Shown in pieces: positions 1-64,000 of a DNA stretch of 64,000 nucleotides; the stretch's first letter is position 1, and the number at the start of each line of letters is the position of its first letter. This stretch comes from an uncultured virus (IMG/VR IMGVR_UViG_2648501222_000009). Its lineage: Duplodnaviria; Heunggongvirae; Uroviricota; Caudoviricetes. The notes below the pieces were generated by a model. It was not told where the DNA came from, made no database searches, and saw nothing but the letters and a program-made list of their open reading frames with translations. The stretch lies in the IMG/VR virus record IMGVR_UViG_2648501222_000009; one strand, written 5' to 3'. The position numbers and the translations under genes are program-made.

Positions 1-228
1 ATGCACAATATCGCCAACCTGCCTCAAGACGAAAAAGACAAAATTAATGCCGATTTAGCCGCCTCCGGTATCGCGTACAAAGAAAGACTCGGACTGCCGT
101 ATGATCTGTACGAAACAGAAAACCAGCAGCCCGAGCATTTACGCCCGTACTTCAGAGAGAGACTGGAGCACTACAGGGAGATCGGGAAAAGATTTCCTCG
201 CGGGTTCGAGTATGAGAAGGAAGGTTAA
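1..228 (+). CDS. holE: DNA polymerase III theta subunit homologue (HolE/P1 Hot-like), prophage-associated
   Basis: 75 aa; [17 protein letters not shown] and [13 protein letters not shown] match HolE family motifs; convergent with tfa. Confidence 0.85.
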
Positions 229-644
229 GGCTTAACCGGCCAGTCGATATCCGGAGCGGTAGAGGTATCAACGCGGTTGAGCATCACCCGGTATTTTTTC
301 CACTCTTTCAGCAATGACTCTTCCTCATGTGTCGCCATATCCAGATCTACGGCATACTGAAGCGGAGCGATTGCTGCGTTGGCTTCAGCAATCAATGCTT
401 GTTTTCTGGCTTCCGCTTCTGCTATCAACTGCTCTCTGGTCACTGGCGGGTTGATATGCACCTCAACTTCTTTTTTGGTCATCTTGTGCATACCTTTAAT
501 TTTCTCATCAATCTCAAAGAAAATAGCAGAAACCTGCTCTTTTTCGTTGTCGAAATCAGACGCGTTTATTCTGGCAATAACTGCCATTTGCTCATCATCA
601 TAAGCGTGAACATCACCAGTCTCTTTATCTTTAAAATAATTCAT
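225..644 (-). CDS. Tail fibre assembly chaperone (Tfa)
   Basis: C-terminal [14 protein letters not shown]...[22 protein letters not shown]fa signature; ATG at 644 overlaps the fibre stop (ATGA). Confidence 0.9.
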
Positions 645-1673
645 TCCCGAACCTCCAACCATGTGACAACCCTTGCATTGCTCCCGCCAGACACATTAAT
701 CCTGTACCATGACTTATCCGGAATGGGGATGGATATAGTAGCCCTTGCACTGGAGCCGTAAGAATGTGTGGTTATTTCATTGCCATCAACGACAGCTGTC
801 AGCACAACAGAAACCCCGGCTGTGTCCTGGACTGCGGAAACCACGATGAATATGGTTCGACCAGAGGAGTTCGTGTATGCCGTATTCGGAGTACGCGAGC
901 TCAGGTAATTTTGATAAGTCTGCCCCTGGCCGAAGAACGGCAGCGTTGATAACCTGGACTCCCGAATCAGCTCATCCCAGGGGGATAACTCCCCGCCCTG
1001 TGACTTTCTGGTTGTAATAAAAATCCGGCGCTGATAGGCATCAAGCCCGATCAATGTCGGCCAAGCATCATCACCAATCTGCATAATTTTAAATGCTGAC
1101 TGAACCGGGGCATCTGACGGAAATGGAGACTGCGTTCTGATACCGACACCAAGGCCACCAAACAGTTGCTCTGTGATTTTTTTATTACCATCCAGTAATG
1201 CCGGTGGTGTTTTTACATAATCACCTTTGGGTTGATACTTTTCCGGTAAANNNNNNNNNNNNNNNNNNNNNNNNNNNNNNNNNNNNNNNNNNNNNNNNNN
1301 NNNNNNNNNNNNNNNNNNNNNNNNNNNNNNNNNNNNNNNNNNNNNNNNNNNNNNNNNNNCCAAGGTTTTCGATAAACATCGGTTTATTCGGAATGTCTTC
1401 GCCGTTCTTGTCTTTGGCGAGTTTGCTGTTTACTTCTGTTTTTGTGGCGTAGTTACCGCCGGAGATTATTTTTTTGATCGCGTCCTTCAGCTGGTTATCA
1501 TTATTTTTATCCTGCGCAATACCAGCCTCAACCAGCACACCAAGAATTTCCCGCTGGACGGAATTAAGCCAGCCAGCCTCAAGAATGGTCGGTGCAATAC
1601 CGGCGGCCACGTTGCCGTTTGTCCACTCGCCGTTTTTATCGGCGGTACTGGTGACATCACCAATTTTTTTCAT
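641..1673 (-). CDS. Tail fibre of outer prophage (constant N-terminus plus variable C-terminus joined at an invertase site; interrupted by 109 N)
   Basis: Removing the N gap gives one 307-aa ORF reading MFIENLG-LPEKYQ; follows the baseplate genes and precedes tfa. Confidence 0.8.
1241..1375. other. hix/gix-type invertase crossover site A (TTCCGGTAAACCAAGGTTTTCGATAA if the gap is closed)
   Basis: 10 bp left of the gap plus 16 bp right of it form a 26-bp site with central AA, matching the hix/gix/pix consensus. Confidence 0.85.
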
Positions 1674-1723
1674 AACAAAGCCTCACTCAGTGAAGGTGAT
1701 AATTAGTCGTTGATAGTCAGGGT

Positions 1724-2317
1724 TTACTGGCCGTAACCGACCTGAAGGATCGTGTGAGAGGGGGAAATCTGGTTAAACTGGCATTCGAGGTAATGCTCAC
1801 CCCACGAACGCAGCGGGTCACCGCAGTAACTGCCGCCGGCGACCGTGTATGTCACCTGTGTGTTTCCGGCATTGATACGCCAGACGAACGGCCATTCATC
1901 ACCGTTCAGTGCGTCACCACAGGCTGACAGCCCCGCCCTTGCCTGCCGGAATTCGGTAATGGTGACGGTGTATCCCATCTCAGCGGCCAGGCTGATGTAA
2001 TAGGGTTTTGACATCCCGCCGGTGCGCAGCAGTTTTGAAAGAACCGCGGATTGTCGTTTCGGGATGGTGTCCATCTCCCCAATCCCACAATCATCCGGCA
2101 GACCGAGCGTTTTTTCCCACTCCGGTAATAACGTTGTGGCCGTCTTCGGAAATGCCCCCTCAAGCAGCTGAACAGCGTCAATATCCGAGTCCTCATAACC
2201 GCGCGCCAGCGCCCGGAGAACAGCATGCATATTCGACCCCGGCCGCCAGTCCCACGCCATACCCTGCGGTGCCAGTCCGATCATGGCCTGAGTGTAATCG
2301 TCAGCGGTATAATTCAT
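1724..2317 (-). CDS. Baseplate protein, Mu gp48/YmfQ (DUF2313)-like
   Basis: LLPEWEKTLGLPDDC and LECQFNQISPSHT motifs; downstream of baseplate J. Confidence 0.85.
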   Translation of the reverse strand: MNYTADDYTQAMIGLAPQGMAWDWRPGSNMHAVLRALARGYEDSDIDAVQLLEGAFPKTATTLLPEWEKTLGLPDDCGIGEMDTIPKRQSAVLSKLLRTGGMSKPYYISLAAEMGYTVTITEFRQARAGLSACGDALNGDEWPFVWRINAGNTQVTYTVAGGSYCGDPLRSWGEHYLECQFNQISPSHTILQVGYGQ

Positions 2318-3453
2318 GTGTATGACACCTCCCCGCGCTGCGCCAGTTCACCGGTGCTCAGAACAATATTCTCAGACGGTTTTTTCAGGACAAAGCCGGT
2401 AGTACCGGGAATATCAGCAATCGCATACTGCAGATCGGAAAGGTAGATTTTTGCGCCGCCGGTCGGGTCGCTGTCCCGGAAAAACACATCATCAATGGAT
2501 TTGGCTATCTGCTGATGTAATTCCGAAGTCGCCCTGCTCAGCCCTTCAATTTCAAAATCTATCTTTTTCGCGATAGGTGAACAAACCCACACCAGCGCCG
2601 TAACCGTCTGTACATCCCAGATATGGTCTGCAACACGCAGCTGGTCGCCGGTCGCATGCACTGAATAAGTTTCTTTGGTGGCCGGTCCGTCAGTTCCCAG
2701 CGGAAAACCGCCGTTGCTGTTTCCGTCACACATGATGTAAATACCAACCGACCCGGCACCCAGCAGGCGGCGTTTTACCCAGGCGCGGGAAATGCCCGGC
2801 ACTTCTTTCGCCCAGCCTTCATAGTCTGTGTCGCTGCCGCCCTGCGGTGGTTCCTGGTACGCATGCAGGACACGCAGACGGAAAGCCTCTTCGTTCTCAA
2901 TATCACTGCCGCCGGTGATCGGGTCAACAGCGACGCATTCCGAAAATACTCCGGATATCGCTATCTCAAGCGTCAGTTTTGTCCCGGCCGGTGAGTTACC
3001 CGCCGCGCCGCCGCCGTAAATATTATCGTCAATGCCGGGCAGAATGGCTTCAACAGATGTGAAGCCTTTTCCGTCAGAATTAATATGGGCCTCAGTAACA
3101 GACTGGTACCGGTATCCATCCCCCCGGGCCATCGCTGTACCAGCCGGAATGATGCTGTCCGGCACACCGTCAAACTGCACCTTTGTACCGATGGCCTTGT
3201 TCGGTGGTTTGCGGTACACCCGCTTCAGCGCGCCCCAACCCGCCAGATATTCATCCGTTGCGGTAAACGGAGTTGCCTGTTTTGCAATGTAATCCAGATA
3301 GGCATAATGCAGGTGCGCCATACCGGCATCCATATCCGCCAGTACCCGCATATTGGAATACCGCAGCAGCGCACCGGGCTCTTTCAGTTCATTGCGCAGG
3401 AAATTCTGGTTCTGCTCCCGCAGCTCCGTCAGTGTTTTACGCTTAAACGGCAT
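2314..3453 (-). CDS. Baseplate J / Mu gp47-like wedge protein
   Basis: GGSDIENEEAFRLR..PPQGGSDTDYEGWAKEVPGISRAW motif. Confidence 0.9.
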   Translation of the reverse strand: MPFKRKTLTELREQNQNFLRNELKEPGALLRYSNMRVLADMDAGMAHLHYAYLDYIAKQATPFTATDEYLAGWGALKRVYRKPPNKAIGTKVQFDGVPDSIIPAGTAMARGDGYRYQSVTEAHINSDGKGFTSVEAILPGIDDNIYGGGAAGNSPAGTKLTLEIAISGVFSECVAVDPITGGSDIENEEAFRLRVLHAYQEPPQGGSDTDYEGWAKEVPGISRAWVKRRLLGAGSVGIYIMCDGNSNGGFPLGTDGPATKETYSVHATGDQLRVADHIWDVQTVTALVWVCSPIAKKIDFEIEGLSRATSELHQQIAKSIDDVFFRDSDPTGGAKIYLSDLQYAIADIPGTTGFVLKKPSENIVLSTGELAQRGEVSYT

Positions 3454-3891
3454 TTATTGTTTCTCCCATACCCAGTAAAAACGCAGATCTTCCGCACCGG
3501 CGTCCGGCCGGTGATAGCGGATAACCATGTTCAGCCGCTGTGGCCACACTATTTGTGTCCGGATCTGAATATCAGATACGACCCCGTCAGTTATCAGCCA
3601 GGCCTGCGCCTCCCGGGCGTAATCTTCTGCTTTCTTTGCCACCTGCGTTGTCAGTTTCTGACGCCTCAGCAGCCAGAGACGGGAACCGATAAACCCATCA
3701 GTTCCGGTATCGGCCCACCATCCCCGCCGGTACTCATCGTCGTAATCATCGTCACTGTGCGCCAGACGGTCCGTGAACAGACTGATCATAATCGCTGACT
3801 GCAAATCATCACCAGAAAGCAGGTCACCGTTTCCGGCTATCCAGTCGGCGCGCAGCGTGTCCGCGTTCCACCAGGAAGAAATATCAGACAT
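3454..3891 (-). CDS. Mu gp46-like baseplate protein
   Basis: ISLFTDR, RGWWAD and GSRLWLLRRQK motifs. Confidence 0.9.
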   Translation of the reverse strand: MSDISSWWNADTLRADWIAGNGDLLSGDDLQSAIMISLFTDRLAHSDDDYDDEYRRGWWADTGTDGFIGSRLWLLRRQKLTTQVAKKAEDYAREAQAWLITDGVVSDIQIRTQIVWPQRLNMVIRYHRPDAGAEDLRFYWVWEKQ

Positions 3892-4481
3892 CAGACTTTC
3901 TCCTTAATCGGGTTGCTGGTTCGGGTGGCACTGCCCGGTTCGACATTTTTCACATCATGGTTGTGATTGTTGTAGCTGTCCCGCAGCGTTTTCAGTGTGG
4001 ATTTATTGCTACCGTAGTTATCAATCACATCACCGGACACTTTCAGGATCGGCGTATTCAGCACCACTTCTGTTTTGGCGTTGACCGTCACCTTATCGGC
4101 GTTATTGATGGTCACATCTTTATCTTTGGCCTCAATCACAATGCCGTCCTCTGTCATGTGGATGTACATACCCCACAGGTTGTACATCACGCTTTCACCC
4201 GGTGAGAGGCCGGTATGCCGGGAACCGGGGTGATTACTGCCGATAACTACGGCACTGGAACGGTTACCGCCTAGATAGGCAATCAGAACATCCGACCCCG
4301 GCGGCAGAGAGGAAGAAAAGCCAAATTCCGTCATACGGTAAGTGCCGTCACGGACCTCCAGTGCGGTGCTGTACTGGATGGTCTGTATCGCTCCGTCATC
4401 TTTGGTGATACTGGATTTACCGGCACCAATCATCATCGACATCCGGGTTTTTAAATCGCGGACCTGATCACTCATCGTCAC
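3891..4481 (-). CDS. Baseplate spike, Mu gp45-like
   Basis: FGFSS..P motif, C-terminal HNH metal-binding tip; synteny. Confidence 0.85.
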   Translation of the reverse strand: MTMSDQVRDLKTRMSMMIGAGKSSITKDDGAIQTIQYSTALEVRDGTYRMTEFGFSSSLPPGSDVLIAYLGGNRSSAVVIGSNHPGSRHTGLSPGESVMYNLWGMYIHMTEDGIVIEAKDKDVTINNADKVTVNAKTEVVLNTPILKVSGDVIDNYGSNKSTLKTLRDSYNNHNHDVKNVEPGSATRTSNPIKEKV

Positions 4482-5548
4482 ACCCTTATTACCTGGTAAA
4501 ATTCATACGGTTCAGCAATGAATGCTTCCGGCGGCATCAGCTGTAATGTCGCACGTGTCCCGCCGGCATCCCGCAGATAGGTCACATCCGACAGCGTCCA
4601 GAATTTATCCGTCACCCCAAGAACCGGAATATCTATCGGGATCAGCGTGTTCGGCTCCCACAGTTTCCCGGAGGCATCCCGCCAGCTGTCCACCATCACA
4701 CTCAGGATTTTTGAGCGTCCGTAACGGCGGTTCATTTCCCAGTCGATACTCTCCTGCTCCCGTTTAGCGGTGATCAGGGTGCTTTCGATGATGGTGATAT
4801 AATTCCGGTACCGCATTTTTCCCGCTTCCGGATCCCGCGCCGAGGCGTTCTGTACCGCTGACACATCTCCGGCAAACGGGGTAACAGACAATGACACGCC
4901 GGTATAATCGGAATAGCGCTCTGCCATAGAATCCGAGAAATCAGCACTTTCGATATTTTTTCCCTGCTCCACGCCGCTGGCCGCCACCTTGTCACTGACG
5001 CGGGTCAGCAGCAGGTTTCCATCCGGCTGTTCGTAATACAGCAGCGCAGAGTACCGGCAGCAGCGCTCGATCACCTGCTGTGAGGATTCCCCCCAGTTCA
5101 GGGTAAATTGCGGGACAATCTGTAACCCGCCATCGGAAACTGTGCTCGACACCTCAATGCCGTACCACTTCGCCAGTTTCTGTGCGATTTGCAGGGCGTT
5201 GGACTGGCTGATCACGTTGTTCGGCCAGTTGGCGGAGCAGTCCACCAGATCCTGACATTTGCCCCTGCCGGATACGCTTATCTGATGCTGGTTTTTGTTT
5301 ATCTGACCATTCCAGGTGTCGATATAACCGGTGATAACCCGATCCTGACCGAGAAACACCTCACAGGGGTCGCCCGGTTTAAATAGTTGCTTCTCATCCG
5401 TTGCCGGGTAGTAATCCATCAGGCTGATTTCAAAATCGTTCGGCAGTCGTTCAATCCCGCGGGTAACCCGGACACTGTCCCAGCCGGAAATGCGCTTGCC
5501 GTTTATCACCAGTGATAATTCTTCGGTTTTTTTCGTCTCTTCCGTCAT
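4478..5548 (-). CDS. Baseplate hub, Mu gp44 (gpP)-like
   Basis: GWDSVRVTRGIE, SGRGKCQDLVDCS and LWEPN motifs. Confidence 0.9.
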   Translation of the reverse strand: MTEETKKTEELSLVINGKRISGWDSVRVTRGIERLPNDFEISLMDYYPATDEKQLFKPGDPCEVFLGQDRVITGYIDTWNGQINKNQHQISVSGRGKCQDLVDCSANWPNNVISQSNALQIAQKLAKWYGIEVSSTVSDGGLQIVPQFTLNWGESSQQVIERCCRYSALLYYEQPDGNLLLTRVSDKVAASGVEQGKNIESADFSDSMAERYSDYTGVSLSVTPFAGDVSAVQNASARDPEAGKMRYRNYITIIESTLITAKREQESIDWEMNRRYGRSKILSVMVDSWRDASGKLWEPNTLIPIDIPVLGVTDKFWTLSDVTYLRDAGGTRATLQLMPPEAFIAEPYEFYQVIRV

Positions 5549-6944
5549 TTTTTCAGTGCCTTAAATCTCACCGGTATAAACGCCGGATGCCGGGGCTGAA
5601 TCTCCATCACCAGCTCTTCGCTGCGGGTTGCATCCTGATACAGGCGGTTAGCCACATTGAGAGACGGCAGCACCGACGGCAGAGCGTAAGACGACAGGCG
5701 GCCTCGTTCGGAGCCTTTATCGCTGAAAAAAATAACAACCTGCTCGCGCCGGTTCAGGAGGGTAAGGTGAATATCATCCAGCGCCAAATCCCCGGTGATA
5801 GTCATAGCATCATCGAGGGATTCACAGACTTCCCGCTGATATCCGGCTGACTCAGTGCTGTTTGTCGGGTCAGACTGACCGGCCACCACGGAAAGTGCCG
5901 ATGCGGCCAGTACAACCAGCATCATTTCAGTCAGTGCGGCGATTCTTTTATCCTGCTCCGTCTGCTGATATTCCGGATTGCGGAACCGGGATAATGTATT
6001 CAGGATCTGCATCTTCTGGCCGGTGTCACCGTCCATTGTTATCAGGATGACAAACACCTGCTGTATCTGTGCGATCACATCTTCCGGGGCTACTGCATCA
6101 CTGACCGCGCTGAGTGTTTCATCCAGCTGTTGCCGGTCAATAATGGCCTGGTTCAGCGTTTTATCGATAATTTCACGGTCATCAGTATCACCCTGATGTA
6201 TGCGCTTGCCGGTCGCACCGGACACCGCCCCGCCCGCGCTGCCTTTCTGATAGCGACCGTATTTATTGCTGCCTAACACACTGTTCAGCGAGTTACTGAG
6301 ATTAGTGACCTCATCAACTGAACTGCTGACCATATTTACCCAAAAATCCGCAGTCTGTTTCAGCGTCTTCATCATCTGCGTGACAGACCTGACCTCACCT
6401 TTAATCATGGCGATCGTCTTCAGGGTGGTATGCGCTGCTTCTTTCAGCCACTGCCCGAATGTCAGTTCACCAGTTTTTTCACTGCCGGTGATGGCAAACA
6501 CTTTCAGGCCGGACTCGATAACCACCAGTTCAAACTCAAACACCCGGCCGCTTTCTGCGTTTTCTGACACCCGCAGGCCGCTCTCAGTCACGCTGACGGT
6601 CATTTCTCCGAGTGTCGGGTGAACCAGCGTTCCGGCCTCACCAACTTCACAGGCGGCCACCAGATTGTCGCGCTGGGTAATAACATCCGGCGCGTCATAA
6701 ACGAGACTGTCCTGAATCAGAAATCCCTTTATGGTGATCCGCCGGTTACTGCGCCCCATGTCCTCTATCCAGGACTGATCGCGGTACGCATATTCATGAA
6801 TGGCCTGGCGACGACCGAAACACTTTCACCGCTAATCACGCCGAACGGCACACCACGGAATGAAGCCTGCTGCAGGTGTTCAGACCAATTCCAGTCCGGA
6901 TCAATACCGAGCAGATCAGATATGGCGTCTTTGATAATTGGCAT
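5545..6944 (-). pseudogene. Mu gpN-like DNA circularisation protein, frameshifted near 6819
   Basis: N-terminal QASFRGVPF continues as FGRRQAIHEYAYRD..WIEDMGR only if one T is added to the GTTTC run. Confidence 0.8.
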
Positions 6945-6960
6945 GTGGGCTCCGGGAATA

Positions 6961-6986
6961 AAAAAAGCCACCGGAGTGGTGGCTTT
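6961..6986 (-). terminator. Intrinsic terminator after the 7020-7520 gene
   Basis: AAAGCCACC-ACTCC-GGTGGCTTT hairpin followed by a T run on the minus strand. Confidence 0.75.
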
Positions 6987-7019
6987 ACTATTTAGTAAGT
7001 AGATAAATTAAAATTATTT

Positions 7020-7520
7020 TTATAATTTAATATCGCAGGCTTTTACGAATTTATTTACTTCTGCAGTAGACCGTGCAATATTTCCTGGGTGCGATATCTT
7101 GTAGTCATCTTCTGGAGTTGCTCCTTTGATATTGACACCTATCAGATACTTTCCGTTAGCAGACTTGAGTTCTTTTAACGCCTTAACTATCTGCCCCTCA
7201 TCATAAGATATCGCTTCTACAGCCTTATTATTTTTAACTCCGAACGTTGCATCAAACTTAATCACGCTATTGCCATCCACTTTAAACAAGAGATCAGCAG
7301 GCCTATCTTTAACATCAGCATCTTTGATAAATTCAACATATGAGAATGACAAATCATCCCCAGAACATCTGAATAAGGAAACTGCGTTTGAGACATTTAA
7401 TTGTCCTATCAATAAAGCATCCCTTTCACCAAAGATATTATCCTGAGCATTAGATTCCCACGCCGCGCTGGCTGAACAGGACATAAATAAAACCATAAAA
7501 CATAACAACAGCTTTTTCAT
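7020..7520 (-). CDS. Exported hypothetical protein (moron)
   Basis: AT-rich; signal peptide MKKLLLCFMVLFMSCSASAA; inserted in the tail operon with its own terminator. Confidence 0.75.
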   Translation of the reverse strand: MKKLLLCFMVLFMSCSASAAWESNAQDNIFGERDALLIGQLNVSNAVSLFRCSGDDLSFSYVEFIKDADVKDRPADLLFKVDGNSVIKFDATFGVKNNKAVEAISYDEGQIVKALKELKSANGKYLIGVNIKGATPEDDYKISHPGNIARSTAEVNKFVKACDIKL

Positions 7521-7552
7521 TGATCGGCTCCATTATTAATATTTTTTATATA

Positions 7553-9442
7553 CTACGGCATATTCATCGCTGTTGTAACCCTTCCTTTTGGCTTCACGTT
7601 TACGGTACTTTTTGTTCCGGTTTCCGCGTTAGTCAGGACAATTTCCAATGTGCCACCCGCTTTGTTTTCCTGAAGAACTTGTGATAATTGCTCGGTGAAG
7701 GCCAGTAGTGCCAGGGTCGGGTCTTTGTCTATTTTAAAGTCAGTCGCTGCTGATGCAGTCTCTTGTTGTTGAGTCTGCTGCATGGCTATCATGTCACGCT
7801 GTTCTCTGACCCTATCGGGGTTACGAAGCCCTTTCCAGCGGTCATCCATAATTGAATCCATTATGCCATCCATTACCTCCTGGTAGCTGTAAGGCTGCTC
7901 GATGTTTTCGACCTTAATCATATGAGGAATGACCTTAGCCAGTACATTAGGATCATGCATATTAAGCGGCTCATGCGGACCAAACCCAGTGCCTTTTGAT
8001 ACCCGATCTATGTATCCCTGAGTGTTATTTTTTGCCTTAGCTGGTGCGTACTTCTGCAGGAGTCCGTCGAAAGTATTCAGCCCATCTTCGGCATCAAGCA
8101 TTAGCTGGCGTGACATTGCTGCTATCCCGTCTCTGGATGACCCGAATTTGACGTACCGATGGTCGTTACCGTAATCATACCCCGTGCTGTTTGGTGCAGC
8201 GATCAGGTTGCCAGGGTTGTTATTTCTCAATCCGCGCCGGTTTGGATTATATTGCTCATCCTGCACCCAGTTATCAGGCACCTTACTATTCAGCGTTGGT
8301 TTGCTTTTACCGGCTTCGGCCTGCGCTTTTTGTTTTTCCCATTGCTCGTTATAGCGCTTATAAATCTCGCTGTACATCTCATCAGTCGGGTCTTTTGCAA
8401 TCAGGCGAAGTTTTTCGAACCCGCTCAGGGTATCTTTATAATCATCATCTTTCAGAGCACGCTGAATAAGGTCTTCGCGTTTATCACCGTGGTAGAAATT
8501 ATCCGGGGTGTCATTAATACGCTTCTGGTGCTCTTCAATATTCTTCATGGCGCCAGGTAGATCACCAAAATCAGGAACCATGCTGGGTGAATCAATAAAT
8601 TCATAAAGCGATTTCTGAATCTGATTCATTTTCCCGGACAATTTTGCGCTGGCTTCATTTAACTGAGTGTCCACCTCAGTCATTTTTTGAGCGAACTCCC
8701 CCTTCATAGTCAGGCCAAATCTGTCCGAGTTATCCAGCCGCTCCTGTACTTTTTTTTCCCGTATCAATGCAATCATATCGGGTGTCAGTTTCAGGTTGTC
8801 ACGCAATTCCCAGTTGCGACTCTCCGGTAGTTTTTCGACCGCCTTTTCAATACTGAGGAGTGTTTTTGTCAGATCAACGCTACCATCCTTCCGCTGAACT
8901 ATTTCTGCCCCAAGATGGCGTATTGAAGCCAGCAACTGATCATCCTTACCAATTACCGCCTGGCTGAGTTTCTCGTAGTACCCTTCCATCTGGCTGCGGG
9001 AATCATCTTTGCTGACCCCTCTCTGTTGCAATGTACCGCTAAGCCGGGTACTTTCCTCTACTGTCATACCGGTATTGGCGGCTGATGTGGTGATATTTTT
9101 ACCTTCCTCAGCCATCCCCGTAATCAGCTTGCCACCACCGGCGATAATTGCACCGATACCACCAATACCAGTCAGTTTCCCGGCCAGTGCACCAAAGTTT
9201 TTCAGCGGCGGGATCATGTCCCCGATACTCTGAACGCCGGATTTCGCCTCCTCGGATACATCACGGAGTAAATCACCGATACCACGCAGCCCGGTTACTG
9301 ATTCATCGCCACCGAGTTTCAGTTTATCCCGTGCCTCATCCAGTGCCGGATTCAGACTACGGATTTTTTCTTCAAGAACCGTAATCTGACCGCTTGCGCG
9401 GTCATCCGCATTCAGTTCAAAATCAAAGGCATTACCCGCCAT
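7553..9442 (-). CDS. Tape measure protein with C-terminal lysozyme-like domain
   Basis: Follows the tail chaperone; helical N-terminus; RGLRNNNPGNL...KYAP..NNT.GY motif. Confidence 0.8.
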   Translation of the reverse strand: MAGNAFDFELNADDRASGQITVLEEKIRSLNPALDEARDKLKLGGDESVTGLRGIGDLLRDVSEEAKSGVQSIGDMIPPLKNFGALAGKLTGIGGIGAIIAGGGKLITGMAEEGKNITTSAANTGMTVEESTRLSGTLQQRGVSKDDSRSQMEGYYEKLSQAVIGKDDQLLASIRHLGAEIVQRKDGSVDLTKTLLSIEKAVEKLPESRNWELRDNLKLTPDMIALIREKKVQERLDNSDRFGLTMKGEFAQKMTEVDTQLNEASAKLSGKMNQIQKSLYEFIDSPSMVPDFGDLPGAMKNIEEHQKRINDTPDNFYHGDKREDLIQRALKDDDYKDTLSGFEKLRLIAKDPTDEMYSEIYKRYNEQWEKQKAQAEAGKSKPTLNSKVPDNWVQDEQYNPNRRGLRNNNPGNLIAAPNSTGYDYGNDHRYVKFGSSRDGIAAMSRQLMLDAEDGLNTFDGLLQKYAPAKAKNNTQGYIDRVSKGTGFGPHEPLNMHDPNVLAKVIPHMIKVENIEQPYSYQEVMDGIMDSIMDDRWKGLRNPDRVREQRDMIAMQQTQQQETASAATDFKIDKDPTLALLAFTEQLSQVLQENKAGGTLEIVLTNAETGTKSTVNVKPKGRVTTAMNMP

Positions 9443-9444
9443 AA

Positions 9445-9600
9445 TTAATCTCCGCTTTTAATCTCTTCGGCCTGCTCAACCCACCAGTGCAGACGGCTTT
9501 TTGACAGGAGCCACGCATCACGCGGCCCCCACCGGTAAAACCAGGTCACCTTTGCCGCCAGCCGCTGCCATGACCGGAGAGCATTTATGCCAAAAAAGGG
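9445..9600 (-). CDS. Frameshifted C-terminal extension of tail chaperone (gpE'/gpT-like)
   Basis: -1 frame after C CCT TTT TTG reads FFGINALRSWQRLAAKVTWFYRWGPRDAWLLSKSRLHWWVEQAEEIKSGD. Confidence 0.75.
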   Translation of the reverse strand, partial: PFFGINALRSWQRLAAKVTWFYRWGPRDAWLLSKSRLHWWVEQAEEIKSGD

Positions 9601-9848
9601 GTCAGAAAATCACGGCACTGTTTGAAATCTGTGATCGCCATTTTTTTCAGTTCTGTTTCCGGGATTTCACTGACCAGGGAAATCAGCCGCCGCATACCGG
9701 GAAGTGAGTTGCTGGCCTTATTCTGCACATCGTAAAACTGCTCTACTTCAATAAGGCATGGTTCACGCAGGTTAACTTCCTCATAACGGACTTTGCCGTC
9801 ATTGGATTCCAGCGGTTTACTCAGCGTGATAGTTTTTGTTGTTTCCAC
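9585..9848 (-). CDS. Tail assembly chaperone (Mu gp41/GpE-like)
   Basis: ITLSKPL and LREP motifs; lies between tube and tape measure. Confidence 0.85.
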   Translation of the reverse strand: METTKTITLSKPLESNDGKVRYEEVNLREPCLIEVEQFYDVQNKASNSLPGMRRLISLVSEIPETELKKMAITDFKQCRDFLTPFLA

Positions 9849-9850
9849 AA

Positions 9851-10219
9851 TTAGTTCTCCGTTACCGAACGACCTTCAAAACGCACGTCAAACACGGCGT
9901 CTTCGCTGTTTACTTCCTGGGTCTGAACAACCCATAGCCCCTGACCGATGATGGTTTTGCCGTTCGCCAGTTCGGCCACCACGTTCACATTGGTCATGCC
10001 GTTAAAATCCGCCACGGTAGTGCCGCCGGAATCACGGACACGCATCGCGATAAACCCGGCGACCGGCTTTTCTTTGTAACCGTGGACAAAGTCCATACCG
10101 GTCAGGGTTTCGCGGGTGACCGTGGACGGACTGTATTTAAAGTCCGCCGCCACCATAATTGACATGCCGTTGACGGAGACGTGAGCCGTTCCCGCCAGAC
10201 GATTGGATGTATCGCCCAT
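9851..10219 (-). CDS. Tail tube protein (Mu gpM-like)
   Basis: 122 aa after the sheath; RETLTG..VHGYKEKP and ELANGK motifs. Confidence 0.9.
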   Translation of the reverse strand: MGDTSNRLAGTAHVSVNGMSIMVAADFKYSPSTVTRETLTGMDFVHGYKEKPVAGFIAMRVRDSGGTTVADFNGMTNVNVVAELANGKTIIGQGLWVVQTQEVNSEDAVFDVRFEGRSVTEN

Positions 10220-10228
10220 GATTTCTCC

Positions 10229-10988
10229 TTAGTTGCCCGGCATCAGGCGGAACTGGTTAAGCAGCGCAAACACGCGCAGCTGGTTAATGAGGGTGCCGGT
10301 CCACAGGACATCAACACGGTTCGGGTTCTGGCTGTTGCGCTCGACTTTCAGGCCTTTGGCAAACCCTTTCGCGTCCTGCACATGACCGTTAAATTCCAGG
10401 AAGCCATACTGGGCGATCAGTTCTGCTTTAATGATATTCGGCGTGACGATTGCAGCCCCCGGCGCAAAACGGGTGCCGTCTTCTGCCAGCTTCATACGCC
10501 CGAATTTACTGGTCACCTGGGTACGCAGATAGCGTGATACAAACATCAGCAGATACAGGGTTTCCACCTGCAGATAACTGTCGTCATTGTCGCCGTAGGC
10601 ATTTTTCTGGTAGGTCGTGATGATATTCTCAACCCGCACGGTACCGTCATCGTCCACGGTAAATGTGGAAATGCCGCTGTGCAGCAGATTGTTACGCTCG
10701 GTCAGTTCAAGAATCTTCGTGTCGTCCGGCGGCAGCACACCACTGATAACCAGCGTCTGTAACGGGCGGCCCGGGTCATTACGCAGGCTCTGGGCAATGG
10801 CACCGGTATATGCCGCACTCCACTGATAATCCGGTGAGGGTGAACCGTTGACCCCGAGCAGTGAGGCATGCTGGTCGTTACGCTTTTCACCAAGATCAGC
10901 CAACTGACCATAAGTGCCGGTGATCACCCCGTAGCTGTGTCCGTATAACTGTTTGTCCCACGCCCAGCGGTCTGCCAGAAAGGTTTTC
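10229..10988 (-). pseudogene. Outer prophage tail sheath (Mu gpL-like), 3' fragment
   Basis: Reads KTFLADRWAWDKQLYGH... and joins in frame with 45240-45967 to give 493 aa. Confidence 0.93.
10983..10988. repeat. Target site duplication GTTTTC, left copy
   Basis: Identical to 45240-45245; directly precedes the TG terminus. Confidence 0.92.
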
Positions 10989-11031
10989 TGATGCGCCGCG
11001 CGATAAATAAGCCCGTATCCGTGAGATAAAT
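10989..11031 (+). repeat. Left end with two putative transposase-binding sites
   Basis: TGAT, GATAAAT at nt 14-20 and GTGAGATAA at nt 33-41, mirrored at the right end. Confidence 0.85.
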
Positions 11032-11081
11032 GGTACCGCTGCGGCGTTTCAATATATGCAAAAGAATTACAATCTTACATA

Positions 11082-11648
11082 TCACTCCGGCCTTTGAACA
11101 CCAGCCGGAAAGTACCGATAGAGTGTCGATAATCCCACACCGTAAATAATGGCCAACTGATGGCGTGTATATCCTTTAACTAATAATCGTCCAATCTGCT
11201 CTCTCTCATGGGGCTTTAGTGCATTTGGCCTTCCACCTATACGTCCCTGTACTCTCGCAGCGGCCAGTCCGGCCAATGTCCGTTCCACTATCAACTCGCG
11301 CTCCATTTCTGCCAGTGCTGACATGACATGAAAGAAAAAACGGCCCATAGCAGTGCTGGTATCGATACTGTCCGTCAGTGATCGGAAGTGTGCGCCCCGT
11401 TCGTGCAAATCAGATATCAGGGTTATGAGGTTTTTGACACTGCGCCCGAGTCTGTCCAGCTTCCACACAACAAGAGTATCGCCACTATTAATGCACTTTA
11501 AAGCACGTTTAAGGCCCGGACGGCTGGCCACTTTTCCGCTCATGCGGTCTTCAAAAATGCGGTCACAATTTGCGCTTGTGAGTGCATTACGCTGCAAATC
11601 ACTGTTTTGGTCAATTGTTGATACGCGGATATAGCCGATAACAGCCAT
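11082..11648 (-). CDS. hin: Serine DNA invertase, Hin/Gin/Pin family, very Hin-like
   Basis: GYIRVSTIDQN catalytic Ser motif, LVVWKLDRLGRS, GGRP and STLYRYFPA HTH. Confidence 0.93.
   Translation of the reverse strand: MAVIGYIRVSTIDQNSDLQRNALTSANCDRIFEDRMSGKVASRPGLKRALKCINSGDTLVVWKLDRLGRSVKNLITLISDLHERGAHFRSLTDSIDTSTAMGRFFFHVMSALAEMERELIVERTLAGLAAARVQGRIGGRPNALKPHEREQIGRLLVKGYTRHQLAIIYGVGLSTLYRYFPAGVQRPE
11561..11623. promoter_or_regulatory. Fis-binding recombinational enhancer inside the invertase gene
   Basis: GGTCACAATTTGCGC (11561) and GGTCAATTGTTGATA (11609) are 48 bp apart, as in the hin enhancer. Confidence 0.8.
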
Positions 11649-11711
11649 TGGTTCCTCCTCATTTTTACTGTAATGAGTGGATTATTACGAATTTACACGG
11701 CTGTGGCTGCA

Positions 11712-11727
11712 TTCCTAGAAACCTTGG
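11712..11727. other. hix/gix-type site B (partial, runs into the gap), inverted relative to A and C
   Basis: TTCCTAGAAACCTTGG with central TT at 11724-11725. Confidence 0.85.
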
Positions 11728-12586
11728 NNNNNNNNNNNNNNNNNNNNNNNNNNNNNNNNNNNNNNNNNNNNNNNNNNNNNNNNNNNNNNNNNNNNNNNNN
11801 NNNNNNNNNNNNNNNNNNNNNNNNNNNNNNNNNNNNNNNNNNNNNNNNNNNNNNNNNNNNNNNNNNNNNNNNNNNNNNNNNNNNNNNNNNNNNNNNNNNN
11901 NNNNNNNNNNNNNNNNNNNNNNNNNNNNNNNNNNNNNNNNNNNNNNNNNNNNNNNNNNNNNNNNNNNNNNNNNNNNNNNNNNNNNNNNNNNNNNNNNNNN
12001 NNNNNNNNNNNNNNNNNNNNNNNNNNNNNNNNNNNNNNNNNNNNNNNNNNNNNNNNNNNNNNNNNNNNNNNNNNNNNNNNNNNNNNNNNNNNNNNNNNNN
12101 NNNNNNNNNNNNNNNNNNNNNNNNNNNNNNNNNNNNNNNNNNNNNNNNNNNNNNNNNNNNNNNNNNNNNNNNNNNNNNNNNNNNNNNNNNNNNNNNNNNN
12201 NNNNNNNNNNNNNNNNNNNNNNNNNNNNNNNNNNNNNNNNNNNNNNNNNNNNNNNNNNNNNNNNNNNNNNNNNNNNNNNNNNNNNNNNNNNNNNNNNNNN
12301 NNNNNNNNNNNNNNNNNNNNNNNNNNNNNNNNNNNNNNNNNNNNNNNNNNNNNNNNNNNNNNNNNNNNNNNNNNNNNNNNNNNNNNNNNNNNNNNNNNNN
12401 NNNNNNNNNNNNNNNNNNNNNNNNNNNNNNNNNNNNNNNNNNNNNNNNNNNNNNNNNNNNNNNNNNNNNNNNNNNNNNNNNNNNNNNNNNNNNNNNNNNN
12501 NNNNNNNNNNNNNNNNNNNNNNNNNNNNNNNNNNNNNNNNNNNNNNNNNNNNNNNNNNNNNNNNNNNNNNNNNNNNNNNNNNNNNN

Positions 12587-12610
12587 CTCTCAAACCAAGG
12601 TATTCGAGAA
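12587..12610. other. hix/gix-type site C inside the inner tail fibre gene
   Basis: CTCTCAAACCAAGGTATTCGAGAA with central AA at 12597-12598; encodes LEYLGLR. Confidence 0.88.
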
Positions 12611-13208
12611 GAGCTGCGACAGATTTTCCTGACAAGGCAGTCAGCGTATTATCCAGCGGCTGCTTACCGGCCAGAGCATTCGTCATTGTGGTGGCAAAAT
12701 TTGGATCGTTACCCAAAGCCGCCGCCAGTTCATTCAGTGTATCAAGCGCCTCGGGAGACGATGCAACCAGTGCAGCAAGTGCCGATTTCACAAATGCCGT
12801 TGTGGCAATCTGCGTATTATTAACGGTCTGCGGGGCAGTCGGAGCGGTAGGTGTGCCGGTTAATGCGGGACTGGCCAGAGGTGCGTAGTCAGCAACAACC
12901 GTTTTGACGTGTGCAGTATTGGCCAGTTTGGTGCTGTTATCCGTTTTGACCACCGTCGGTGCCGCCGGATTTCCGGTAAACGTCGGGCTGGCTTTCGGCG
13001 CATACTGGGTATGCGGGTCAGCAGCCTTAATGTGTTCCGAAAGGTCTGAACTGCCTTTTTCAACCTGTTGTTTCAGGTATGAAGTACGGCTGGCCAGTTG
13101 TTTAGCCTGACGGTTAGAAATCCCGTCAGGCCCGCCCAGGACGGGGTCAGAGACCTCAATCTGGTAGATGCCGTCTTCCCACTGCGGGGTTTCGGGTAGG
13201 TTTGCCAT
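12587..13208 (-). CDS. Inner phage tail fibre, constant N-terminal part (variable part lies in the N gap)
   Basis: P2 gpH-like repeats DPHTQYAPKASPTFTG, SPALTGTPTAPT and LDTLNELAAALGNDPNFATT. Confidence 0.9.
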
Positions 13209-13210
13209 AA

Positions 13211-13789
13211 TTAACTGCTCCCGTGGTTATAGCTGCCGTCATAGTTGACGGTATTGTTGTAGCGGATAGCGACAGACTGATACTCCAGGCTCGCCAGATG
13301 GCAGCGGGCCGGTGCAAAAGCAGAGAGGGTTTTGCGTAACAGCGCCGCCTGATCGTTAGTAATGGGCTGCTGAAGGATGACGCGGTAAACCGCCCATGAT
13401 TCCGCATCTCCGTGGACGAAAAGACCGTTGTAACGGTGTTTTCCGTCGTAGCTGATCTGGCCGGTGCCTTCAATCAGATCCACCTCACCGAAGCCGAAAC
13501 GGCGGATAATTTCCCGGATTGACCACGGCGTCCCTTTGTAGCGGTGCAGCTCGATGGCGGATTTGATAAGCATGCGGCGTACATCGTCAGATTCCGCCAG
13601 CTCCCAGCCATCGCCGAACAGCGAGAACTGCTCACCCAGCCACGGCAGTGCGGAGCTGTCGACAATATCAACCAGGCAGACCATCAGTACGCTCAGGTCG
13701 ATGTTATCCAGCCGCCCGGCCAGTCTTCCCAGCGTTCTGAGGCTGACATCACCCTCAAGCGGCGGCGGGAGTTGCAGCCGTTCAGCCAT
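13211..13789 (-). CDS. P2 gpI-like tail protein
   Basis: LPWLGEQFS and IELHRYKGTPWSI motifs. Confidence 0.88.
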   Translation of the reverse strand: MAERLQLPPPLEGDVSLRTLGRLAGRLDNIDLSVLMVCLVDIVDSSALPWLGEQFSLFGDGWELAESDDVRRMLIKSAIELHRYKGTPWSIREIIRRFGFGEVDLIEGTGQISYDGKHRYNGLFVHGDAESWAVYRVILQQPITNDQAALLRKTLSAFAPARCHLASLEYQSVAIRYNNTVNYDGSYNHGSS

Positions 13790-14885
13790 CGGACACCCCG
13801 GTCATGTTCAGCTTAACTGCAGTGCAGTTTGCCCATTCATTTTCGGCCACCACCCGCAGCGCCGGTGTCACCAGTTCGACCTGGTACACTCCGGCAACCG
13901 ACAGCACGCTGATAATCTGGCTGGGAACGATATCACGGCCCAAAGTCGCGGTTCGGGATGCCACCCAGCGCTGTATGGCGCTTTCAGCAGACGCCTTCAC
14001 TGAGTTGGCGTCCCCGTCACGGTAGATCGTGATGTTAGCCTCAATGGCATAATCAACCTGAACAGGTGCTTTAGCCCGCACGGTATCAGTGAGCGGTCTG
14101 ACTTTCTCATCTGAGCAAAAGCTCTCAACCAGAGTGAGGATACTGTCGTCCGGCAGGCCGGTACTGAGCAGCGGATACAGCTCCACAGTGCCCGGAACCG
14201 GAGAAAGAACAGCAACGTCAAGGATATTGGGATGAGCCTGCATGGCATGAAAGCGGTATGCCATACGGCTTCCGGCATTCGTGAATGACTCCGGTGCCAG
14301 CCTGATACGTTCGCGGAGCCTGTCATTATCTTCCTGCTCTGAACCACCGGCGCTGACCGACGGGTTAGTCACCTGCAGGTCGGTGTTGCCAATCTCATCA
14401 AGCAGCTGACTGATCTGCGCCGGTTGCCAGCCGTTTCCGGCAACTCCGGGCTCAGTGCAGGTAGCGGTGACATTGACCAGCAGCAATCCGGCCTTCAGCA
14501 CCACATCAGAATCGGTAGCGAAAATAACGCTGTCGGACGCGCTGACGCGGGTACCCGCCGGAATCAGCACATCAGTATCCTGTGCTGACTCCACAGAGAA
14601 CCGCAGTGTGGTGCTGGCGGGTTGGGCGGCAAGACGGTACACACCGACCAGTTCCCCGAGGTAATCAATCATCGGCTCACGGGAAAAAGCAACCAGATTT
14701 TGTTTGGCTGCCTCCTGTACTGCTACCCGGAGCAGCATTTCCCGGTATGCCCACAGGTCAATCAGCAGGCGCTCAGCCTGTGCGGGATACAGTGTTTTGC
14801 CGGTTGCGGTCTCGTACTGTGCAATCATTTCTGCCGTGATTTTACCGGCATCGCGTTCGATAAAATCGGGTTCTGTCAGCGCCAT
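13782..14885 (-). CDS. Baseplate J-like protein
   Basis: EDNDRLRERIRLAPESFTNAGS and VRPLTD motifs. Confidence 0.9.
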   Translation of the reverse strand: MALTEPDFIERDAGKITAEMIAQYETATGKTLYPAQAERLLIDLWAYREMLLRVAVQEAAKQNLVAFSREPMIDYLGELVGVYRLAAQPASTTLRFSVESAQDTDVLIPAGTRVSASDSVIFATDSDVVLKAGLLLVNVTATCTEPGVAGNGWQPAQISQLLDEIGNTDLQVTNPSVSAGGSEQEDNDRLRERIRLAPESFTNAGSRMAYRFHAMQAHPNILDVAVLSPVPGTVELYPLLSTGLPDDSILTLVESFCSDEKVRPLTDTVRAKAPVQVDYAIEANITIYRDGDANSVKASAESAIQRWVASRTATLGRDIVPSQIISVLSVAGVYQVELVTPALRVVAENEWANCTAVKLNMTGVSDG

Positions 14886-15223
14886 GGCAGCTCCTGAGTT
14901 AAGATTTGTCCGTCAGAGCTTTTCCAGCTCACCCGGAGCGTAAGATGTTCGCCGTCAACGGCAGGTTTGACAGTTATCAGCTGACAACGCGGTTCCCAGC
15001 GGCGTATGGCATCGACAGACTCCCGCACTACATGCGGGATTGCTCTGTCGACAGGCCAGTCAATGTAACGGTGCAGATTACTGCCGAACTCCGGGCGGTG
15101 CGGATCACTGCCACGGGGAGTACGCAGGATTATTTGAATGGCCTGCCGGATATCATCGGCTCCCCGGACGATTTCGCCGGGAGCCTGCAGGGCTGGTTGC
15201 CAGAATACAGAGGTCGTTTTCAT
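14876..15223 (-). CDS. GpW/gp25-like baseplate protein
   Basis: ILRTPRGSDPHRPEFGS and RWEPR motifs. Confidence 0.9.
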   Translation of the reverse strand: MKTTSVFWQPALQAPGEIVRGADDIRQAIQIILRTPRGSDPHRPEFGSNLHRYIDWPVDRAIPHVVRESVDAIRRWEPRCQLITVKPAVDGEHLTLRVSWKSSDGQILTQELPWR

Positions 15224-15229
15224 TGGGGC

Positions 15230-15272
15230 AGTATTGCCCCTGTGAGCCGTTGCCGATATTAAAGGCGTTTAA
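15230..15272 (-). promoter_or_regulatory. Putative activator-dependent late promoter (baseplate wedge/fibre genes)
   Basis: TTAA-ACGCCT-TTAA-N23-AATACT. Confidence 0.7.
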
Positions 15273-15278
15273 GAAGGT

Positions 15279-15875
15279 TCAGTGGGAGTGGTGGTTGGAG
15301 TTATTTCCGTCAGACAGCATATCGCCGGTTGAATGGGCATTTCCGATAATTTCAAGATTACCTTCGATTACCGCAGCATTACCAACACCTCCGGAGCCAG
15401 CCATCCCGCCCCGGTAGGTGAGTTTTCCTTTGACCAGCAGATTACCTGTTACTTCGGTTTCTTCCGCGTCAATTGTCGCTTTTGGTACTTTTACCACCGC
15501 CGATGCGCTGCATTCAATTATTATATGTTCGATACCACCACGGATAATCAGTGTGTGTGAGTCCCGGTTGTAGCTGAACTCAGCTCCGTCTGCGTATTTT
15601 GTACCGCGAACATTTTTATCGCTGAACGGGGGTTTGTCGACACCGGAATATACCGCACCGAGAATCACGCCATCCTCGCCGTTGGCATCCAGCAACACCT
15701 CCACCTGTTCACCCACATCCGGAAGCCAGTAGTCCTTGTTGTTCTGTGTATTGCGCTGCAGCACATTGAGCCAGTTAGTGCGCATATTGTCACACTCAGG
15801 CAGACGGACTCTGGCCTGAACCCTGTCGGCATCGACAGCGCTGACTGTACCGACCTGACGGGTGACATTTGTCAT
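15279..15875 (-). CDS. Baseplate spike gpV
   Basis: PDVGEQV motif and C-terminal HSH. Confidence 0.9.
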   Translation of the reverse strand: MTNVTRQVGTVSAVDADRVQARVRLPECDNMRTNWLNVLQRNTQNNKDYWLPDVGEQVEVLLDANGEDGVILGAVYSGVDKPPFSDKNVRGTKYADGAEFSYNRDSHTLIIRGGIEHIIIECSASAVVKVPKATIDAEETEVTGNLLVKGKLTYRGGMAGSGGVGNAAVIEGNLEIIGNAHSTGDMLSDGNNSNHHSH

Positions 15876-17044
15876 TATTTTTTCTCCTTAATTACTGTTG
15901 ATGTGCTGCCATCCGCCTTGTAGACAGTCAGTGTCTGGTTTTTTCCGGATTTCCGGCCTTTCTTTGCCTTACCCTGCGTCTCCGGACCCCTGGCCACATC
16001 GATTTCTGTGGTATATCCGCTGTTACGATCAAATGCATGCCGGGCAGTGGTTATCAGCCATTGCCCGGATAATCTGCCGAATCCCGTCAGTTCAATTTTA
16101 TTCCCCGCTGTGAGCCGGGGTGTCCCCATCAGCGTCAGGGAGCCACTCTGCTGATATTCGTTGTGTCCGGCCAGCGCTGAATCCGCCTTAATCCTGGCAC
16201 TGTCAGGGTCGCTGACCCGGCTGTTAACCTTCAGAGAGTCGGCACTGGTGGTTTTACCGCCTTTGACCTGTTTGTCGCTTTCACTGGTACCGCCGTCAGC
16301 TTCGTAGACGATAAGCTTTTTATCGCTGCTTTTCTGGTGTTTTACCTTCGCGGATTTATAGACCCTGTTGATGGTGTCACGCAGGGAAAAACCGGCCACA
16401 TCCTGCGGCTTTAACTGCCTGACCGGATCCTGACTCCGCAGCGTGGCCAGATGGGAAAACACCAGCTGGTCGCTGACAACTTTCACGGCATAACCATATT
16501 CACCGGCCAGTCTGCGCAGGAACCCCACATCCGTTTCGGCATACTGGGTTATCCGGTCTATTTTGATGTCCTCAATACTGCCGACCAGCTTCAGCTGATG
16601 CTTTTTGGCAATACGTCCGGCGATGGCTGCCAGCGTGGTGTTTTCGAAACCGCGACTGGATTTTGTCCGCAGTGCGTGATTAACAGAAGTGGCCACTCCC
16701 CTGACAGAGACAACAGACGGCGGCGAGCTGACCTCAATCTCATCTATCGAGAAAGTACCGCATGACAGCAGTTTTTCTCCTGTGTAACCCATTTTCAGTG
16801 TCAGCGTATCGCCTTTGCCCGGATACCATTTATCCAGCCAGCGGCCATCGGTATCATCCAGTTCCAGCTCAATAGTGTCAGACTCACTTTTAATGTTATC
16901 GCTGTATGTCACACGGGTGACATAAGGTGTGATATCGCTGGTGATATTCTTCTGCAGATACCACAAAGTAAACACCGGGCTCAGTACATCACTGACGCCG
17001 GTTAACTCTGGTGCAGCCTGCGGGATGCTGTTTATCTCAGCCAT
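15875..17044 (-). CDS. P2 gpD-like baseplate hub
   Basis: Q..ETDVGFLRRLA..YG motif; synteny X-D-V. Confidence 0.88.
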   Translation of the reverse strand: MAEINSIPQAAPELTGVSDVLSPVFTLWYLQKNITSDITPYVTRVTYSDNIKSESDTIELELDDTDGRWLDKWYPGKGDTLTLKMGYTGEKLLSCGTFSIDEIEVSSPPSVVSVRGVATSVNHALRTKSSRGFENTTLAAIAGRIAKKHQLKLVGSIEDIKIDRITQYAETDVGFLRRLAGEYGYAVKVVSDQLVFSHLATLRSQDPVRQLKPQDVAGFSLRDTINRVYKSAKVKHQKSSDKKLIVYEADGGTSESDKQVKGGKTTSADSLKVNSRVSDPDSARIKADSALAGHNEYQQSGSLTLMGTPRLTAGNKIELTGFGRLSGQWLITTARHAFDRNSGYTTEIDVARGPETQGKAKKGRKSGKNQTLTVYKADGSTSTVIKEKK

Positions 17045-17247
17045 GGGGCAATATCCTCTTCTGTGGCGGTATTCTCTGCCTCAATAACCGGTATCAGTAA
17101 TAACAGACCTGAAGGAAGAACCGACGTGATGGCCACATGCGGATTGGCAGCAATAATCCGGGAATAGCCCAGCGGATCACCATAGTAGTGCCATGCAAGG
17201 GAATCCCATCGTTCCCCGTCACGGGTGATATGTTCAAGAAACATCAC
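17032..17247 (-). CDS. Tail protein X
   Basis: GERWDSLAWHYYG..IIAANP motif. Confidence 0.88.
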   Translation of the reverse strand: MMFLEHITRDGERWDSLAWHYYGDPLGYSRIIAANPHVAITSVLPSGLLLLIPVIEAENTATEEDIAPWLR

Positions 17248-18128
17248 ACACTCCTGGTCATAATTTTTGCGGCCATTTTACTTAATGCCGGGGACATGCG
17301 GGTGAATGTGGTACCGGCAGAATCCAGCTGACCGGAAACAGCATCCAGTGCTGCGGCTATATTGCTGCTGTCCGCCCCGCTGAGCGAGGAGTGAGCCTGC
17401 TGTACATACGTAACCGCATCACTGGTGGCTCTGGCCAGGCTGACGGCATCAGGCATGTACTCTGAAAGCGCATCAAAAGCAGGGAAACTTTTCCCGAGCG
17501 CCCCTGACACATCACCCAGACCGTTCATCAGTCCGGGGACGCGGCTCAGCGCAACAACAGGGTTATCTTTCATTTTTTGTGCTATCCGGACAGCACTGAT
17601 GGTTGTCCGGAGAACAGACTGAGCCTGTTTTGCATAGCTGACGCCGTCGCGGACGAATTGTGCGATACCGGATGGTGACGGAACAGCGTTCGTCACAGCT
17701 CCGGCATCCGGTACCGGCGATTTGACAGCCGGGGGCTTCAGCGGTTTTTTGGGGTCGCCGGTGTACTCACGCAATGATACTGATGCATTCAGTGCCAACA
17801 CATTACCTGTACTGTCAGTCTGTTCGCTGATTGCTGATATATCGGTAATAACAAACCAGCCACGGTAGTCACCGTTTCCGAAGACCAGTGCCAGCGCCTG
17901 ATGAGCTTTCATCGCTGTTCTGAGACGGGCCAGTTCAGTATCCGGCTCACAATAATGCTGATGAAAGACCAGACTGATCATGATTTCGTCGAGTTTATCA
18001 CCGATGAACTGCAGGCCGGGTTTCCCTTCGATGCGGGGATGCTCCGCATAGTCGGTACCGAACGTTGCCTCAAAGCCGTCCCAGTAAGTAATCAGCTCAA
18101 ACTCAATATCCCCTAATACCGCAAACAT
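17244..18128 (-). CDS. P2 gpU-like tail tube initiator
   Basis: MFAVLGDIEF..AEHPRIEGKPGLQFIG..L.EY N-terminal domain. Confidence 0.82.
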   Translation of the reverse strand: MFAVLGDIEFELITYWDGFEATFGTDYAEHPRIEGKPGLQFIGDKLDEIMISLVFHQHYCEPDTELARLRTAMKAHQALALVFGNGDYRGWFVITDISAISEQTDSTGNVLALNASVSLREYTGDPKKPLKPPAVKSPVPDAGAVTNAVPSPSGIAQFVRDGVSYAKQAQSVLRTTISAVRIAQKMKDNPVVALSRVPGLMNGLGDVSGALGKSFPAFDALSEYMPDAVSLARATSDAVTYVQQAHSSLSGADSSNIAAALDAVSGQLDSAGTTFTRMSPALSKMAAKIMTRSV

Positions 18129-20674
18129 CAGCTGTAACTCCTCCGTTGCTGCCGGGCTGTCAGCCGCTCCAGCATTTTCTCCAGTTCGTGCAGGCTCAGA
18201 TTCAGCGCACTGGTGATCCCTCCGGATGCCGTAGTCTCTTTACCATTGAGGTAAATCTGCGGACTGAAGACAACCTGAATACCGGAGGAATCGCTGCCAC
18301 GACCGGCACCGCGTCCGGTATAACCGGCTGCCATAATTTCCGGAGAGGGAATATACGGAACGTCGGGGATCATCTCCTCTGCCAGCTGCTTACCGGCATT
18401 TGCGGCAAGGGGGGTTGTCCGGTTCAGACCGATAGCGGCACCCTGGGCAATATTGTCACCGAAGCCCATAAACACACGGCTCGGGGAATTAATACCCAGG
18501 GTTTCTTTGAACCAGGAAGATATAGAACTGCCGAAACTGACAATTGTTTCTTTTGCTGCTGTCAGCTTGTTACCGATACCGTCAACCAGACCGGTAATCA
18601 GATTGCCGCCGAATTCTGTAAAGCTTTTCGGCATATCGATACCAAACCATGACATTACACCGGCGAAGGCTTTATGGAACAGTCCCAGCGGCGACCAGTC
18701 CACGATGAGCTTACCGACCCCCTCGATACCACCGTTAAACGCCGTTTTAATTTCTGCCCATATGCCGGAAAACCAGCCGGTGACGCCACTCCAGACGGAT
18801 ACAATACTGCTCCATGCTTTACTGAAGGCGTTGGTGACCTGTGCCCATAACCGTTTAAAGAAAGCGGATACCGGCCCCCAGTAGCGGTAAAGCAGATAAG
18901 CTGCAGCCGCAATTCCGGCAACGATCAGACCGATGGGGTTCATCAGCAGCGCACGCCCGATCCAAAGTACAGCCCGTCCGGCGAGATTAAGCCCGCGAAG
19001 TAATCCTCCGGCCAGCACTTTGCCGAGACTTCCGGCACTTTTTGCGACAGAACCAAAACCGGTTGCCAGCCAGCGAAGCTTACCGCCTTCCCCGAATGCA
19101 AGTGTCAGACGAAGCCAGTTTGCCCGCAGAAGAGTAATATTCTTCCAGACATTCACGAAGGGTGATAACAGTAGGTTCAGTCCGAGCTTAAGTCCGATGG
19201 TCGCTATTTTAAAAGCCAGTAAAGCACTAACCACTTTTACCGCACCGCTAACCAGTTGTGGATTAGCGGCAATCCATTTACCGGCACTGTCCAGTAAAGG
19301 CATGAATGTCTCTCCCAGCTGAATTAGCGCCGGACGTAATGACTCCCCAATACTGATCGCACTATCATTGAATCCTATTTGAACTTTCCGCCACCGGGCC
19401 TCAAGAGTGTCGTTCTGCTTATCGAAATCTGTGCTAATTGAGTTCTGGGCTTTAGAGCCATTCATATCCTGCTTAATTTTTTGATAGTCACCCCAGCGCT
19501 GGCGCATTGCTAACAAGTGGTTGACTGTTTGGACATCTGTAAATATTGAAGAAAGACCAAATGATTCCATCAAAGTTTGCTGTGCTTCGCGATCACCTTT
19601 TGCTCCTGCTTTTTCCCACTGAGAAAGGAACTCTTTACCTTTATTCTTGATAAAGCGATCCGCTATAAGAATGGAGGCTTCATATTGCGACGTTCCCGCA
19701 GCAACGTAATCGCTCATTGATGTTTGGTAGTCCACACCAGCATCAGCGTAACGTTTGGCTATATCACCACGTCCCATTGAGGCTAACCAGTTACGCATAT
19801 TGGTAGCGGCTTCACTTTCATTCCCTGCACCTTCACGCCCAACCTCAAGACTTGCGATAATCTCTGATACAGCATTTTGCCCATAGATACCTTTTCCTGC
19901 GAATTGCTGGGCCATTTCAGGTAAGTATTGAGCCATATCTTTTAATTCGAATCGACCTGCTTTACCGCCAAATACAGCACGGTTAAAAGCCTCCTCCAAC
20001 TCACGGTTATCAGTAATACGCAGTGACTCAAATGCAAGGCTCATTTTTGCCAAATCATTAATATTGGCTCCTGAAGCTGTTGCTGTTTTACCTAACAGTC
20101 CGCTTTTCTTGGCGGCTTTTAATGGTTCCTGACCGGCGGCAACAAGGGTGCCGATCCCTTCCATCAAAGTTTCCTGATATTGGTTAGTCTCCAACGCTTT
20201 TTTACGAATAATAGTGCCGATTTGATTTTCTTGTGATTTGGTTAAGTCACCGGTTACACCAATATCTCTGAGTTGAGACTCAAAGGATGCATACTGAGTA
20301 ATAGATTTGAGTACTGGAGTGCCTAGCGTTCTGGCGACAGCATAGGTCTCTGCCCCCTGGCCATAGAGTGCCATGCGGTTGGATTTCAGCGCATCACTGG
20401 TGGCCGATGCTGCTGACAGACGGCGCTGCTGACGCTCAATCTGCTCCATAGTGCGGCCCACACGCAGCAGCTCACGGTTCAGTTGTTGCATTCTGCTGCC
20501 ACCCAGCTGACCATAGCGTTCCGTTGCGCGGGTTAAGGCGTTCTGCCGCTCCTGCAGGCGGCGGGATGTATCACCCAGAGAGTCAAGGGCACGCCGGGTA
20601 CCACTGACGGCAGAACGAAAACTGCTGCCGATAAGTCCGCCGATGACCACACCGATTGAAAAATTACTGGCCAC
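18128..20674 (-). CDS. Tape measure protein
   Basis: 848 aa; GKAGRFELKDMAQYLP, NPIGL and LGINSPSRVF motifs. Confidence 0.92.
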   Translation of the reverse strand: MASNFSIGVVIGGLIGSSFRSAVSGTRRALDSLGDTSRRLQERQNALTRATERYGQLGGSRMQQLNRELLRVGRTMEQIERQQRRLSAASATSDALKSNRMALYGQGAETYAVARTLGTPVLKSITQYASFESQLRDIGVTGDLTKSQENQIGTIIRKKALETNQYQETLMEGIGTLVAAGQEPLKAAKKSGLLGKTATASGANINDLAKMSLAFESLRITDNRELEEAFNRAVFGGKAGRFELKDMAQYLPEMAQQFAGKGIYGQNAVSEIIASLEVGREGAGNESEAATNMRNWLASMGRGDIAKRYADAGVDYQTSMSDYVAAGTSQYEASILIADRFIKNKGKEFLSQWEKAGAKGDREAQQTLMESFGLSSIFTDVQTVNHLLAMRQRWGDYQKIKQDMNGSKAQNSISTDFDKQNDTLEARWRKVQIGFNDSAISIGESLRPALIQLGETFMPLLDSAGKWIAANPQLVSGAVKVVSALLAFKIATIGLKLGLNLLLSPFVNVWKNITLLRANWLRLTLAFGEGGKLRWLATGFGSVAKSAGSLGKVLAGGLLRGLNLAGRAVLWIGRALLMNPIGLIVAGIAAAAYLLYRYWGPVSAFFKRLWAQVTNAFSKAWSSIVSVWSGVTGWFSGIWAEIKTAFNGGIEGVGKLIVDWSPLGLFHKAFAGVMSWFGIDMPKSFTEFGGNLITGLVDGIGNKLTAAKETIVSFGSSISSWFKETLGINSPSRVFMGFGDNIAQGAAIGLNRTTPLAANAGKQLAEEMIPDVPYIPSPEIMAAGYTGRGAGRGSDSSGIQVVFSPQIYLNGKETTASGGITSALNLSLHELEKMLERLTARQQRRSYS

Positions 20675-20732
20675 TTTGAGCCCTCTGATTACGTAATAAA
20701 GGAAAATAAAGGAGGAAAAGGTCTCAGGTAAA

Positions 20733-20753
20733 ACAGCCGCCTGATGCGGCTGT
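20733..20753. terminator. Hairpin between chaperone and tape measure genes
   Basis: ACAGCCGC-CTGAT-GCGGCTGT. Confidence 0.5.
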
Positions 20754-20758
20754 CCGGG

Positions 20759-20939
20759 TTATGTTTTGTTGCCGTACTCGCTTTTGATTTGCTCTTCCGC
20801 CTGTTCCAGCCACATTTCCAGATCATCAGTATCGAGGGAATCAATCTCCCCCGGCTGAAACCTGAACCACCTCGCCAGCAGCCCCTGCGCCTGTTTCAGT
20901 GCTTTCGGTGCTCTTGCCCAGCCCAGTGACCTGCTGAAA
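20759..20939 (-). CDS. GpE'-like extension of tail chaperone (+1/-2 frame)
   Basis: LLARWFRFQPGEIDSLDTDDLEMWLEQA GpE'-type motif with no obvious start of its own. Confidence 0.7.
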
Positions 20940-21176
20940 TCGTTTCTGCAGCTCCATATAATCAGCAAGATCCATCTTATCGAGGTCTTCCGGCAGCATG
21001 CCGGTACTGCGGGCAATCAGCTGTTCATCCCAGTCAGCGGGGTCTTTACTGGTTTTACGTGCCTGCTTCAGGTCTTTGACCGTCAGGCGTTTCAGTTCAA
21101 CCTGCTCAACTCTGGTGCCAGCAGCTGTGGTGAAGGGGTAAGACAGCTTAAAAGTATCGGATTTGGTCTGTGACAT
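20841..21176 (-). CDS. Tail assembly chaperone GpE
   Basis: LKRLTVKDL and EDLDKMDLADY motifs. Confidence 0.85.
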   Translation of the reverse strand: MSQTKSDTFKLSYPFTTAAGTRVEQVELKRLTVKDLKQARKTSKDPADWDEQLIARSTGMLPEDLDKMDLADYMELQKRFQQVTGLGKSTESTETGAGAAGEVVQVSAGGD

Positions 21177-21203
21177 GATCGTGCTCCTGTGTGATTTCAG
21201 GGC

Positions 21204-21246
21204 AGTATGTCCGGTGAAGAGCGTGACGGATATTAAAGGAGGTTAA
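21204..21246 (-). promoter_or_regulatory. Putative late promoter (chaperone/tape measure genes)
   Basis: TTAA-CCTCCT-TTAA-N23-CATACT. Confidence 0.7.
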
Positions 21247-21268
21247 GAAGAAAGGGGCCGGAGCCCCT
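21245..21268 (-). terminator. Intrinsic terminator
   Basis: AGGGGC-TCCG-GCCCCT followed by TTCTTCTT. Confidence 0.65.
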
Positions 21269-21274
21269 GTGATA

Positions 21275-21556
21275 TCAGTGAGTGCGAAAACCCTTGCAGT
21301 GGCGCAGAAAAGTAATGAGGAGAACTTTGCCTTCGTCTTTACGGATGCCGCTGAACCAGTGGTCAGGAGGCTCCCATGCCTCAATCAGGTCAGCCAGCTT
21401 CCGGGCTTTGGAGCGGGTACAGTCAATCGGGTCATTAGTTTTCCGGGTATTAAAGAGATTTCCGACTCCCGGAATATCCAGAATAGTGAACCAGGTACTA
21501 TTGCTCATACCGATACCGCTGCACTTTCCGCCTTTATCTTCAATCGCAACAGTCAC
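21275..21556 (-). CDS. Hypothetical protein after tail tube
   Basis: 93-aa ORF, GTG start 2 bp after the tube stop, followed by a terminator. Confidence 0.65.
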   Translation of the reverse strand: MTVAIEDKGGKCSGIGMSNSTWFTILDIPGVGNLFNTRKTNDPIDCTRSKARKLADLIEAWEPPDHWFSGIRKDEGKVLLITFLRHCKGFRTH

Positions 21557-21558
21557 CG

Positions 21559-22080
21559 TCAGCCCCCGATGTTGATACGGTAGTCAGTCAGCTGGTCAAC
21601 ACCACCGACGCGGAAGATATTGGCCAGGTAATCCAGCTCCAGCAGCTCCTCACCATCCAGTACCTGCTTGATGTACGTGCAGGTGAAGCTGCTGGAGAAC
21701 TCGGCGTTCTCGTGCTGTTTGAACGTCCCCAGCGGGTTCTTCTTGAACATGATCGTCAGGAAGGTGACCAGCGGTATTTCGTCAATCAGCCCCTGCGAAC
21801 TGTAGCGCTGGACGCTGGAACGGCACTGCAGCGCCAGCGACTTATACGGGTTCGCGGCAGACAGCATCGCGTCGCGGTAAAAACTGTTCCACTTGATCTC
21901 GCCCTCCAGCTTGTCGAAGCCTGCCGGGAGTTCCACCTTGCCCACCATCCCCAGCGCTTTGTGCTCCTGCATGGTCATGGACACATCAGGAAGCTTGACC
22001 TCCTCGGCCCGGCCCAGCAGGTTGGCACCATCCAGGTAGATATTGGCATTCGTGATGCGGTTGATTTCGATCTTTGCCAT
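21559..22080 (-). CDS. Tail tube protein (P2 FII-like)
   Basis: LLGRAEEVKLP and ELDYLANIFRVGGVD motifs; follows the sheath. Confidence 0.9.
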   Translation of the reverse strand: MAKIEINRITNANIYLDGANLLGRAEEVKLPDVSMTMQEHKALGMVGKVELPAGFDKLEGEIKWNSFYRDAMLSAANPYKSLALQCRSSVQRYSSQGLIDEIPLVTFLTIMFKKNPLGTFKQHENAEFSSSFTCTYIKQVLDGEELLELDYLANIFRVGGVDQLTDYRINIGG

Positions 22081-23507
22081 CAGCTGTTTCCTTTCAGGGT
22101 TAACAGGTATTCCGAGGTGATCTCGGTCTCAAACGTCAGTCGCTCCAGCGGTGGCGGCGGCGTGTATTTATAGCTGAGCAGCAGGTGTCCTGCGGCCAGC
22201 TCCGTCTCTTCGTTTCGGGCAGGATCAAACCAGCAGCGGAAGCCCAGCAGCGCACCGTCACCAATCATCTTGCGACCGTAGGCGTTGACCGACTCCGTCA
22301 GCGCATCAATCACCGCCTGGGTAATCGGCATGTCGATGTACTGCTGGCTGAAGTAGCGCAGGGACTCGTTGATCACATCACCGGTACGGCGGACGTTCTC
22401 AAAGTTGCGCATATGCGTCACCGTTGGCCATGCTGCTGTCCGGTTGCCCCACAGACGCAGGCCGCTGCCGTAGCTGCTGAAGACCGTGGTGATACCCTGT
22501 TCGTTGAGCAGGTTCACCTCGCTCTGCGGGTCGTCAATCATGGCCGACAGCTGGCGCTCTACGCCGGTAATGCCCAGAATCTCCTGATTGGAGGACGACC
22601 ACCAGTAGCCTTTGTCCAGGTCGACTTTGGCACGCAAACCTGCAGCACGCTGGCTCAGCGGCTCCAGTCGCTCACTGTTGGTGACCGCGTCGTACACCCT
22701 GACGTGCGGATAGCACAGGCGGACACGGTCTGAGCTGGTGTTAAAGTTAATGCTACCTTCCGGGCCACGCCCCGACAGAGCCTGCGCAAAGGTGGTTCCG
22801 ACCGGCGCATCGATGTAGGTCACCGCACCCAGCTTTTCAGCCATGGCGATAAGCTCAGCCGAGACGCTGTTCTGGGTACAAAATACAGGAGCGATCAGGA
22901 TTTTGGCGAAGTAGCCGAACAGGTTGAAGCTGTCGGTAAGCAGCTTCATCCCGGTACGATTACCTGCAGCGTTGACTGCCCCGATGATATCAGCCGGGGT
23001 GACTTTGGTCGGGTCAGCATAGTTATAGCCGGCCTTCACTGTTGCATCTGCAGCAATGCTCTTACCAAGGTTAGTTATGACCCCGGTTTGCGCATCAAGC
23101 GAGTAGTCCCGGCCTTCTACGTAAGGCTGGCCATCGCTGGCCGGTTTAAGCACCAGCTGTGCGACCACCGGGTTAGCCAGTTGCGCCTTGCCCGTAGCCT
23201 TGTCGAACGCCACATCCTCATCGGCCACAGCGGTTTTATGCACCGCCGGGTCAAGAACGTTAATGACCAGAACAGTACCGGTTCCGTGGTCGTAAATCGC
23301 ATCCAGTGCCTGCGGAATGGTAAAGCCGGTGAGCTGGCTGCCGAATGCTGCTGCATCTTTCTCAGACAGGCACTGCACCAGCGTATTGACGCTCCCCGCC
23401 GGGGCGGTACCAATCAGGCCGATGACGGCAGACTTCACCGTTTTTACCGGGCGGGCACCGTTTTCCACCTCAATGGTTTCGACGCCATGCAGATAGTTAG
23501 CTGCCAT
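22080..23507 (-). CDS. Tail sheath protein (P2 FI-like)
   Basis: YLHGVETIEV, SAVIGLIGTAP and GLRLWGNRT motifs. Confidence 0.95.
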   Translation of the reverse strand: MAANYLHGVETIEVENGARPVKTVKSAVIGLIGTAPAGSVNTLVQCLSEKDAAAFGSQLTGFTIPQALDAIYDHGTGTVLVINVLDPAVHKTAVADEDVAFDKATGKAQLANPVVAQLVLKPASDGQPYVEGRDYSLDAQTGVITNLGKSIAADATVKAGYNYADPTKVTPADIIGAVNAAGNRTGMKLLTDSFNLFGYFAKILIAPVFCTQNSVSAELIAMAEKLGAVTYIDAPVGTTFAQALSGRGPEGSINFNTSSDRVRLCYPHVRVYDAVTNSERLEPLSQRAAGLRAKVDLDKGYWWSSSNQEILGITGVERQLSAMIDDPQSEVNLLNEQGITTVFSSYGSGLRLWGNRTAAWPTVTHMRNFENVRRTGDVINESLRYFSQQYIDMPITQAVIDALTESVNAYGRKMIGDGALLGFRCWFDPARNEETELAAGHLLLSYKYTPPPPLERLTFETEITSEYLLTLKGNS

Positions 23508-23751
23508 GGGAGTCCTCCGTTTTCACATCGTTGTCGCCGCCGTTCCTGCGCTTTGGTGACTGCACAGCCGGTGTTCCGGCGGGTTTAGTCTCTTCAGATA
23601 CCGGCGTCAGATGCTTCAGCGCCACCAGTACCTTCACATAGTCATGTCCCTCCGGCAGGGAAACATTCTTCCCCGGCCAGAGCAGGATTTCAGTTCCGTC
23701 CGACAGCGTGACGCCGCTGGCCGGGCCGGAATAGCGGTATTCTTTCATCAC
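23497..23751 (-). CDS. Hypothetical protein
   Basis: Overlap-coupled ORF between gp37-like and sheath genes. Confidence 0.7.
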   Translation of the reverse strand: MMKEYRYSGPASGVTLSDGTEILLWPGKNVSLPEGHDYVKVLVALKHLTPVSEETKPAGTPAVQSPKRRNGGDNDVKTEDSHGS

Positions 23752-24212
23752 TCGCGTTCCTCATAGTTCACTTCGGTTAACAGCGGGCCGGACGGTAAAT
23801 CGCTGTCTTCGATAAATACGCTTTCGGTTGCGAAGTCGAGAGCGTACTGCCACAGCCCCCTGACCTCACCGATAAACACTTCACGGGTCAGCCAGATACG
23901 ACGGCGGCAGTTCGGCGGGGTGTAGCCACCGAGGATGCGGCGGACTGCATCCAGAACGTCAATCGCCCCTCTTTTACCGTTGAGCTGACGGAAGACAACC
24001 GTGACACACAACTGGATAGTCTGAGGCTGGATCACCGCACCAATATCATCGGGTTTGTCGAAGCGCGAACCGGCATAACTCAGCAACAACGCCCCGACAG
24101 GATGATTCAGACGGTATTCAGCCGGTTTCTCCGGGAAATACTCCACCTGCAGCTGCGGCAGCTTCTCGCGTAACCGGGCCAGTACCGCATCAAGGACGGG
24201 CAGAACGTTCAT
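23748..24212 (-). CDS. Gp37-like tail terminator
   Basis: YRLNHPVGALLLSYAGS motif; synteny. Confidence 0.8.
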   Translation of the reverse strand: MNVLPVLDAVLARLREKLPQLQVEYFPEKPAEYRLNHPVGALLLSYAGSRFDKPDDIGAVIQPQTIQLCVTVVFRQLNGKRGAIDVLDAVRRILGGYTPPNCRRRIWLTREVFIGEVRGLWQYALDFATESVFIEDSDLPSGPLLTEVNYEERE

Positions 24213-24658
24213 CAGTATTTCTCCAGTAAGCCGTCGCGCCCGCCAAAGGTGGGGCGGCGTGCCCGTGCCCGGATTTCACCGGACTCAGGTACGTCTTTTT
24301 GAGTGGACTGCAGCCCCAGCGTCAGTTTCCCGTCGCGGATGGCCTCAAGCTGACGCCGGGCCTCTTTGTGGTCATCCTTCACCGTGTCCGGGACTGCGCC
24401 TTCCGGGCGGCGGGTGTAGAGCCGGTAACGCACCAACGTGATGGCAATGTCCCGCAGAACGGTCGGTATCTCCGCCAGCGGCAGGGTATAGCGCCCGCGC
24501 AGATGGGCATCAATCAGCTCACCGGCATAGCGGATACAGCTGTCCGCCACCTCTGTCTTCACCGTCGCAGGCGAGTCGAAATCCAGCTCCTCGTTGGTGA
24601 GCTGGATAAGCGTCCGCTCCGGCACCTGCTCAAGCAAATCCGCCAGGGTGCAGTACAT
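24212..24658 (-). CDS. Mu gp36 (DUF1320)-like head-tail adaptor
   Basis: MYCTLADL and IDAHLRGRYTLPL; start chosen at ATG 24658. Confidence 0.88.
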   Translation of the reverse strand: MYCTLADLLEQVPERTLIQLTNEELDFDSPATVKTEVADSCIRYAGELIDAHLRGRYTLPLAEIPTVLRDIAITLVRYRLYTRRPEGAVPDTVKDDHKEARRQLEAIRDGKLTLGLQSTQKDVPESGEIRARARRPTFGGRDGLLEKY

Positions 24659-24659
24659 G

Positions 24660-25016
24660 TCACACCCCGCGCAGGATGCGGATAACATCACCTTCCGCCA
24701 GTGCTTCATCCAGTGCAATACCGGCTGAAATACCTGCCGGGGTGTCGCCTGATGCGGCAGTCTGCGGAACCGCACAGGCATTTGCATCGGACTGGATGCG
24801 CTGCCCCCGGGTAATCGCGGCACCCGCCTCAACGGCAATAATGCCCAGAACGCTGACCGGCGTTAAATCACCGGCAGCGGCATCCACCTCAGCCACGCCG
24901 AGCACGACGGCTCCGGCCTGACAGGGCGCGTTATCGGCACCGACAAAGCGCTGTTGCATCAGCGCCGCGCTGGCCGTCACGGTAGTGGTCAGAATGACCT
25001 GCTGAGTTGTACCCAT
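24660..25016 (-). CDS. Capsid cement/decoration protein (DUF2190-like)
   Basis: Ala/Gly-rich, GIALDEA..GDVIRI; follows the capsid gene. Confidence 0.75.
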   Translation of the reverse strand: MGTTQQVILTTTVTASAALMQQRFVGADNAPCQAGAVVLGVAEVDAAAGDLTPVSVLGIIAVEAGAAITRGQRIQSDANACAVPQTAASGDTPAGISAGIALDEALAEGDVIRILRGV

Positions 25017-25026
25017 GACCGTCTCC

Positions 25027-25980
25027 TTATTTCACGATGTTGGTGACGAGATACCCAGCATCGCCACCGACCACGGCGACTTTGTAGATATCGGTATAAC
25101 GGCAGTACTTAACCTTGCCGCCCACGCCGTCATATTTGTCCGCCACCGGCATCCCTTTCCGGCGCAGGGTGTAACCGAATGACGGCTCATTTTCGTCGGC
25201 GCTGTCGGTGCCGGGCTGGGGTTTTCCAACGTAATGCAGCATCAGGTTATCGCCCCAGATATCCGCCGGGACTTTGTCCTTGTTCTGCGCGTCTTTCATG
25301 GAGGCCACGGAGACCGGCTCGCCGACCACCACATCTTCCAGCTGGAAAAGGTCTTTCAGAATTTCGATGGTGATACGCTTGCGCTCGTTAGCACCAATCG
25401 CTGCCTGAATCGCCGGGTGGAACTTCAGCAGCGACATGACGCTGGCCCCCATGGTCATCAGGTTCGGACGCAGACCGGTTGCATTACGCACCGCTTCGAT
25501 CCCGCCTTCAATGATGCCAATCGGATCACCCTTGCCACCGCCCCAGCGGTCAGCCGCAGCCAGTGCTTTGACGTTAGCTGAGCGATAGACGTTTTTGTCC
25601 TGGGCCAGACGGGCCGCATAGAGTTCGCGCTTGAGGTTGACGCCGCTCGTCACACGGCGAATGGCCTTGGCCTCTTCGTTGAACATCGACTCAGCCTGCT
25701 CGCGGTAGTCCACCGGTGCGGCCAGATCGTGCTCGTTGAGAACCAGATCCAGTTTGCCGGTTTTCTCGCGCACCAGAACGTTACTGTCAGCCCCCACGGC
25801 ACGCTCGGTGTCGTACTCCACAAAAGCCGATTTACCGAAGGTCGGCACGGTCACACCTTCTTTATCGGTCAGAACGACGGGGAAAATACGTTCGCCGATG
25901 AGCGCGGCATTTTTATAACCGCGTGCGATGCTGGTCAGCACCGGGTCAACGACGCGCTTACCCTTTAAATAATCAGACAT
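25027..25980 (-). CDS. Major capsid protein
   Basis: 317 aa, VDPVLTSIARGY; follows the protease. Confidence 0.85.
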   Translation of the reverse strand: MSDYLKGKRVVDPVLTSIARGYKNAALIGERIFPVVLTDKEGVTVPTFGKSAFVEYDTERAVGADSNVLVREKTGKLDLVLNEHDLAAPVDYREQAESMFNEEAKAIRRVTSGVNLKRELYAARLAQDKNVYRSANVKALAAADRWGGGKGDPIGIIEGGIEAVRNATGLRPNLMTMGASVMSLLKFHPAIQAAIGANERKRITIEILKDLFQLEDVVVGEPVSVASMKDAQNKDKVPADIWGDNLMLHYVGKPQPGTDSADENEPSFGYTLRRKGMPVADKYDGVGGKVKYCRYTDIYKVAVVGGDAGYLVTNIVK

Positions 25981-25993
25981 GCTCTCTCCTTAA

Positions 25994-27091
25994 TCACAGG
26001 CAGCGTGAGACAGCAGCGTCATAGCTGATGCCTTCTTTTTTAGACAGTTCCAGCGCTTTCTGATGCAGCGCCAGACGTTCCGGATCAGCCTCAGCAAACT
26101 CCGCTGAAGTCGTTCCGGTATCCGTGCTCACACGGTCTTTGGTCGCGTGCTCACTGAAGCTCAGTACCGGTTCAGTGCTGTCCAGCAGCGTCTTAAACGC
26201 CGTGGCCAGCGGGGTACGGGTGTCGCCCTCGGCAAACTCAACCGGCTTATCGCCTGCAGAGACTGCGTCCAGGATGGCCACAACAACGGACTTCGCTTTG
26301 GGGGCCAGTCGGCCATCACCCACCAGTTTCTCGGCAAAGGCCACATTATCGGCATGTAATTTGTCCTGTTTCGCTTTGAAGTCCTGCTCTGTACGTGCCG
26401 CCGCTTCAGCTTTCAGGCGTATGTTTTCAGCCTGAAGCGCTTTGATTTCTTCATCAGTCATGATGCTGTTCTCTTGTTGAGGGTTGGGATTGTGTTCACT
26501 GAATTCCGGCCCGGACTTCCCGGTGTCGCGGTAAGCCTCTTCGCGCAGGGAGTCCACCTGCCAGGAAGGAAGAACCTTGTCTGTCGCATCCAGCCCGAAC
26601 TGAGCAATCAGGAAATCACGTAACCGGCCCCATAAAGACGCATTGGTGATATCCCCCCAGTCGGCAAACTCCACGACACCTTCTTCTTTCTCACCAAACG
26701 AGACCTGTTTCAGCCCCTTAACGGAAGGCGGCTGTGCCCCGAGAAAACCGACATGACGCAGGTAAAGTGTGCCGGGTTTCGGGTTGCTCGGTGAATCCGG
26801 AAGATAAAATGAAGCAGAGACTTTTTTGAAGCGTCCGTTGCCCACCAGTTCGGCAAACTGCGGGTCGAGCTGATCAGGCTCAGCCAGCAGATCACCGCCG
26901 TTAAGCGACAGCGATTTCACCCAGCCCCACGCCGGGTCTTCCGTTTTGGGGTGACCAATAACGAGCGGTGCTTCATGGACGGACGGGTCATAGGCTTTCA
27001 CGCAGGCGGCAAGATCGCTTTGCGTGAACGGCAGTTTTGTGCCGTGCATATCGGTATGAGTACCGGCTTTGAAAATGTGAATGGCTGGCAT
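25994..27091 (-). CDS. Prohead protease/scaffold (Mu gpI/Z-like)
   Basis: APLVIGHP, AWGWV, SASFY and YLRHVGFLGAQPPSVKGL motifs. Confidence 0.88.
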   Translation of the reverse strand: MPAIHIFKAGTHTDMHGTKLPFTQSDLAACVKAYDPSVHEAPLVIGHPKTEDPAWGWVKSLSLNGGDLLAEPDQLDPQFAELVGNGRFKKVSASFYLPDSPSNPKPGTLYLRHVGFLGAQPPSVKGLKQVSFGEKEEGVVEFADWGDITNASLWGRLRDFLIAQFGLDATDKVLPSWQVDSLREEAYRDTGKSGPEFSEHNPNPQQENSIMTDEEIKALQAENIRLKAEAAARTEQDFKAKQDKLHADNVAFAEKLVGDGRLAPKAKSVVVAILDAVSAGDKPVEFAEGDTRTPLATAFKTLLDSTEPVLSFSEHATKDRVSTDTGTTSAEFAEADPERLALHQKALELSKKEGISYDAAVSRCL

Positions 27092-27121
27092 TTTGCTGTC
27101 CCGAGTTAAGTTGTCGGAGAC

Positions 27122-27164
27122 AGTCTGCGGAAAAAGGGCAGTAAGCGCTTTTAATCTGGTTTAG
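27122..27164 (-). promoter_or_regulatory. Putative late promoter (protease/capsid genes)
   Basis: CTAA-ACCAGA-TTAA-N23-CAGACT. Confidence 0.7.
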
Positions 27165-27302
27165 AAAAAGTGAGGGGGCAGAGCGGAAAATGTCACTGAC
27201 GGATAAGCTATGGTATAAAGCGGCGGCTGTAAAGCCTTTATAAAGGTAATACAGCCCCGCAATGCCCGGCAATGATAAATCATCCGCCCTGATGGTCAGG
27301 AG

Positions 27303-27761
27303 TCAGCGACGGGCCGCAGATTCAAGATGACGCACAATCGTATCGAGGATGGGAATAACCACATCAGACTGCAGCTCACCGTCCCCCGTCAGCGGCAGGA
27401 ACGGTCGGGCCGGAAGCTCAACGGACTCATTGCGCCCCGTTTTACCACCGAACTGATGAACCGGCCCGTAAACGACATTAGTGCCAACCGCTGCCTGCCT
27501 GTCGTCATGGTCTGTTGATACTGATCCCATCAGTCGTCCGGTGAGCTGCAGTGTCTGACCATCACGATCCTGTGCTGCAAGGGACGGCATCCAGCCCGGA
27601 CGGCCCTCATCCAGAAAGTTAAACTGCGTTTCCGTCAGCAGGGTTCCGGCGATTTTACGCATCGCAGGTTCAAGGTCTGTGGCGGCTGAATCCAGCGCGC
27701 GCAGACTCCGGCGCAGGGACTCATCGTTAATGGTGATATTGACCAGATTATCAGAAGCCAT
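27303..27761 (-). CDS. Virion morphogenesis protein (Mu gpG-like)
   Basis: VGTNVVYGPVHQFGG and LPARPFL motifs. Confidence 0.9.
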   Translation of the reverse strand: MASDNLVNITINDESLRRSLRALDSAATDLEPAMRKIAGTLLTETQFNFLDEGRPGWMPSLAAQDRDGQTLQLTGRLMGSVSTDHDDRQAAVGTNVVYGPVHQFGGKTGRNESVELPARPFLPLTGDGELQSDVVIPILDTIVRHLESAARR

Positions 27762-27763
27762 CG

Positions 27764-28585
27764 TTATCCTCTCAGTTCCTGCTGTGCCAGCGGTTGCAGT
27801 GTGCCCTGATAACGGGCAAGGTCAGGACGGTAGGCCGCACCAGGTGCATAAGACCACCCGGCATCGGTGGCTACTTTAGTTGTGCCGGTGCTGAAGGTGG
27901 CCACCTGCCGCATCTCGCCGGTTTTCTCTGAAATCAGCTTCAGTTCCCGGCCCACAGCGGAGCCGGAATCCACGACCTTCAGGCCACGGGCCCGCACATC
28001 TGCGGCACTCAGGGCAATCACACCACAACGGCAGCGCCAGCCGTTCGGCGGGTAGAATGCCTGCCAGAACGGGTCATCATAACGCAGCACCAGACCATGC
28101 AGAGCCAGATGGCTTCTGCGGGTATGGCTGTCGCTGATACCGGTATACATCCAGTACGGCCTGTCGTCAGTGTTTTCCATCTGCTCAGCCCAGCGACCGG
28201 CACTGTAGAGCACCGACATGTTGGTGCGAAAGATGGTGTCGAGCCGCCACGGGCAGCCCTGCATGATGGTGACCGGTTCACCCGTTACTGGGTCGGTGGT
28301 GTCACGCGGCCCCCACCATCCCCTGCGCTGCAGTTCCGGCTCCAGCTCCTTTCTGAACCAGTGGTCTGTCTTCCCATCGTCCAGCGCCTTCTGCAGGGCA
28401 CTCCGGATATCCTCCAGAATATCGAGGCGGGTTACTTTCGCCACGGTGAACGCACGGGCATGGGCATCCTGCCACATGTCCTCCCAGTCCCATGTGATTT
28501 TATACCCTTTGGATTTCAGGTAACTGACAGCCCGCTTCGGGGGAAGTGTCATACAGTACGCCAGCTCAGCCGTTGTCACGCTCAT
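27764..28585 (-). CDS. Head morphogenesis protein (Mu gpF-like)
   Basis: HARAFTVAK and YPPNGWRCRC motifs. Confidence 0.9.
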   Translation of the reverse strand: MSVTTAELAYCMTLPPKRAVSYLKSKGYKITWDWEDMWQDAHARAFTVAKVTRLDILEDIRSALQKALDDGKTDHWFRKELEPELQRRGWWGPRDTTDPVTGEPVTIMQGCPWRLDTIFRTNMSVLYSAGRWAEQMENTDDRPYWMYTGISDSHTRRSHLALHGLVLRYDDPFWQAFYPPNGWRCRCGVIALSAADVRARGLKVVDSGSAVGRELKLISEKTGEMRQVATFSTGTTKVATDAGWSYAPGAAYRPDLARYQGTLQPLAQQELRG

Positions 28586-30065
28586 GCAGACGCCCCCAGA
28601 GTGTTGCAACAAACAGAATCCGCGCCAGCCGTTCCTGCAGGTCTTCAGCCTTCATCTGCGGGTACAGTTCAGCCAGCTCCCCCAGCAGTTCAGACGGGTT
28701 TACACCACCCTCAACCCGCTTAAACAGCGGAGCCAGTACGGGTTCCAGCGTACCGTTTAACGAACCACCGTTCATCAGAATATCCAGTGCATCATCCAGT
28801 GCCTGCTGTGCCTGAACATCGGCATCAACCGCCTCGGCAAATGACAACGGCAGCATAGCGTTCTTCTGCCGCTCTGACGGTGGTGTCTCATCGATATCGC
28901 CGTCCTGCAGCTGGTATTCCCGTTTAAAGTATTGCGGGGTGAAGGCCAGACCGGCGCGGCTGAGTTTCTCGTCGCGGGTAGCCTGAGTATCATCGACCGT
29001 TCCCTGTTCCCACATTTTCCAGACAGGACAGGCCACATCGCCAAAGTTTTGTGATACCACCATCCTGATAGCCTGATTCACTGCGCTTTCCACAATATCG
29101 GCATCAGCGTCCCTGATATCGTCAGTCACCTCCAGACCAACCATTGCTGATGCCCGGTTACTGTTGGCCTCGGTAGTCTGGTTCTGTCCCAGCAGGGCGA
29201 TGGAGATTTCACTGCGGGCCAGCGTTATCAGGTTCTGATAAATATCACTGCTGTCGGCCTTACCTGCGGCCTCCTTGATTTCAATGGACGAATCGTCAGG
29301 GATTGCGGCCACCGCGTCTTCCACCATTGCTTCCATGGAATCCAGCAGCAGGTCAATCTCGCCCTGTGCTGTACCGCGCGGATGCCTGCCGATGACCCAT
29401 GGTGAACCGTATTTCTCAGCGAAGCGCACCCAGAACTTCATACCGCCTTTTTTAAAGGTCACGGGCCAGAAACACATCGACAGATCAGGGAAGCCATACG
29501 GGTTATCGTAGGTCGCATCCTGACGCGGTACCACGAACTTGTTCGGCGGTACAGCTTCACCTTCCAGCCCTGCGTCTCTGGCGCGAAAGCGCAGCAGGTT
29601 GTCGTTGTCGAACTGAAACCACTCAGGCGGTTTACCCACGATATCGGTGATGGCCCAGGATTTTACAGAGCGTCCCCACATGATCTCACAGGGCTGATAC
29701 CCGTAGAGAACCGCGTCAGTCATCTCACCGATGATGCGGGACAGATCCAGATCGTCCAGCATATCCCGGATGAAACTGAACACCTGTTCCGGGGCATGGC
29801 CGCGTTCAAGGCCGCGCTCCAGTGATTTGACCGCCGCCTTGCGCCTGCGGATACAGCCGCCGACCAGCGGGTCGGTACGCAGCTCACGGTAGATGCGGAT
29901 ATCTCGGCCCTGGGATTTCAGAATGGGATCGGGGTTGGGCAGATACATTCCTAGCCCGAAGAAGTCGATGGAACGGCTGCGCGAGGCAATCTGCTCCGTC
30001 AGTGTTTTAGCAGGTTCGGCAAATTTGACAAACTCATCGGGTGAAACCCAGATACCTCTGGCCAT
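28566..30065 (-). CDS. Portal protein (DUF935, Mu gp29-like)
   Basis: FWVRFAEKYGSP and EISIALLGQ motifs. Confidence 0.9.
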   Translation of the reverse strand: MARGIWVSPDEFVKFAEPAKTLTEQIASRSRSIDFFGLGMYLPNPDPILKSQGRDIRIYRELRTDPLVGGCIRRRKAAVKSLERGLERGHAPEQVFSFIRDMLDDLDLSRIIGEMTDAVLYGYQPCEIMWGRSVKSWAITDIVGKPPEWFQFDNDNLLRFRARDAGLEGEAVPPNKFVVPRQDATYDNPYGFPDLSMCFWPVTFKKGGMKFWVRFAEKYGSPWVIGRHPRGTAQGEIDLLLDSMEAMVEDAVAAIPDDSSIEIKEAAGKADSSDIYQNLITLARSEISIALLGQNQTTEANSNRASAMVGLEVTDDIRDADADIVESAVNQAIRMVVSQNFGDVACPVWKMWEQGTVDDTQATRDEKLSRAGLAFTPQYFKREYQLQDGDIDETPPSERQKNAMLPLSFAEAVDADVQAQQALDDALDILMNGGSLNGTLEPVLAPLFKRVEGGVNPSELLGELAELYPQMKAEDLQERLARILFVATLWGRLHERDNG

Positions 30066-31588
30066 CAGTATCCCTCCAGCATACGGGCAGACTGGCGGCG
30101 ACGGCGCGAACTCGCCTTCACCGGCCCTTTGTTTATTTCACGGCTGGCAAAATATGCCAGCGCCAGTGCGATGGCGGCATCGCCATGACGTTTGCCGCCA
30201 TCCGCCTTTGCTTTTGAACGCTGTTCCGGCACACGGGGAACGCCGTTGACTACCTGAACCGCCCGCAGGTCGTCCAGTGTGTCTTCATCCTTCGGTAAAT
30301 CCACCAGGTTGCCGTCTTCCAGCGCAGCCTTGACCGGCGGCATATGCTCGCGGTACCAGCCCTCGGTTGGCATCACCTGCTTAACCCGGCCGGAGCCGTA
30401 TCGCTGCATAGCGTATTCGGCAAGGTAAGCACCGTTGCCCCGGGCATCGAACGCAGCCCCCAGCAGGCCGGGCAGACCATCCATCAGGTACCAGGTAATT
30501 TGTTCCTGCTGTTTGAACGGCACATTGCGCAGCTCCAGCACGAACGGTACGCGGCGCACCAGATTTTTTTCCTGCAGCAGAGGATAGTCCACCGACAGAT
30601 CACCGCTGCGGCCAAAGTCGCGTCCCAGGAAAGAGCGGGTGTCCGCAGGCAGCGCCTCCAGCAACGGCTTCAGATGCTCATCAAGCCAGTCCTGCGTTTC
30701 ACTCCGGCGCATCTCGTCAGGGAGCAGCTCGTAACCCTCCCTGCAGGTCAGACGCAACACCGGCGTGTCAGCCGACATTCGGGACTCAATCAGAGCGCGG
30801 GACAGCCAGGCCCCGCCACCGTTGGCCGGAATACAGTCAAGTTCCTCGGATGCACCGGCACCGTAGAATTTGTACACCGATGCCATCCACGCCTGTTCGG
30901 ACGCTTCCGACCATTCTTTCCCGGTGCGCAGGCAGACACGGCGGAACAATCCCTCCGACACCGCCTCCTGAAAAGTGATGCGATGTATGCTGCCACCCTG
31001 ACGTCCGGCCCGTATATCACCGATAAGCGTATTGAACGGGTTATCGTCACCGTCATGAGTGGAGATAACCCGCACTTTGCCGCCCCAGATGAGCATCGCC
31101 AGCGCCGCCTTCAGCAGTTCGTCCAGTTGCTCATGGAACGCTGCCTCATCAATAACGATGATGCCCTGACGGCCACGCAGGTTTGACGGGCGGCTGGAAA
31201 GCGCGACGACACGAAAGCCGGAGTCCGGAAATCTGATGGTATAGGTTTTGATGTGCCTGTCGTCTTCGTCCTCTTCCCAGAAACCTTCTTCGATTTCCCC
31301 GGCGGCGTAGTTGAATGCCCGCGCCCACATCGCACAGGCCTGGATATATTCGACCGTCATGTCCTGGTTATAGGCGATATAATAGACGTTCATTCCTCCC
31401 GCAGCGGCTGAAGATGCGGCGGTCAGCACATTGTCAGATGCCTCAGCCCAGGTAATACCGGTACGGCGGCTCTTCTCAATCACCTTGAGCGGAGACGTGT
31501 CAGCCACCCAGCGCTGCTGGTATGACATCAGAACGACCGGAATATCCAGTGCCGAGGTATCAGGCAAAACGGGTGTATGCTGACTCAT
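30065..31588 (-). CDS. Terminase large subunit (Mu gp28-like)
   Basis: KSRRTGITW Walker A, IVIDEAAF Walker B, HGD nuclease motif. Confidence 0.93.
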   Translation of the reverse strand: MSQHTPVLPDTSALDIPVVLMSYQQRWVADTSPLKVIEKSRRTGITWAEASDNVLTAASSAAAGGMNVYYIAYNQDMTVEYIQACAMWARAFNYAAGEIEEGFWEEDEDDRHIKTYTIRFPDSGFRVVALSSRPSNLRGRQGIIVIDEAAFHEQLDELLKAALAMLIWGGKVRVISTHDGDDNPFNTLIGDIRAGRQGGSIHRITFQEAVSEGLFRRVCLRTGKEWSEASEQAWMASVYKFYGAGASEELDCIPANGGGAWLSRALIESRMSADTPVLRLTCREGYELLPDEMRRSETQDWLDEHLKPLLEALPADTRSFLGRDFGRSGDLSVDYPLLQEKNLVRRVPFVLELRNVPFKQQEQITWYLMDGLPGLLGAAFDARGNGAYLAEYAMQRYGSGRVKQVMPTEGWYREHMPPVKAALEDGNLVDLPKDEDTLDDLRAVQVVNGVPRVPEQRSKAKADGGKRHGDAAIALALAYFASREINKGPVKASSRRRRQSARMLEGY

Positions 31589-32133
31589 GTCGCAATCCCC
31601 AGAATTTCACGGCGCAGCGCCTGTACCGCATCGGCTGAGAGACCCCCCTTACGGGCAATTTTCTCGGCATTGCTGGCTGCCAGTCGGGCACGGTCACGGA
31701 CTTCGCTCTGAAATTTCTTCAGATTGACCGACGCGCGGGACAACGTAGCCACGTTCTTCGCCACCTTTGACAACAGCGCCACGCGTTCTTTGGGGTCGAC
31801 TTCGCCTTCCTCCGCTTCCTGCAGCTGGACGATGCTCTCGAACAGCTCGGTCTGGATCAGGGCGATCACCGCCTCCGAACGTGCATCCTGATCGTCAGCC
31901 GCGCCTTCGGTCAGCATGCGGGCCGCTTCGGTGGCCGCACGGATAGCGCCGTAGCGGCGCTCAATCTTCTGGCCATAGCGGTGGATAGCCGACTTGCTGA
32001 TAACGTAACCCTGCTCACGCAGCAGAGACTCCAGTTCGGTGTACCCGCTGAAACCGGATTCGGTCAGTGCCCGTTCAAGCCAGCGGCGCACGTCTTCCGG
32101 CAGTTTCTCTATCGAGCTGCGTCTGGCCATCAT
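31585..32133 (-). CDS. Terminase small subunit (DUF3486, Mu gp27-like)
   Basis: RRSSIEKLP and ISKSAIHRYG motifs. Confidence 0.85.
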   Translation of the reverse strand: MMARRSSIEKLPEDVRRWLERALTESGFSGYTELESLLREQGYVISKSAIHRYGQKIERRYGAIRAATEAARMLTEGAADDQDARSEAVIALIQTELFESIVQLQEAEEGEVDPKERVALLSKVAKNVATLSRASVNLKKFQSEVRDRARLAASNAEKIARKGGLSADAVQALRREILGIAT

Positions 32134-32441
32134 TCACTCCAGTACTTTTCCGGACGGGCAATGCCGGGTCCGCATTCCACGGTATATTCCACCAGGTCAA
32201 CACCGAGGCGGGTCAGGTCGGCAAACCAGTCGCCGGACGGCTTTTTCTCCAGATCAACCATTCTGCGGTCTGACAGATAATCCAGCTCCCGGCGCAACTC
32301 CAGCGGCGTGGTGTCAGGATAGATGGCGCGGGCCACATCCAGCAGCAGCGTCTCACTGGCGGTGTACGGACGGGTTTTGTTAAGAGCCACCAGCAGACTC
32401 CAGCGCAGGGATTCCCGGCGCACACGGGTAATATCAACCAT
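32130..32441 (-). CDS. Mu gp26-like winged-helix protein
   Basis: LRRELDYL, ADLTRLGVDL and PGIARP motifs. Confidence 0.75.
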   Translation of the reverse strand: MVDITRVRRESLRWSLLVALNKTRPYTASETLLLDVARAIYPDTTPLELRRELDYLSDRRMVDLEKKPSGDWFADLTRLGVDLVEYTVECGPGIARPEKYWSE

Positions 32442-32766
32442 TTTTACCTCCGGTAATACGGTACTGCTGTACCACTTCCAGTTTGTTATAGAGTGCGTCC
32501 AGCTTTGCCTCAATGACCGTCTGACCCCGGATGTAATCTTCACGGCGGACGTAGTTCAGCGGTAAATCGGCCTTGAACCGCATAAATTCTTTTTCCAGTT
32601 CACCCCAGTTGGAAGCGGACTGCTGCAGCGACTGCTCAAGTGACGCAAACCTGGCAGCCTGCCGCTCCTCTGCTTTACTGAAAAGCCACTTGGCCATCCC
32701 TCCGGCAAAGCTCATAAAGGTGATAAGGAAACCCACCACCGTCCAGAATTCAACCTGCAGCGTCAT
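32434..32766 (-). CDS. Membrane-anchored protein (Mu gp25-like position)
   Basis: N-terminal TM segment, coiled coil, LPLNYVRREDY. Confidence 0.7.
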   Translation of the reverse strand: MTLQVEFWTVVGFLITFMSFAGGMAKWLFSKAEERQAARFASLEQSLQQSASNWGELEKEFMRFKADLPLNYVRREDYIRGQTVIEAKLDALYNKLEVVQQYRITGGKNG

Positions 32767-33416
32767 TTCTGTAATCCTTCCCGTTCATCCAGCAACCCGT
32801 TTATCTGGCTTCGCCAGGTACGGCACTGCTGTGCGTTGTCAATGATGTTGGCGAGGACATCCCGCTGTGAGACGCCTGAGTCGCGTAGCCGGGTATCAGT
32901 GGTTTCAGGTTGCCGGGACGTTGTGCCAGCGCCGGTGCCAGCGGTGGCAGCTGTGTCCGGAATGCCTGTACTGCCGGATGTGTCGTCATATCCGAGTGCG
33001 GCGTTGTACTGCTGCACGAAACCGCGAGTAAACACGCACTCAATGGAATGGCTCGTGCCTTTTTCATCAACCCAGCGCTGTGTGACATCTTTTACCTGCC
33101 TTTGTAGTTGTCTGTTCCGGCTTTCCAGCTGAGCAATCTGCTCAAGGTAACCGGCCTCTGCCTGATGCCCGGCGGCAACCTGCTCCTGATAACGCGCAGC
33201 CCAGGCTTTAAGTGCGGCGTTCTCCTGCTCTGCCTGTTCTCTTCTGTATCTGTCGAACTCAGACTGCAGTTTGCTGATTGCGGTATCCCCGTCACGCTTT
33301 GCATTATCGCGGCCATTGCCGTATCCCATGTAATACAGCCCTGCGAGAAAGCCGCTGATAATCATGGTCAGCAACAGTCCGCGCCACGGCAGTTTTTGTA
33401 TCAGATTAATCCACAC
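32763..33416 (-). CDS. Putative i-spanin (Rz-like)
   Basis: GTG start overlapping the endolysin end, N-terminal TM, coiled coil. Confidence 0.7.
   Translation of the reverse strand: MWINLIQKLPWRGLLLTMIISGFLAGLYYMGYGNGRDNAKRDGDTAISKLQSEFDRYRREQAEQENAALKAWAARYQEQVAAGHQAEAGYLEQIAQLESRNRQLQRQVKDVTQRWVDEKGTSHSIECVFTRGFVQQYNAALGYDDTSGSTGIPDTAATAGTGAGTTSRQPETTDTRLRDSGVSQRDVLANIIDNAQQCRTWRSQINGLLDEREGLQK
32801..33067 (-). CDS. Putative embedded o-spanin (Rz1-like)
   Basis: +1 frame; MKKARAIPLSACLLAVSC lipoprotein-like signal; Pro-rich. Confidence 0.55.
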   Translation of the reverse strand: MKKARAIPLSACLLAVSCSSTTPHSDMTTHPAVQAFRTQLPPLAPALAQRPGNLKPLIPGYATQASHSGMSSPTSLTTHSSAVPGEAR

Positions 33417-34134
33417 AGCTGCCGCCTCCCCAGGTGAGATAACGGGGGGCCAGTTCCAGCAGAATACGCTGCGGGTAGTGACGGTTCTCGCGCCAGTTAG
33501 CCGCACTGCGTCCGGCATTGACGGTGGCGACATGACCAAACCAGCGGGAGCTGTCCAGTCCCTGCTGCAGAGCCAGACGTTTGTCACGCTGCACCCAGCC
33601 CAGACCACCGTTATAACCTGACAGCGTCATTGCCATACGCTCACAGTTACCGGCTGCACTGACACGCTGCCACAGCCAGCGGTCATAACTGACCAGCGCC
33701 CGGATAGCCCAGGACGGATTAAACGGCTCGCGCTGATGAAGTCCGGGAACTGAGCGGCTTATCCAGTCGGCAGTGGCGGGCATGAACTGAGCCATGCCCT
33801 GAGCACCAGCCGGAGATACAGCACCGGGCCGCCAGCCGCTTTCCTGATGTAACTGTGCGGCAAAATCAGCCACCGGCGCAGATAACCCCCATTCCAGACG
33901 GGCATTACGAATCAGCTCACTGCGGTACTTCAGTGCAGCCTGCGGGGGCTGTGCTGCTGCGGCCTGACTGAAAAAACCGCCGCACCAGAGCAACCACGCA
34001 ATCAGCAGATTGTCCATAAGCTTCCACCAGAAACTGTATTTATCGTTGCGTGGTTCACCATGTTTAATGGCGGTTGCGCCCAGACAAAAAGCAATCAGAA
34101 AGATGAATGTAATCTGAGGCCAGTTCATGGTCAC
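33406..34134 (-). CDS. Endolysin, SLT lytic transglycosylase with hydrophobic N-terminus
   Basis: QLHQESGW, SPAGAQGMAQFMP and YNGG SLT motifs. Confidence 0.9.
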   Translation of the reverse strand: MTMNWPQITFIFLIAFCLGATAIKHGEPRNDKYSFWWKLMDNLLIAWLLWCGGFFSQAAAAQPPQAALKYRSELIRNARLEWGLSAPVADFAAQLHQESGWRPGAVSPAGAQGMAQFMPATADWISRSVPGLHQREPFNPSWAIRALVSYDRWLWQRVSAAGNCERMAMTLSGYNGGLGWVQRDKRLALQQGLDSSRWFGHVATVNAGRSAANWRENRHYPQRILLELAPRYLTWGGGSCVD

Positions 34135-34481
34135 AGCCCCGTTGCCACAGACAGGCAGACTGCCGCAACAATCAGCGCACGGCGGATCAGGGCAGCGGAA
34201 AACACCAGGTGACGGCCTGTCTGAACGGGATAGCGTCCTTCCGACATCAGCTTTTTATCGTGCATCAGGTACTGACCCGGACGGGCTTTGGGGAAAAGTG
34301 ACCGGTCAAGCCAGTAACCCAGCACAGCAGCCAGTGTGATAAGTGACAGTTTGTAGACCACCACCGGCAGTTGCTGCGGAGATACAAGACCGATAATACC
34401 GAGCAGCAGCACAGCGGTCAGCAGCCATCCGATGAGGCGGGGTTTTTTAACGGGAGGGATGATTTTTTTCAGGTTTTTCAT
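34131..34481 (-). CDS. Putative holin
   Basis: Three hydrophobic segments, LGYWLDRSLFP and RRALIV; first gene of the lysis cassette. Confidence 0.8.
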   Translation of the reverse strand: MKNLKKIIPPVKKPRLIGWLLTAVLLLGIIGLVSPQQLPVVVYKLSLITLAAVLGYWLDRSLFPKARPGQYLMHDKKLMSEGRYPVQTGRHLVFSAALIRRALIVAAVCLSVATGL

Positions 34482-34507
34482 GAAGGTCTCCTTGTTATGT
34501 CGGAGAC

Positions 34508-34580
34508 AGCATCACAAATACCGGGGGAAAGGGATTTTAAACAGCGTTAATAGTGAGACGGCAGGCGGTAGCGGCATGAT
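34508..34580. promoter_or_regulatory. Putative divergent late promoter pair (lysis genes / methylase)
   Basis: One TTAA-N6-TTAA box (34537-34550) with GATGCT 23 nt away on minus and CATGAT 24 nt away on plus. Confidence 0.65.
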
Positions 34581-34728
34581 GCCCTGAAAGAACGACCGGT
34601 CCGGTGCTCGAACACCGGACCGGCCATCAACCCACAGACAGTTCCTGTGAGCCGACCAGGGTTCAGTCAGTCTCGCGAGACCTGACCAGCCTGCCATATT
34701 TTCACTGACAGTAAAAGGCTTACATATA

Positions 34729-35493
34729 ATGAAACAGCAATTTTTACCCATCGTCCCCTGGATTGGCGGAAAACGTCGGCTGGCCAAACATATTCTGCCG
34801 TTGTTTCCTGCTCATACCTGCTACGTGGAACCATTCTGCGGCGCAGCGGCACTTTACTTCCTTAAGAACCCCTGCAAGGTTGAGGTCATCAATGATATCA
34901 ATGGCGAATTAGTCAACCTCTACCGGGTGGTAAAGCATCATCTGGAAGAGTTCGTCCGTCAGTTCAAATGGGCACTGGTCAGCCGCCAGATTTATAAGTG
35001 GCTGCAGGATACCCCGGAAGAAACACTCACTGACATTCAGCGGGTGGCAAGGTTCTACTATCTGCAGAAGCAGGCGTTTGGCGGTAAGGTGGCAGAACAT
35101 ACATTCGGAATATCCACCACCAGTGCACCGCGTTTTAACCTGTTGCGTATTGAAGAGGAACTGTCGATGGCGCACCTGCGCCTGTCCAGAACACTGATAG
35201 AGCATCTGAACTGGCACCAGTGTATTGAGCGTTATGATCGCCAGCATACGCTGTTCTACTGCGACCCGCCGTACTGGGGAACGGAAGGTTATGGTGTGGA
35301 CTTTCCGATAGGTAACTATATCCACATGGCGGAACTGGCCAGGAGTATCAAAGGGAAAATGATTATATCAGTGAACGATATCCCTGAAATGCGGCGGGCT
35401 TTCAACGGACTGAATATCCGCAGCGTCAATATCAACTACAGCCTGGCAGGCAAACCTTCGCCACGGCAGGAACTTGTGATCTGTAATTTTTAA
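34729..35493 (+). CDS. DNA adenine methyltransferase (Dam/D12 class)
   Basis: PWIGGKRRL, VEPFCGAA SAM-binding, VINDIN and catalytic DPPY. Confidence 0.93.
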   Translation: MKQQFLPIVPWIGGKRRLAKHILPLFPAHTCYVEPFCGAAALYFLKNPCKVEVINDINGELVNLYRVVKHHLEEFVRQFKWALVSRQIYKWLQDTPEETLTDIQRVARFYYLQKQAFGGKVAEHTFGISTTSAPRFNLLRIEEELSMAHLRLSRTLIEHLNWHQCIERYDRQHTLFYCDPPYWGTEGYGVDFPIGNYIHMAELARSIKGKMIISVNDIPEMRRAFNGLNIRSVNINYSLAGKPSPRQELVICNF

Positions 35494-35525
35494 AGTCTTG
35501 GGCGGGGAATCCGCCCTTTATTTCC

Positions 35526-36089
35526 TTAGCTTACCGGACAGTTCCATTTACTATCTTTATCAGGGTGATAGATTTCCAGACAGCCTGGTTTCGGTGGCTT
35601 GTTGTCAGGTGTGGCAGGCAATATTTCACGTGTTTCATCCGGTGTATTTGAGGCATCCCTATTTCTTGCTATTGAAAGATCAAACCATTGTTCACTATCA
35701 ATATTATCTGCATTCTGATCTAGCATCAGTGCTTTGCAAGGTGTTTTAGGTATTTTTACTGCTGTTCCTTCTTTGTTAATTTCGATAAAACAATTATGTC
35801 CAAACGTCATGTAATCATTAGGTATTTTGGCGTCATCTGGCACATGAAATTTAATGGTAAGCCAATAATTTTGTTCAACACTGACTTTTTGTAATTGGCT
35901 AGCATATTTATCTAACCCAGGCAATCGCGCTCTTATTGCAGGCAATAACTGATTTATAGTTGAATTATCAGTCTCAACACTGAACATCGACAGTTCTTCA
36001 GGCGAGTCAGAAGTATCTACAGGGTCTGCATTATCCCCACACCCAGACAAAACAAATACCAATAGTAAAAATATTTTTCGTATAGTCAT
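35526..36089 (-). CDS. Lipoprotein downstream of the repressor (lysogenic conversion candidate)
   Basis: Lipobox LSGC; AT-rich. Confidence 0.75.
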   Translation of the reverse strand: MTIRKIFLLLVFVLSGCGDNADPVDTSDSPEELSMFSVETDNSTINQLLPAIRARLPGLDKYASQLQKVSVEQNYWLTIKFHVPDDAKIPNDYMTFGHNCFIEINKEGTAVKIPKTPCKALMLDQNADNIDSEQWFDLSIARNRDASNTPDETREILPATPDNKPPKPGCLEIYHPDKDSKWNCPVS

Positions 36090-36125
36090 ATTTTCATACC
36101 TTTTAATGTTCTTAATAGGAACAGA

Positions 36126-36536
36126 TTAACCTGTATTTTTTAATTTATTGAATGCTGCGGACAGCTCCTGAAGTTGTTTTTCCATATCAATCATTCGCTG
36201 TTTTTCCTCAGCGCCTCGCAGCAATTCTTTTCGCACCTCTGGCTCCAGTTGGTTTAGCAGCTCCAATATCTTCAGATCAGACTGATTGAAATGCTGTTCC
36301 TGATTAGTCAGTTGTACTTTCTCTATCCCAGTAGCTTCCCCTTTACCAGTAAGTAGCCAATCTATAGATATACCCAATTGAGCACTTAACGTAATAAGAG
36401 CATCTGCATTGGGTTCTCTCTCACCACGTAAATAGTTTTGAAGTGAGCGATATGGAATTTTTGACAGGTCAGACAATGCCTTAATAGTCAAATTCTTAGC
36501 ATCAATCGCTTCGCGCAATCTCTCTTTTATACTCAT
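36126..36536 (-). CDS. Phage repressor, XRE HTH
   Basis: IPYRSLQNYLRGEREP..ISIDWLLTG; divergent from the ner-like gene. Confidence 0.88.
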   Translation of the reverse strand: MSIKERLREAIDAKNLTIKALSDLSKIPYRSLQNYLRGEREPNADALITLSAQLGISIDWLLTGKGEATGIEKVQLTNQEQHFNQSDLKILELLNQLEPEVRKELLRGAEEKQRMIDMEKQLQELSAAFNKLKNTG

Positions 36537-36614
36537 TTGAACACATCTCAGTTTGACATACCCATTCGGGTGTGTACAATAGACCCAATAGAGTACATTA
36601 TAACCCAAAGGGAA
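36531..36614. promoter_or_regulatory. Early promoter and operator array
   Basis: TTGACA(36553)-16-TACAAT(36575); imperfect palindromes ACCCATTCGGGT, ACCCAATAGAGT, ACCCAAAGGGAA and ACTCATTTGAAC. Confidence 0.75.
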
Positions 36615-36615
36615 C

Positions 36616-36849
36616 ATGATGCATATGAACAAACAACAGGTTCGGGCACGACTGGTTGAACGGGGCAGCAGCCTACGCCAGTTCGCGCTTAACGCGGGCT
36701 ATGAGCCACGGACTGTTACCCAGGCGGTAAGTCGCTGGGCTGGCAGAAATGAGCTTCCCCGTGGGCGTCTGACGTATCGCATTCTGCGCGATCTGTCCGT
36801 CGTGATCGGCAAAGAAGTTACACCCGGCATCCTTCAGGAGGTGTCATGA
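36616..36849 (+). CDS. ner: Ner-like transcriptional regulator
   Basis: VRARLVERGSSLRQFALNAGY; first early gene. Confidence 0.75.
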   Translation: MMHMNKQQVRARLVERGSSLRQFALNAGYEPRTVTQAVSRWAGRNELPRGRLTYRILRDLSVVIGKEVTPGILQEVS

Positions 36850-37562
36850 GAAAAGTGAATATTTCCAGCTCAGGCTCCCGCATTTTGCGTGTTCTTAAAG
36901 CGCTTCGCGGTCANNNNNNNNNNNNNNNNNNNNNNNNNNNNNNNNNNNNNNNNNNNNNNNNNNNNNNNNNNNNNNNNNNNNNNNNNNNNNNNNNNNNNNN
37001 NNNNNNNNNNNNNNNNNNNNNNNNNNNNNNNNNNNNNNNNNNNNNNNNNNNNNNNNNNNNNNNNNNNNNNNNNNNNNNNNNNNNNNNNNNNNNNNNNNNN
37101 NNNNNNNNNNNNNNNNNNNNNNNNNNNNNNNNNNNNNNNNNNNNNNNNNNNNNNNNNNNNNNNNNNNNNNNNNNNNNNNNNNNNNNNNNNNNNNNNNNNN
37201 NNNNNNNNNNNNNNNNNNNNNNNNNNNNNNNNNNNNNNNNNNNNNNNNNNNNNNNNNNNNNNNNNNNNNNNNTTTCCAGCTCAGGCTCCCGCATTTTGCG
37301 TGTTCTTAAAGCGCTTCGCGGTCACACACTTAATGGAATCTCAAATGGTGAGCTGGCATTAGCACTTGAAGATTCTCCGGCCAATATCAACCGTGCGTTA
37401 AATACACTGATCGAAGAAGGGCTAGCAATGAAGCTGGATAACGCTCGTTTTGCACCGGGCATCCAGCTTTTGCAGATCGCTGTTGCGTATAGCAACGAGA
37501 TGAGCCGGGCACAGGATCGCATAAACGAAATTAACCAACGGGTATTAGCTGGTAGTCGATAA
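36846..37562 (+). CDS. Small IclR-like winged-HTH protein (about 101 aa once the gap overlap is merged)
   Basis: RILRVLKAL..SNGELA..SPANINRALNTL; 52 bp repeated on both sides of the gap merge in frame. Confidence 0.75.
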   Translation: MRKVNISSSGSRILRVLKALRGXXXXXXXXXXXXXXXXXXXXXXXXXXXXXXXXXXXXXXXXXXXXXXXXXXXXXXXXXXXXXXXXXXXXXXXXXXXXXXXXXXXXXXXXXXXXXXXXXXXXXXXXXXXXXXXXXXXXXXXXXSSSGSRILRVLKALRGHTLNGISNGELALALEDSPANINRALNTLIEEGLAMKLDNARFAPGIQLLQIAVAYSNEMSRAQDRINEINQRVLAGSR

Positions 37563-37571
37563 GGAATAAAA

Positions 37572-38480
37572 ATGGGACGCGAAAAAATACAACCTGCTGA
37601 ATTAGTAGAAAATTCACAGCTATCCGATGATATAAACGTCAATCTTAATGCCATGGCTGAGCATCGCCTTGAAATCATGCAGCAGTTTGGTGAAGGTCTG
37701 CCTTACGAACGTGATCGTATTGTCCATGAAACGAAGTTTTACATGGCACAATCGGCAGAAGCAATGCTGGAAGCAGGTAAACGACTGATTATTCTTAAAG
37801 AATGTGAACCTCATGGCGATTTCACTCAAATAATTACAGAACAACTTGGTCTTGCGGAAAGAACCGCCAGATTGGTCATGCAGGCAGCTGTTAAATATTG
37901 CTCACCAGAGTTGGAGTCAAAACGGCAAGCGCTTGCCGTTTTGGGAAAAACAAAGTTGTTTGAACTTATGACTGAAGATGATGGAGACCTAGTTGAATTA
38001 GCTGATGGCGGTACGATCGCCGGTATGAGCCTTGATGATATTGATCGCATGACAAGTCGTGAACTGAAGGCCGCACTGCGCGAAGCACGTGAGACCAACG
38101 CAGCACAACAGCGCGTTCTCGCCGATAAAAACGAGAAGATTGACACGCTCTCCACAAAGCTGGAGAAGAAATCCCGGATACAACCACCAAAACCCGACGA
38201 AGAAGTGAAGAAGTTGCGGGCAGAAGTGACCGCATTATCCACTGAGGCGGAATCTGCCATCACTGTCCGCCTGTTCAGCGCCTTCGAGATCCTGAGTGCC
38301 TATTGCGCAGAAAACCAGATTGATACGCCGAAAGACTTTATGGCGGGACTGGTCTGCGAACTGGAGAGCGCTGCCCGCAACCTGCGTTCTGCATTTGATC
38401 TGCCGGATGAGCCGACCGGCAACGTTGCCCCTTCCTGGCTGACAGACCCGATACCTGAGATTAATGGGCGGGAGGCATAA
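37572..38480 (+). CDS. DUF3102-like protein
   Basis: EAGKRLIILKECEPHGDF..L..RTA..M motif; upstream of transposase as in B3-type phages. Confidence 0.75.
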   Translation: MGREKIQPAELVENSQLSDDINVNLNAMAEHRLEIMQQFGEGLPYERDRIVHETKFYMAQSAEAMLEAGKRLIILKECEPHGDFTQIITEQLGLAERTARLVMQAAVKYCSPELESKRQALAVLGKTKLFELMTEDDGDLVELADGGTIAGMSLDDIDRMTSRELKAALREARETNAAQQRVLADKNEKIDTLSTKLEKKSRIQPPKPDEEVKKLRAEVTALSTEAESAITVRLFSAFEILSAYCAENQIDTPKDFMAGLVCELESAARNLRSAFDLPDEPTGNVAPSWLTDPIPEINGREA

Positions 38481-38483
38481 GCG

Positions 38484-40253
38484 ATGAGTGCTGCCCTGAC
38501 TGAACGACTGGTTTCTGTTGCCCGCGCGGCACGTGACGCGGGGCATGGTAAACGTGGTGCAATATACGACGCCGCCTGCACAGAACTGGGTATATCCCGT
38601 GCCACACTGCTGCGCAAGCTGAAGGAGGTATCAGTGACTGACAAACGCAAAAAACGCGCTGATGCAGGACGCAGCTCACTGAGCCGCGATGAAGCTGCGC
38701 TGATATCCGCCACACTGCGCGAAGCTACCCGTAAAAATGGCAAGCGCCTGTATTCCATCGCGGATGCGGTGGAAACTCTGAGGTCAAACGGCTTTATAAC
38801 TGCAGGCAGAACGGACGAGGCCACAGGCGAGTTTTTCCCGCTGTCCGATGACACCATCAGCCGCGCACTGCGTAACTATGGCCTGCACCCGGAACAGCTT
38901 GATGCACCGGCCCCATCTTCCGAGGTGGCAAGTCTGCACCCTAATCACGTCTGGGAGATTGATGCGTCGCTTTGTACGCTTTACTACCTGAGTAACGGTC
39001 ACAAGGGGCTGCAGGTGATGGACAGCGCGAAGTTCTACAAGAATAAGCCTGCCAACCTTGCACGCATCGCCAGTGACCGGGTATGGAGCTATGAGATAAC
39101 CGATCATACCAGCGGCTGGATTTATGTTGAGTACGTGATGGGGGCGGAATCCGGTGAAAACCTCTGTTCTGTGCTTATCAATGCGATGCAGGAACGCGGC
39201 GGTGCAGATGTGCTGCACGGCGTACCTAAGATACTCTACCTTGACCCCGGTTCGGCGAACACCGCCGGCATGACGAAAAACATGTGCCGCTCGCTGGGTA
39301 TCGATCTGATAGCGCACAAGCCGCATAACGCCCGCGCTACCGGTCAGGTTGAAAAAGCCCGTGACATTATCGAACGCAAGCTGGAACCGGGTCTGAAGTT
39401 CCGTCCGGTTAACAGCCTGGAAGAGCTGAACTCACTGGCTGTGAAATGGCGCAGTCACTTTAATGCCACAGCAATCCACAGCCGTCACGGTAAAACCCGC
39501 ACCGATATCTGGCTGAAAATCACGGCTGAACAGTTGCAGAAAGCGCCATCTACAGAGGTCTGCCGTGAACTGGCGGTGGCGGCACCGGAACTCCGCAAAG
39601 TCACACCAAAACTGCGTGTATCGTTCCGTGGCACAGAGTTTGATGTGTCGGCGGTACCGGGCGTTTTGGTCGGCGAAAAACTGATGATTACCCGTAACCC
39701 ATGGCGCAGCGATGTGGCACAGGTGGTACTGACCGGCGGGGACGGTCACGAGACATTCTTTCTGGTCGAAGAGGTCAGAAAGAACGAGTTTGGCTTTGCC
39801 GAAAGCGCGGCGGTGTTTGGCAAAAGCTATAAACCCCTGCCGGAGACCACGGCACAGACTGCTGCAAAAGAAATTGAAGAGCTGGTCACCGGTACGGATA
39901 ACGCTGCTGATGCAGCGGCAGCCCGTAAGGCAAAAACGCTGCCGTTCGGCGGACGACTGGATCCATACAAACATATCGACGACACCACGCTTCCCGCCTA
40001 TATGCCTAAACGCGGTCAGGTTTCAGATGTGCGCGGCCCGCGTATTGAGCTACGCCCGCTGACCCATGTGGAGGCTGCGAAAATTCTGCGTGAAAAGTTC
40101 AGCCTGAACGGCCATACCTGGACGCCGGAACATTATCGCCGGTTAACGGCGGATTACCCGGATGGTGTGCCGGAAGCCACACTGGATGAAGTGATGGTCG
40201 CCCTGACCACCCCGGCCCGCAACAGCGTTATCAGCATTGTTAACGGCAACTGA
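38484..40253 (+). CDS. DDE transposase (MuA analogue, B3-type)
   Basis: HPNHVWEIDAS, PKILYLDPGS and ARATGQVE catalytic triad. Confidence 0.93.
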   Translation: MSAALTERLVSVARAARDAGHGKRGAIYDAACTELGISRATLLRKLKEVSVTDKRKKRADAGRSSLSRDEAALISATLREATRKNGKRLYSIADAVETLRSNGFITAGRTDEATGEFFPLSDDTISRALRNYGLHPEQLDAPAPSSEVASLHPNHVWEIDASLCTLYYLSNGHKGLQVMDSAKFYKNKPANLARIASDRVWSYEITDHTSGWIYVEYVMGAESGENLCSVLINAMQERGGADVLHGVPKILYLDPGSANTAGMTKNMCRSLGIDLIAHKPHNARATGQVEKARDIIERKLEPGLKFRPVNSLEELNSLAVKWRSHFNATAIHSRHGKTRTDIWLKITAEQLQKAPSTEVCRELAVAAPELRKVTPKLRVSFRGTEFDVSAVPGVLVGEKLMITRNPWRSDVAQVVLTGGDGHETFFLVEEVRKNEFGFAESAAVFGKSYKPLPETTAQTAAKEIEELVTGTDNAADAAAARKAKTLPFGGRLDPYKHIDDTTLPAYMPKRGQVSDVRGPRIELRPLTHVEAAKILREKFSLNGHTWTPEHYRRLTADYPDGVPEATLDEVMVALTTPARNSVISIVNGN

Positions 40254-40263
40254 GGAGGAACAC

Positions 40264-41421
40264 ATGCTGGTATTGAAACAACAACTTAAAGAAGCCCGTA
40301 TCCCGCAGGCGGTGGTGGCAAGAGCGGTTGCCGTCTCCGAGGCAACTCTGGCCCAGATTGTGAACCATAACGAGTGGCCCCGCACCAGTCCGGAAGATGT
40401 GCGCCAGCGTCTGGCGTCTTATCTGGAAAGTAAGGGGATTGATACAAAAAAGAGTTTTGATGCCGCACAGGGCGCTGCTGCGCCCGGCACAGTGGGTACA
40501 ACCAACCTCCGTGAGGAAGAGAACATGTTACTTAAAAAACAGGTGTTATTTCCGGGAACCAAAAAAGCCTTTGGCCTTTTCCGTGACCCGTTCGCCGATG
40601 AAGCTATGCAGGGAGCGGACGATGTGTTTACCACACCGGATATCCGTTACGTGCGGGAGGCACTGTATCAGACTGCCCGCCACGGTGGCTTTATGGCAGT
40701 TATCGGTGAGTCCGGTGCGGGTAAATCCACGCTGCGCCGCGACCTGATTGAACGCGTCAACCGCGAGAACGCACCGGTGATTGTTATCGAGCCATACATC
40801 ATCGCCATGGAAGACAACGACGTGAAGGGCAAAACCCTGAAGGCGGCAGCTATCGCCGAGGCCATCATCAGCACTATCGCGCCGCTGGAAAACATCAAAC
40901 GCAGCCAGGATGCCCGTTTCCGCCAGTTACATCGTGTCCTGAAGGACAGCAGCCAGGCTGGCTTCAGCCACGTTCTGGTGATTGAAGAGGCCCACAGTCT
41001 GCCTATCCCGACACTGAAGCACCTCAAACGTTTTTTTGAGCTGGAGTCCGGCTTCAAAAAACTGCTGTCCATCGTACTGATTGGCCAGCCTGAACTGGCC
41101 ACCAAACTGTCCGAACGCAATATGGAAGTCCGTGAAGTCGTGCAGCGCTGCGAAGTGGTTGAACTGCTGCCGCTGGACAACAGCCTTGAAGAGTTTCTGG
41201 CGTTCAAACTGCAACGTGCCGGTAAGCAGCTGGCTGACGTCATGGACGCAGGTGCAGTTGAGGCCATCCGTGCCCGCCTGAGCAATCCGGGCAGCAACCG
41301 TAAAAGCATGGTCAGCCTGCTGTATCCGCTGGCTGTCAGTAACCTGGTGATAGCTGCCATGAATCTGGCCGCTGAAATCGGGGTTCCGCAGGTCAACGCC
41401 GACGTTGTTAAAGGAGTTTAA
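40264..41421 (+). CDS. Transposition AAA ATPase (MuB analogue, ExeA-like) with N-terminal HTH
   Basis: GESGAGKST, LVIEEAH and VLIGQPEL motifs. Confidence 0.92.
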   Translation: MLVLKQQLKEARIPQAVVARAVAVSEATLAQIVNHNEWPRTSPEDVRQRLASYLESKGIDTKKSFDAAQGAAAPGTVGTTNLREEENMLLKKQVLFPGTKKAFGLFRDPFADEAMQGADDVFTTPDIRYVREALYQTARHGGFMAVIGESGAGKSTLRRDLIERVNRENAPVIVIEPYIIAMEDNDVKGKTLKAAAIAEAIISTIAPLENIKRSQDARFRQLHRVLKDSSQAGFSHVLVIEEAHSLPIPTLKHLKRFFELESGFKKLLSIVLIGQPELATKLSERNMEVREVVQRCEVVELLPLDNSLEEFLAFKLQRAGKQLADVMDAGAVEAIRARLSNPGSNRKSMVSLLYPLAVSNLVIAAMNLAAEIGVPQVNADVVKGV

Positions 41422-41423
41422 CC

Positions 41424-41693
41424 ATGAAATCGATCAGCGATATCAACCGGCAGATGAGTAATGTCTGTTCCGCCATTGCGGTACTCAACACCATGAACAT
41501 GACTGTACAGAGCGTCATGATTGCAGGCAGTAAACCGGTTATCCGTATCACCCGCAACGGCCACTGTGCCCGTCTGCTGGAACAGGGAAAAGCTGGGTAT
41601 ACCCATACAGGCCATAACGGCTCAGGACGCTTTCGTCAGGGCTTCTTTGAACTGCATGGCTGCCGTATTACCTGGTCAGAATCATTACATTAA
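41424..41693 (+). CDS. Hypothetical protein
   Basis: Coupled ORF with RBS; ends in GCRITW. Confidence 0.7.
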   Translation: MKSISDINRQMSNVCSAIAVLNTMNMTVQSVMIAGSKPVIRITRNGHCARLLEQGKAGYTHTGHNGSGRFRQGFFELHGCRITWSESLH

Positions 41694-41710
41694 CCATAAG
41701 GTGAACAACG

Positions 41711-42322
41711 ATGAACGAAGTAAATAAAGAAGACTACATGAAAGACCGCAAGGGGCGGTTGGTGCCGGTTGACCAGGTATCTGACTATGACCTTGCGATG
41801 GATTCTTTCGTTAAAGAACAGGTTGCCGCCGCGAAGGTCAAACGCGATGAACTCAGTGATTTCAAACGCCGGGCTTTTGACGAATGCTATGCCTGGCTTG
41901 ACCTTGTGGCCGAGAAGTACGGCAGAACACGTGGTGGAGCCAAAGGCAACGTGACCTTCAGCAGCTTCGACGGCAGTCAGCAGATAACCATCCGTGTGCA
42001 GGAAACCCTGACTTTCGGGCCGGAACTGCAGATTGCCAAAGACCTGATTGACGAGTGCGTCACCGAGTGGTCTGAAGGTGCGAACGCCAATCTGAGAGCC
42101 ATCATCAGCGATGCTTTCCAGGTGGACAAGGAAGGCCAGCTTAACACCGGTCGTATTCTTTCCCTGCGGCGGGTCAAAATTCAGGACGACCGCTGGAACC
42201 GGGCAATGGAAGCCATATCAGAATCACTGCAGGTGGCGATGTCCAAAACCTATATTAATTTTCGCGAGAAAGATAAACACGGAAAGCTGATTAATATCCC
42301 GTTAGATATCGCTGCTGTTTAA
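41711..42322 (+). CDS. DUF3164 family protein
   Basis: GGAKGNVTFSSFDG, KDLIDEC and AFQVDKEG motifs. Confidence 0.85.
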   Translation: MNEVNKEDYMKDRKGRLVPVDQVSDYDLAMDSFVKEQVAAAKVKRDELSDFKRRAFDECYAWLDLVAEKYGRTRGGAKGNVTFSSFDGSQQITIRVQETLTFGPELQIAKDLIDECVTEWSEGANANLRAIISDAFQVDKEGQLNTGRILSLRRVKIQDDRWNRAMEAISESLQVAMSKTYINFREKDKHGKLINIPLDIAAV

Positions 42323-42402
42323 TTTTTAATTCCGTTTCTTTTTATTTCGGCGTCAGCGCCGCGGGTTTCTGCACGCCGAAAACTGTCAGGAGACCATCTG
42401 TT

Positions 42403-42588
42403 ATGTCTGTCAAATGCAACCATTGTAAGCAAAACATCACCACACTGAAGCCGTGTGAGGCCAATATTATCATCACCGGAAAATACCATGTACCGGCGGT
42501 TCTCATCACGCTGGTTTGCCCTCATTGCAGTCAGCATTATTACGCGGAAGTCCCGGTTATAGAATTTATACCTTGCGAGGAAAAATAA
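42403..42588 (+). CDS. Small zinc-ribbon protein
   Basis: CNHC...CPHC; AGGAG RBS. Confidence 0.7.
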   Translation: MSVKCNHCKQNITTLKPCEANIIITGKYHVPAVLITLVCPHCSQHYYAEVPVIEFIPCEEK

Positions 42589-42860
42589 TGATCACGCCTA
42601 AAGAAGCAGAAAAAAGAACCCGTGAAATTGTCGCGGAATATATTAGTGAATGTGGCTGTGAAAATCCTGACCATATCCGGCAGGTATTAATCAAATTAAT
42701 CAGCATGGCGGCTCACGCCATTGTGGCAACCAACGGACTGGAACAAGCCACGAATGTTCTTCATTCAACCAGCGATTACCTGCAAAAGCTGCCGCCGCTG
42801 TACAGAACGGAAATGACTGAGGACGGTCAGATAAAAATCATGGGTGTACCCCGCCATTAA
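42588..42860 (+). CDS. Hypothetical protein
   Basis: TAATG-coupled 90-aa ORF. Confidence 0.65.
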   Translation: MITPKEAEKRTREIVAEYISECGCENPDHIRQVLIKLISMAAHAIVATNGLEQATNVLHSTSDYLQKLPPLYRTEMTEDGQIKIMGVPRH

Positions 42861-42875
42861 TGTGGAGAGAATAAA

Positions 42876-43385
42876 ATGAAAGGCATGAAATTATATAACC
42901 GTTCGACTCTCTACAGCATGGCTCTGAAAACTTTTGGCCCGGAAGCTCAGGCTATGAAGCTGATTGAGGAGGCTGCAGAACTGGCCGCTGCCGCAGCCCG
43001 TAATATGAACGGATTGGGCAATGAGGTTGATTTGGCCGGGGAACTGGCTGACGTTGAAATAATGACTGAACAATTCCGTCTTAACGGACTGGGTAAACTG
43101 ATTGACTTCAAAAAACAGGAAAAGCTGGAACGTCTGGCCAAACGTATCGGATGTTCATACCGTACAGCAGATGATATTCATCCTACCGGCAGTTATGACG
43201 GGCTGGCAGCATTAATTAAAAAACTACCCCGCCGTGAACTGCTTGAAGACTGGTGTGGTGCAGTTCCAAACAGTGCATTTATCGGGGCGACAGACCAGGA
43301 GATTGCGGTAATGTCCGAATTTATCCTCGCCATACTTGATCTGCAGAATACCGGAATATTCGGGGGACCTTATGCAGGAAAATAA
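42876..43385 (+). CDS. MazG-like NTP pyrophosphohydrolase domain protein with C-terminal extension
   Basis: KLIEEAAEL...GELADV acidic motif. Confidence 0.65.
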   Translation: MKGMKLYNRSTLYSMALKTFGPEAQAMKLIEEAAELAAAAARNMNGLGNEVDLAGELADVEIMTEQFRLNGLGKLIDFKKQEKLERLAKRIGCSYRTADDIHPTGSYDGLAALIKKLPRRELLEDWCGAVPNSAFIGATDQEIAVMSEFILAILDLQNTGIFGGPYAGK

Positions 43386-44061
43386 TGAAAAGATACTGGA
43401 TAAATTAAAAAAACTCCTGGCACTTTCCAAATCAGATAATCCCCATGAAGCAGCGGTTGCGTTACAGCGGGCCCAGAAACTGATGAGTGCATATGGTATT
43501 ACGCAACATGATATTGCGCTCAGTGATATAGATGAAAGCATCAGTAGCTACTGGGCGGCTGGCAGTGTTAATCCGCCGCGTTATATGCTGGGTCTGCTGG
43601 ATATTATCCAGGCGGCATTTGGCGTTAAGTCTATTATCCATTCCGGCTTTAAACCCGGCGTTGGTTTTTACGGTAATAAAGACCGGGTTGAACTTGCCTC
43701 ATATACATGGGAAGTCCTGGCAAGACAATTAATTGCAGCCCGTAAAAACTATATCCGTCAGCAGAATAAGCGGATCATGAATAAGACCAAGACCAGCCGT
43801 GGTGACAAATTTGCCGAAGGTTGGGTACTGGCTGTACGCAGCGAGGTTCAGTTATTCGCAATGACCCGCGAAGAAAGAGAACTGGCAAGCCTCTGGCTTG
43901 AACAAAAATACCCTGACTCAGGAACAACTTCCGGACGTCAGGCCGGAAAATCCCGTGATGGGGATGTCTCCCGCATTATCGGTTACAAAGAGGGGAAAAA
44001 CGTCCTGTTGCATCAGCCTGTCAATGGCCAGGAACAGCAGAAGCTGGGGAGTGGCTTATGA
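43372..44061 (+). CDS. DUF2786 domain protein
   Basis: ILDKLKKLLALSKSDNPHEAAVALQRAQKLM motif. Confidence 0.85.
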   Translation: MQENNEKILDKLKKLLALSKSDNPHEAAVALQRAQKLMSAYGITQHDIALSDIDESISSYWAAGSVNPPRYMLGLLDIIQAAFGVKSIIHSGFKPGVGFYGNKDRVELASYTWEVLARQLIAARKNYIRQQNKRIMNKTKTSRGDKFAEGWVLAVRSEVQLFAMTREERELASLWLEQKYPDSGTTSGRQAGKSRDGDVSRIIGYKEGKNVLLHQPVNGQEQQKLGSGL

Positions 44062-44273
44062 TGGCTGAATCTGTTGTATTTTACCTGTTCTGGTATGGTC
44101 TCGCGGGATGGTGCACTGCTGAGTTGCACCGCCATTCAGGGTTTTACTCTCGTTGCAGCAGCTATGGACGCTGGTTCTGTTGGGCCGTTACATTCATGTG
44201 CTGGCCTGCTGCTCTTCCTTTATATGTCGATTATATTGGCGACGCAGGAAAAAGGAACGGAGATGATGAATAA
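44058..44273 (+). CDS. Small membrane protein
   Basis: Two aromatic/hydrophobic segments; overlap-coupled. Confidence 0.55.
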   Translation: MMAESVVFYLFWYGLAGWCTAELHRHSGFYSRCSSYGRWFCWAVTFMCWPAALPLYVDYIGDAGKRNGDDE

Positions 44274-44691
44274 ACAGCGCCTTATTCAACTCATTCACAT
44301 AGCCCGCAGTGACCTCCGGATGGATGAGGATACCTACCGGCAGATGCTGCAGGGCCTGACCGGTAAGACCTCAACCAAAGGAATGGATGCCATACAGCTA
44401 AACCGCGTTCTGGAATCCATGAAAAAGAAAGGCTTTCGTATTAAGCCTGCCGGGAAAGGTAAGTCCGGTTTACCGCTGGATAACCATCCGCAGTCAAAGA
44501 AAATCCGGGCGCTATGGCTTGAGATGTCTGCGGCTGGCATCGTGCGCGACAGTTCAGAGCAGGCGCTGGCGCTGTGGGTCAAACGGGAAACGGGTATCAG
44601 CGCGTTACGTTGGCTCAGCAGTGAGCAGGCTGGCAGCGTGATTGAGAAGCTGAAAAAGTGGCAGCGCAGAGCTGCGGGGAGAAAGCAATGA
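44263..44691 (+). CDS. gemA: GemA (Mu gp16-like)
   Basis: LIQLIHIA..L.MDEDTYR and KKIRALW..VIEKLKKW motifs. Confidence 0.9.
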   Translation: MMNKQRLIQLIHIARSDLRMDEDTYRQMLQGLTGKTSTKGMDAIQLNRVLESMKKKGFRIKPAGKGKSGLPLDNHPQSKKIRALWLEMSAAGIVRDSSEQALALWVKRETGISALRWLSSEQAGSVIEKLKKWQRRAAGRKQ

Positions 44692-45077
44692 GCGACCTGA
44701 ATCAGTTTCGCAGTAAAGGGCCGGAACTGTTGGTGGAGCTGGCACAACATACCTCTGAGACCATCCGGGAAATTATTGATATTGAACCGGGGATTGCCGA
44801 CCAGATTGGTCAGGCCGTCGCAAACCGCATGATGCAGGTCTGGGGCGGGCAAAACGTCTATTTTCCGATGGGTATGGTATGGCGGGTCAGCCAGCGTGAC
44901 AGAGAAATATTTAACGAATTCGACGGGCGTAACCATCACGAGCTGGCCCGTAAATTTGGTGTTTCTCTACAGTGGATTTACAGTGTGGTGAAGCGGGTCA
45001 GAAAAGAAGAATTGGATCGGATGCAGGGCAAACTGTTTGATGGTGAATCCGATGCAGACACGGGGAAAAAGGAGTAG
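44688..45077 (+). CDS. mor: Mor/C family transcription activator
   Basis: WGGQNVYFP and RDREIFNEFDGRNHHELARKFGVSLQWIY motifs. Confidence 0.92.
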   Translation: MSDLNQFRSKGPELLVELAQHTSETIREIIDIEPGIADQIGQAVANRMMQVWGGQNVYFPMGMVWRVSQRDREIFNEFDGRNHHELARKFGVSLQWIYSVVKRVRKEELDRMQGKLFDGESDADTGKKE

Positions 45078-45106
45078 AATCCACAACCAGACTGGTTCGA
45101 TTTCTG

Positions 45107-45159
<53 letters not shown>

Positions 45160-45196
45160 ATCCAGTCTTTTCCCACATTGACCCGGTTCTTCCCAT

Positions 45197-45239
45197 AATT
45201 ATCTCACTTATCCCCTGTCATTTATCTCAAGTCTAATCA
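45197..45239 (-). repeat. Right end with two putative transposase-binding sites
   Basis: Reverse strand TGATTAGACTTGAGATAAATG...GTGAGATAA at the same offsets as the left end. Confidence 0.85.
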
Positions 45240-45245
45240 GTTTTC
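45240..45245. repeat. Target site duplication GTTTTC, right copy
   Basis: Follows the CA terminus; identical to 10983-10988. Confidence 0.92.
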
Positions 45246-45967
45246 ACCACATCGAGAGACGCCGTATCGGTATACGGGTTCACGATAAAATCAAAGGATC
45301 GGTCTTTCAGGTTCGCCAGACCATTAAGCAGATCCGGAGCGCCGTTACCGCCAGACATCGCCGTGACGGTCATTTCAAAACCGGACGGTGTCGACTCGCC
45401 CCCGGTCAGCCCGAGGTAGTTCAGCCGGATATCAATCCCGTTACCGTGAACGCCTTTGTTTTTGGCCGTCAGCGTCACCGTATCTGTCTCGGCTGCTGCC
45501 GTTACCGGCAGGTTCGCATTGCGGTTAATCACTTTAGCCAGTCCGGTTGCGATAGCTTCCGCTGTGTCCGTGGCCACAACGGCCATCTGAACACGGATAC
45601 CCGCGATATACAGTGAAATCACACCGGTATCATTGGCAGCACTGGTAATTTTCAGTTTACCGGCGGCGGCTGTCTGCGATTCAGTATCTGCCAGCGGTAA
45701 CACCCACACCTCACCGGCGGTATCATTGCGGAAATACGCATCGGCTTCGGTGTGCAGCATGGATCCGCGACCGAAACGCTCTGCGGTCTGCATCCCTGAT
45801 GTTATACGCTCAGGAATGCTGTCTTTGCCCGCCGCACCGTCCAGCATCTGGCCGATTAACAGCGTGCGCTGCGTGGCAGTTGCTGTGTTGGCCATCGAGT
45901 TATCAAACTCAACGAAAAACAGCGGAGTCCGCAGATTCTGCGGAATAGTGGCAAATGGCACTGTCAT
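45240..45967 (-). pseudogene. Outer prophage tail sheath, 5' fragment
   Basis: IPQNLRTPLFFVEFDNS and FGRGSMLH; truncated at LDVVKT by the insertion. Confidence 0.93.
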
Positions 45968-46131
45968 GCTTTTTGCTCCTTCACTTTCTGAGGATTACCC
46001 GGCACGACATCCCCCTGATTCAGACGGGTGCGCCAGAAAACATTATCGGGGACGTCCTGCCCGGATTCAGGCAAAAGCTCCCCTTTGACCGGACAGCGGA
46101 CGCTGCGGCCTTTTACAGGTTTTACAAACAT
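45964..46131 (-). CDS. DUF2635 / Mu gp38-like small tail protein
   Basis: MFVKPVKGRSVRCP..LLPESG..FWRTRL.QGDV, 55 aa, absent from the ORF track. Confidence 0.8.
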   Translation of the reverse strand: MFVKPVKGRSVRCPVKGELLPESGQDVPDNVFWRTRLNQGDVVPGNPQKVKEQKA

Positions 46132-46133
46132 GG

Positions 46134-46682
46134 TTACTCCTGATTAGTCAGGTCGATGGAGACGTGATGTTCCGGGCTGCCGTCAGGCATCTGAACACTG
46201 ATATCGATACCGGTAAGCGGGTCAGCATCAACCGGGTAAAACTCCTCCGGCCCCTGGTAGTATTCGATATCCAGATCCATCAGAAGTTGCGCCATATGAC
46301 CTTCGCCGGCAGCACTGATGTTTATCTGAGAGCGGATATTCAGGAACTGCTGGATTTGCCGGGTCAGCTCATAACTGTTAATTACCGCCCGTTCAATCTG
46401 TTCCCGCAGGGCTTCGAGAGCCAGCTCTGCTTTTATGGCGCCGTTCTGGTCTTCCTCATCAAACTCTTCCAGACGGCCGGTGACGCGGACCGTGGTCACT
46501 GTGTTGAACTGCGGAACGTTACGACCGAGTGAGTGTTTTTCATCAAACGGGGTCTGCACGATAATGCAGGGGTATTCCGCATTGGTGGTCGGCCAGTCCT
46601 GCGGGGAATACACGCGGCCTTCCGCGTTGGTTTTCCCCTTCAGGGCAGCAACAACCAGCTCACGAACTCTGGCTGCATTCAT
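46134..46682 (-). CDS. Putative tail terminator/completion protein
   Basis: Position between head-tail joining and sheath genes. Confidence 0.6.
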   Translation of the reverse strand: MNAARVRELVVAALKGKTNAEGRVYSPQDWPTTNAEYPCIIVQTPFDEKHSLGRNVPQFNTVTTVRVTGRLEEFDEEDQNGAIKAELALEALREQIERAVINSYELTRQIQQFLNIRSQINISAAGEGHMAQLLMDLDIEYYQGPEEFYPVDADPLTGIDISVQMPDGSPEHHVSIDLTNQE

Positions 46683-47020
46683 TATTTCACCTTATTCAGG
46701 ATCAGGTGTGTCCCGCCGTGACTGTCCGGCTGTACATCGGATACCACAAACAGGGTGCTGACGCTGTAGATAAACACCCGGTCCCCTTTCGCCGGCGGCA
46801 CAGTAAAAATAACATCGCGCACACCGAGGATCGGACGGGTGGTATTGATGCCACTTTCACCGTCAGTGCTTTCGTAGTTCTGGAAATAGGCCCGGTCAAA
46901 AATGCCGCCGATGTCGTAAAATTCTGCGCCTTTGGCACTTTTCACCGGTTCCCAGCGCGCTTTTTCCGCAAAGACGTTATGCAGCGGCCCCAGCAGGTGT
47001 TTATCCCAGTCAACGCCCAT
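46682..47020 (-). CDS. Head-tail joining protein (lambda FII-like)
   Basis: GIFDRAY and VQPDSHGG..L.L motifs; synteny. Confidence 0.7.
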   Translation of the reverse strand: MGVDWDKHLLGPLHNVFAEKARWEPVKSAKGAEFYDIGGIFDRAYFQNYESTDGESGINTTRPILGVRDVIFTVPPAKGDRVFIYSVSTLFVVSDVQPDSHGGTHLILNKVK

Positions 47021-47423
47021 TAATGGTTACAGTACCGGGCGGGTTGGCTTTCGCCAGCATTTCCCGCACTGCCTCCAGCGTCATTACCACACCCAGGTCA
47101 ATCAGGCGGACAGCATCGGTATCATCCAGCAGGATCTGCTGGTTTTCCCGGTACAGCCCGCCGTCATGCTGTACACAGCGGCCTTTAGCCACCACATAAA
47201 CGTTGTCAGCCCCCTGTTCCGGGTCTGAACCCTGCTCATCACCGGCATTCCCGCCACCGGAATCAGCCGCGGTATTCAGTCCCGCTGTGATTTTGTTACC
47301 CTGCTTATCACCAGAATCGTTCTGCTGTGATTCCGGGTTACTCTGCCCGTTCACCATCAGTTCGGGCGGCAGGCCGCCCGGCTCCTGTGGTTTCTCCGGC
47401 GTATTTTTTTTATTCGCCATCAA
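47010..47423 (-). CDS. Hypothetical head-associated protein (FI-like position)
   Basis: Low-complexity N-terminus; follows the capsid gene. Confidence 0.6.
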   Translation of the reverse strand: MMANKKNTPEKPQEPGGLPPELMVNGQSNPESQQNDSGDKQGNKITAGLNTAADSGGGNAGDEQGSDPEQGADNVYVVAKGRCVQHDGGLYRENQQILLDDTDAVRLIDLGVVMTLEAVREMLAKANPPGTVTINGR

Positions 47424-47432
47424 ATCCCCCTG

Positions 47433-48479
47433 TTAAACCACAACGGCACACAGTGATGCGTTAACACGGCTCGGGATGACCAGCGGCGCAGACTGAACCA
47501 TAATAAAACGCTGCGCCGGATCGTGCTGCAGCCAGGACTTCGGCGCATATGCCATCGGGCCGTAATTGAATGCCGGGTCGATAATGGCACCAAATGCACG
47601 GGTCCCCATCAGGTCAGCGCCTGACATAATCACCGAGCCGTCAGCAATCATCGGTTTTTCTTTACCGTCCAGCGGATCAATAAACCAGTCGTTGTATACC
47701 CACAGGTCATAGTTACCCCAGCGGCCTTTGTATACAGCACCTGTTTTGATTTGCGCACCGGGGTTAATCTGGTTACCGAACGGAGAAAGCGCGGGGAAGG
47801 TAATGGCGCTATCCTTAACCGAAGTGTCCAGACGGAAAGCTTTCCACGATTTGGTGGTGAAGACGATATCGGTCGCCACCGCACCGGACTCCTTCAGCAT
47901 ACGCTGCGCCCAGTCTTCGATGTCAGCACTCGGTTTGGTGTTGGTTTTTCCTGCTTCCACGGTTTCCGGCCATTTATCGGCACCGCTCAGGGCAATAGTC
48001 AGATCGGACGAACGCCCGAAATCCACCACCTGAGTTTCATACCCCTCACCGGTTACTGTCACCGTACCGGTCTGGAGTGCGCTGGCCGCCATCCATTCCA
48101 GACGGCGGTTGATCATGTCAATCTGGTCAGTCAGCTCGAACTGCAGGTTCATCATTTCACGTTCAGCGGCAGAATACTGACCGCCGATGCGCTCACCAAT
48201 CTGACGGCGGATGGGTTTACGCAGATCCGGTGCACGTTTGTCTTTGATGTACGCCGGTTTAAAGCTGTTGGTCTGGAACTTACGGGCTTCCACCAGCTTA
48301 CCTTCCACCAGCGGCGAAACGAACGGAGCCAGACGGCGCAGACCGACATCAACATCAATGGAAACCTCTTCGGTATCGGATTCCGTGATATTCGGGAAAA
48401 ACTTATCCAGCAGCCAGTTCTGACTGGTCATCAGATTCGGAACAACCTGGATTAATACATTGGTATCGAAAATATTCAT
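47433..48479 (-). CDS. Major capsid protein (lambda gpE family)
   Basis: LAPFVSP, FKPAYIK, RLEWMA and QSAPL motifs. Confidence 0.93.
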   Translation of the reverse strand: MNIFDTNVLIQVVPNLMTSQNWLLDKFFPNITESDTEEVSIDVDVGLRRLAPFVSPLVEGKLVEARKFQTNSFKPAYIKDKRAPDLRKPIRRQIGERIGGQYSAAEREMMNLQFELTDQIDMINRRLEWMAASALQTGTVTVTGEGYETQVVDFGRSSDLTIALSGADKWPETVEAGKTNTKPSADIEDWAQRMLKESGAVATDIVFTTKSWKAFRLDTSVKDSAITFPALSPFGNQINPGAQIKTGAVYKGRWGNYDLWVYNDWFIDPLDGKEKPMIADGSVIMSGADLMGTRAFGAIIDPAFNYGPMAYAPKSWLQHDPAQRFIMVQSAPLVIPSRVNASLCAVVV

Positions 48480-48552
48480 GCTTTTTCTCGTATAAAAGAC
48501 GTCACAACGCCTGCCGTGACCGGCATCAGGACGTCTGTATTAAAGGGAGGGA

Positions 48553-48945
48553 TCAGGCCTGTACGCTGTCGCGCAGGAAGACGGAGAACTTACGCAGGGC
48601 ATCTTTCAGCTCTGCCGCAGTCCAGCTTTCATCATGAATAATGCGGTTCTGATTAAATTCACCCATCAGATAGACACCGCCGGAAACGCTGCTGTCAGTG
48701 GTATCGACATCATCCGCCAGGATAGCACACGGAATTTCACTGCCGTCAGCCGCCCCTTTTTTGCTCAGCGCATACTCACCGGAATCAGTGACTTTACCGA
48801 GGATGGTACCGCGTTTCAGAATACCGGCTTTGGCAATCATGCCGGTATCTGTCACGGTCTGTAACGGGCCGGAAATCAGCTGATCCGGATTAAATACCGC
48901 CTGGCGTACTCCCGGCTGAAACGGGTTCTGTGAGAACTGATCCAT
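48553..48945 (-). CDS. Head decoration protein (gpD-like)
   Basis: RGTILG, DGSEIPCAILA and GEFN motifs. Confidence 0.88.
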   Translation of the reverse strand: MDQFSQNPFQPGVRQAVFNPDQLISGPLQTVTDTGMIAKAGILKRGTILGKVTDSGEYALSKKGAADGSEIPCAILADDVDTTDSSVSGGVYLMGEFNQNRIIHDESWTAAELKDALRKFSVFLRDSVQA

Positions 48946-49556
48946 TATTTCGCTCCCTTGTTGCTGTTATAAAGACGGGTCATCTGCTGCACCAGAGCAT
49001 CTGCAGATCCACGAGCCGGTGCCTGTGCATCCGGACTGATACGCACCTGCTGCTCTGCCCGCATGCGGCTGTCGAGCGATGCGCGCTGTGTTGCAGGCTG
49101 TACCGCACCCATCGCTTTCAGGGTGCTGATAGCTTCAGATGAAGACATGCGGGTATTGAATGCCAGATGTGCAGCCATATCCGGACGACCGGCAGCAGCC
49201 TTGCTGCCAAAGATGCGGGCACAGCGCTTGCGTTCAGCGCGGCGGCCTTTTTTCACATCTTTATTTTCATCGTCGTCTTCGGCGTCTTCGTCATCACCTT
49301 CCGCGTCTTCATCATCTTCGGCGTCAGGGTCGTCGTCATCACCTTCAGCTTTTTTGGCTTTGCGGCCCTGCTTTTCGTCGTCCTGTTCTTCTGCATCCTC
49401 ACGATCTTCATCGTCTTCCGCATCTTCGTCGCGCTCGTCCTCTTCCGCTTTGCGGCCTTTGGCTTTGCGCACTTTTTTATTTTCATCCTCTTCCGAGGCT
49501 CTGGCTTTTTTACCCAGGCCAATCAGATGTGCAAAGGTAAACTTATTGTCTGCCAT
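48945..49556 (-). CDS. Putative capsid scaffold (Nu3-like) with acidic low-complexity repeats
   Basis: AERKRCARIF..A.HLAF.T.M motif; lies between protease and gpD. Confidence 0.7.
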   Translation of the reverse strand: MADNKFTFAHLIGLGKKARASEEDENKKVRKAKGRKAEEDERDEDAEDDEDREDAEEQDDEKQGRKAKKAEGDDDDPDAEDDEDAEGDDEDAEDDDENKDVKKGRRAERKRCARIFGSKAAAGRPDMAAHLAFNTRMSSSEAISTLKAMGAVQPATQRASLDSRMRAEQQVRISPDAQAPARGSADALVQQMTRLYNSNKGAK

Positions 49557-49558
49557 AG

Positions 49559-50413
49559 TTAAATTACTCCGGATTCTTTCATCAGTTCCTGAAATGCGAC
49601 ATCAGGACTGGCAACCGCATCAGCCAGACCCATCTGTACGCCCTCGGCTGCCAGATAACAGGCGGCCTGTGTATTGCGGATCACTGTCTCAGACAGTCCG
49701 CGGTTACGGGAAACAGTGCTCACAAACAGACGCCCCATTTCATCGACATCGTGCTGAATGGCCGCTTTCGCCTCGTCACTCAGCGCCACATACGGGTTAC
49801 TTTCCGCTTTACGGTTCCCGTAGGTGATAATGGACACTTTCAGCCCGTCATCCTTGATACGCTGTGACCAGTCACAGTGAATAACGATCACCCCGACCGA
49901 ACCGACACCACCGGTGCGCGGGACGTAAATTTTGTCCGCAGCGCTGGCAATGGCATAAGCAGCGGAAAAGGCATTTTCGGACAGAATGGCGTGAATGGGC
50001 TTTTTGCCGCGTTCGGCATAAATCAAATCAACCAGGTCAAAACAACCGGCCACTTCACCGCCGGGAGAATCGATATCCAGACAGATACCCTTCACTTCCG
50101 GATCGTTAACAGCGGTCAGGAAGACCCGGCGGATGCCGTCATAACCGGTCATACCGCTGTACGGCCGCAGTGTGCCGAGTTTCTGAACCAGCGTGCCGTA
50201 GACCGGGATAACCGCGATGCCCTCCAGCACGTCATACCCGCTGTCTTTCCGGGCTTTACGGCTGAAATATCCGTCATCGTCTTCCATCATGGTACTGCGG
50301 ATCTGCGTGATACCGAGCCGCTCTGTCAGTGATGACACAATCACTTCCGCTTTCTGCGGGTGTATAGCAAGAGGCGTGTTAAACAGCTTCTGTGCCAGGT
50401 GGGGTAAATTCAC
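49559..50413 (-). CDS. S49 prohead protease (lambda gpC-like)
   Basis: LDIDSPGG, SAAYAIASA and GSVGV motifs. Confidence 0.93.
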   Translation of the reverse strand: MNLPHLAQKLFNTPLAIHPQKAEVIVSSLTERLGITQIRSTMMEDDDGYFSRKARKDSGYDVLEGIAVIPVYGTLVQKLGTLRPYSGMTGYDGIRRVFLTAVNDPEVKGICLDIDSPGGEVAGCFDLVDLIYAERGKKPIHAILSENAFSAAYAIASAADKIYVPRTGGVGSVGVIVIHCDWSQRIKDDGLKVSIITYGNRKAESNPYVALSDEAKAAIQHDVDEMGRLFVSTVSRNRGLSETVIRNTQAACYLAAEGVQMGLADAVASPDVAFQELMKESGVI

Positions 50414-52062
50414 TTCGCCTCCTGTTTGTTATCGGGGTTTGGTGCAAACTCTTCTGCCACTGCCCAACTGGGCGGCGGTAATCCGAGCTCTTTAAACCGC
50501 TGAAGTTCATAGCTGCGCTGATCGACCAGCTCTTCCCAGTCCTCACCCATGTTTTCAGCCACTTCCATTTCCAGTGTTGAAAAACCGGCTTCCATACTGA
50601 GAATGGCCCCTTTTTTCTCAGCGACCGGGTCCACCCAGCCACGCCCCGGCCCCATCCACCGCGCGCGGCAGTAGGATGCTGATGCGTCCATAAAGTCCGG
50701 GGCACCATTCGGTAACGGAACATCTTCCACATCGTGGATTTCTTCGGCAAAGGCCACTGCTATCGGTTGTGCGAAGCCGTTTGAGAAGTCATCACGGCGG
50801 CGGGTCAGGGTTTTCCAGGCTTCCAGCATGGCGGCACGGGCAGAGGAATAGTTAACATCAGACCAGTCCTGTGTGACCTGCTGGGCTGACAGGCCGGTTG
50901 CCGCAGAGATGTTCCGCAGCACCGCACTCTCAAAACCGTCAAAATTACTGGTCGGCCGGGCAGCGGACAGTGTGACTATTTTTTCATTCGGGAACAGGTG
51001 CGGGATCCGTGCGCCGTTCTGAAGATTGAGACGCTTGTCCTGATAGTATTCTGTCCTCTGTGTCTGGTAGGCACTGAGTTCATCACCGGTAAAATCGCCG
51101 GTATCCCCCAGGGCGGAAGCCACCATCTGCGCATCATACGGGGATTCGATATACGCTCCGAAAATGGCGTTGAGGATCGCCGCCTCCAGCTCTGATTCAT
51201 CGTACTTAATCAGCATTTTCAGCTTCTGAACGATGGGGGCCAGAATACCGATCCCCCGGTGCTGAGCACCGCGCTCCATATCAAAATCATGCACCACCAC
51301 CGGACGGCCCCATGAGGTTTCACGCTGAATGCGATTCCAGGTCATGGTTTTTTTACCCGCCAACCAGTCGCCCATATGGGCTTCACGGATGTGATAGGCG
51401 ATCGGGGCACCGTCGCTGTCAATCTCCACCCCGCCGCGTATATTCGGCATATCAAAATTCTGCTGCGGGTTACTCAGGCGGTCGGGATCAATAATCTGAA
51501 CTGTCGTCGCATAACGGGCCTTACCATGACCAAGCCGGTCAGGACGGTACTGCAGAACCGCCAGCGCGTCACCGTCCAGCAACTTGTGACGGAAAGCCAG
51601 CCGCAGCATCTGCGATACGGTCTGTTTACGTTCAACATCACAGTACCGGCCTTTGTCATTCGCCCATGAGCGCCAGTGCGCGGTAATAAACCGGCTGTAT
51701 TCAGCTGCCCACACCGCATCAAATGCCTTATTACCGGTCAGTTGCCTGAGCATCCGGTAATCGGGTTTGAATACCGGCCGGTAACAGGCGCCCACTGCAT
51801 TATCCAGGACACGGGTTATTGAGCCGGACGCCCAGCCGTCATTTCGCGCCAGGTCACGCATACGTGACACAATGCGGTCACGGTAGATGTTAATTTCATT
51901 ATCCGGCGACCACAGCGCAGGCTGCCAGTTCGCCATCTGATCACTGAATGAATCCGCCGCGTCATACGGTACCCGGCCACTGCCGGACAGTGCCCCGTAT
52001 TTCATTTTCGGGGCAGCCGGAGGCAGCGGGCGCCCGTCCGCTCCTAAGATTTGTACACTCAT
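50410..52062 (-). CDS. Portal protein (lambda gpB family)
   Basis: RDLARNDG, VNYSSARA and GWVDP motifs. Confidence 0.93.
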   Translation of the reverse strand: MSVQILGADGRPLPPAAPKMKYGALSGSGRVPYDAADSFSDQMANWQPALWSPDNEINIYRDRIVSRMRDLARNDGWASGSITRVLDNAVGACYRPVFKPDYRMLRQLTGNKAFDAVWAAEYSRFITAHWRSWANDKGRYCDVERKQTVSQMLRLAFRHKLLDGDALAVLQYRPDRLGHGKARYATTVQIIDPDRLSNPQQNFDMPNIRGGVEIDSDGAPIAYHIREAHMGDWLAGKKTMTWNRIQRETSWGRPVVVHDFDMERGAQHRGIGILAPIVQKLKMLIKYDESELEAAILNAIFGAYIESPYDAQMVASALGDTGDFTGDELSAYQTQRTEYYQDKRLNLQNGARIPHLFPNEKIVTLSAARPTSNFDGFESAVLRNISAATGLSAQQVTQDWSDVNYSSARAAMLEAWKTLTRRRDDFSNGFAQPIAVAFAEEIHDVEDVPLPNGAPDFMDASASYCRARWMGPGRGWVDPVAEKKGAILSMEAGFSTLEMEVAENMGEDWEELVDQRSYELQRFKELGLPPPSWAVAEEFAPNPDNKQEAK

Positions 52063-52319
52063 CAGTACCTCACCCTGATTGGACGCCTGCGGGAGATCCC
52101 CAGCATGGCCTGTATTGTCTGGATCAGTGCCAGCAAATCTCCCAGGCTGGTCTGCTGATAGGACACCGATCGCGTCCCGTCACCCTGTGTATAGGAAAAT
52201 GAAACGCCTTTGGCTCCGGTTGACAGGTCAATATAGGCCTGCTGCGCCTGAACAAGCGCCTGCTTTAACTGCGCATCACTCATGCCGGTAAGCAGCGTGG
52301 TAATTCGTGACATTGACAC
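52062..52319 (-). CDS. Head-tail adaptor (gpW-like)
   Basis: AYIDLSTG..RSVSY..RRRP; lies between TerL and portal. Confidence 0.8.
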   Translation of the reverse strand: MSMSRITTLLTGMSDAQLKQALVQAQQAYIDLSTGAKGVSFSYTQGDGTRSVSYQQTSLGDLLALIQTIQAMLGISRRRPIRVRY

Positions 52320-52322
52320 TCC

Positions 52323-54296
52323 TTATGGCAAAAGCTGGGATATCCGCTTCCGCTGAGGCTTTTCGTTGGTTTCCTCCGGGATGATGGCCCCCGGGAAGCG
52401 AAGGTTAACTTTGGTTTCCGGATTCTCTGCCGGAGCAATAAGCCGTTCCGGATTACCGGCGACAGCGTCAGCCAGCGCATTAAGTTTCAGCCCCATATAC
52501 ATCAGACCGCACAGTGCGGCATAGCTGTACACGCGGCAGTCCAGTGCTTCGTTTGCCCGCCCCGGTATCTGCTCCCAGACCCGGTACCGCTGACCGCCGG
52601 ACACTTTAATTACTGACCGCTCTGCCAGCAGCTGACCGAAATACTGCAAATCACGATCAACCGGGAAGTGCATATACGCCGGTGCCGGTTCGCCTGCTGC
52701 CGGCGGTTCCAGATGCAGACGACCGCGCACCGCATCTTTGGCCGCGTTCACACCGATAATTACCGGTTTAAATCCGGCTTTCGAACGGGATGTAATGCGT
52801 TTTGTCGGCCAGATCGGTGAGCGTTTACCGCCACGGGCGGATTCGCCTTTGACAGCCCAAATCCTGCGACCGAGACGCGCTTTACAGAAATCATAAACGG
52901 CCTGGGTGTGATGTCCGCCGGAGTCCATGCAGGCCGCCATGATGGCAAACCCGCGACCATCAGCACGCCGCCAGATTTGTTTCAGGTACGCATCGAGGCG
53001 CTCCCACGGCTCCGGTGTTTCCAGATCCCCCTCAATCACATCGTGAGCAACTGACCAACTTTCCTCACTGCGGCCCCAGCCGACCACCTCAATCTCAAAG
53101 CGGTCATCCTGTGTATCGATACCGGCCGTCAGCAACGTGACACCGTCCGGCACTTCAGCTGCCCATACTTCGCAGCGCTCCAGTAGTTTTTGTTCGCTCA
53201 GGGCTTTTTCTCCCCTGTCTTCGTATGGCTCACCGAGCACCAGATTGATAAAGGTCTGTCGCATCAGCGGGTCGTCTTTCACCCGCAGCCATTCTTTCAC
53301 CAGATTCGGCCAGGACGCGTTCGGGAACAGACTGTACGCTGCCCAGATATGAAATCCGGCGTGACCGGTAAACGGCTTTTCAGCGCGCCATTCCCCGTTT
53401 TTAATCATCAGCGGTTTGTCGCTGTCGTGAATAACACACCCGTTATGGCGGCAGACGTAATACGCGGTATCCGGCAACCCGTTACCGTCAGCATCTTTAT
53501 CCCACTTCATACCGTACGGCGTATCGGGTCCGCCCCATTCCAGAATCTGAAACTCACCGCAGTGCGGACACGGTACCCAGTAGTGCCGCTGATCACTTTC
53601 GTTGTAGGCTTTCTCGATACGACTGACATTTTTTACGGTCGGCGTTGAACCGAGGCCGATTTTCCGGTTCCAGAATGTCTCTGAGCGTTTGATACCCAGA
53701 GCAATCTGGTCACCCTCAGAACCGGCACCGCCGGACGGATAACCGTCCACTTCATCAAACAGGATGATCCGGCAGGTGATACGACGAAACCCACCGGGTG
53801 AATTTGCACCCACCAGCGTTAAATTGGCTCCGTTGGAAAACTGTTTCTTGAGGATGGTCTGGCCGCTGTCTTTTGCTTTGGCCTCACCTGCAATGGCTTT
53901 CAGTGCCGGGGTATCGCGCAGCATCGGCGAAATTTCGGTCTTACTATAGTCCTCAGCATCTTCCACACGGGGCTGAACCACCAGGATCGGGGACGGGTCA
54001 TGCAACAGGTAATAAGCAACGGCATGGTCGAGAATCTTGGTATACCCGACACGGGCGGATTTCATCACGGACACCTGTGTTACCGACGGATCGGTAAAGG
54101 CATCCATAATGCCGTCCTGATATTTAAATGACCGGAAGCGGCCGGTCTGCGCGGCGTTTTCTTTCGACAGCACCGCGTATTTGTTCGCCCACTCGCTCAG
54201 CGATAAGGCTTCCGGAGGTCTGACGACAGCGCGTTTCTGACTCAGTGCACGGGTGAATTGTTGCCATGCATTATCCCCCCTGTTCACTGTGGTCAA
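52323..54296 (-). CDS. Terminase large subunit (lambda gpA family)
   Basis: KSARVGYT, FDEVDGY, STPT, CPHC and NEALDCRVY motifs. Confidence 0.95.
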   Translation of the reverse strand: MTTVNRGDNAWQQFTRALSQKRAVVRPPEALSLSEWANKYAVLSKENAAQTGRFRSFKYQDGIMDAFTDPSVTQVSVMKSARVGYTKILDHAVAYYLLHDPSPILVVQPRVEDAEDYSKTEISPMLRDTPALKAIAGEAKAKDSGQTILKKQFSNGANLTLVGANSPGGFRRITCRIILFDEVDGYPSGGAGSEGDQIALGIKRSETFWNRKIGLGSTPTVKNVSRIEKAYNESDQRHYWVPCPHCGEFQILEWGGPDTPYGMKWDKDADGNGLPDTAYYVCRHNGCVIHDSDKPLMIKNGEWRAEKPFTGHAGFHIWAAYSLFPNASWPNLVKEWLRVKDDPLMRQTFINLVLGEPYEDRGEKALSEQKLLERCEVWAAEVPDGVTLLTAGIDTQDDRFEIEVVGWGRSEESWSVAHDVIEGDLETPEPWERLDAYLKQIWRRADGRGFAIMAACMDSGGHHTQAVYDFCKARLGRRIWAVKGESARGGKRSPIWPTKRITSRSKAGFKPVIIGVNAAKDAVRGRLHLEPPAAGEPAPAYMHFPVDRDLQYFGQLLAERSVIKVSGGQRYRVWEQIPGRANEALDCRVYSYAALCGLMYMGLKLNALADAVAGNPERLIAPAENPETKVNLRFPGAIIPEETNEKPQRKRISQLLP

Positions 54297-54852
54297 GGCT
54301 CAACTCCTCCATCGCCTCATGAATAATGTCCTGCAGCGCGGCCACAAACTCTGTATCAGAGGAAGTCAGTGCCAGCGACCGCAGGCGGGGACCGTGTTCA
54401 GGTGCTATCGCAATCAGGCGGGTGCGCATGGCGTGATATTCCTCGCCAACTTTGCCGATCATGTCCTGCCACGGCAGCACCAGGCCGGATTTCTCTTCGT
54501 ACTCCAGCCGGGCCAGTTCCGCAAAGTAGTGCTCTTTGATAGCTTTCGATTCTTCCAGATCCCGGACTTTCACATCGCCGGAAACCAGACCGGCATACAC
54601 CGATTCGGCGCGCTGCTGAAAACTGCCTTTTTCTTTCGCCGGCTTTTTCTCCGGAGCAGCAGATGTTTTCACCGCGTTCTTCGTGCGCGGGTCTTTGCTG
54701 TCCCGGTACTTTTTCAGATTCTGGTCACTGGCCTCCACGTCGATTTCATCGCCGGACATCACAATGTATTTTCCGGACTTCATCCACCGGGTGATCGTCT
54801 TGCGGTTCACATCCGCATGCTTCGCATAGTCAGAAATATTCATCGTGGTCAT
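54271..54852 (-). CDS. Terminase small subunit (Nu1-like)
   Basis: N-terminal wHTH (YAKHADVNRKTITRW) and coiled coil; upstream of TerL. Confidence 0.8.
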   Translation of the reverse strand: MTTMNISDYAKHADVNRKTITRWMKSGKYIVMSGDEIDVEASDQNLKKYRDSKDPRTKNAVKTSAAPEKKPAKEKGSFQQRAESVYAGLVSGDVKVRDLEESKAIKEHYFAELARLEYEEKSGLVLPWQDMIGKVGEEYHAMRTRLIAIAPEHGPRLRSLALTSSDTEFVAALQDIIHEAMEELSLDHSEQGG

Positions 54853-55006
54853 GGGACATTTTCCTGCTGATGTGGGACATCGGGACACATGGGACATTAC
54901 GCGGGACATGTCCCACATTTCATGGGACACAAAACTCAGAGTTTTTTAACTTAACTTACTGAATCAGAAATGAAAGCACCCTCCCGCTGTCATGGGACAT
55001 GGGACA
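54853..55006. repeat. GGGACA repeat cluster, candidate cosB
   Basis: 8 direct copies plus 1 inverted copy between the predicted cosN and terS. Confidence 0.75.
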
Positions 55007-55041
55007 CAAAATCAAAATTTCATAACTAGACGCAGAACGCG

Positions 55042-55083
55042 GCGCGCAATGCCCGTGTAATATCAAAGGCTTAGGAAGGACCC
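55042..55083 (-). other. cosQ-cosN packaging site
   Basis: GGGTCCT (55083-55077), 23 nt, then GGCATTGCGCGC-CGCG...TTATGAAATTTT, colinear with lambda cos. Confidence 0.75.
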
Positions 55084-55250
55084 AAAAAAAATTCTATGGG
55101 TGACGCTCGCTGTCACGGCACCAAATGGTTTTGCCGTTATGTTCTACTTTTACTTTCATTGCCTACCTCATATTTTGCGACCACCTTTGTTTTCCATAGC
55201 GGGTAACTTTGATAGCCTGAAGTTTCATATTTAAGATAAGGGATTTTACA

Positions 55251-55535
55251 ATGGCTAATTTTACTGTTCGGGTTGAACTGCGCGATGCTGACAGTTCAGA
55301 CTACGACGATCTGTATGACAGAATGTCAGATAATGGGTTTTCTAAATTTATTACCGGTGACAGTGGCGCCGAATACAAGTTGCCGAGTGCTGAATACTCA
55401 TATTCATCTAGCACCGAAGACAGAAGACAGGTAAGAGACCTGGTATTCAGGATTGCCCGCGAAGTAAATGACGACCCTGCCGTATTAGTCACTCAGTCAA
55501 ATGGCCGTTCGTGGAAGGGGTTGGAGCCGAATTAA
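55251..55535 (+). CDS. GhoS/DUF2622-family protein (ferredoxin/Cas2-like fold)
   Basis: FTVRVEL..Y..L...M...GF...I......LPSAEY motif; antisense to the late operon. Confidence 0.75.
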   Translation: MANFTVRVELRDADSSDYDDLYDRMSDNGFSKFITGDSGAEYKLPSAEYSYSSSTEDRRQVRDLVFRIAREVNDDPAVLVTQSNGRSWKGLEPN

Positions 55536-55771
55536 TCTTCATCGCTTCCGCGGGCCGGTTTCTCTGTTTCAAGGGCTACAAAGGCTTCACGAACTCTGTG
55601 GCCCAAATAGTTCACTGTGTTGTCCGGTAAATCGAATCCGCTTTGGTATTTGGCTAACAACATCCCGGCTAATACCTCACGCGCTTTTTGCTGCGACTCT
55701 TCTGAGAGTCCATGAAATTGTGTTGCTGGCTTGCCTTCCCGATAGATAATCTTTCTTGTTGCAGTGCTCAT
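55532..55771 (-). CDS. Hypothetical protein
   Basis: 79 aa with AAGGTG RBS. Confidence 0.6.
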   Translation of the reverse strand: MSTATRKIIYREGKPATQFHGLSEESQQKAREVLAGMLLAKYQSGFDLPDNTVNYLGHRVREAFVALETEKPARGSDED

Positions 55772-55797
55772 AGTTTCACCTTTGAAAGTAATTTAAC

Positions 55798-56442
55798 TTA
55801 TCTCGCTGTCCGTATCGCCTCTGCTATCGCCCGGTTAATCTCCTGCGGCAACAGCGCCTGTGTCATCTTCATCGCTCTGTCCTGATATCCGAGTACGGGT
55901 TCAACAGGCAGAGCATCACCGAACCGGATTAACAGTTTCGGCATCGGTTGTTTCTTCTTATCTCTGCGGGTTCCGTTCGGTGACCGCTGCAGGCGCTTCC
56001 GGCCTTTCTTGCCCTTCTTCGCTTTCTTCCGTTGCCATACACCATTAACGTCACCGATATCACCAATAAAGGTATTATCTTTGGCTTTCAGGCTGGACAG
56101 TTTATTACGTGGCAGGTTGCCGTATTTGTTTAGTTTGATGTCTTTTGGGTTCAACAGCGCAGACCCGTTGAGTTTATGCACCCCGCCGATCTCAAACGGT
56201 TCAAGGTATGCGGCGGCAATATTCATCACGAACACTTTCGCTTTCAGGTCGCTTTTTCTGGCACCGCGGCTTTTAACACTCTTCACCGTGAATGGTGTCG
56301 GATTATCCAGATTGCGCTGCATAGCAACCTTCTGAGCACCCTCAATCTTTCTGACGACCGATGTCATAGCCTGCGCAGTGGCAAAGGGTATCTGCTTCCG
56401 CAGGGTTCGGAGCTGGTTGCTCAGGTCTGTGAGATTTGCCAT
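55798..56442 (-). CDS. Basic phage protein upstream of cos, function unknown
   Basis: QIPFATAQA..LDNPTPFT motif; GAGG RBS. Confidence 0.7.
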   Translation of the reverse strand: MANLTDLSNQLRTLRKQIPFATAQAMTSVVRKIEGAQKVAMQRNLDNPTPFTVKSVKSRGARKSDLKAKVFVMNIAAAYLEPFEIGGVHKLNGSALLNPKDIKLNKYGNLPRNKLSSLKAKDNTFIGDIGDVNGVWQRKKAKKGKKGRKRLQRSPNGTRRDKKKQPMPKLLIRFGDALPVEPVLGYQDRAMKMTQALLPQEINRAIAEAIRTAR

Positions 56443-56660
56443 AGGCACCTCTGTTTTATATTCCGCTCACCACTCGTAAATGATGACCGGAATACCGCCG
56501 TCTCTCCGGCTGTCACGCCTTACTGCTCCGGCAGCTGACGTTGCTGCCTACCTCGGTAGTAGCTGACCGTGGATTCGTTGTTTTTGATTCTCCCCGCGCA
56601 CTCACCGCACAAGGTGGACGGGTCATAGTTAACACAGGGAGACTGCGACAGCGCAGCGCA

Positions 56661-56690
56661 TAAAAAAGCCCCGCTGTTTAGCGAGGCCTT
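56661..56690 (-). terminator. Intrinsic terminator downstream of the lysis genes
   Basis: GCCTCGCT..AGCGGGGC hairpin followed by T6. Confidence 0.6.
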
Positions 56691-56832
56691 GTTTATCTTT
56701 TGTTTAGCTCAAAGAGTGTAATTTAATCGCATATCCAAGAGTACCTGCCTGAGCGTAGTATTTAAGCCCGTTCCCCCATCGGTTCCGGGCTATTTTTTTA
56801 TTCTCTCAGCTTCAATCTTCCGTATTATCCGT

Positions 56833-57360
56833 TTATCGTGACTTATCTCTTCGCTCTACATCCGCTTTCCGGATATCCATTAACTGCCCGTTCGCCTTAT
56901 CCAGTGCCACCAGCAGAGGCTCTATCCACTCAACCGCTTGGCAGTATGTCAATCGGCGGGTGGCAATGGCACCAGTACCGGTTGTGTCAGTGATACCGGG
57001 AGCGGAACGCATTGCTGATTCACGGATGGCGTAGGCGTGGCTGAGCAGCCCGTCAGAAACAGGCTGAGGGATATACAAATTACAGGTAGACTCTTTCCGG
57101 ATAATGGTACGGTATTCAATCTGCTTCTCCTGTGATTTGGCCTCGATACGCATGCTGCGGTTGGCGTTCGCTGCGGCCACGCGGTCAAAGATATCGATGC
57201 TGGTGTAAGCGTTATCAATCACCTTTTGCTGATCGGTGATTACATCGTTTTTGTGCTGCCCTTCTGATTTTTCAGCCGATAACAGGCTGAACATCCACAG
57301 ACCGAAGAACACGACCGCCCACACCCAGCCGTTGAGCAATACCGTGACTACCCTTTTCAT
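56833..57360 (-). CDS. i-spanin (Rz-like)
   Basis: N-terminal TM and helical periplasmic domain; follows the endolysin. Confidence 0.8.
   Translation of the reverse strand: MKRVVTVLLNGWVWAVVFFGLWMFSLLSAEKSEGQHKNDVITDQQKVIDNAYTSIDIFDRVAAANANRSMRIEAKSQEKQIEYRTIIRKESTCNLYIPQPVSDGLLSHAYAIRESAMRSAPGITDTTGTGAIATRRLTYCQAVEWIEPLLVALDKANGQLMDIRKADVERRDKSR
56949..57119 (-). CDS. Embedded o-spanin (Rz1-like)
   Basis: +1 frame, GGAG RBS plus TTG start, lipobox LTGC, Pro-rich, 56 aa. Confidence 0.75.
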   Translation of the reverse strand: MNTVPLSGKSLPVICISLSLFLTGCSATPTPSVNQQCVPLPVSLTQPVLVPLPPAD

Positions 57361-57515
57361 GGTGCTATACACTCATAGTGGATCACCCCGTCCAGTGGAT
57401 TACCCGGCAGCGGCTTACAGTGAGCCTCAAGTGAATACAGATAACAGCCCGCCAACAGAGCAGTAGTCAGCAGGATGATAGCAATGATGATCAGCGTTAA
57501 AGGGTTCCGTGACAT
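57357..57515 (-). CDS. Small putative lipoprotein in the lysis cassette
   Basis: 52 aa [24 protein letters not shown]...; stop overlaps the Rz ATG. Confidence 0.6.
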
Positions 57516-57973
57516 ACCGCGTTCTCCGTATCACGCCGGTTAATCAGACCCTGCCACTGCTTACCGCCCGCAAATGTCCAGCGTTTCATTTCTTCACACG
57601 CACCGGCGATATCACCGGCATTCAGTTTGCGCAGCATAGTCGAGCGGGAGAATGCACCGGGTCCGACGTTGTACACAAATGAATAGATAGCCGCGCGGGT
57701 ATTGTCATCAATCGACACTTTGATCATCGGGTCAACCGCACGCCGGACTTTTGTCAGGTCGTCATGAAGCAGCGCCTTACATTCAGCATCCGAATACAAC
57801 TTACCAGGCTGAATATCACTACCGGTATGGCCGTAACATACAGTGAGCACTCCGGCCACATCACGGTAAGGTTTGTACTCAACACCCTCATACGCGGGGA
57901 TCAGCACCAGCGCTCCGGCAATCGCCCCGGCGGCACAAGCGGCCATGACTTTTTTAAATAATCGGTTATTCAT
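57497..57973 (-). CDS. SAR endolysin (GH24, phage 21 R-like)
   Basis: Ala/Gly-rich SAR segment then E-G...YRD..G..TVCYGHT triad. Confidence 0.93.
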
Positions 57974-58157
57974 GATGTTCTCCGGCTTTCAGCTGGAATT
58001 CCTTCCGTTTGTAATACCAGTTCACCAGGAACGTCCCGACAGTACAGATGATCCCGGCAACAATAGCCCACTGGTCCAGAGATAAAACGCCAAAAGCAGA
58101 GGTTATAAGTCCCCAGGCGTATGCTGTAGGGCTGGAATATTTGTCAGGCATGCGCAT
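57966..58157 (-). CDS. Class II holin/pinholin with dual start
   Basis: MRM start, two TM segments, LVNWYYK motif. Confidence 0.85.
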
Positions 58158-58362
58158 ATCCACCCCCTGCGGAGTGTTCCGTATGTTGAGTGATAGGGGT
58201 AATGCCGCAACCGGGTTATATGTTTTAAACAGGTTAAAATGAGGTGGCTGCGGCATTGTTCTGGTAATCCCACCAGCGGCGGGAAAGCAATAAAAAGAGC
58301 ACTGTGGCCGAATACGGATTAGGTAATGAGCCTGTCGTATTCCAATGCTCTTGTTGTTGTCA

Positions 58363-58659
58363 TCATGAATACTTGTTTTCAGCCCATTCTTTCCAGTCAA
58401 AGCCGCATTCGCATCTCCCTGCTTTATCCTGATACTCGGCATCCAAACTGCAGACTGGGCAACACGGAACTTCGACGGTAATTTTCGTACCCACCGGCCA
58501 GCGACTGGCTCTGAATGTAACTTCATCTTCAATGCATGATTCCATGTCACCATCACACAGCATCTCAATAAATGGGCGATGTTCGTTGCAGGATTCACCA
58601 GAATAGACATCGGCTTTTACTTCACCCCATGAGACTGCCTTATATGTTGTTTCGCTCAT
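58363..58659 (-). CDS. Cys-rich hypothetical protein
   Basis: 98 aa; CPVC...CECGFDW. Confidence 0.65.
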   Translation of the reverse strand: MSETTYKAVSWGEVKADVYSGESCNEHRPFIEMLCDGDMESCIEDEVTFRASRWPVGTKITVEVPCCPVCSLDAEYQDKAGRCECGFDWKEWAENKYS

Positions 58660-58751
58660 CTCTGAATGCCTTTTCTTAATTGGAAATAAAAAGCCGCACA
58701 CAGCTCTTGTGTTAAGTGATAACGAGGTGATTGATGCTGTGGCGGCGTATA

Positions 58752-58826
58752 TGGAGCATCTGGTCGGAATCGAACCGACATATTTTGGTTGGAAGCCAAA
58801 CGTGTTTACCAAATCACTACAGATGC
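58752..58826 (-). tRNA. tRNA-Gly (anticodon UCC)
   Basis: Acceptor GCATCTG/CAGATGC, anticodon arm TTTGG-CTTCCAA-CCAAA, T arm GTCGG-TTCGATT-CCGAC, encoded CCA. Confidence 0.9.
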
Positions 58827-59152
58827 AAAAACAAAAAAGACCGCACATAGCGACCTTTGGGATGCTGGACTCGCGTAGCGAATCCGTACGCGCAATGTAC
58901 CCGTGGCACATGCGTTATGTGAACTATCCGGAAATTCCGGAGAGTTGAAATAATTGTGGAGGAATACGCTGAGAGTGCATGCGTTCAGGTTCCCCATGGC
59001 GTGTGTGCTTCTATCCTGATAAGTACAGTAGCCCATGCGAGTTAGCCGATCAGCCTCGGCATTCTCCACAATGGAAAGGTAACTCCCAGCTTTGCGTGTG
59101 GATTTCAAGAGCGGCAGGCCTACCACTTGAAGTTACCTTACCATTGCAGATA

Positions 59153-59176
59153 TGAAAAAGCCCTCCGGAGAGGGCT
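59153..59176 (-). terminator. tR'-like terminator
   Basis: AGCCCTC-TCCG-GAGGGCT followed by a T run, about 200 nt after pR'. Confidence 0.75.
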
Positions 59177-59381
59177 GTTATGCATGCTTCGACACAAGGC
59201 CGGTTTCCCTCCGATGTGCGCCGTTTACTTACTTCCTCGCTCTGCATTCTTTCGACCTCTCAGCCGATTTGGTTCGAGTTCCAGCCCTGCGGCGAAGTGA
59301 CGAACTAGGAGGTATCGATAACAGGAGCCGCCTCTTTTACCCTGTTACCTGCTCTTGCTTTAACTGCCCGAGCATATCACA

Positions 59382-59409
59382 AATATACACATCAATAACT
59401 TTTTTTCAA
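59382..59409 (-). promoter_or_regulatory. pR'-like late promoter
   Basis: TTGAAA-16-TATATT at the 3' end of the Q-like gene. Confidence 0.6.
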
Positions 59410-60035
59410 GTTATTTTTGATATATTTTCTGAAAAATCTCCTTTTGTTACACGCTCTTTGGCTATTTCATCCTGCATAACCATGTAGACCTTTGCATTAA
59501 ATAAACTAATGCACCACCTAACCCGATCTGTGCATTGTTTTATCGTTAGCCACGGAGCTATTCTTTCCTGCATATAATTTGCGAGATTTTGCATTGTTTC
59601 TCTGTGAAGATAGTAATCAGTAGCGATTACATATACGGGATTGGTTTTATCGAAGGCTTTCAATATTGATTTTTCGACAAAGTCAGCTTCATCTACATCG
59701 TTGGCGCGCTGGAACATGTTGCTGAGTGATTGTTTAGGAAATAATATTGATTGCGCCTTCTTCAGTAATTCCTCTCCCTTATATCCAAGTTTTCGAAGAG
59801 AGTTAAAGGCATCGGTAAACCTATCCAGATTTTCCACAGACCAGCCCGTTAAAAATCGCCATACACCACCACATCCTCCATAGCCAGGGCTATCACTACC
59901 CCGCATTTCATCAGCCCACACGGTGATAATGGCTCTGACCCACCGGTCTTGCGCCGGAGTTAATTGCCGCGCCTTCCCGAGGTGAGATTTTCTTGGTGAA
60001 TTAGCAACTGCCGTATAAGAAACACTATCTCTCAT
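59406..60035 (-). CDS. Late antiterminator Q-like protein
   Basis: Position after ninG/ninH; LTPAQDRWV..W and DYY patterns resemble Q21-type proteins. Confidence 0.7.
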   Translation of the reverse strand: MRDSVSYTAVANSPRKSHLGKARQLTPAQDRWVRAIITVWADEMRGSDSPGYGGCGGVWRFLTGWSVENLDRFTDAFNSLRKLGYKGEELLKKAQSILFPKQSLSNMFQRANDVDEADFVEKSILKAFDKTNPVYVIATDYYLHRETMQNLANYMQERIAPWLTIKQCTDRVRWCISLFNAKVYMVMQDEIAKERVTKGDFSENISKIT

Positions 60036-60232
60036 TTCTCTTTCCCCTGGTTGCCTTTCATCTTGGATTTGGTCATCAACACGCCGTTGTAGATAACGTG
60101 CATTTCACACCTGGTATCACGGTGAAACTTCCTGACCGTATGCCGGTTTACTCCCAACTCGTTCGCCAGTGCAGTCTGATTCCCGTAGTGCTTAACCAGC
60201 ATTTCCGGTATCGATGTGATTTCAGGTCGCAT
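60032..60232 (-). CDS. ninH: NinH-like protein
   Basis: SIPEMLVKHYGNQTALA..H.IYNGVLM motif. Confidence 0.85.
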   Translation of the reverse strand: MRPEITSIPEMLVKHYGNQTALANELGVNRHTVRKFHRDTRCEMHVIYNGVLMTKSKMKGNQGKEK

Positions 60233-60815
60233 TCTTCAGCTCCTTCAGTTTCCGCCGGTACTCATCCCGGATCCGCTCGTAGTCCTCCCGTTTCCACTTC
60301 GGCAACTCATGCACACCCATCAGGCAGTCGAAACGTTCCTGACCGATTTTCTCAATTAGCCGCGGCGTGTAATTTTCGATGTTTCCCGATAGATGGTTAT
60401 TACATGGGGCGCATTGCTTATGGACGTTATCCTCATCAAACCGCAGTTCCGGATTAGCTCCGGTGGTTCGGTAGTGCCCGGCGTGATACTGCCCTGTGTG
60501 GTGACGGCCGCAACTGATGCACGGAAGGTCTTTATCTCTTTCCCGAATGTATGCGTTGAATGCGGTCTGTGCTTGCTTTGCGAAATATGAGAGGGGTTTT
60601 ACTGCTAACTTTCGGATTTTTAACTTATCTTTTGCTTCACGTTTTTTCTGCTGCTGCTCCTTTTTTAGTTTGGCCTCAGCCTTTTCCCTTTCCCTGCTTC
60701 GTCGCTTTATTGCCAACTCAGCACCATGCTCAGGACTGCACCACCATTCGTTACTGAATTTCGGGTGAAACCATGCCCGGCATATCAGGCACTTTCGCCG
60801 TGATTGCTTTACCAC
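60222..60815 (-). CDS. ninG: NinG/Rap recombination endonuclease
   Basis: FNAYIRERD..PCISCG, HAGHY and LRFDEDNVHKQC..CN motifs. Confidence 0.93.
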   Translation of the reverse strand: MVKQSRRKCLICRAWFHPKFSNEWWCSPEHGAELAIKRRSREREKAEAKLKKEQQQKKREAKDKLKIRKLAVKPLSYFAKQAQTAFNAYIRERDKDLPCISCGRHHTGQYHAGHYRTTGANPELRFDEDNVHKQCAPCNNHLSGNIENYTPRLIEKIGQERFDCLMGVHELPKWKREDYERIRDEYRRKLKELKNAT

Positions 60816-60823
60816 ATTTCACC

Positions 60824-60991
60824 TCACGATAAACTGATGCCGATAGCCAGAACGAACAACACCCAGCACAATACGAATGGGATATATCGTGTCGCCTGTT
60901 CAATGCCGTCCCGTTTATGCGATCCGCCGGTATTATTTTCACTTTTTGGATATTTGTGTTTATGCATGTACTTACTCCTTCTTCTCGGCAT
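60824..60991 (-). CDS. Small basic protein with C-terminal TM segment
   Basis: 55 aa, TGATG-coupled to ninF. Confidence 0.55.
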   Translation of the reverse strand: MPRRRSKYMHKHKYPKSENNTGGSHKRDGIEQATRYIPFVLCWVLFVLAIGISLS

Positions 60992-61182
60992 CACCATCTC
61001 CTTTTGCTCTGCATTTCTACAGATGGCATATTTTCAAACATAACCGGTGCCGCTTTGATTAACGCGTTCGTGCAATCACGGATCTTCTCGACTACTTCCA
61101 GATGCGGGCATTCACCGGCGCACTGGTCGCACACATAAACTTCATCGTCGTCCAGTTCTTTACTGCACAGTTGGCATTCCAC
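60991..61182 (-). CDS. ninF: NinF-like zinc finger protein
   Basis: CQLCSKEL..DEVYVCDQCA motif. Confidence 0.7.
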   Translation of the reverse strand: MECQLCSKELDDDEVYVCDQCAGECPHLEVVEKIRDCTNALIKAAPVMFENMPSVEMQSKRRW

Positions 61183-61576
61183 GGCGCACCCCCATCAGCA
61201 ACGAATCAAAACGCTTTAAGAACGCGCTGCCCATCCCTTTCACATTGGCTTTTTTCACCACTTTCCCACCGGTGAAATTCAGCTTCGGGTATTTATCGAA
61301 AACATCATCATCCGGCTCAAATGCGAACCGCTCCATCCCTCGCCATGATTCCAGTTTTTCATTTGCCATCGGGTCAATAACATAAAGCCCTTTATTAAGA
61401 ACCTTCGGCAATTTATGAATAATTCCCATCCTCACCATTTCAGCGATCTTTGCTCTTGCGGTGACATCAGCGTAGCCGGTGGCATCAGCAACATCCTGAG
61501 ACGTAAAAGATTTTTTGTTGCGAAAAACACTGATGATGAAATCAAATTGCATATACATATTGTTTGTCATCGCCAC
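61160..61576 (-). CDS. Hypothetical winged-HTH protein
   Basis: FTSQDVADATG..TAR motif. Confidence 0.6.
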   Translation of the reverse strand: MAMTNNMYMQFDFIISVFRNKKSFTSQDVADATGYADVTARAKIAEMVRMGIIHKLPKVLNKGLYVIDPMANEKLESWRGMERFAFEPDDDVFDKYPKLNFTGGKVVKKANVKGMGSAFLKRFDSLLMGVRRGMPTVQ

Positions 61577-61764
61577 ATCCTGCTAACCATTGCTCGTGGT
61601 GTCGGTTTCAGATATTTGACGACCGGCAGATACACGGCAACGTCGAAATACTGAGGATTGATATTCAGTGACTTCACCGGGTTATATCCTTTGCGCCTGT
61701 AGTGAGTGCAGAGGTTATCGGCTTCGTCATTGGTGAGAAGCTGGTGTATGTGAGGTTCTTTCAT
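61567..61764 (-). CDS. Hypothetical nin-region protein
   Basis: GGAG RBS; overlap-coupled. Confidence 0.65.
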   Translation of the reverse strand: MKEPHIHQLLTNDEADNLCTHYRRKGYNPVKSLNINPQYFDVAVYLPVVKYLKPTPRAMVSRMWR

Positions 61765-61775
61765 GCGTCCTGCTC

Positions 61776-62219
61776 CTATTCCTGATGCCCGTAATAATTG
61801 AAGCTGTATCGCGTTGTGCGAGGTTTTACGCCTTCACCTACAGCCCACGCCTGCGAATACTCTATTAAGCTTGTCATGCGCTTTTTACCCATGTTCGCGG
61901 TGCTCTCTCTCGCCAGCGGTACAATCTCGCCTTCTAGCCCCGTAATTAACTTCCCGTCCTTGCCGGTTGCCTTTGCGTGCCCGGAGACGAAAATACATTT
62001 CCAGTCCTGCAACTCCCACGTACTGCCAGCCCATACAATGCCCTGCTCTGCTACGTTGCCGCACAGCGCATGAAACATGTCATTTTGGGGAAGGGTTCGC
62101 TTTGGATCTGAGATTTTTACTTCGAGGGGGAATTCTTCGTTTAGCGGGAGACTGTCGAGTGCTGCCTTAAGGTTTCTGAGTATCTGCGCATTCCTGAGTA
62201 GGAATGTCTGTTTTTGCAT
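61776..62219 (-). CDS. ninB: NinB/Orf recombination protein
   Basis: KRTLPQNDMFHA, DWKCIF, GLEGE and LIEY motifs. Confidence 0.9.
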   Translation of the reverse strand: MQKQTFLLRNAQILRNLKAALDSLPLNEEFPLEVKISDPKRTLPQNDMFHALCGNVAEQGIVWAGSTWELQDWKCIFVSGHAKATGKDGKLITGLEGEIVPLARESTANMGKKRMTSLIEYSQAWAVGEGVKPRTTRYSFNYYGHQE

Positions 62220-62228
62220 TTAGCCTCC

Positions 62229-62486
62229 CTATTCCTCCGGCCTGCGATACATGAAAACAACCAAGCCGCCTTTTGTTGTAATCTTCAGGTCATCTCCGGG
62301 CTTCATGTCGCCAAGCTCATAGGCATCATACAGCTCGTTTATCGCCGCCTGCTTACGGTCTTTTTCCTTACGCTTTAATGCCTTCCTGAATATCAGATTC
62401 AGAAACCACTCGACTGATTTTGCGATAATCCAAAAATAACCCACTGCCATCAGGCCGATGGTCGCGTATTTGATAATTTCATCCAT
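62229..62486 (-). CDS. Small membrane protein
   Basis: N-terminal TM segment, GGGG RBS. Confidence 0.65.
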   Translation of the reverse strand: MDEIIKYATIGLMAVGYFWIIAKSVEWFLNLIFRKALKRKEKDRKQAAINELYDAYELGDMKPGDDLKITTKGGLVVFMYRRPEE

Positions 62487-62489
62487 CCC

Positions 62490-62687
62490 CTACTCCTTCT
62501 CACATTGTGGTGCTCTGCGGTTCCAGGCGGTGATTGCTTCATCCTCATCAAACCGCTTAACCCTCACGCCGCATTCGTCACAGGCAACACCGTACAACGT
62601 CAGGCCGTGGCTGCTGGGGCTGTGTATCGTGATATCAACACATCCGCAAAACGGACACGGTTTAAGTTTCTGTGTTTTCTCTGTCAT
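62490..62687 (-). CDS. Lar-family restriction alleviation protein
   Basis: LKPCPFCG...CDECG...AITAWNRR motif. Confidence 0.85.
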   Translation of the reverse strand: MTEKTQKLKPCPFCGCVDITIHSPSSHGLTLYGVACDECGVRVKRFDEDEAITAWNRRAPQCEKE

Positions 62688-62765
62688 ATCAGCATTCCCA
62701 CCATCCATATTTTCTTTTTGCGGAAGATATAAGCTCCCGCCAAACATCCTGTGTTTTCTCTGTCA

Positions 62766-62870
62766 TCACTGCACCCTCACAAAGCTGTATGGGCGATTGC
62801 ACTTAATGCAGGTCACTTCGCCAATCATACGGGCACGTCTGCCGCACCCTAAGCATATAAATTTACACAT
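62766..62870 (-). CDS. 34-aa zinc-finger microprotein
   Basis: MCKFICLGCGRR..CIKCNRP; TGATG coupling at both ends; GGAGG RBS. Confidence 0.5.
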   Translation of the reverse strand: MCKFICLGCGRRARMIGEVTCIKCNRPYSFVRVQ

Positions 62871-63051
62871 CACTCCTCCGGTGGTTGTGGCTTCCAGTGG
62901 GTTACATTGCCGATTATGTGATTAAAAAAACCAGATCGATGAATAAATTCTGATTCAGTAAAAAGCAATCGATCACCCACCCATCTTTATCCCTGACCAT
63001 CACATTCGTATATCGGCCAGGCATTCTTTCCGAGCACTTAATCCATTCCAT
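62870..63051 (-). pseudogene. DUF551-like protein, frameshifted
   Basis: MEWIKCSERMP start; the VTHWKPQPPE end is in another frame. Confidence 0.7.
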
Positions 63052-63247
63052 CTTCATCTCCTTTTGGCGGTGTCTGGTACGGCAGTCTGCTGCGAACTCC
63101 GGCCACCCATGCCCGATATCTTTTTTCAATTTCTTTGTGTGCATAATTCCAATACCCGAATTGATCTTCCCGCCTGAAGCTCGTGATGAGATTGACGGGG
63201 CGGCCAGTTTCTTCCGCACACCACTTTTCAAAATCCGTTGGTTCCAT
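63038..63247 (-). CDS. Hypothetical nin-region protein
   Basis: DFEKWC...AWVAG; AGGA RBS. Confidence 0.65.
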   Translation of the reverse strand: MEPTDFEKWCAEETGRPVNLITSFRREDQFGYWNYAHKEIEKRYRAWVAGVRSRLPYQTPPKGDEDGMD

Positions 63248-63265
63248 AATCAAAAGTCCTCCCTG

Positions 63266-63433
63266 TTAATTCCCGTAACTTACTTTCAGACTGCCGGATA
63301 TCAATACGACCACAATCAGCAGCCATCCCCACCCGTCTTTACCGTGGTAAATCAGGAAGGCCACAGATAAAAACCCGGTAATCGGAACAAGACAAACAAA
63401 CAAGGTTCCAAGAATGTCTCTCAGGTATTCCAT
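63266..63433 (-). CDS. Small two-TM membrane protein
   Basis: 55 aa, GKDGWGWLL; AGGA RBS. Confidence 0.6.
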   Translation of the reverse strand: MEYLRDILGTLFVCLVPITGFLSVAFLIYHGKDGWGWLLIVVVLISGSLKVSYGN

Positions 63434-63520
63434 AATCAAAAGTCCTTCTGTCTTGGGTTATGCCGCGCCGGTGGTTCGGCACGCTGATAAATCCCCGGAC
63501 ACTTCCCCCGCAGGAAGCAT

Positions 63521-63787
63521 CTACCGGATATTAATGTTTGATTTTTTACTTGCTACCTGTATGAAATAACGCAATAAATCGACTGTCATCCATTGCTTTT
63601 CTGTGAGGTGGTATACCCATGAAATCAGTTTCTCTGCTGTATTGCAGACCTCAATATTGATTTCATAATTATTAATTTCGTCGTCACTTAGACGAAAAAC
63701 GAAGTAGTTACCTTCAACTGTTAAAATCTTGCTCAATTCTTCGTATTTGGCTTTAACTTCACCGGTATCCATTTGTTTTAAACTCAT
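63521..63787 (-). CDS. Hypothetical protein
   Basis: 88 aa, AT-rich, ATGA-coupled to the helicase. Confidence 0.65.
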
Positions 63788-64000
63788 ACATCTGCTCCTT
63801 TAAATCTGCGTTGTGCTGGCTGGCTGCTCTGCTGACAGATATTTGCGGCCATAGCCTGGTCCGTATCGAGAAAGTGCCCGTCTTTGAATAGCTGATACAC
63901 GGTCCCTAATTTCCCGAATCGGTTCTTTGTTACGATAATTTCAGCATAGTTCGCTGCGGGGGAGTTCTCATTATACACGCCGTCCCGGTACAGCATGATG
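63784..64000 (-). CDS. Phage DnaB-like replicative helicase, C-terminal part
   Basis: [17 protein letters not shown] motif; continues beyond the window. Confidence 0.88.

Follow-up and report, generated by a model that had tools for sequence, protein, structure and literature searches.

Can a single DNA invertase shuffle the tail-fibre tips of two prophages when one lies inside the other? The question is raised by a 64,000-nucleotide stretch of DNA from an uncultured virus (the window; IMGVR_UViG_2648501222_000009), in which a preliminary description had recognized three compatible invertase sites, A, B and C, and proposed that they form a cross-phage tail-fibre shufflon. Of that proposal the nesting, the site orientations, the reading register, the lone invertase and the geometry stand, but the adaptive pool of fibre tips does not. 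We consider it probable that an ordinary inner-phage switch and an orphan relic site A were juxtaposed by transposition, recombination of A with B being at most a side reaction. The outer phage and the borders of the inner phage comprise the following features.

1..228, plus strand: phage-borne DNA polymerase III theta homologue (Pfam DNA_pol3_theta).
225..662, minus strand: tail-fibre assembly protein of the outer cassette (phrog_188; Pfam Caudo_TAP, 1.3e-33).
641..1673, minus strand: outer-phage tail-fibre gene, about 307 amino acids minus the N run (PHROG tail-fibre matches in the N-part).
1241..1375, no strand: site A, a 26-bp Gin/Pin-type crossover site (TTCCGGTAAACC AA GGTTTTCGATAA), split by a spurious 109-N run at 1251-1359.
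1724..10927, minus strand: outer-phage tail module with baseplate, tape measure, tube and C-terminal half of the sheath (PHROGs).
10229-10927, minus strand: C-terminal half of the outer-phage sheath gene (profile positions 267-493 of 493).
10983-10988 and 45240-45245: GTTTTC target duplications of the inner phage, located via the empty-site sequence.
10989..45239, minus strand: inner BcepMu-like transposable prophage (TG...CA ends, empty-site sequence, transposase similarity).
45233..45967, minus strand: N-terminal half of the outer-phage sheath gene (profile positions 1-243 of 493).

The inner phage is a 34-kb insertion within the tail-sheath gene of the outer phage. Contigs from four of four sequencing runs (the Logan contigs X1, X2, X4 and X7, all from strains without the inner phage) diverge from the window at 10988 and share a 30-nt continuation that is found at 45246. 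This empty-site sequence and the two halves of the sheath profile bear out the nesting that had been read from the letters. The same contigs give no cover over 11101-13300, their source strains being without the inner phage. A DDE transposase, a transposition ATPase, a divergent early region, TG..CA ends and a short target duplication identify the inner element as BcepMu-like. Its PHROG matches include a transposase and a transposition protein, and the transposase matches that of KP12 at 94% and those of BcepMu (gp09) and phiE255 (gp40) at 68%, the latter two lying on the opposite strand in their own records. The arrangement probably arose by one transposition of a BcepMu-like phage into the sheath gene of a resident Morganella prophage, in which lambdoid head and early genes are combined with a Mu/SfV-type contractile tail; a single event of this kind leaves two separate, ordinary systems side by side. 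The closest sequencing run has 0.95 of words in common with the window and lacks the insertion. Since neither the runs nor the collections searched contained the nested arrangement, with exact-pattern scans for the outer/inner junction and the inner-phage end likewise giving no match, the nesting is a one-off insertion and not a selected architecture. Positions 1-3000 had no match in the E. coli genome collection, and the outer fibre region had nothing better than weak partial matches in the phage collection.

The outer fibre gene consists of a constant N-part (1362-1673), site A and a C-terminal cassette (641-1249). Site A reads TTCCGGTAAA (1241-1250) before and CCAAGGTTTTCGATAA (1360-1375) after the N run, with the core AA at 1362-1363. 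The 109 Ns stand for zero real bases, because three other records are contiguous across the site. A single 22,881-nt contig of X1 carries the stretches 1-1250 and 1360-10988 directly one after the other, without an intervening letter, positions 7958|7959 of the related locus L007 align to window positions 1360|1250, and G111 has an unbroken 26-mer that is identical to A at 26/26 positions. These records also confirm that the gap falls inside A, contains no bases and closes in frame (...FIENL-G-LPEKY), as originally described. With 6 matches where 6.27 would be expected, the short core pattern taken by itself carries no significance; significance attaches to the complete 26-mer, which matches a working site of a relative exactly.

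In G111 the matching 26-mer is the fibre-proximal site of a complete switch, in which theta, invertase, site and segment are followed by the site identical to A. Among seven loci found with a baseplate protein, the two from Morganella (L007 and L008) each combine a pair of inverted sites, spaced by about 2.0 kb, with two genes for assembly proteins and an invertase of their own. One IMG genome gave three separate outer-type prophage records (L073, L097 and L099), and L097 and L099 present both orientation states of an outer-type segment. We suggest that the outer phage lineage normally carries its own switch and that invertase, partner site and second cassette have all disappeared from the present copy, which would have left a locked fibre gene with a single crossover site. 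Within the window, whose left edge ends at theta, A is an orphan, since the outer-type invertase, partner site and second cassette are all absent from it. A second invertase to the left of the window, for which the preliminary description advised a search, is unlikely: theta directly abuts the assembly-protein gene here, whereas in G111 theta is separated from the cassettes by the invertase.

The switch of the inner phage lies next to its left border.

11082..11648, minus strand: Gin-family serine DNA invertase (Pfam Resolvase 4.3e-46 and HTH_7 1.5e-13; 70% to Mu Gin).
11560..11622, minus strand: putative Fis-dependent enhancer, two Fis-like motifs in the 5' coding region of the invertase.
11712..11727, no strand: site B, of which the invertase-proximal half-site, core TT and the next 2 bases are assembled, the remainder lying inside the N run.
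11728..12586, no strand: N run replacing the unassembled invertible fibre segment (1.5-2.2 kb in relatives).
12587..12610, no strand: site C, with core AA flanked by the complete fibre-proximal half-site and by the final 10 bases of the inner one.
12588..13208, minus strand: constant N-terminal part of the inner tail fibre (PHROG tail-fibre matches; ends ...LLEYLGLR).

As had been noticed from the sequence, the window holds one invertase, positioned between A and B; tblastn located it at 11085-11648 on the minus strand and gave all other matches at E>1. The enzyme is a small serine recombinase whose catalytic domain is N-terminal and is followed by a C-terminal helix-turn-helix (Pfam). It is identical to Mu Gin at 126/180 residues (PDB Gin chains, E 1e-78), and the serine of ...YIRVSTIDQ aligns with the catalytic serine of Gin, which is Ala in the 3uj3 mutant row. 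Where an enhancer had been placed between A and B, a pair of Fis-like motifs is present in the 5' part of the invertase gene, 48 bp apart and 109 and 157 bp from the core of B (97 and 145 in Mu), and the region aligns to the 5' region of Mu gin; by this match to a degenerate Fis consensus it is a putative enhancer. Site B (TTCCTAGAAACCTTGG, core TT at 11724-25) is homologous to the invertase-proximal sites of L007 and G111. It is inverted relative to site C (CTCTCAAACCAAGGTATTCGAGAA, core AA at 12597-98), the inner halves of both being partly hidden by N. Full inverted site pairs occur in 19 inner-type loci and in KP12, where the parts are arranged alike and 1.68 kb separates the two sites. 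In G001, which carries the same phage at 99-100% identity, the letters at site C are GGTTTAGGAGAA against GGTTTGAGAG in the window and lead into a different cassette. Indirectly, from these two assemblies, the inner segment thus appears to exist in both orientations, G001 being the alternative state. The inner switch is a standard two-site system of the Gin type, in which an invertase with a putative enhancer in its 5' end is followed by site B, an invertible fibre segment and site C in the fibre gene, and in which inversion would flip between two fibre tips.

Can site A take part in this switch? The assignment of A to the outer fibre gene and of B (TT) and C (AA) to the inner phage was correct, as were the orientations: the core of A points the same way as that of C and opposite to that of B, and A and C are read in the same register (ENLGL and EYLGL). 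By their sequences, cores and orientations the three sites are mutually compatible, and one recombinase lies in cis with them. Between the inner invertase and that of G111 the identity is 86%, helix-turn-helix included, and since A is identical to the G111 site, the case for cross-recognition of A is stronger than first thought. With inverted sites, matching cores, a distance of 10.36 kb and an enzyme this similar, inversion between A and B is mechanistically plausible. The predicted geometry (about 10.4 kb) agrees with this distance, and the inversion would join the N-terminus of the outer fibre to the B-side inner cassette, most of the flipped segment being the outer tail module (1724..10927). 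Site A, in cis, inverted relative to B and with a matching core, may well be a good substrate for the inner invertase, in which case the inversion would be expected as a side reaction and not as part of a designed shufflon. It would separate the fibre-side end of the inner phage from the rest of the prophage. The preliminary description had the left end of the transposable phage flipping; an end would indeed flip, but it is the fibre and invertase end, not the transposase end.

That the inner invertase truly recombines A with B, giving a three-site inversion network across two nested prophages with a reversible flip of 10.36 kb, is possible but doubtful. In such a network the outer fibre gene would be re-tipped with inner cassettes, and the fibre-side end of the inner phage would be detached and re-attached. 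We would, with equal reserve, picture these events as collateral: the 10.36-kb block with the outer tail genes, the inner fibre-side end and the invertase gene would flip often enough to make a culture heterogeneous, reversibly, neutrally for the host and without an adaptive role. The way in which the assembly is broken bears on this. The contig break lies exactly inside A, a 26-bp target in 64 kb, with perfectly abutting flanks. The two ends of contig 1360-11727, one at A and one at B, are cut in one and the same register and form a 9-nt terminal inverted repeat, CCAAGGTTT. The same outer phage without the inner phage (X1), as well as L007 and G111, was assembled through A. A break at exactly this position is a hint of A x B inversion, and a perfect one is the pattern that true heterogeneity in the sequenced culture would give. 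The identity of A to the native site of an 86%-identical invertase, the inverted orientation, the matching cores and the putative enhancer in cis point in the same direction. Inversion in e14 equilibrates fast, and segments of the e14 type reach about 50:50 in single-colony cultures (PMC4272514); a neutral A x B flip could accordingly be frequent. The same paper describes a P2-like prophage of EPEC E2348/69 with a three-repeat inversion system and four variants. However, under a simple k-mer graph model, site-specific heterogeneity should leave the contig ends overlapping by 12 nt, where 0 is observed. Examination of 84 loci gave 39 clean site pairs; every one of them belongs to a two-site system with TT/AA cores and a spacing of 1.5-2.6 kb, none coming near 10 kb. 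Moreover, the hybrid junction occurs in no contig, the contigs of the runs coming from strains without the inner phage, and the assembly is also broken at one position unrelated to the sites.

36914..37272, no strand: third N run, away from the invertase sites, with 52-nt exact duplicate flanks.

This third gap is spurious, since its flanks form an exact 52-nt duplicate, and G001 is contiguous across it. A gap had been noted at each of the three sites; A does lie inside a gap of its own, but B and C lie on one common 859-N run (11728-12586). With the third gap off-site, two of the three gaps touch sites, and the assembly evidently also breaks for other reasons. The lengths of the N runs (109, 359 and 859) differ by exact multiples of 250, and reading them as real distances was rejected: the true or expected contents are 0 at A, -52 at the third gap and, from 39 related loci, about 1.5-2.6 kb between B and C.

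The break at A might then be a pure assembly effect, with A inert and with a further related prophage diverging at the site, or the scaffolder, as the cause. We regard this as unlikely. The third gap proves that spurious breaks happen, the exact multiples of 250 indicate a mechanical rule, and the three records from one IMG genome mentioned above show that several related fibre loci per genome occur. Yet different sites share just 12-26 bp, which is too short to confuse most assemblers. In addition, contigs I and II run unbroken through any place at which a second copy would diverge once more, and they abut perfectly with no collapsed repeat between them. Near-identical repeats were named in the preliminary description as a possible refutation; none that would explain the break was found among 80 related IMG/VR loci, and in 3 of these 80 the outer cassette (225-1250) weakly matches the assembly-protein gene. 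The loose-end sequences of X2 and X4 were absent from all collected loci at <=3 mismatches, and exact-pattern scans gave no match for the A-right, A-left and B-left flanks.

An adaptive cross-phage shufflon, in which both phages would draw on one pool of fibre tips and the competence of the transposable phage would be switched reversibly, is highly improbable. Geometry and reading frames would permit the outer N-part to be fused to inner cassettes. However, the outer sheath gene is split by the insertion, which leaves a re-tipped outer fibre without a working tail, and Mu-type phages do not excise precisely, leaving no virion for a hybrid fibre. Because A and C are direct repeats, the inner phage could gain the outer cassette solely by a lethal 11-kb deletion, never by inversion. 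The shared host-range pool that had been envisaged would therefore run one way, into a dead phage, and the alternative C-termini would serve no functional outer gene. The singularity of the nested arrangement also speaks against it. With a broken outer phage, an inner phage that cannot acquire the outer cassette by inversion and a flip that detaches the inner end, a functional shufflon across A, B and C is unlikely. Sharing of fibre modules, also part of the original idea, does hold on an evolutionary scale and is the other observation in favour of an adaptive role. The inner-phage cassette of G001 is also present in the outer-type loci L071 and L074, with 129 identical bases after the half-site, which places the same cassette in both lineages, joined exactly at the crossover site. 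It is the sole clear cassette common to both phage types: 15 outer-type against 19 inner-type segments gave 0 matches at E<=1e-20, and at E<=1e-3 the similarity (65-77%) was confined to the assembly-protein gene.

As it stands, the locus brings known parts together, namely a Gin-type switch, a relic site and a nested prophage. If the A x B flip were true, a Gin-type invertase would for the first time be seen to recombine sites of two different prophages, and a Mu-type prophage would have a reversible on/off state. Orphan crossover sites in locked fibre genes would then not be inert. Any incoming phage with a related invertase could re-activate them, and border-spanning inversions could cripple or restore a transposable prophage. 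The locus further bears on the movement of fibre cassettes between unrelated phages, the shared cassette joined at the site fitting such a route, and on why draft assemblies break at crossover sites.

The closest known counterpart is the G segment of Mu with Gin, together with the C segment of P1 with Cin and the P segment of e14 with Pin. Common to both are a small serine invertase (70% to Gin here) and sites of 26 bp, each made of two 12-bp half-sites with a 2-bp core between them. In both, too, one site lies within the fibre gene and is read in the same register, the other adjoins the invertase gene, and fibre C-termini are switched together with an assembly protein; the putative Fis-type enhancer in the 5' end of the invertase gene would be a further parallel. 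Differences are that the carrier is BcepMu-like with P2-type tail genes, that the segment measures 1.5-2.2 kb in relatives against 3 kb in Mu and the core is TT/AA, and that another prophage, at a distance of 10.36 kb, supplies a third compatible site. Sandmeier reportedly described in 1994 how fibre modules are exchanged horizontally at crossover sites (cited in PMC4134206), and the inner phage of G001 and the outer-type L071 and L074, in which different constant parts are joined to the same cassette at the site, resemble such exchange. In contrast to a running switch of the Mu type, this sharing is an evolutionary pattern for which nesting is not needed. Plasmid p15B reportedly carries Min, a six-site inversion system (work of Sandmeier, cited in PMC4134206). 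Min and the three-repeat system of E2348/69 resemble the present locus in having one invertase of the Gin family, more than two sites and several alternative fibre C-termini. In the E2348/69 system (PMC4272514), as in p15B, a single element holds every site and a single fibre gene is served, whereas the putative third partner here lies in another, inactivated phage. Action of one prophage's invertase on the crossover sites of another is described in two further reports, on PinQ of Qin, which inverts the e14 P segment in trans (PMC12529663), and on Phi4 of EC958, with a truncated invertase and trans action between prophages (PMC4134206). In these two cases both recombining sites lie in the same foreign prophage, whereas here each prophage would contribute one site and the inverted block would span the junction between them.

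Profile scans of the open frames (PHROG and Pfam) revealed two phages in the window, one within the other. In the outer phage, early, lysis and head genes of lambdoid type (46-63 kb) are combined with a contractile tail of the Mu/SfV type. The host is a Morganella, with a baseplate protein that shares 97% identity with an M. morganii contig and 90% with M. psychrotolerans. The transposase of the inner phage shares 94% identity with its counterpart in Klebsiella phage KP12 and 68% with BcepMu gp09 and phiE255 gp40.

Features of the nested prophages, with crossover sites A, B and C and the N runs
1-228, strand opposite to the fibre-assembly gene: DNA polymerase III theta homologue
225-662: outer-phage fibre-assembly gene
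641-1673, minus strand: outer-phage fibre gene
Site A: TTCCGGTAAA, N run, then CCAAGGTTTTCGATAA; core AA at 1362-1363
1251-1359: N run (109)
Leftwards of the C-terminal half of the sheath gene: outer-phage tube, tape measure and baseplate genes
10229-10927: outer-phage sheath gene, C-terminal half (profile positions 267-493)
10989-45239: inner element, a transposable phage (TG at 10989, CA at 45239), also carrying a repressor and lysis, head and P2-type tail genes
11082-11648: inner-phage serine invertase
11712-11727: site B, TTCCTAGAAACCTTGG; core TT, N run directly after
11728-12586: N run (859)
12587-12610: site C, CTCTCAAACCAAGGTATTCGAGAA; core AA
12588-13208: inner-phage fibre gene, constant part
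34729-35493, plus (opposite) strand: inner-phage DNA methyltransferase gene, flanked by the lysis genes and the repressor
36914-37272: N run (359)
38484-40253: inner-phage DDE transposase, in a divergent early operon with a transposition ATPase
45233-45967: outer-phage sheath gene, N-terminal half (profile positions 1-243 of 493)

The insertion itself was examined by comparing window 1-13300 with four public runs of strains carrying the outer phage, using Logan contigs instead of raw reads. In all four, the match to the window stops at 10988 and gives way to one and the same sequence of 30 letters, which is located at window 45246, and GTTTTC is duplicated on both sides of the insert (10983-10988 and 45240-45245). 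The sheath gene is uninterrupted in the four strains compared and the inner phage is absent from each; the closest run shares 0.95 of sampled words. The nesting is a clean transposition of a 34-kb BcepMu-like phage into the tail-sheath gene of another prophage. Neither the runs nor exact-pattern scans of the outer/inner junction and the inner end yielded the nested arrangement in any other record or run.

The preliminary description had proposed that the three sites form a tail-fibre shufflon shared by both phages. Its geometry holds: A and B are inverted and their cores are separated by 10,362 bases, A and C are in direct orientation, and the reading register is common to A and C, with the outer fibre reading ...FIENL-G-LPEKY over A (ENL-G-L) and the inner fibre ...LLEYLGLR over C (EYLGL). 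As it had also stated, the inner-phage gene is the only invertase in the window. The 12-base core pattern alone is no commoner than chance (6 matches against 6.27 expected); it is the homologues that argue for A as a real site.

The N run at A, said to close in frame with zero bases, does stand for no real bases. A single 22,881-nt contig of run X1 spans 1-1250 and 1360-10988 at adjacent positions with zero letters between them, the alignment to the related locus L007 has no break at A (7958/7959 correspond to 1360/1250), and the 26-mer of A is uninterrupted in G111, a complete chromosome retrieved with the first 1250 bases of the window. The zero-base join is in frame, and 109 real bases would break the frame. 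The reported coincidence of the sites with gaps was confirmed for A and for B-C, where the N runs touch the sites. The third N run lies elsewhere. It is flanked by a 52-nt exact duplicate (36862-36913 and 37273-37324), and since G001, a near-identical provirus record of the inner phage, is contiguous with one copy, the gap is spurious, a failed overlap join away from any invertase site. To its left the identity to G001 falls from 99% to 94% and then 71%, and the immunity region differs. The B-C N run replaces a segment of 1.68 kb in KP12 and of 1506-2621 nt in the related loci with a clean site pair (39 of 84). None of the N-run lengths equals the true distance; the differences of exactly 250 and 500 among 109, 359 and 859 suggest a mechanical rule of the scaffolder or the data preparation rather than a measurement.

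Relatives of the outer phage indicate what A once belonged to. Two Morganella loci, L007 and L008, retrieved by a baseplate query and not by an invertase query, have a site in the fibre gene, a second inverted site about 2.0 kb on and a 184-aa invertase beyond, with two assembly-protein genes facing each other between the paired sites; the fibre-gene site of L007, TTATCAAAAACCTTGGTTTACCGGAA, matches A at 25 of 26 positions. In G111 the order is theta, invertase, site, a segment of about 2 kb and then a fibre-gene site identical to A (26/26). In the window no outer-type invertase, partner site or second cassette is present and theta borders the assembly-protein gene directly; this locked arrangement is present in X1 also. 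By this comparison A appears to be an orphan of a switch that is complete in the relatives. A second outer-phage invertase left of the window, for which a search had been suggested, is unlikely on indirect grounds: in G111, the one relative that has theta, the invertase gene is located on theta's near side. Theta homologues beside a fibre switch also occur at L033 8283-8510 and L034 11993-12213, as at window 1-228, and the G111 chromosome carries two copies far from each other, with 94-95% identity.

In three further runs with the same outer phage (X2, X4 and X7), different fibre cassettes lie to the left of the site (window 243-1360). The contigs of X2 and X4 end 161 and 73 nt beyond the site, and their half-site reads ...TCCTAAACC, like the cassette half of the inner phage in G001. 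These cassettes and contig ends fit complete, flipping switches in those strains. Separately, L097 and L099 share a 2307-nt segment with swapped inner half-sites (GGGAGAA/TTCTCTC and GAGAGAA/TTCTCCC); with L073 they are records from one IMG genome, and represent one switch in its two orientations or else two near-identical prophages.

The inner switch appears to be standard and active. Its invertase is 70% identical to Mu Gin, and a pair of Fis-like motifs, spaced 48 bp apart, sits within the invertase 5' coding region at 109 and 157 bp from the B core (97 and 145 in Mu, 108 and 156 in outer-type genes). The Fis-dependent enhancer placed there is putative, since it was called with a degenerate Fis consensus. 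G001, 99-100% identical to the inner phage, has at C a different cassette and inner half-site (GGTTTAGGAGAA..., where the window has GGTTTGAGAG), the signature that would be expected of the alternative orientation.

A common pool of fibre modules stands as cassette exchange over evolutionary time, not as a functional shufflon. The 137 bases after site C in G001 (2206-2342) are 98.5% identical to two outer-type cassettes, one on the fibre side of L071 and the other on the invertase side of L074. Both differences fall within the half-site, after which 129 bases are identical. The constant sides are unrelated, so the two unrelated phage lineages share at least one cassette, and this points to its recent exchange exactly at the crossover site. 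The same pattern of fibre-gene cassettes exchanged at crossover sites was reportedly described by Sandmeier, whose work PMC4134206 cites. Apart from the G001 cassette, no match at E<=1e-20 was obtained between the invertible segments of 15 outer-type loci and those of 19 inner-type loci, the latter gathered via the invertase.

Inversion by Gin/Hin enzymes needs inverted cis sites with identical cores, a cis enhancer, supercoiling and cross-recognition within the family. The sequence contains the first two, the enhancer being putative, and the inner invertase shares 86% identity, extending over the helix-turn-helix, with the enzyme of G111, which natively uses a site identical to A. Mechanistically, an inversion between A and B would thus be possible. 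Only a hint exists that it takes place. The contig break falls inside the 26-bp site A with perfectly abutting flanks, both ends of contig 1360-11727 are cut in one register and form a 9-nt terminal inverted repeat, and assemblies of the same outer phage that lack the inner phage continue through A. At 12-26 bp, the sequence common to different sites is too short to account for a break caused by repeats, and a search of 80 related loci did not find the outer cassette. However, the assembly breaks at a non-site too, and under a simple k-mer model site-specific heterogeneity should leave an overlap of 12 nt, of which none was observed. An unseen second copy may also exist, as at least one IMG/VR genome has three outer-type prophage records (L073, L097, L099). 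On balance we consider it rather doubtful that the inner invertase carries out this side reaction.

As a functional device the A-B inversion probably matters little. A re-tipped outer fibre would have no outlet because the outer phage cannot build a tail, and because A and C are direct, inversion would never join the inner fibre to an outer cassette. If it did occur, the fibre-side end of the inner phage and its invertase gene would be moved 10 kb away in opposite orientation, and the inner prophage would remain divided until the segment is inverted back. Together with the occurrence of the nesting in this record only, among those searched, this leaves the shufflon function unsupported, while the underlying observation was largely right.

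In the literature searched, whose coverage was limited, no description was found of recombination between sites of two different prophages. The invertase of one prophage can act on the sites of another (PMC12529663, PMC4134206), and single-colony cultures show e14-type inversions at about 50:50 (PMC4272514). A three-repeat system with four variants exists in a P2-like prophage; there, in contrast to A, B and C, all repeats lie within one prophage (PMC4272514).
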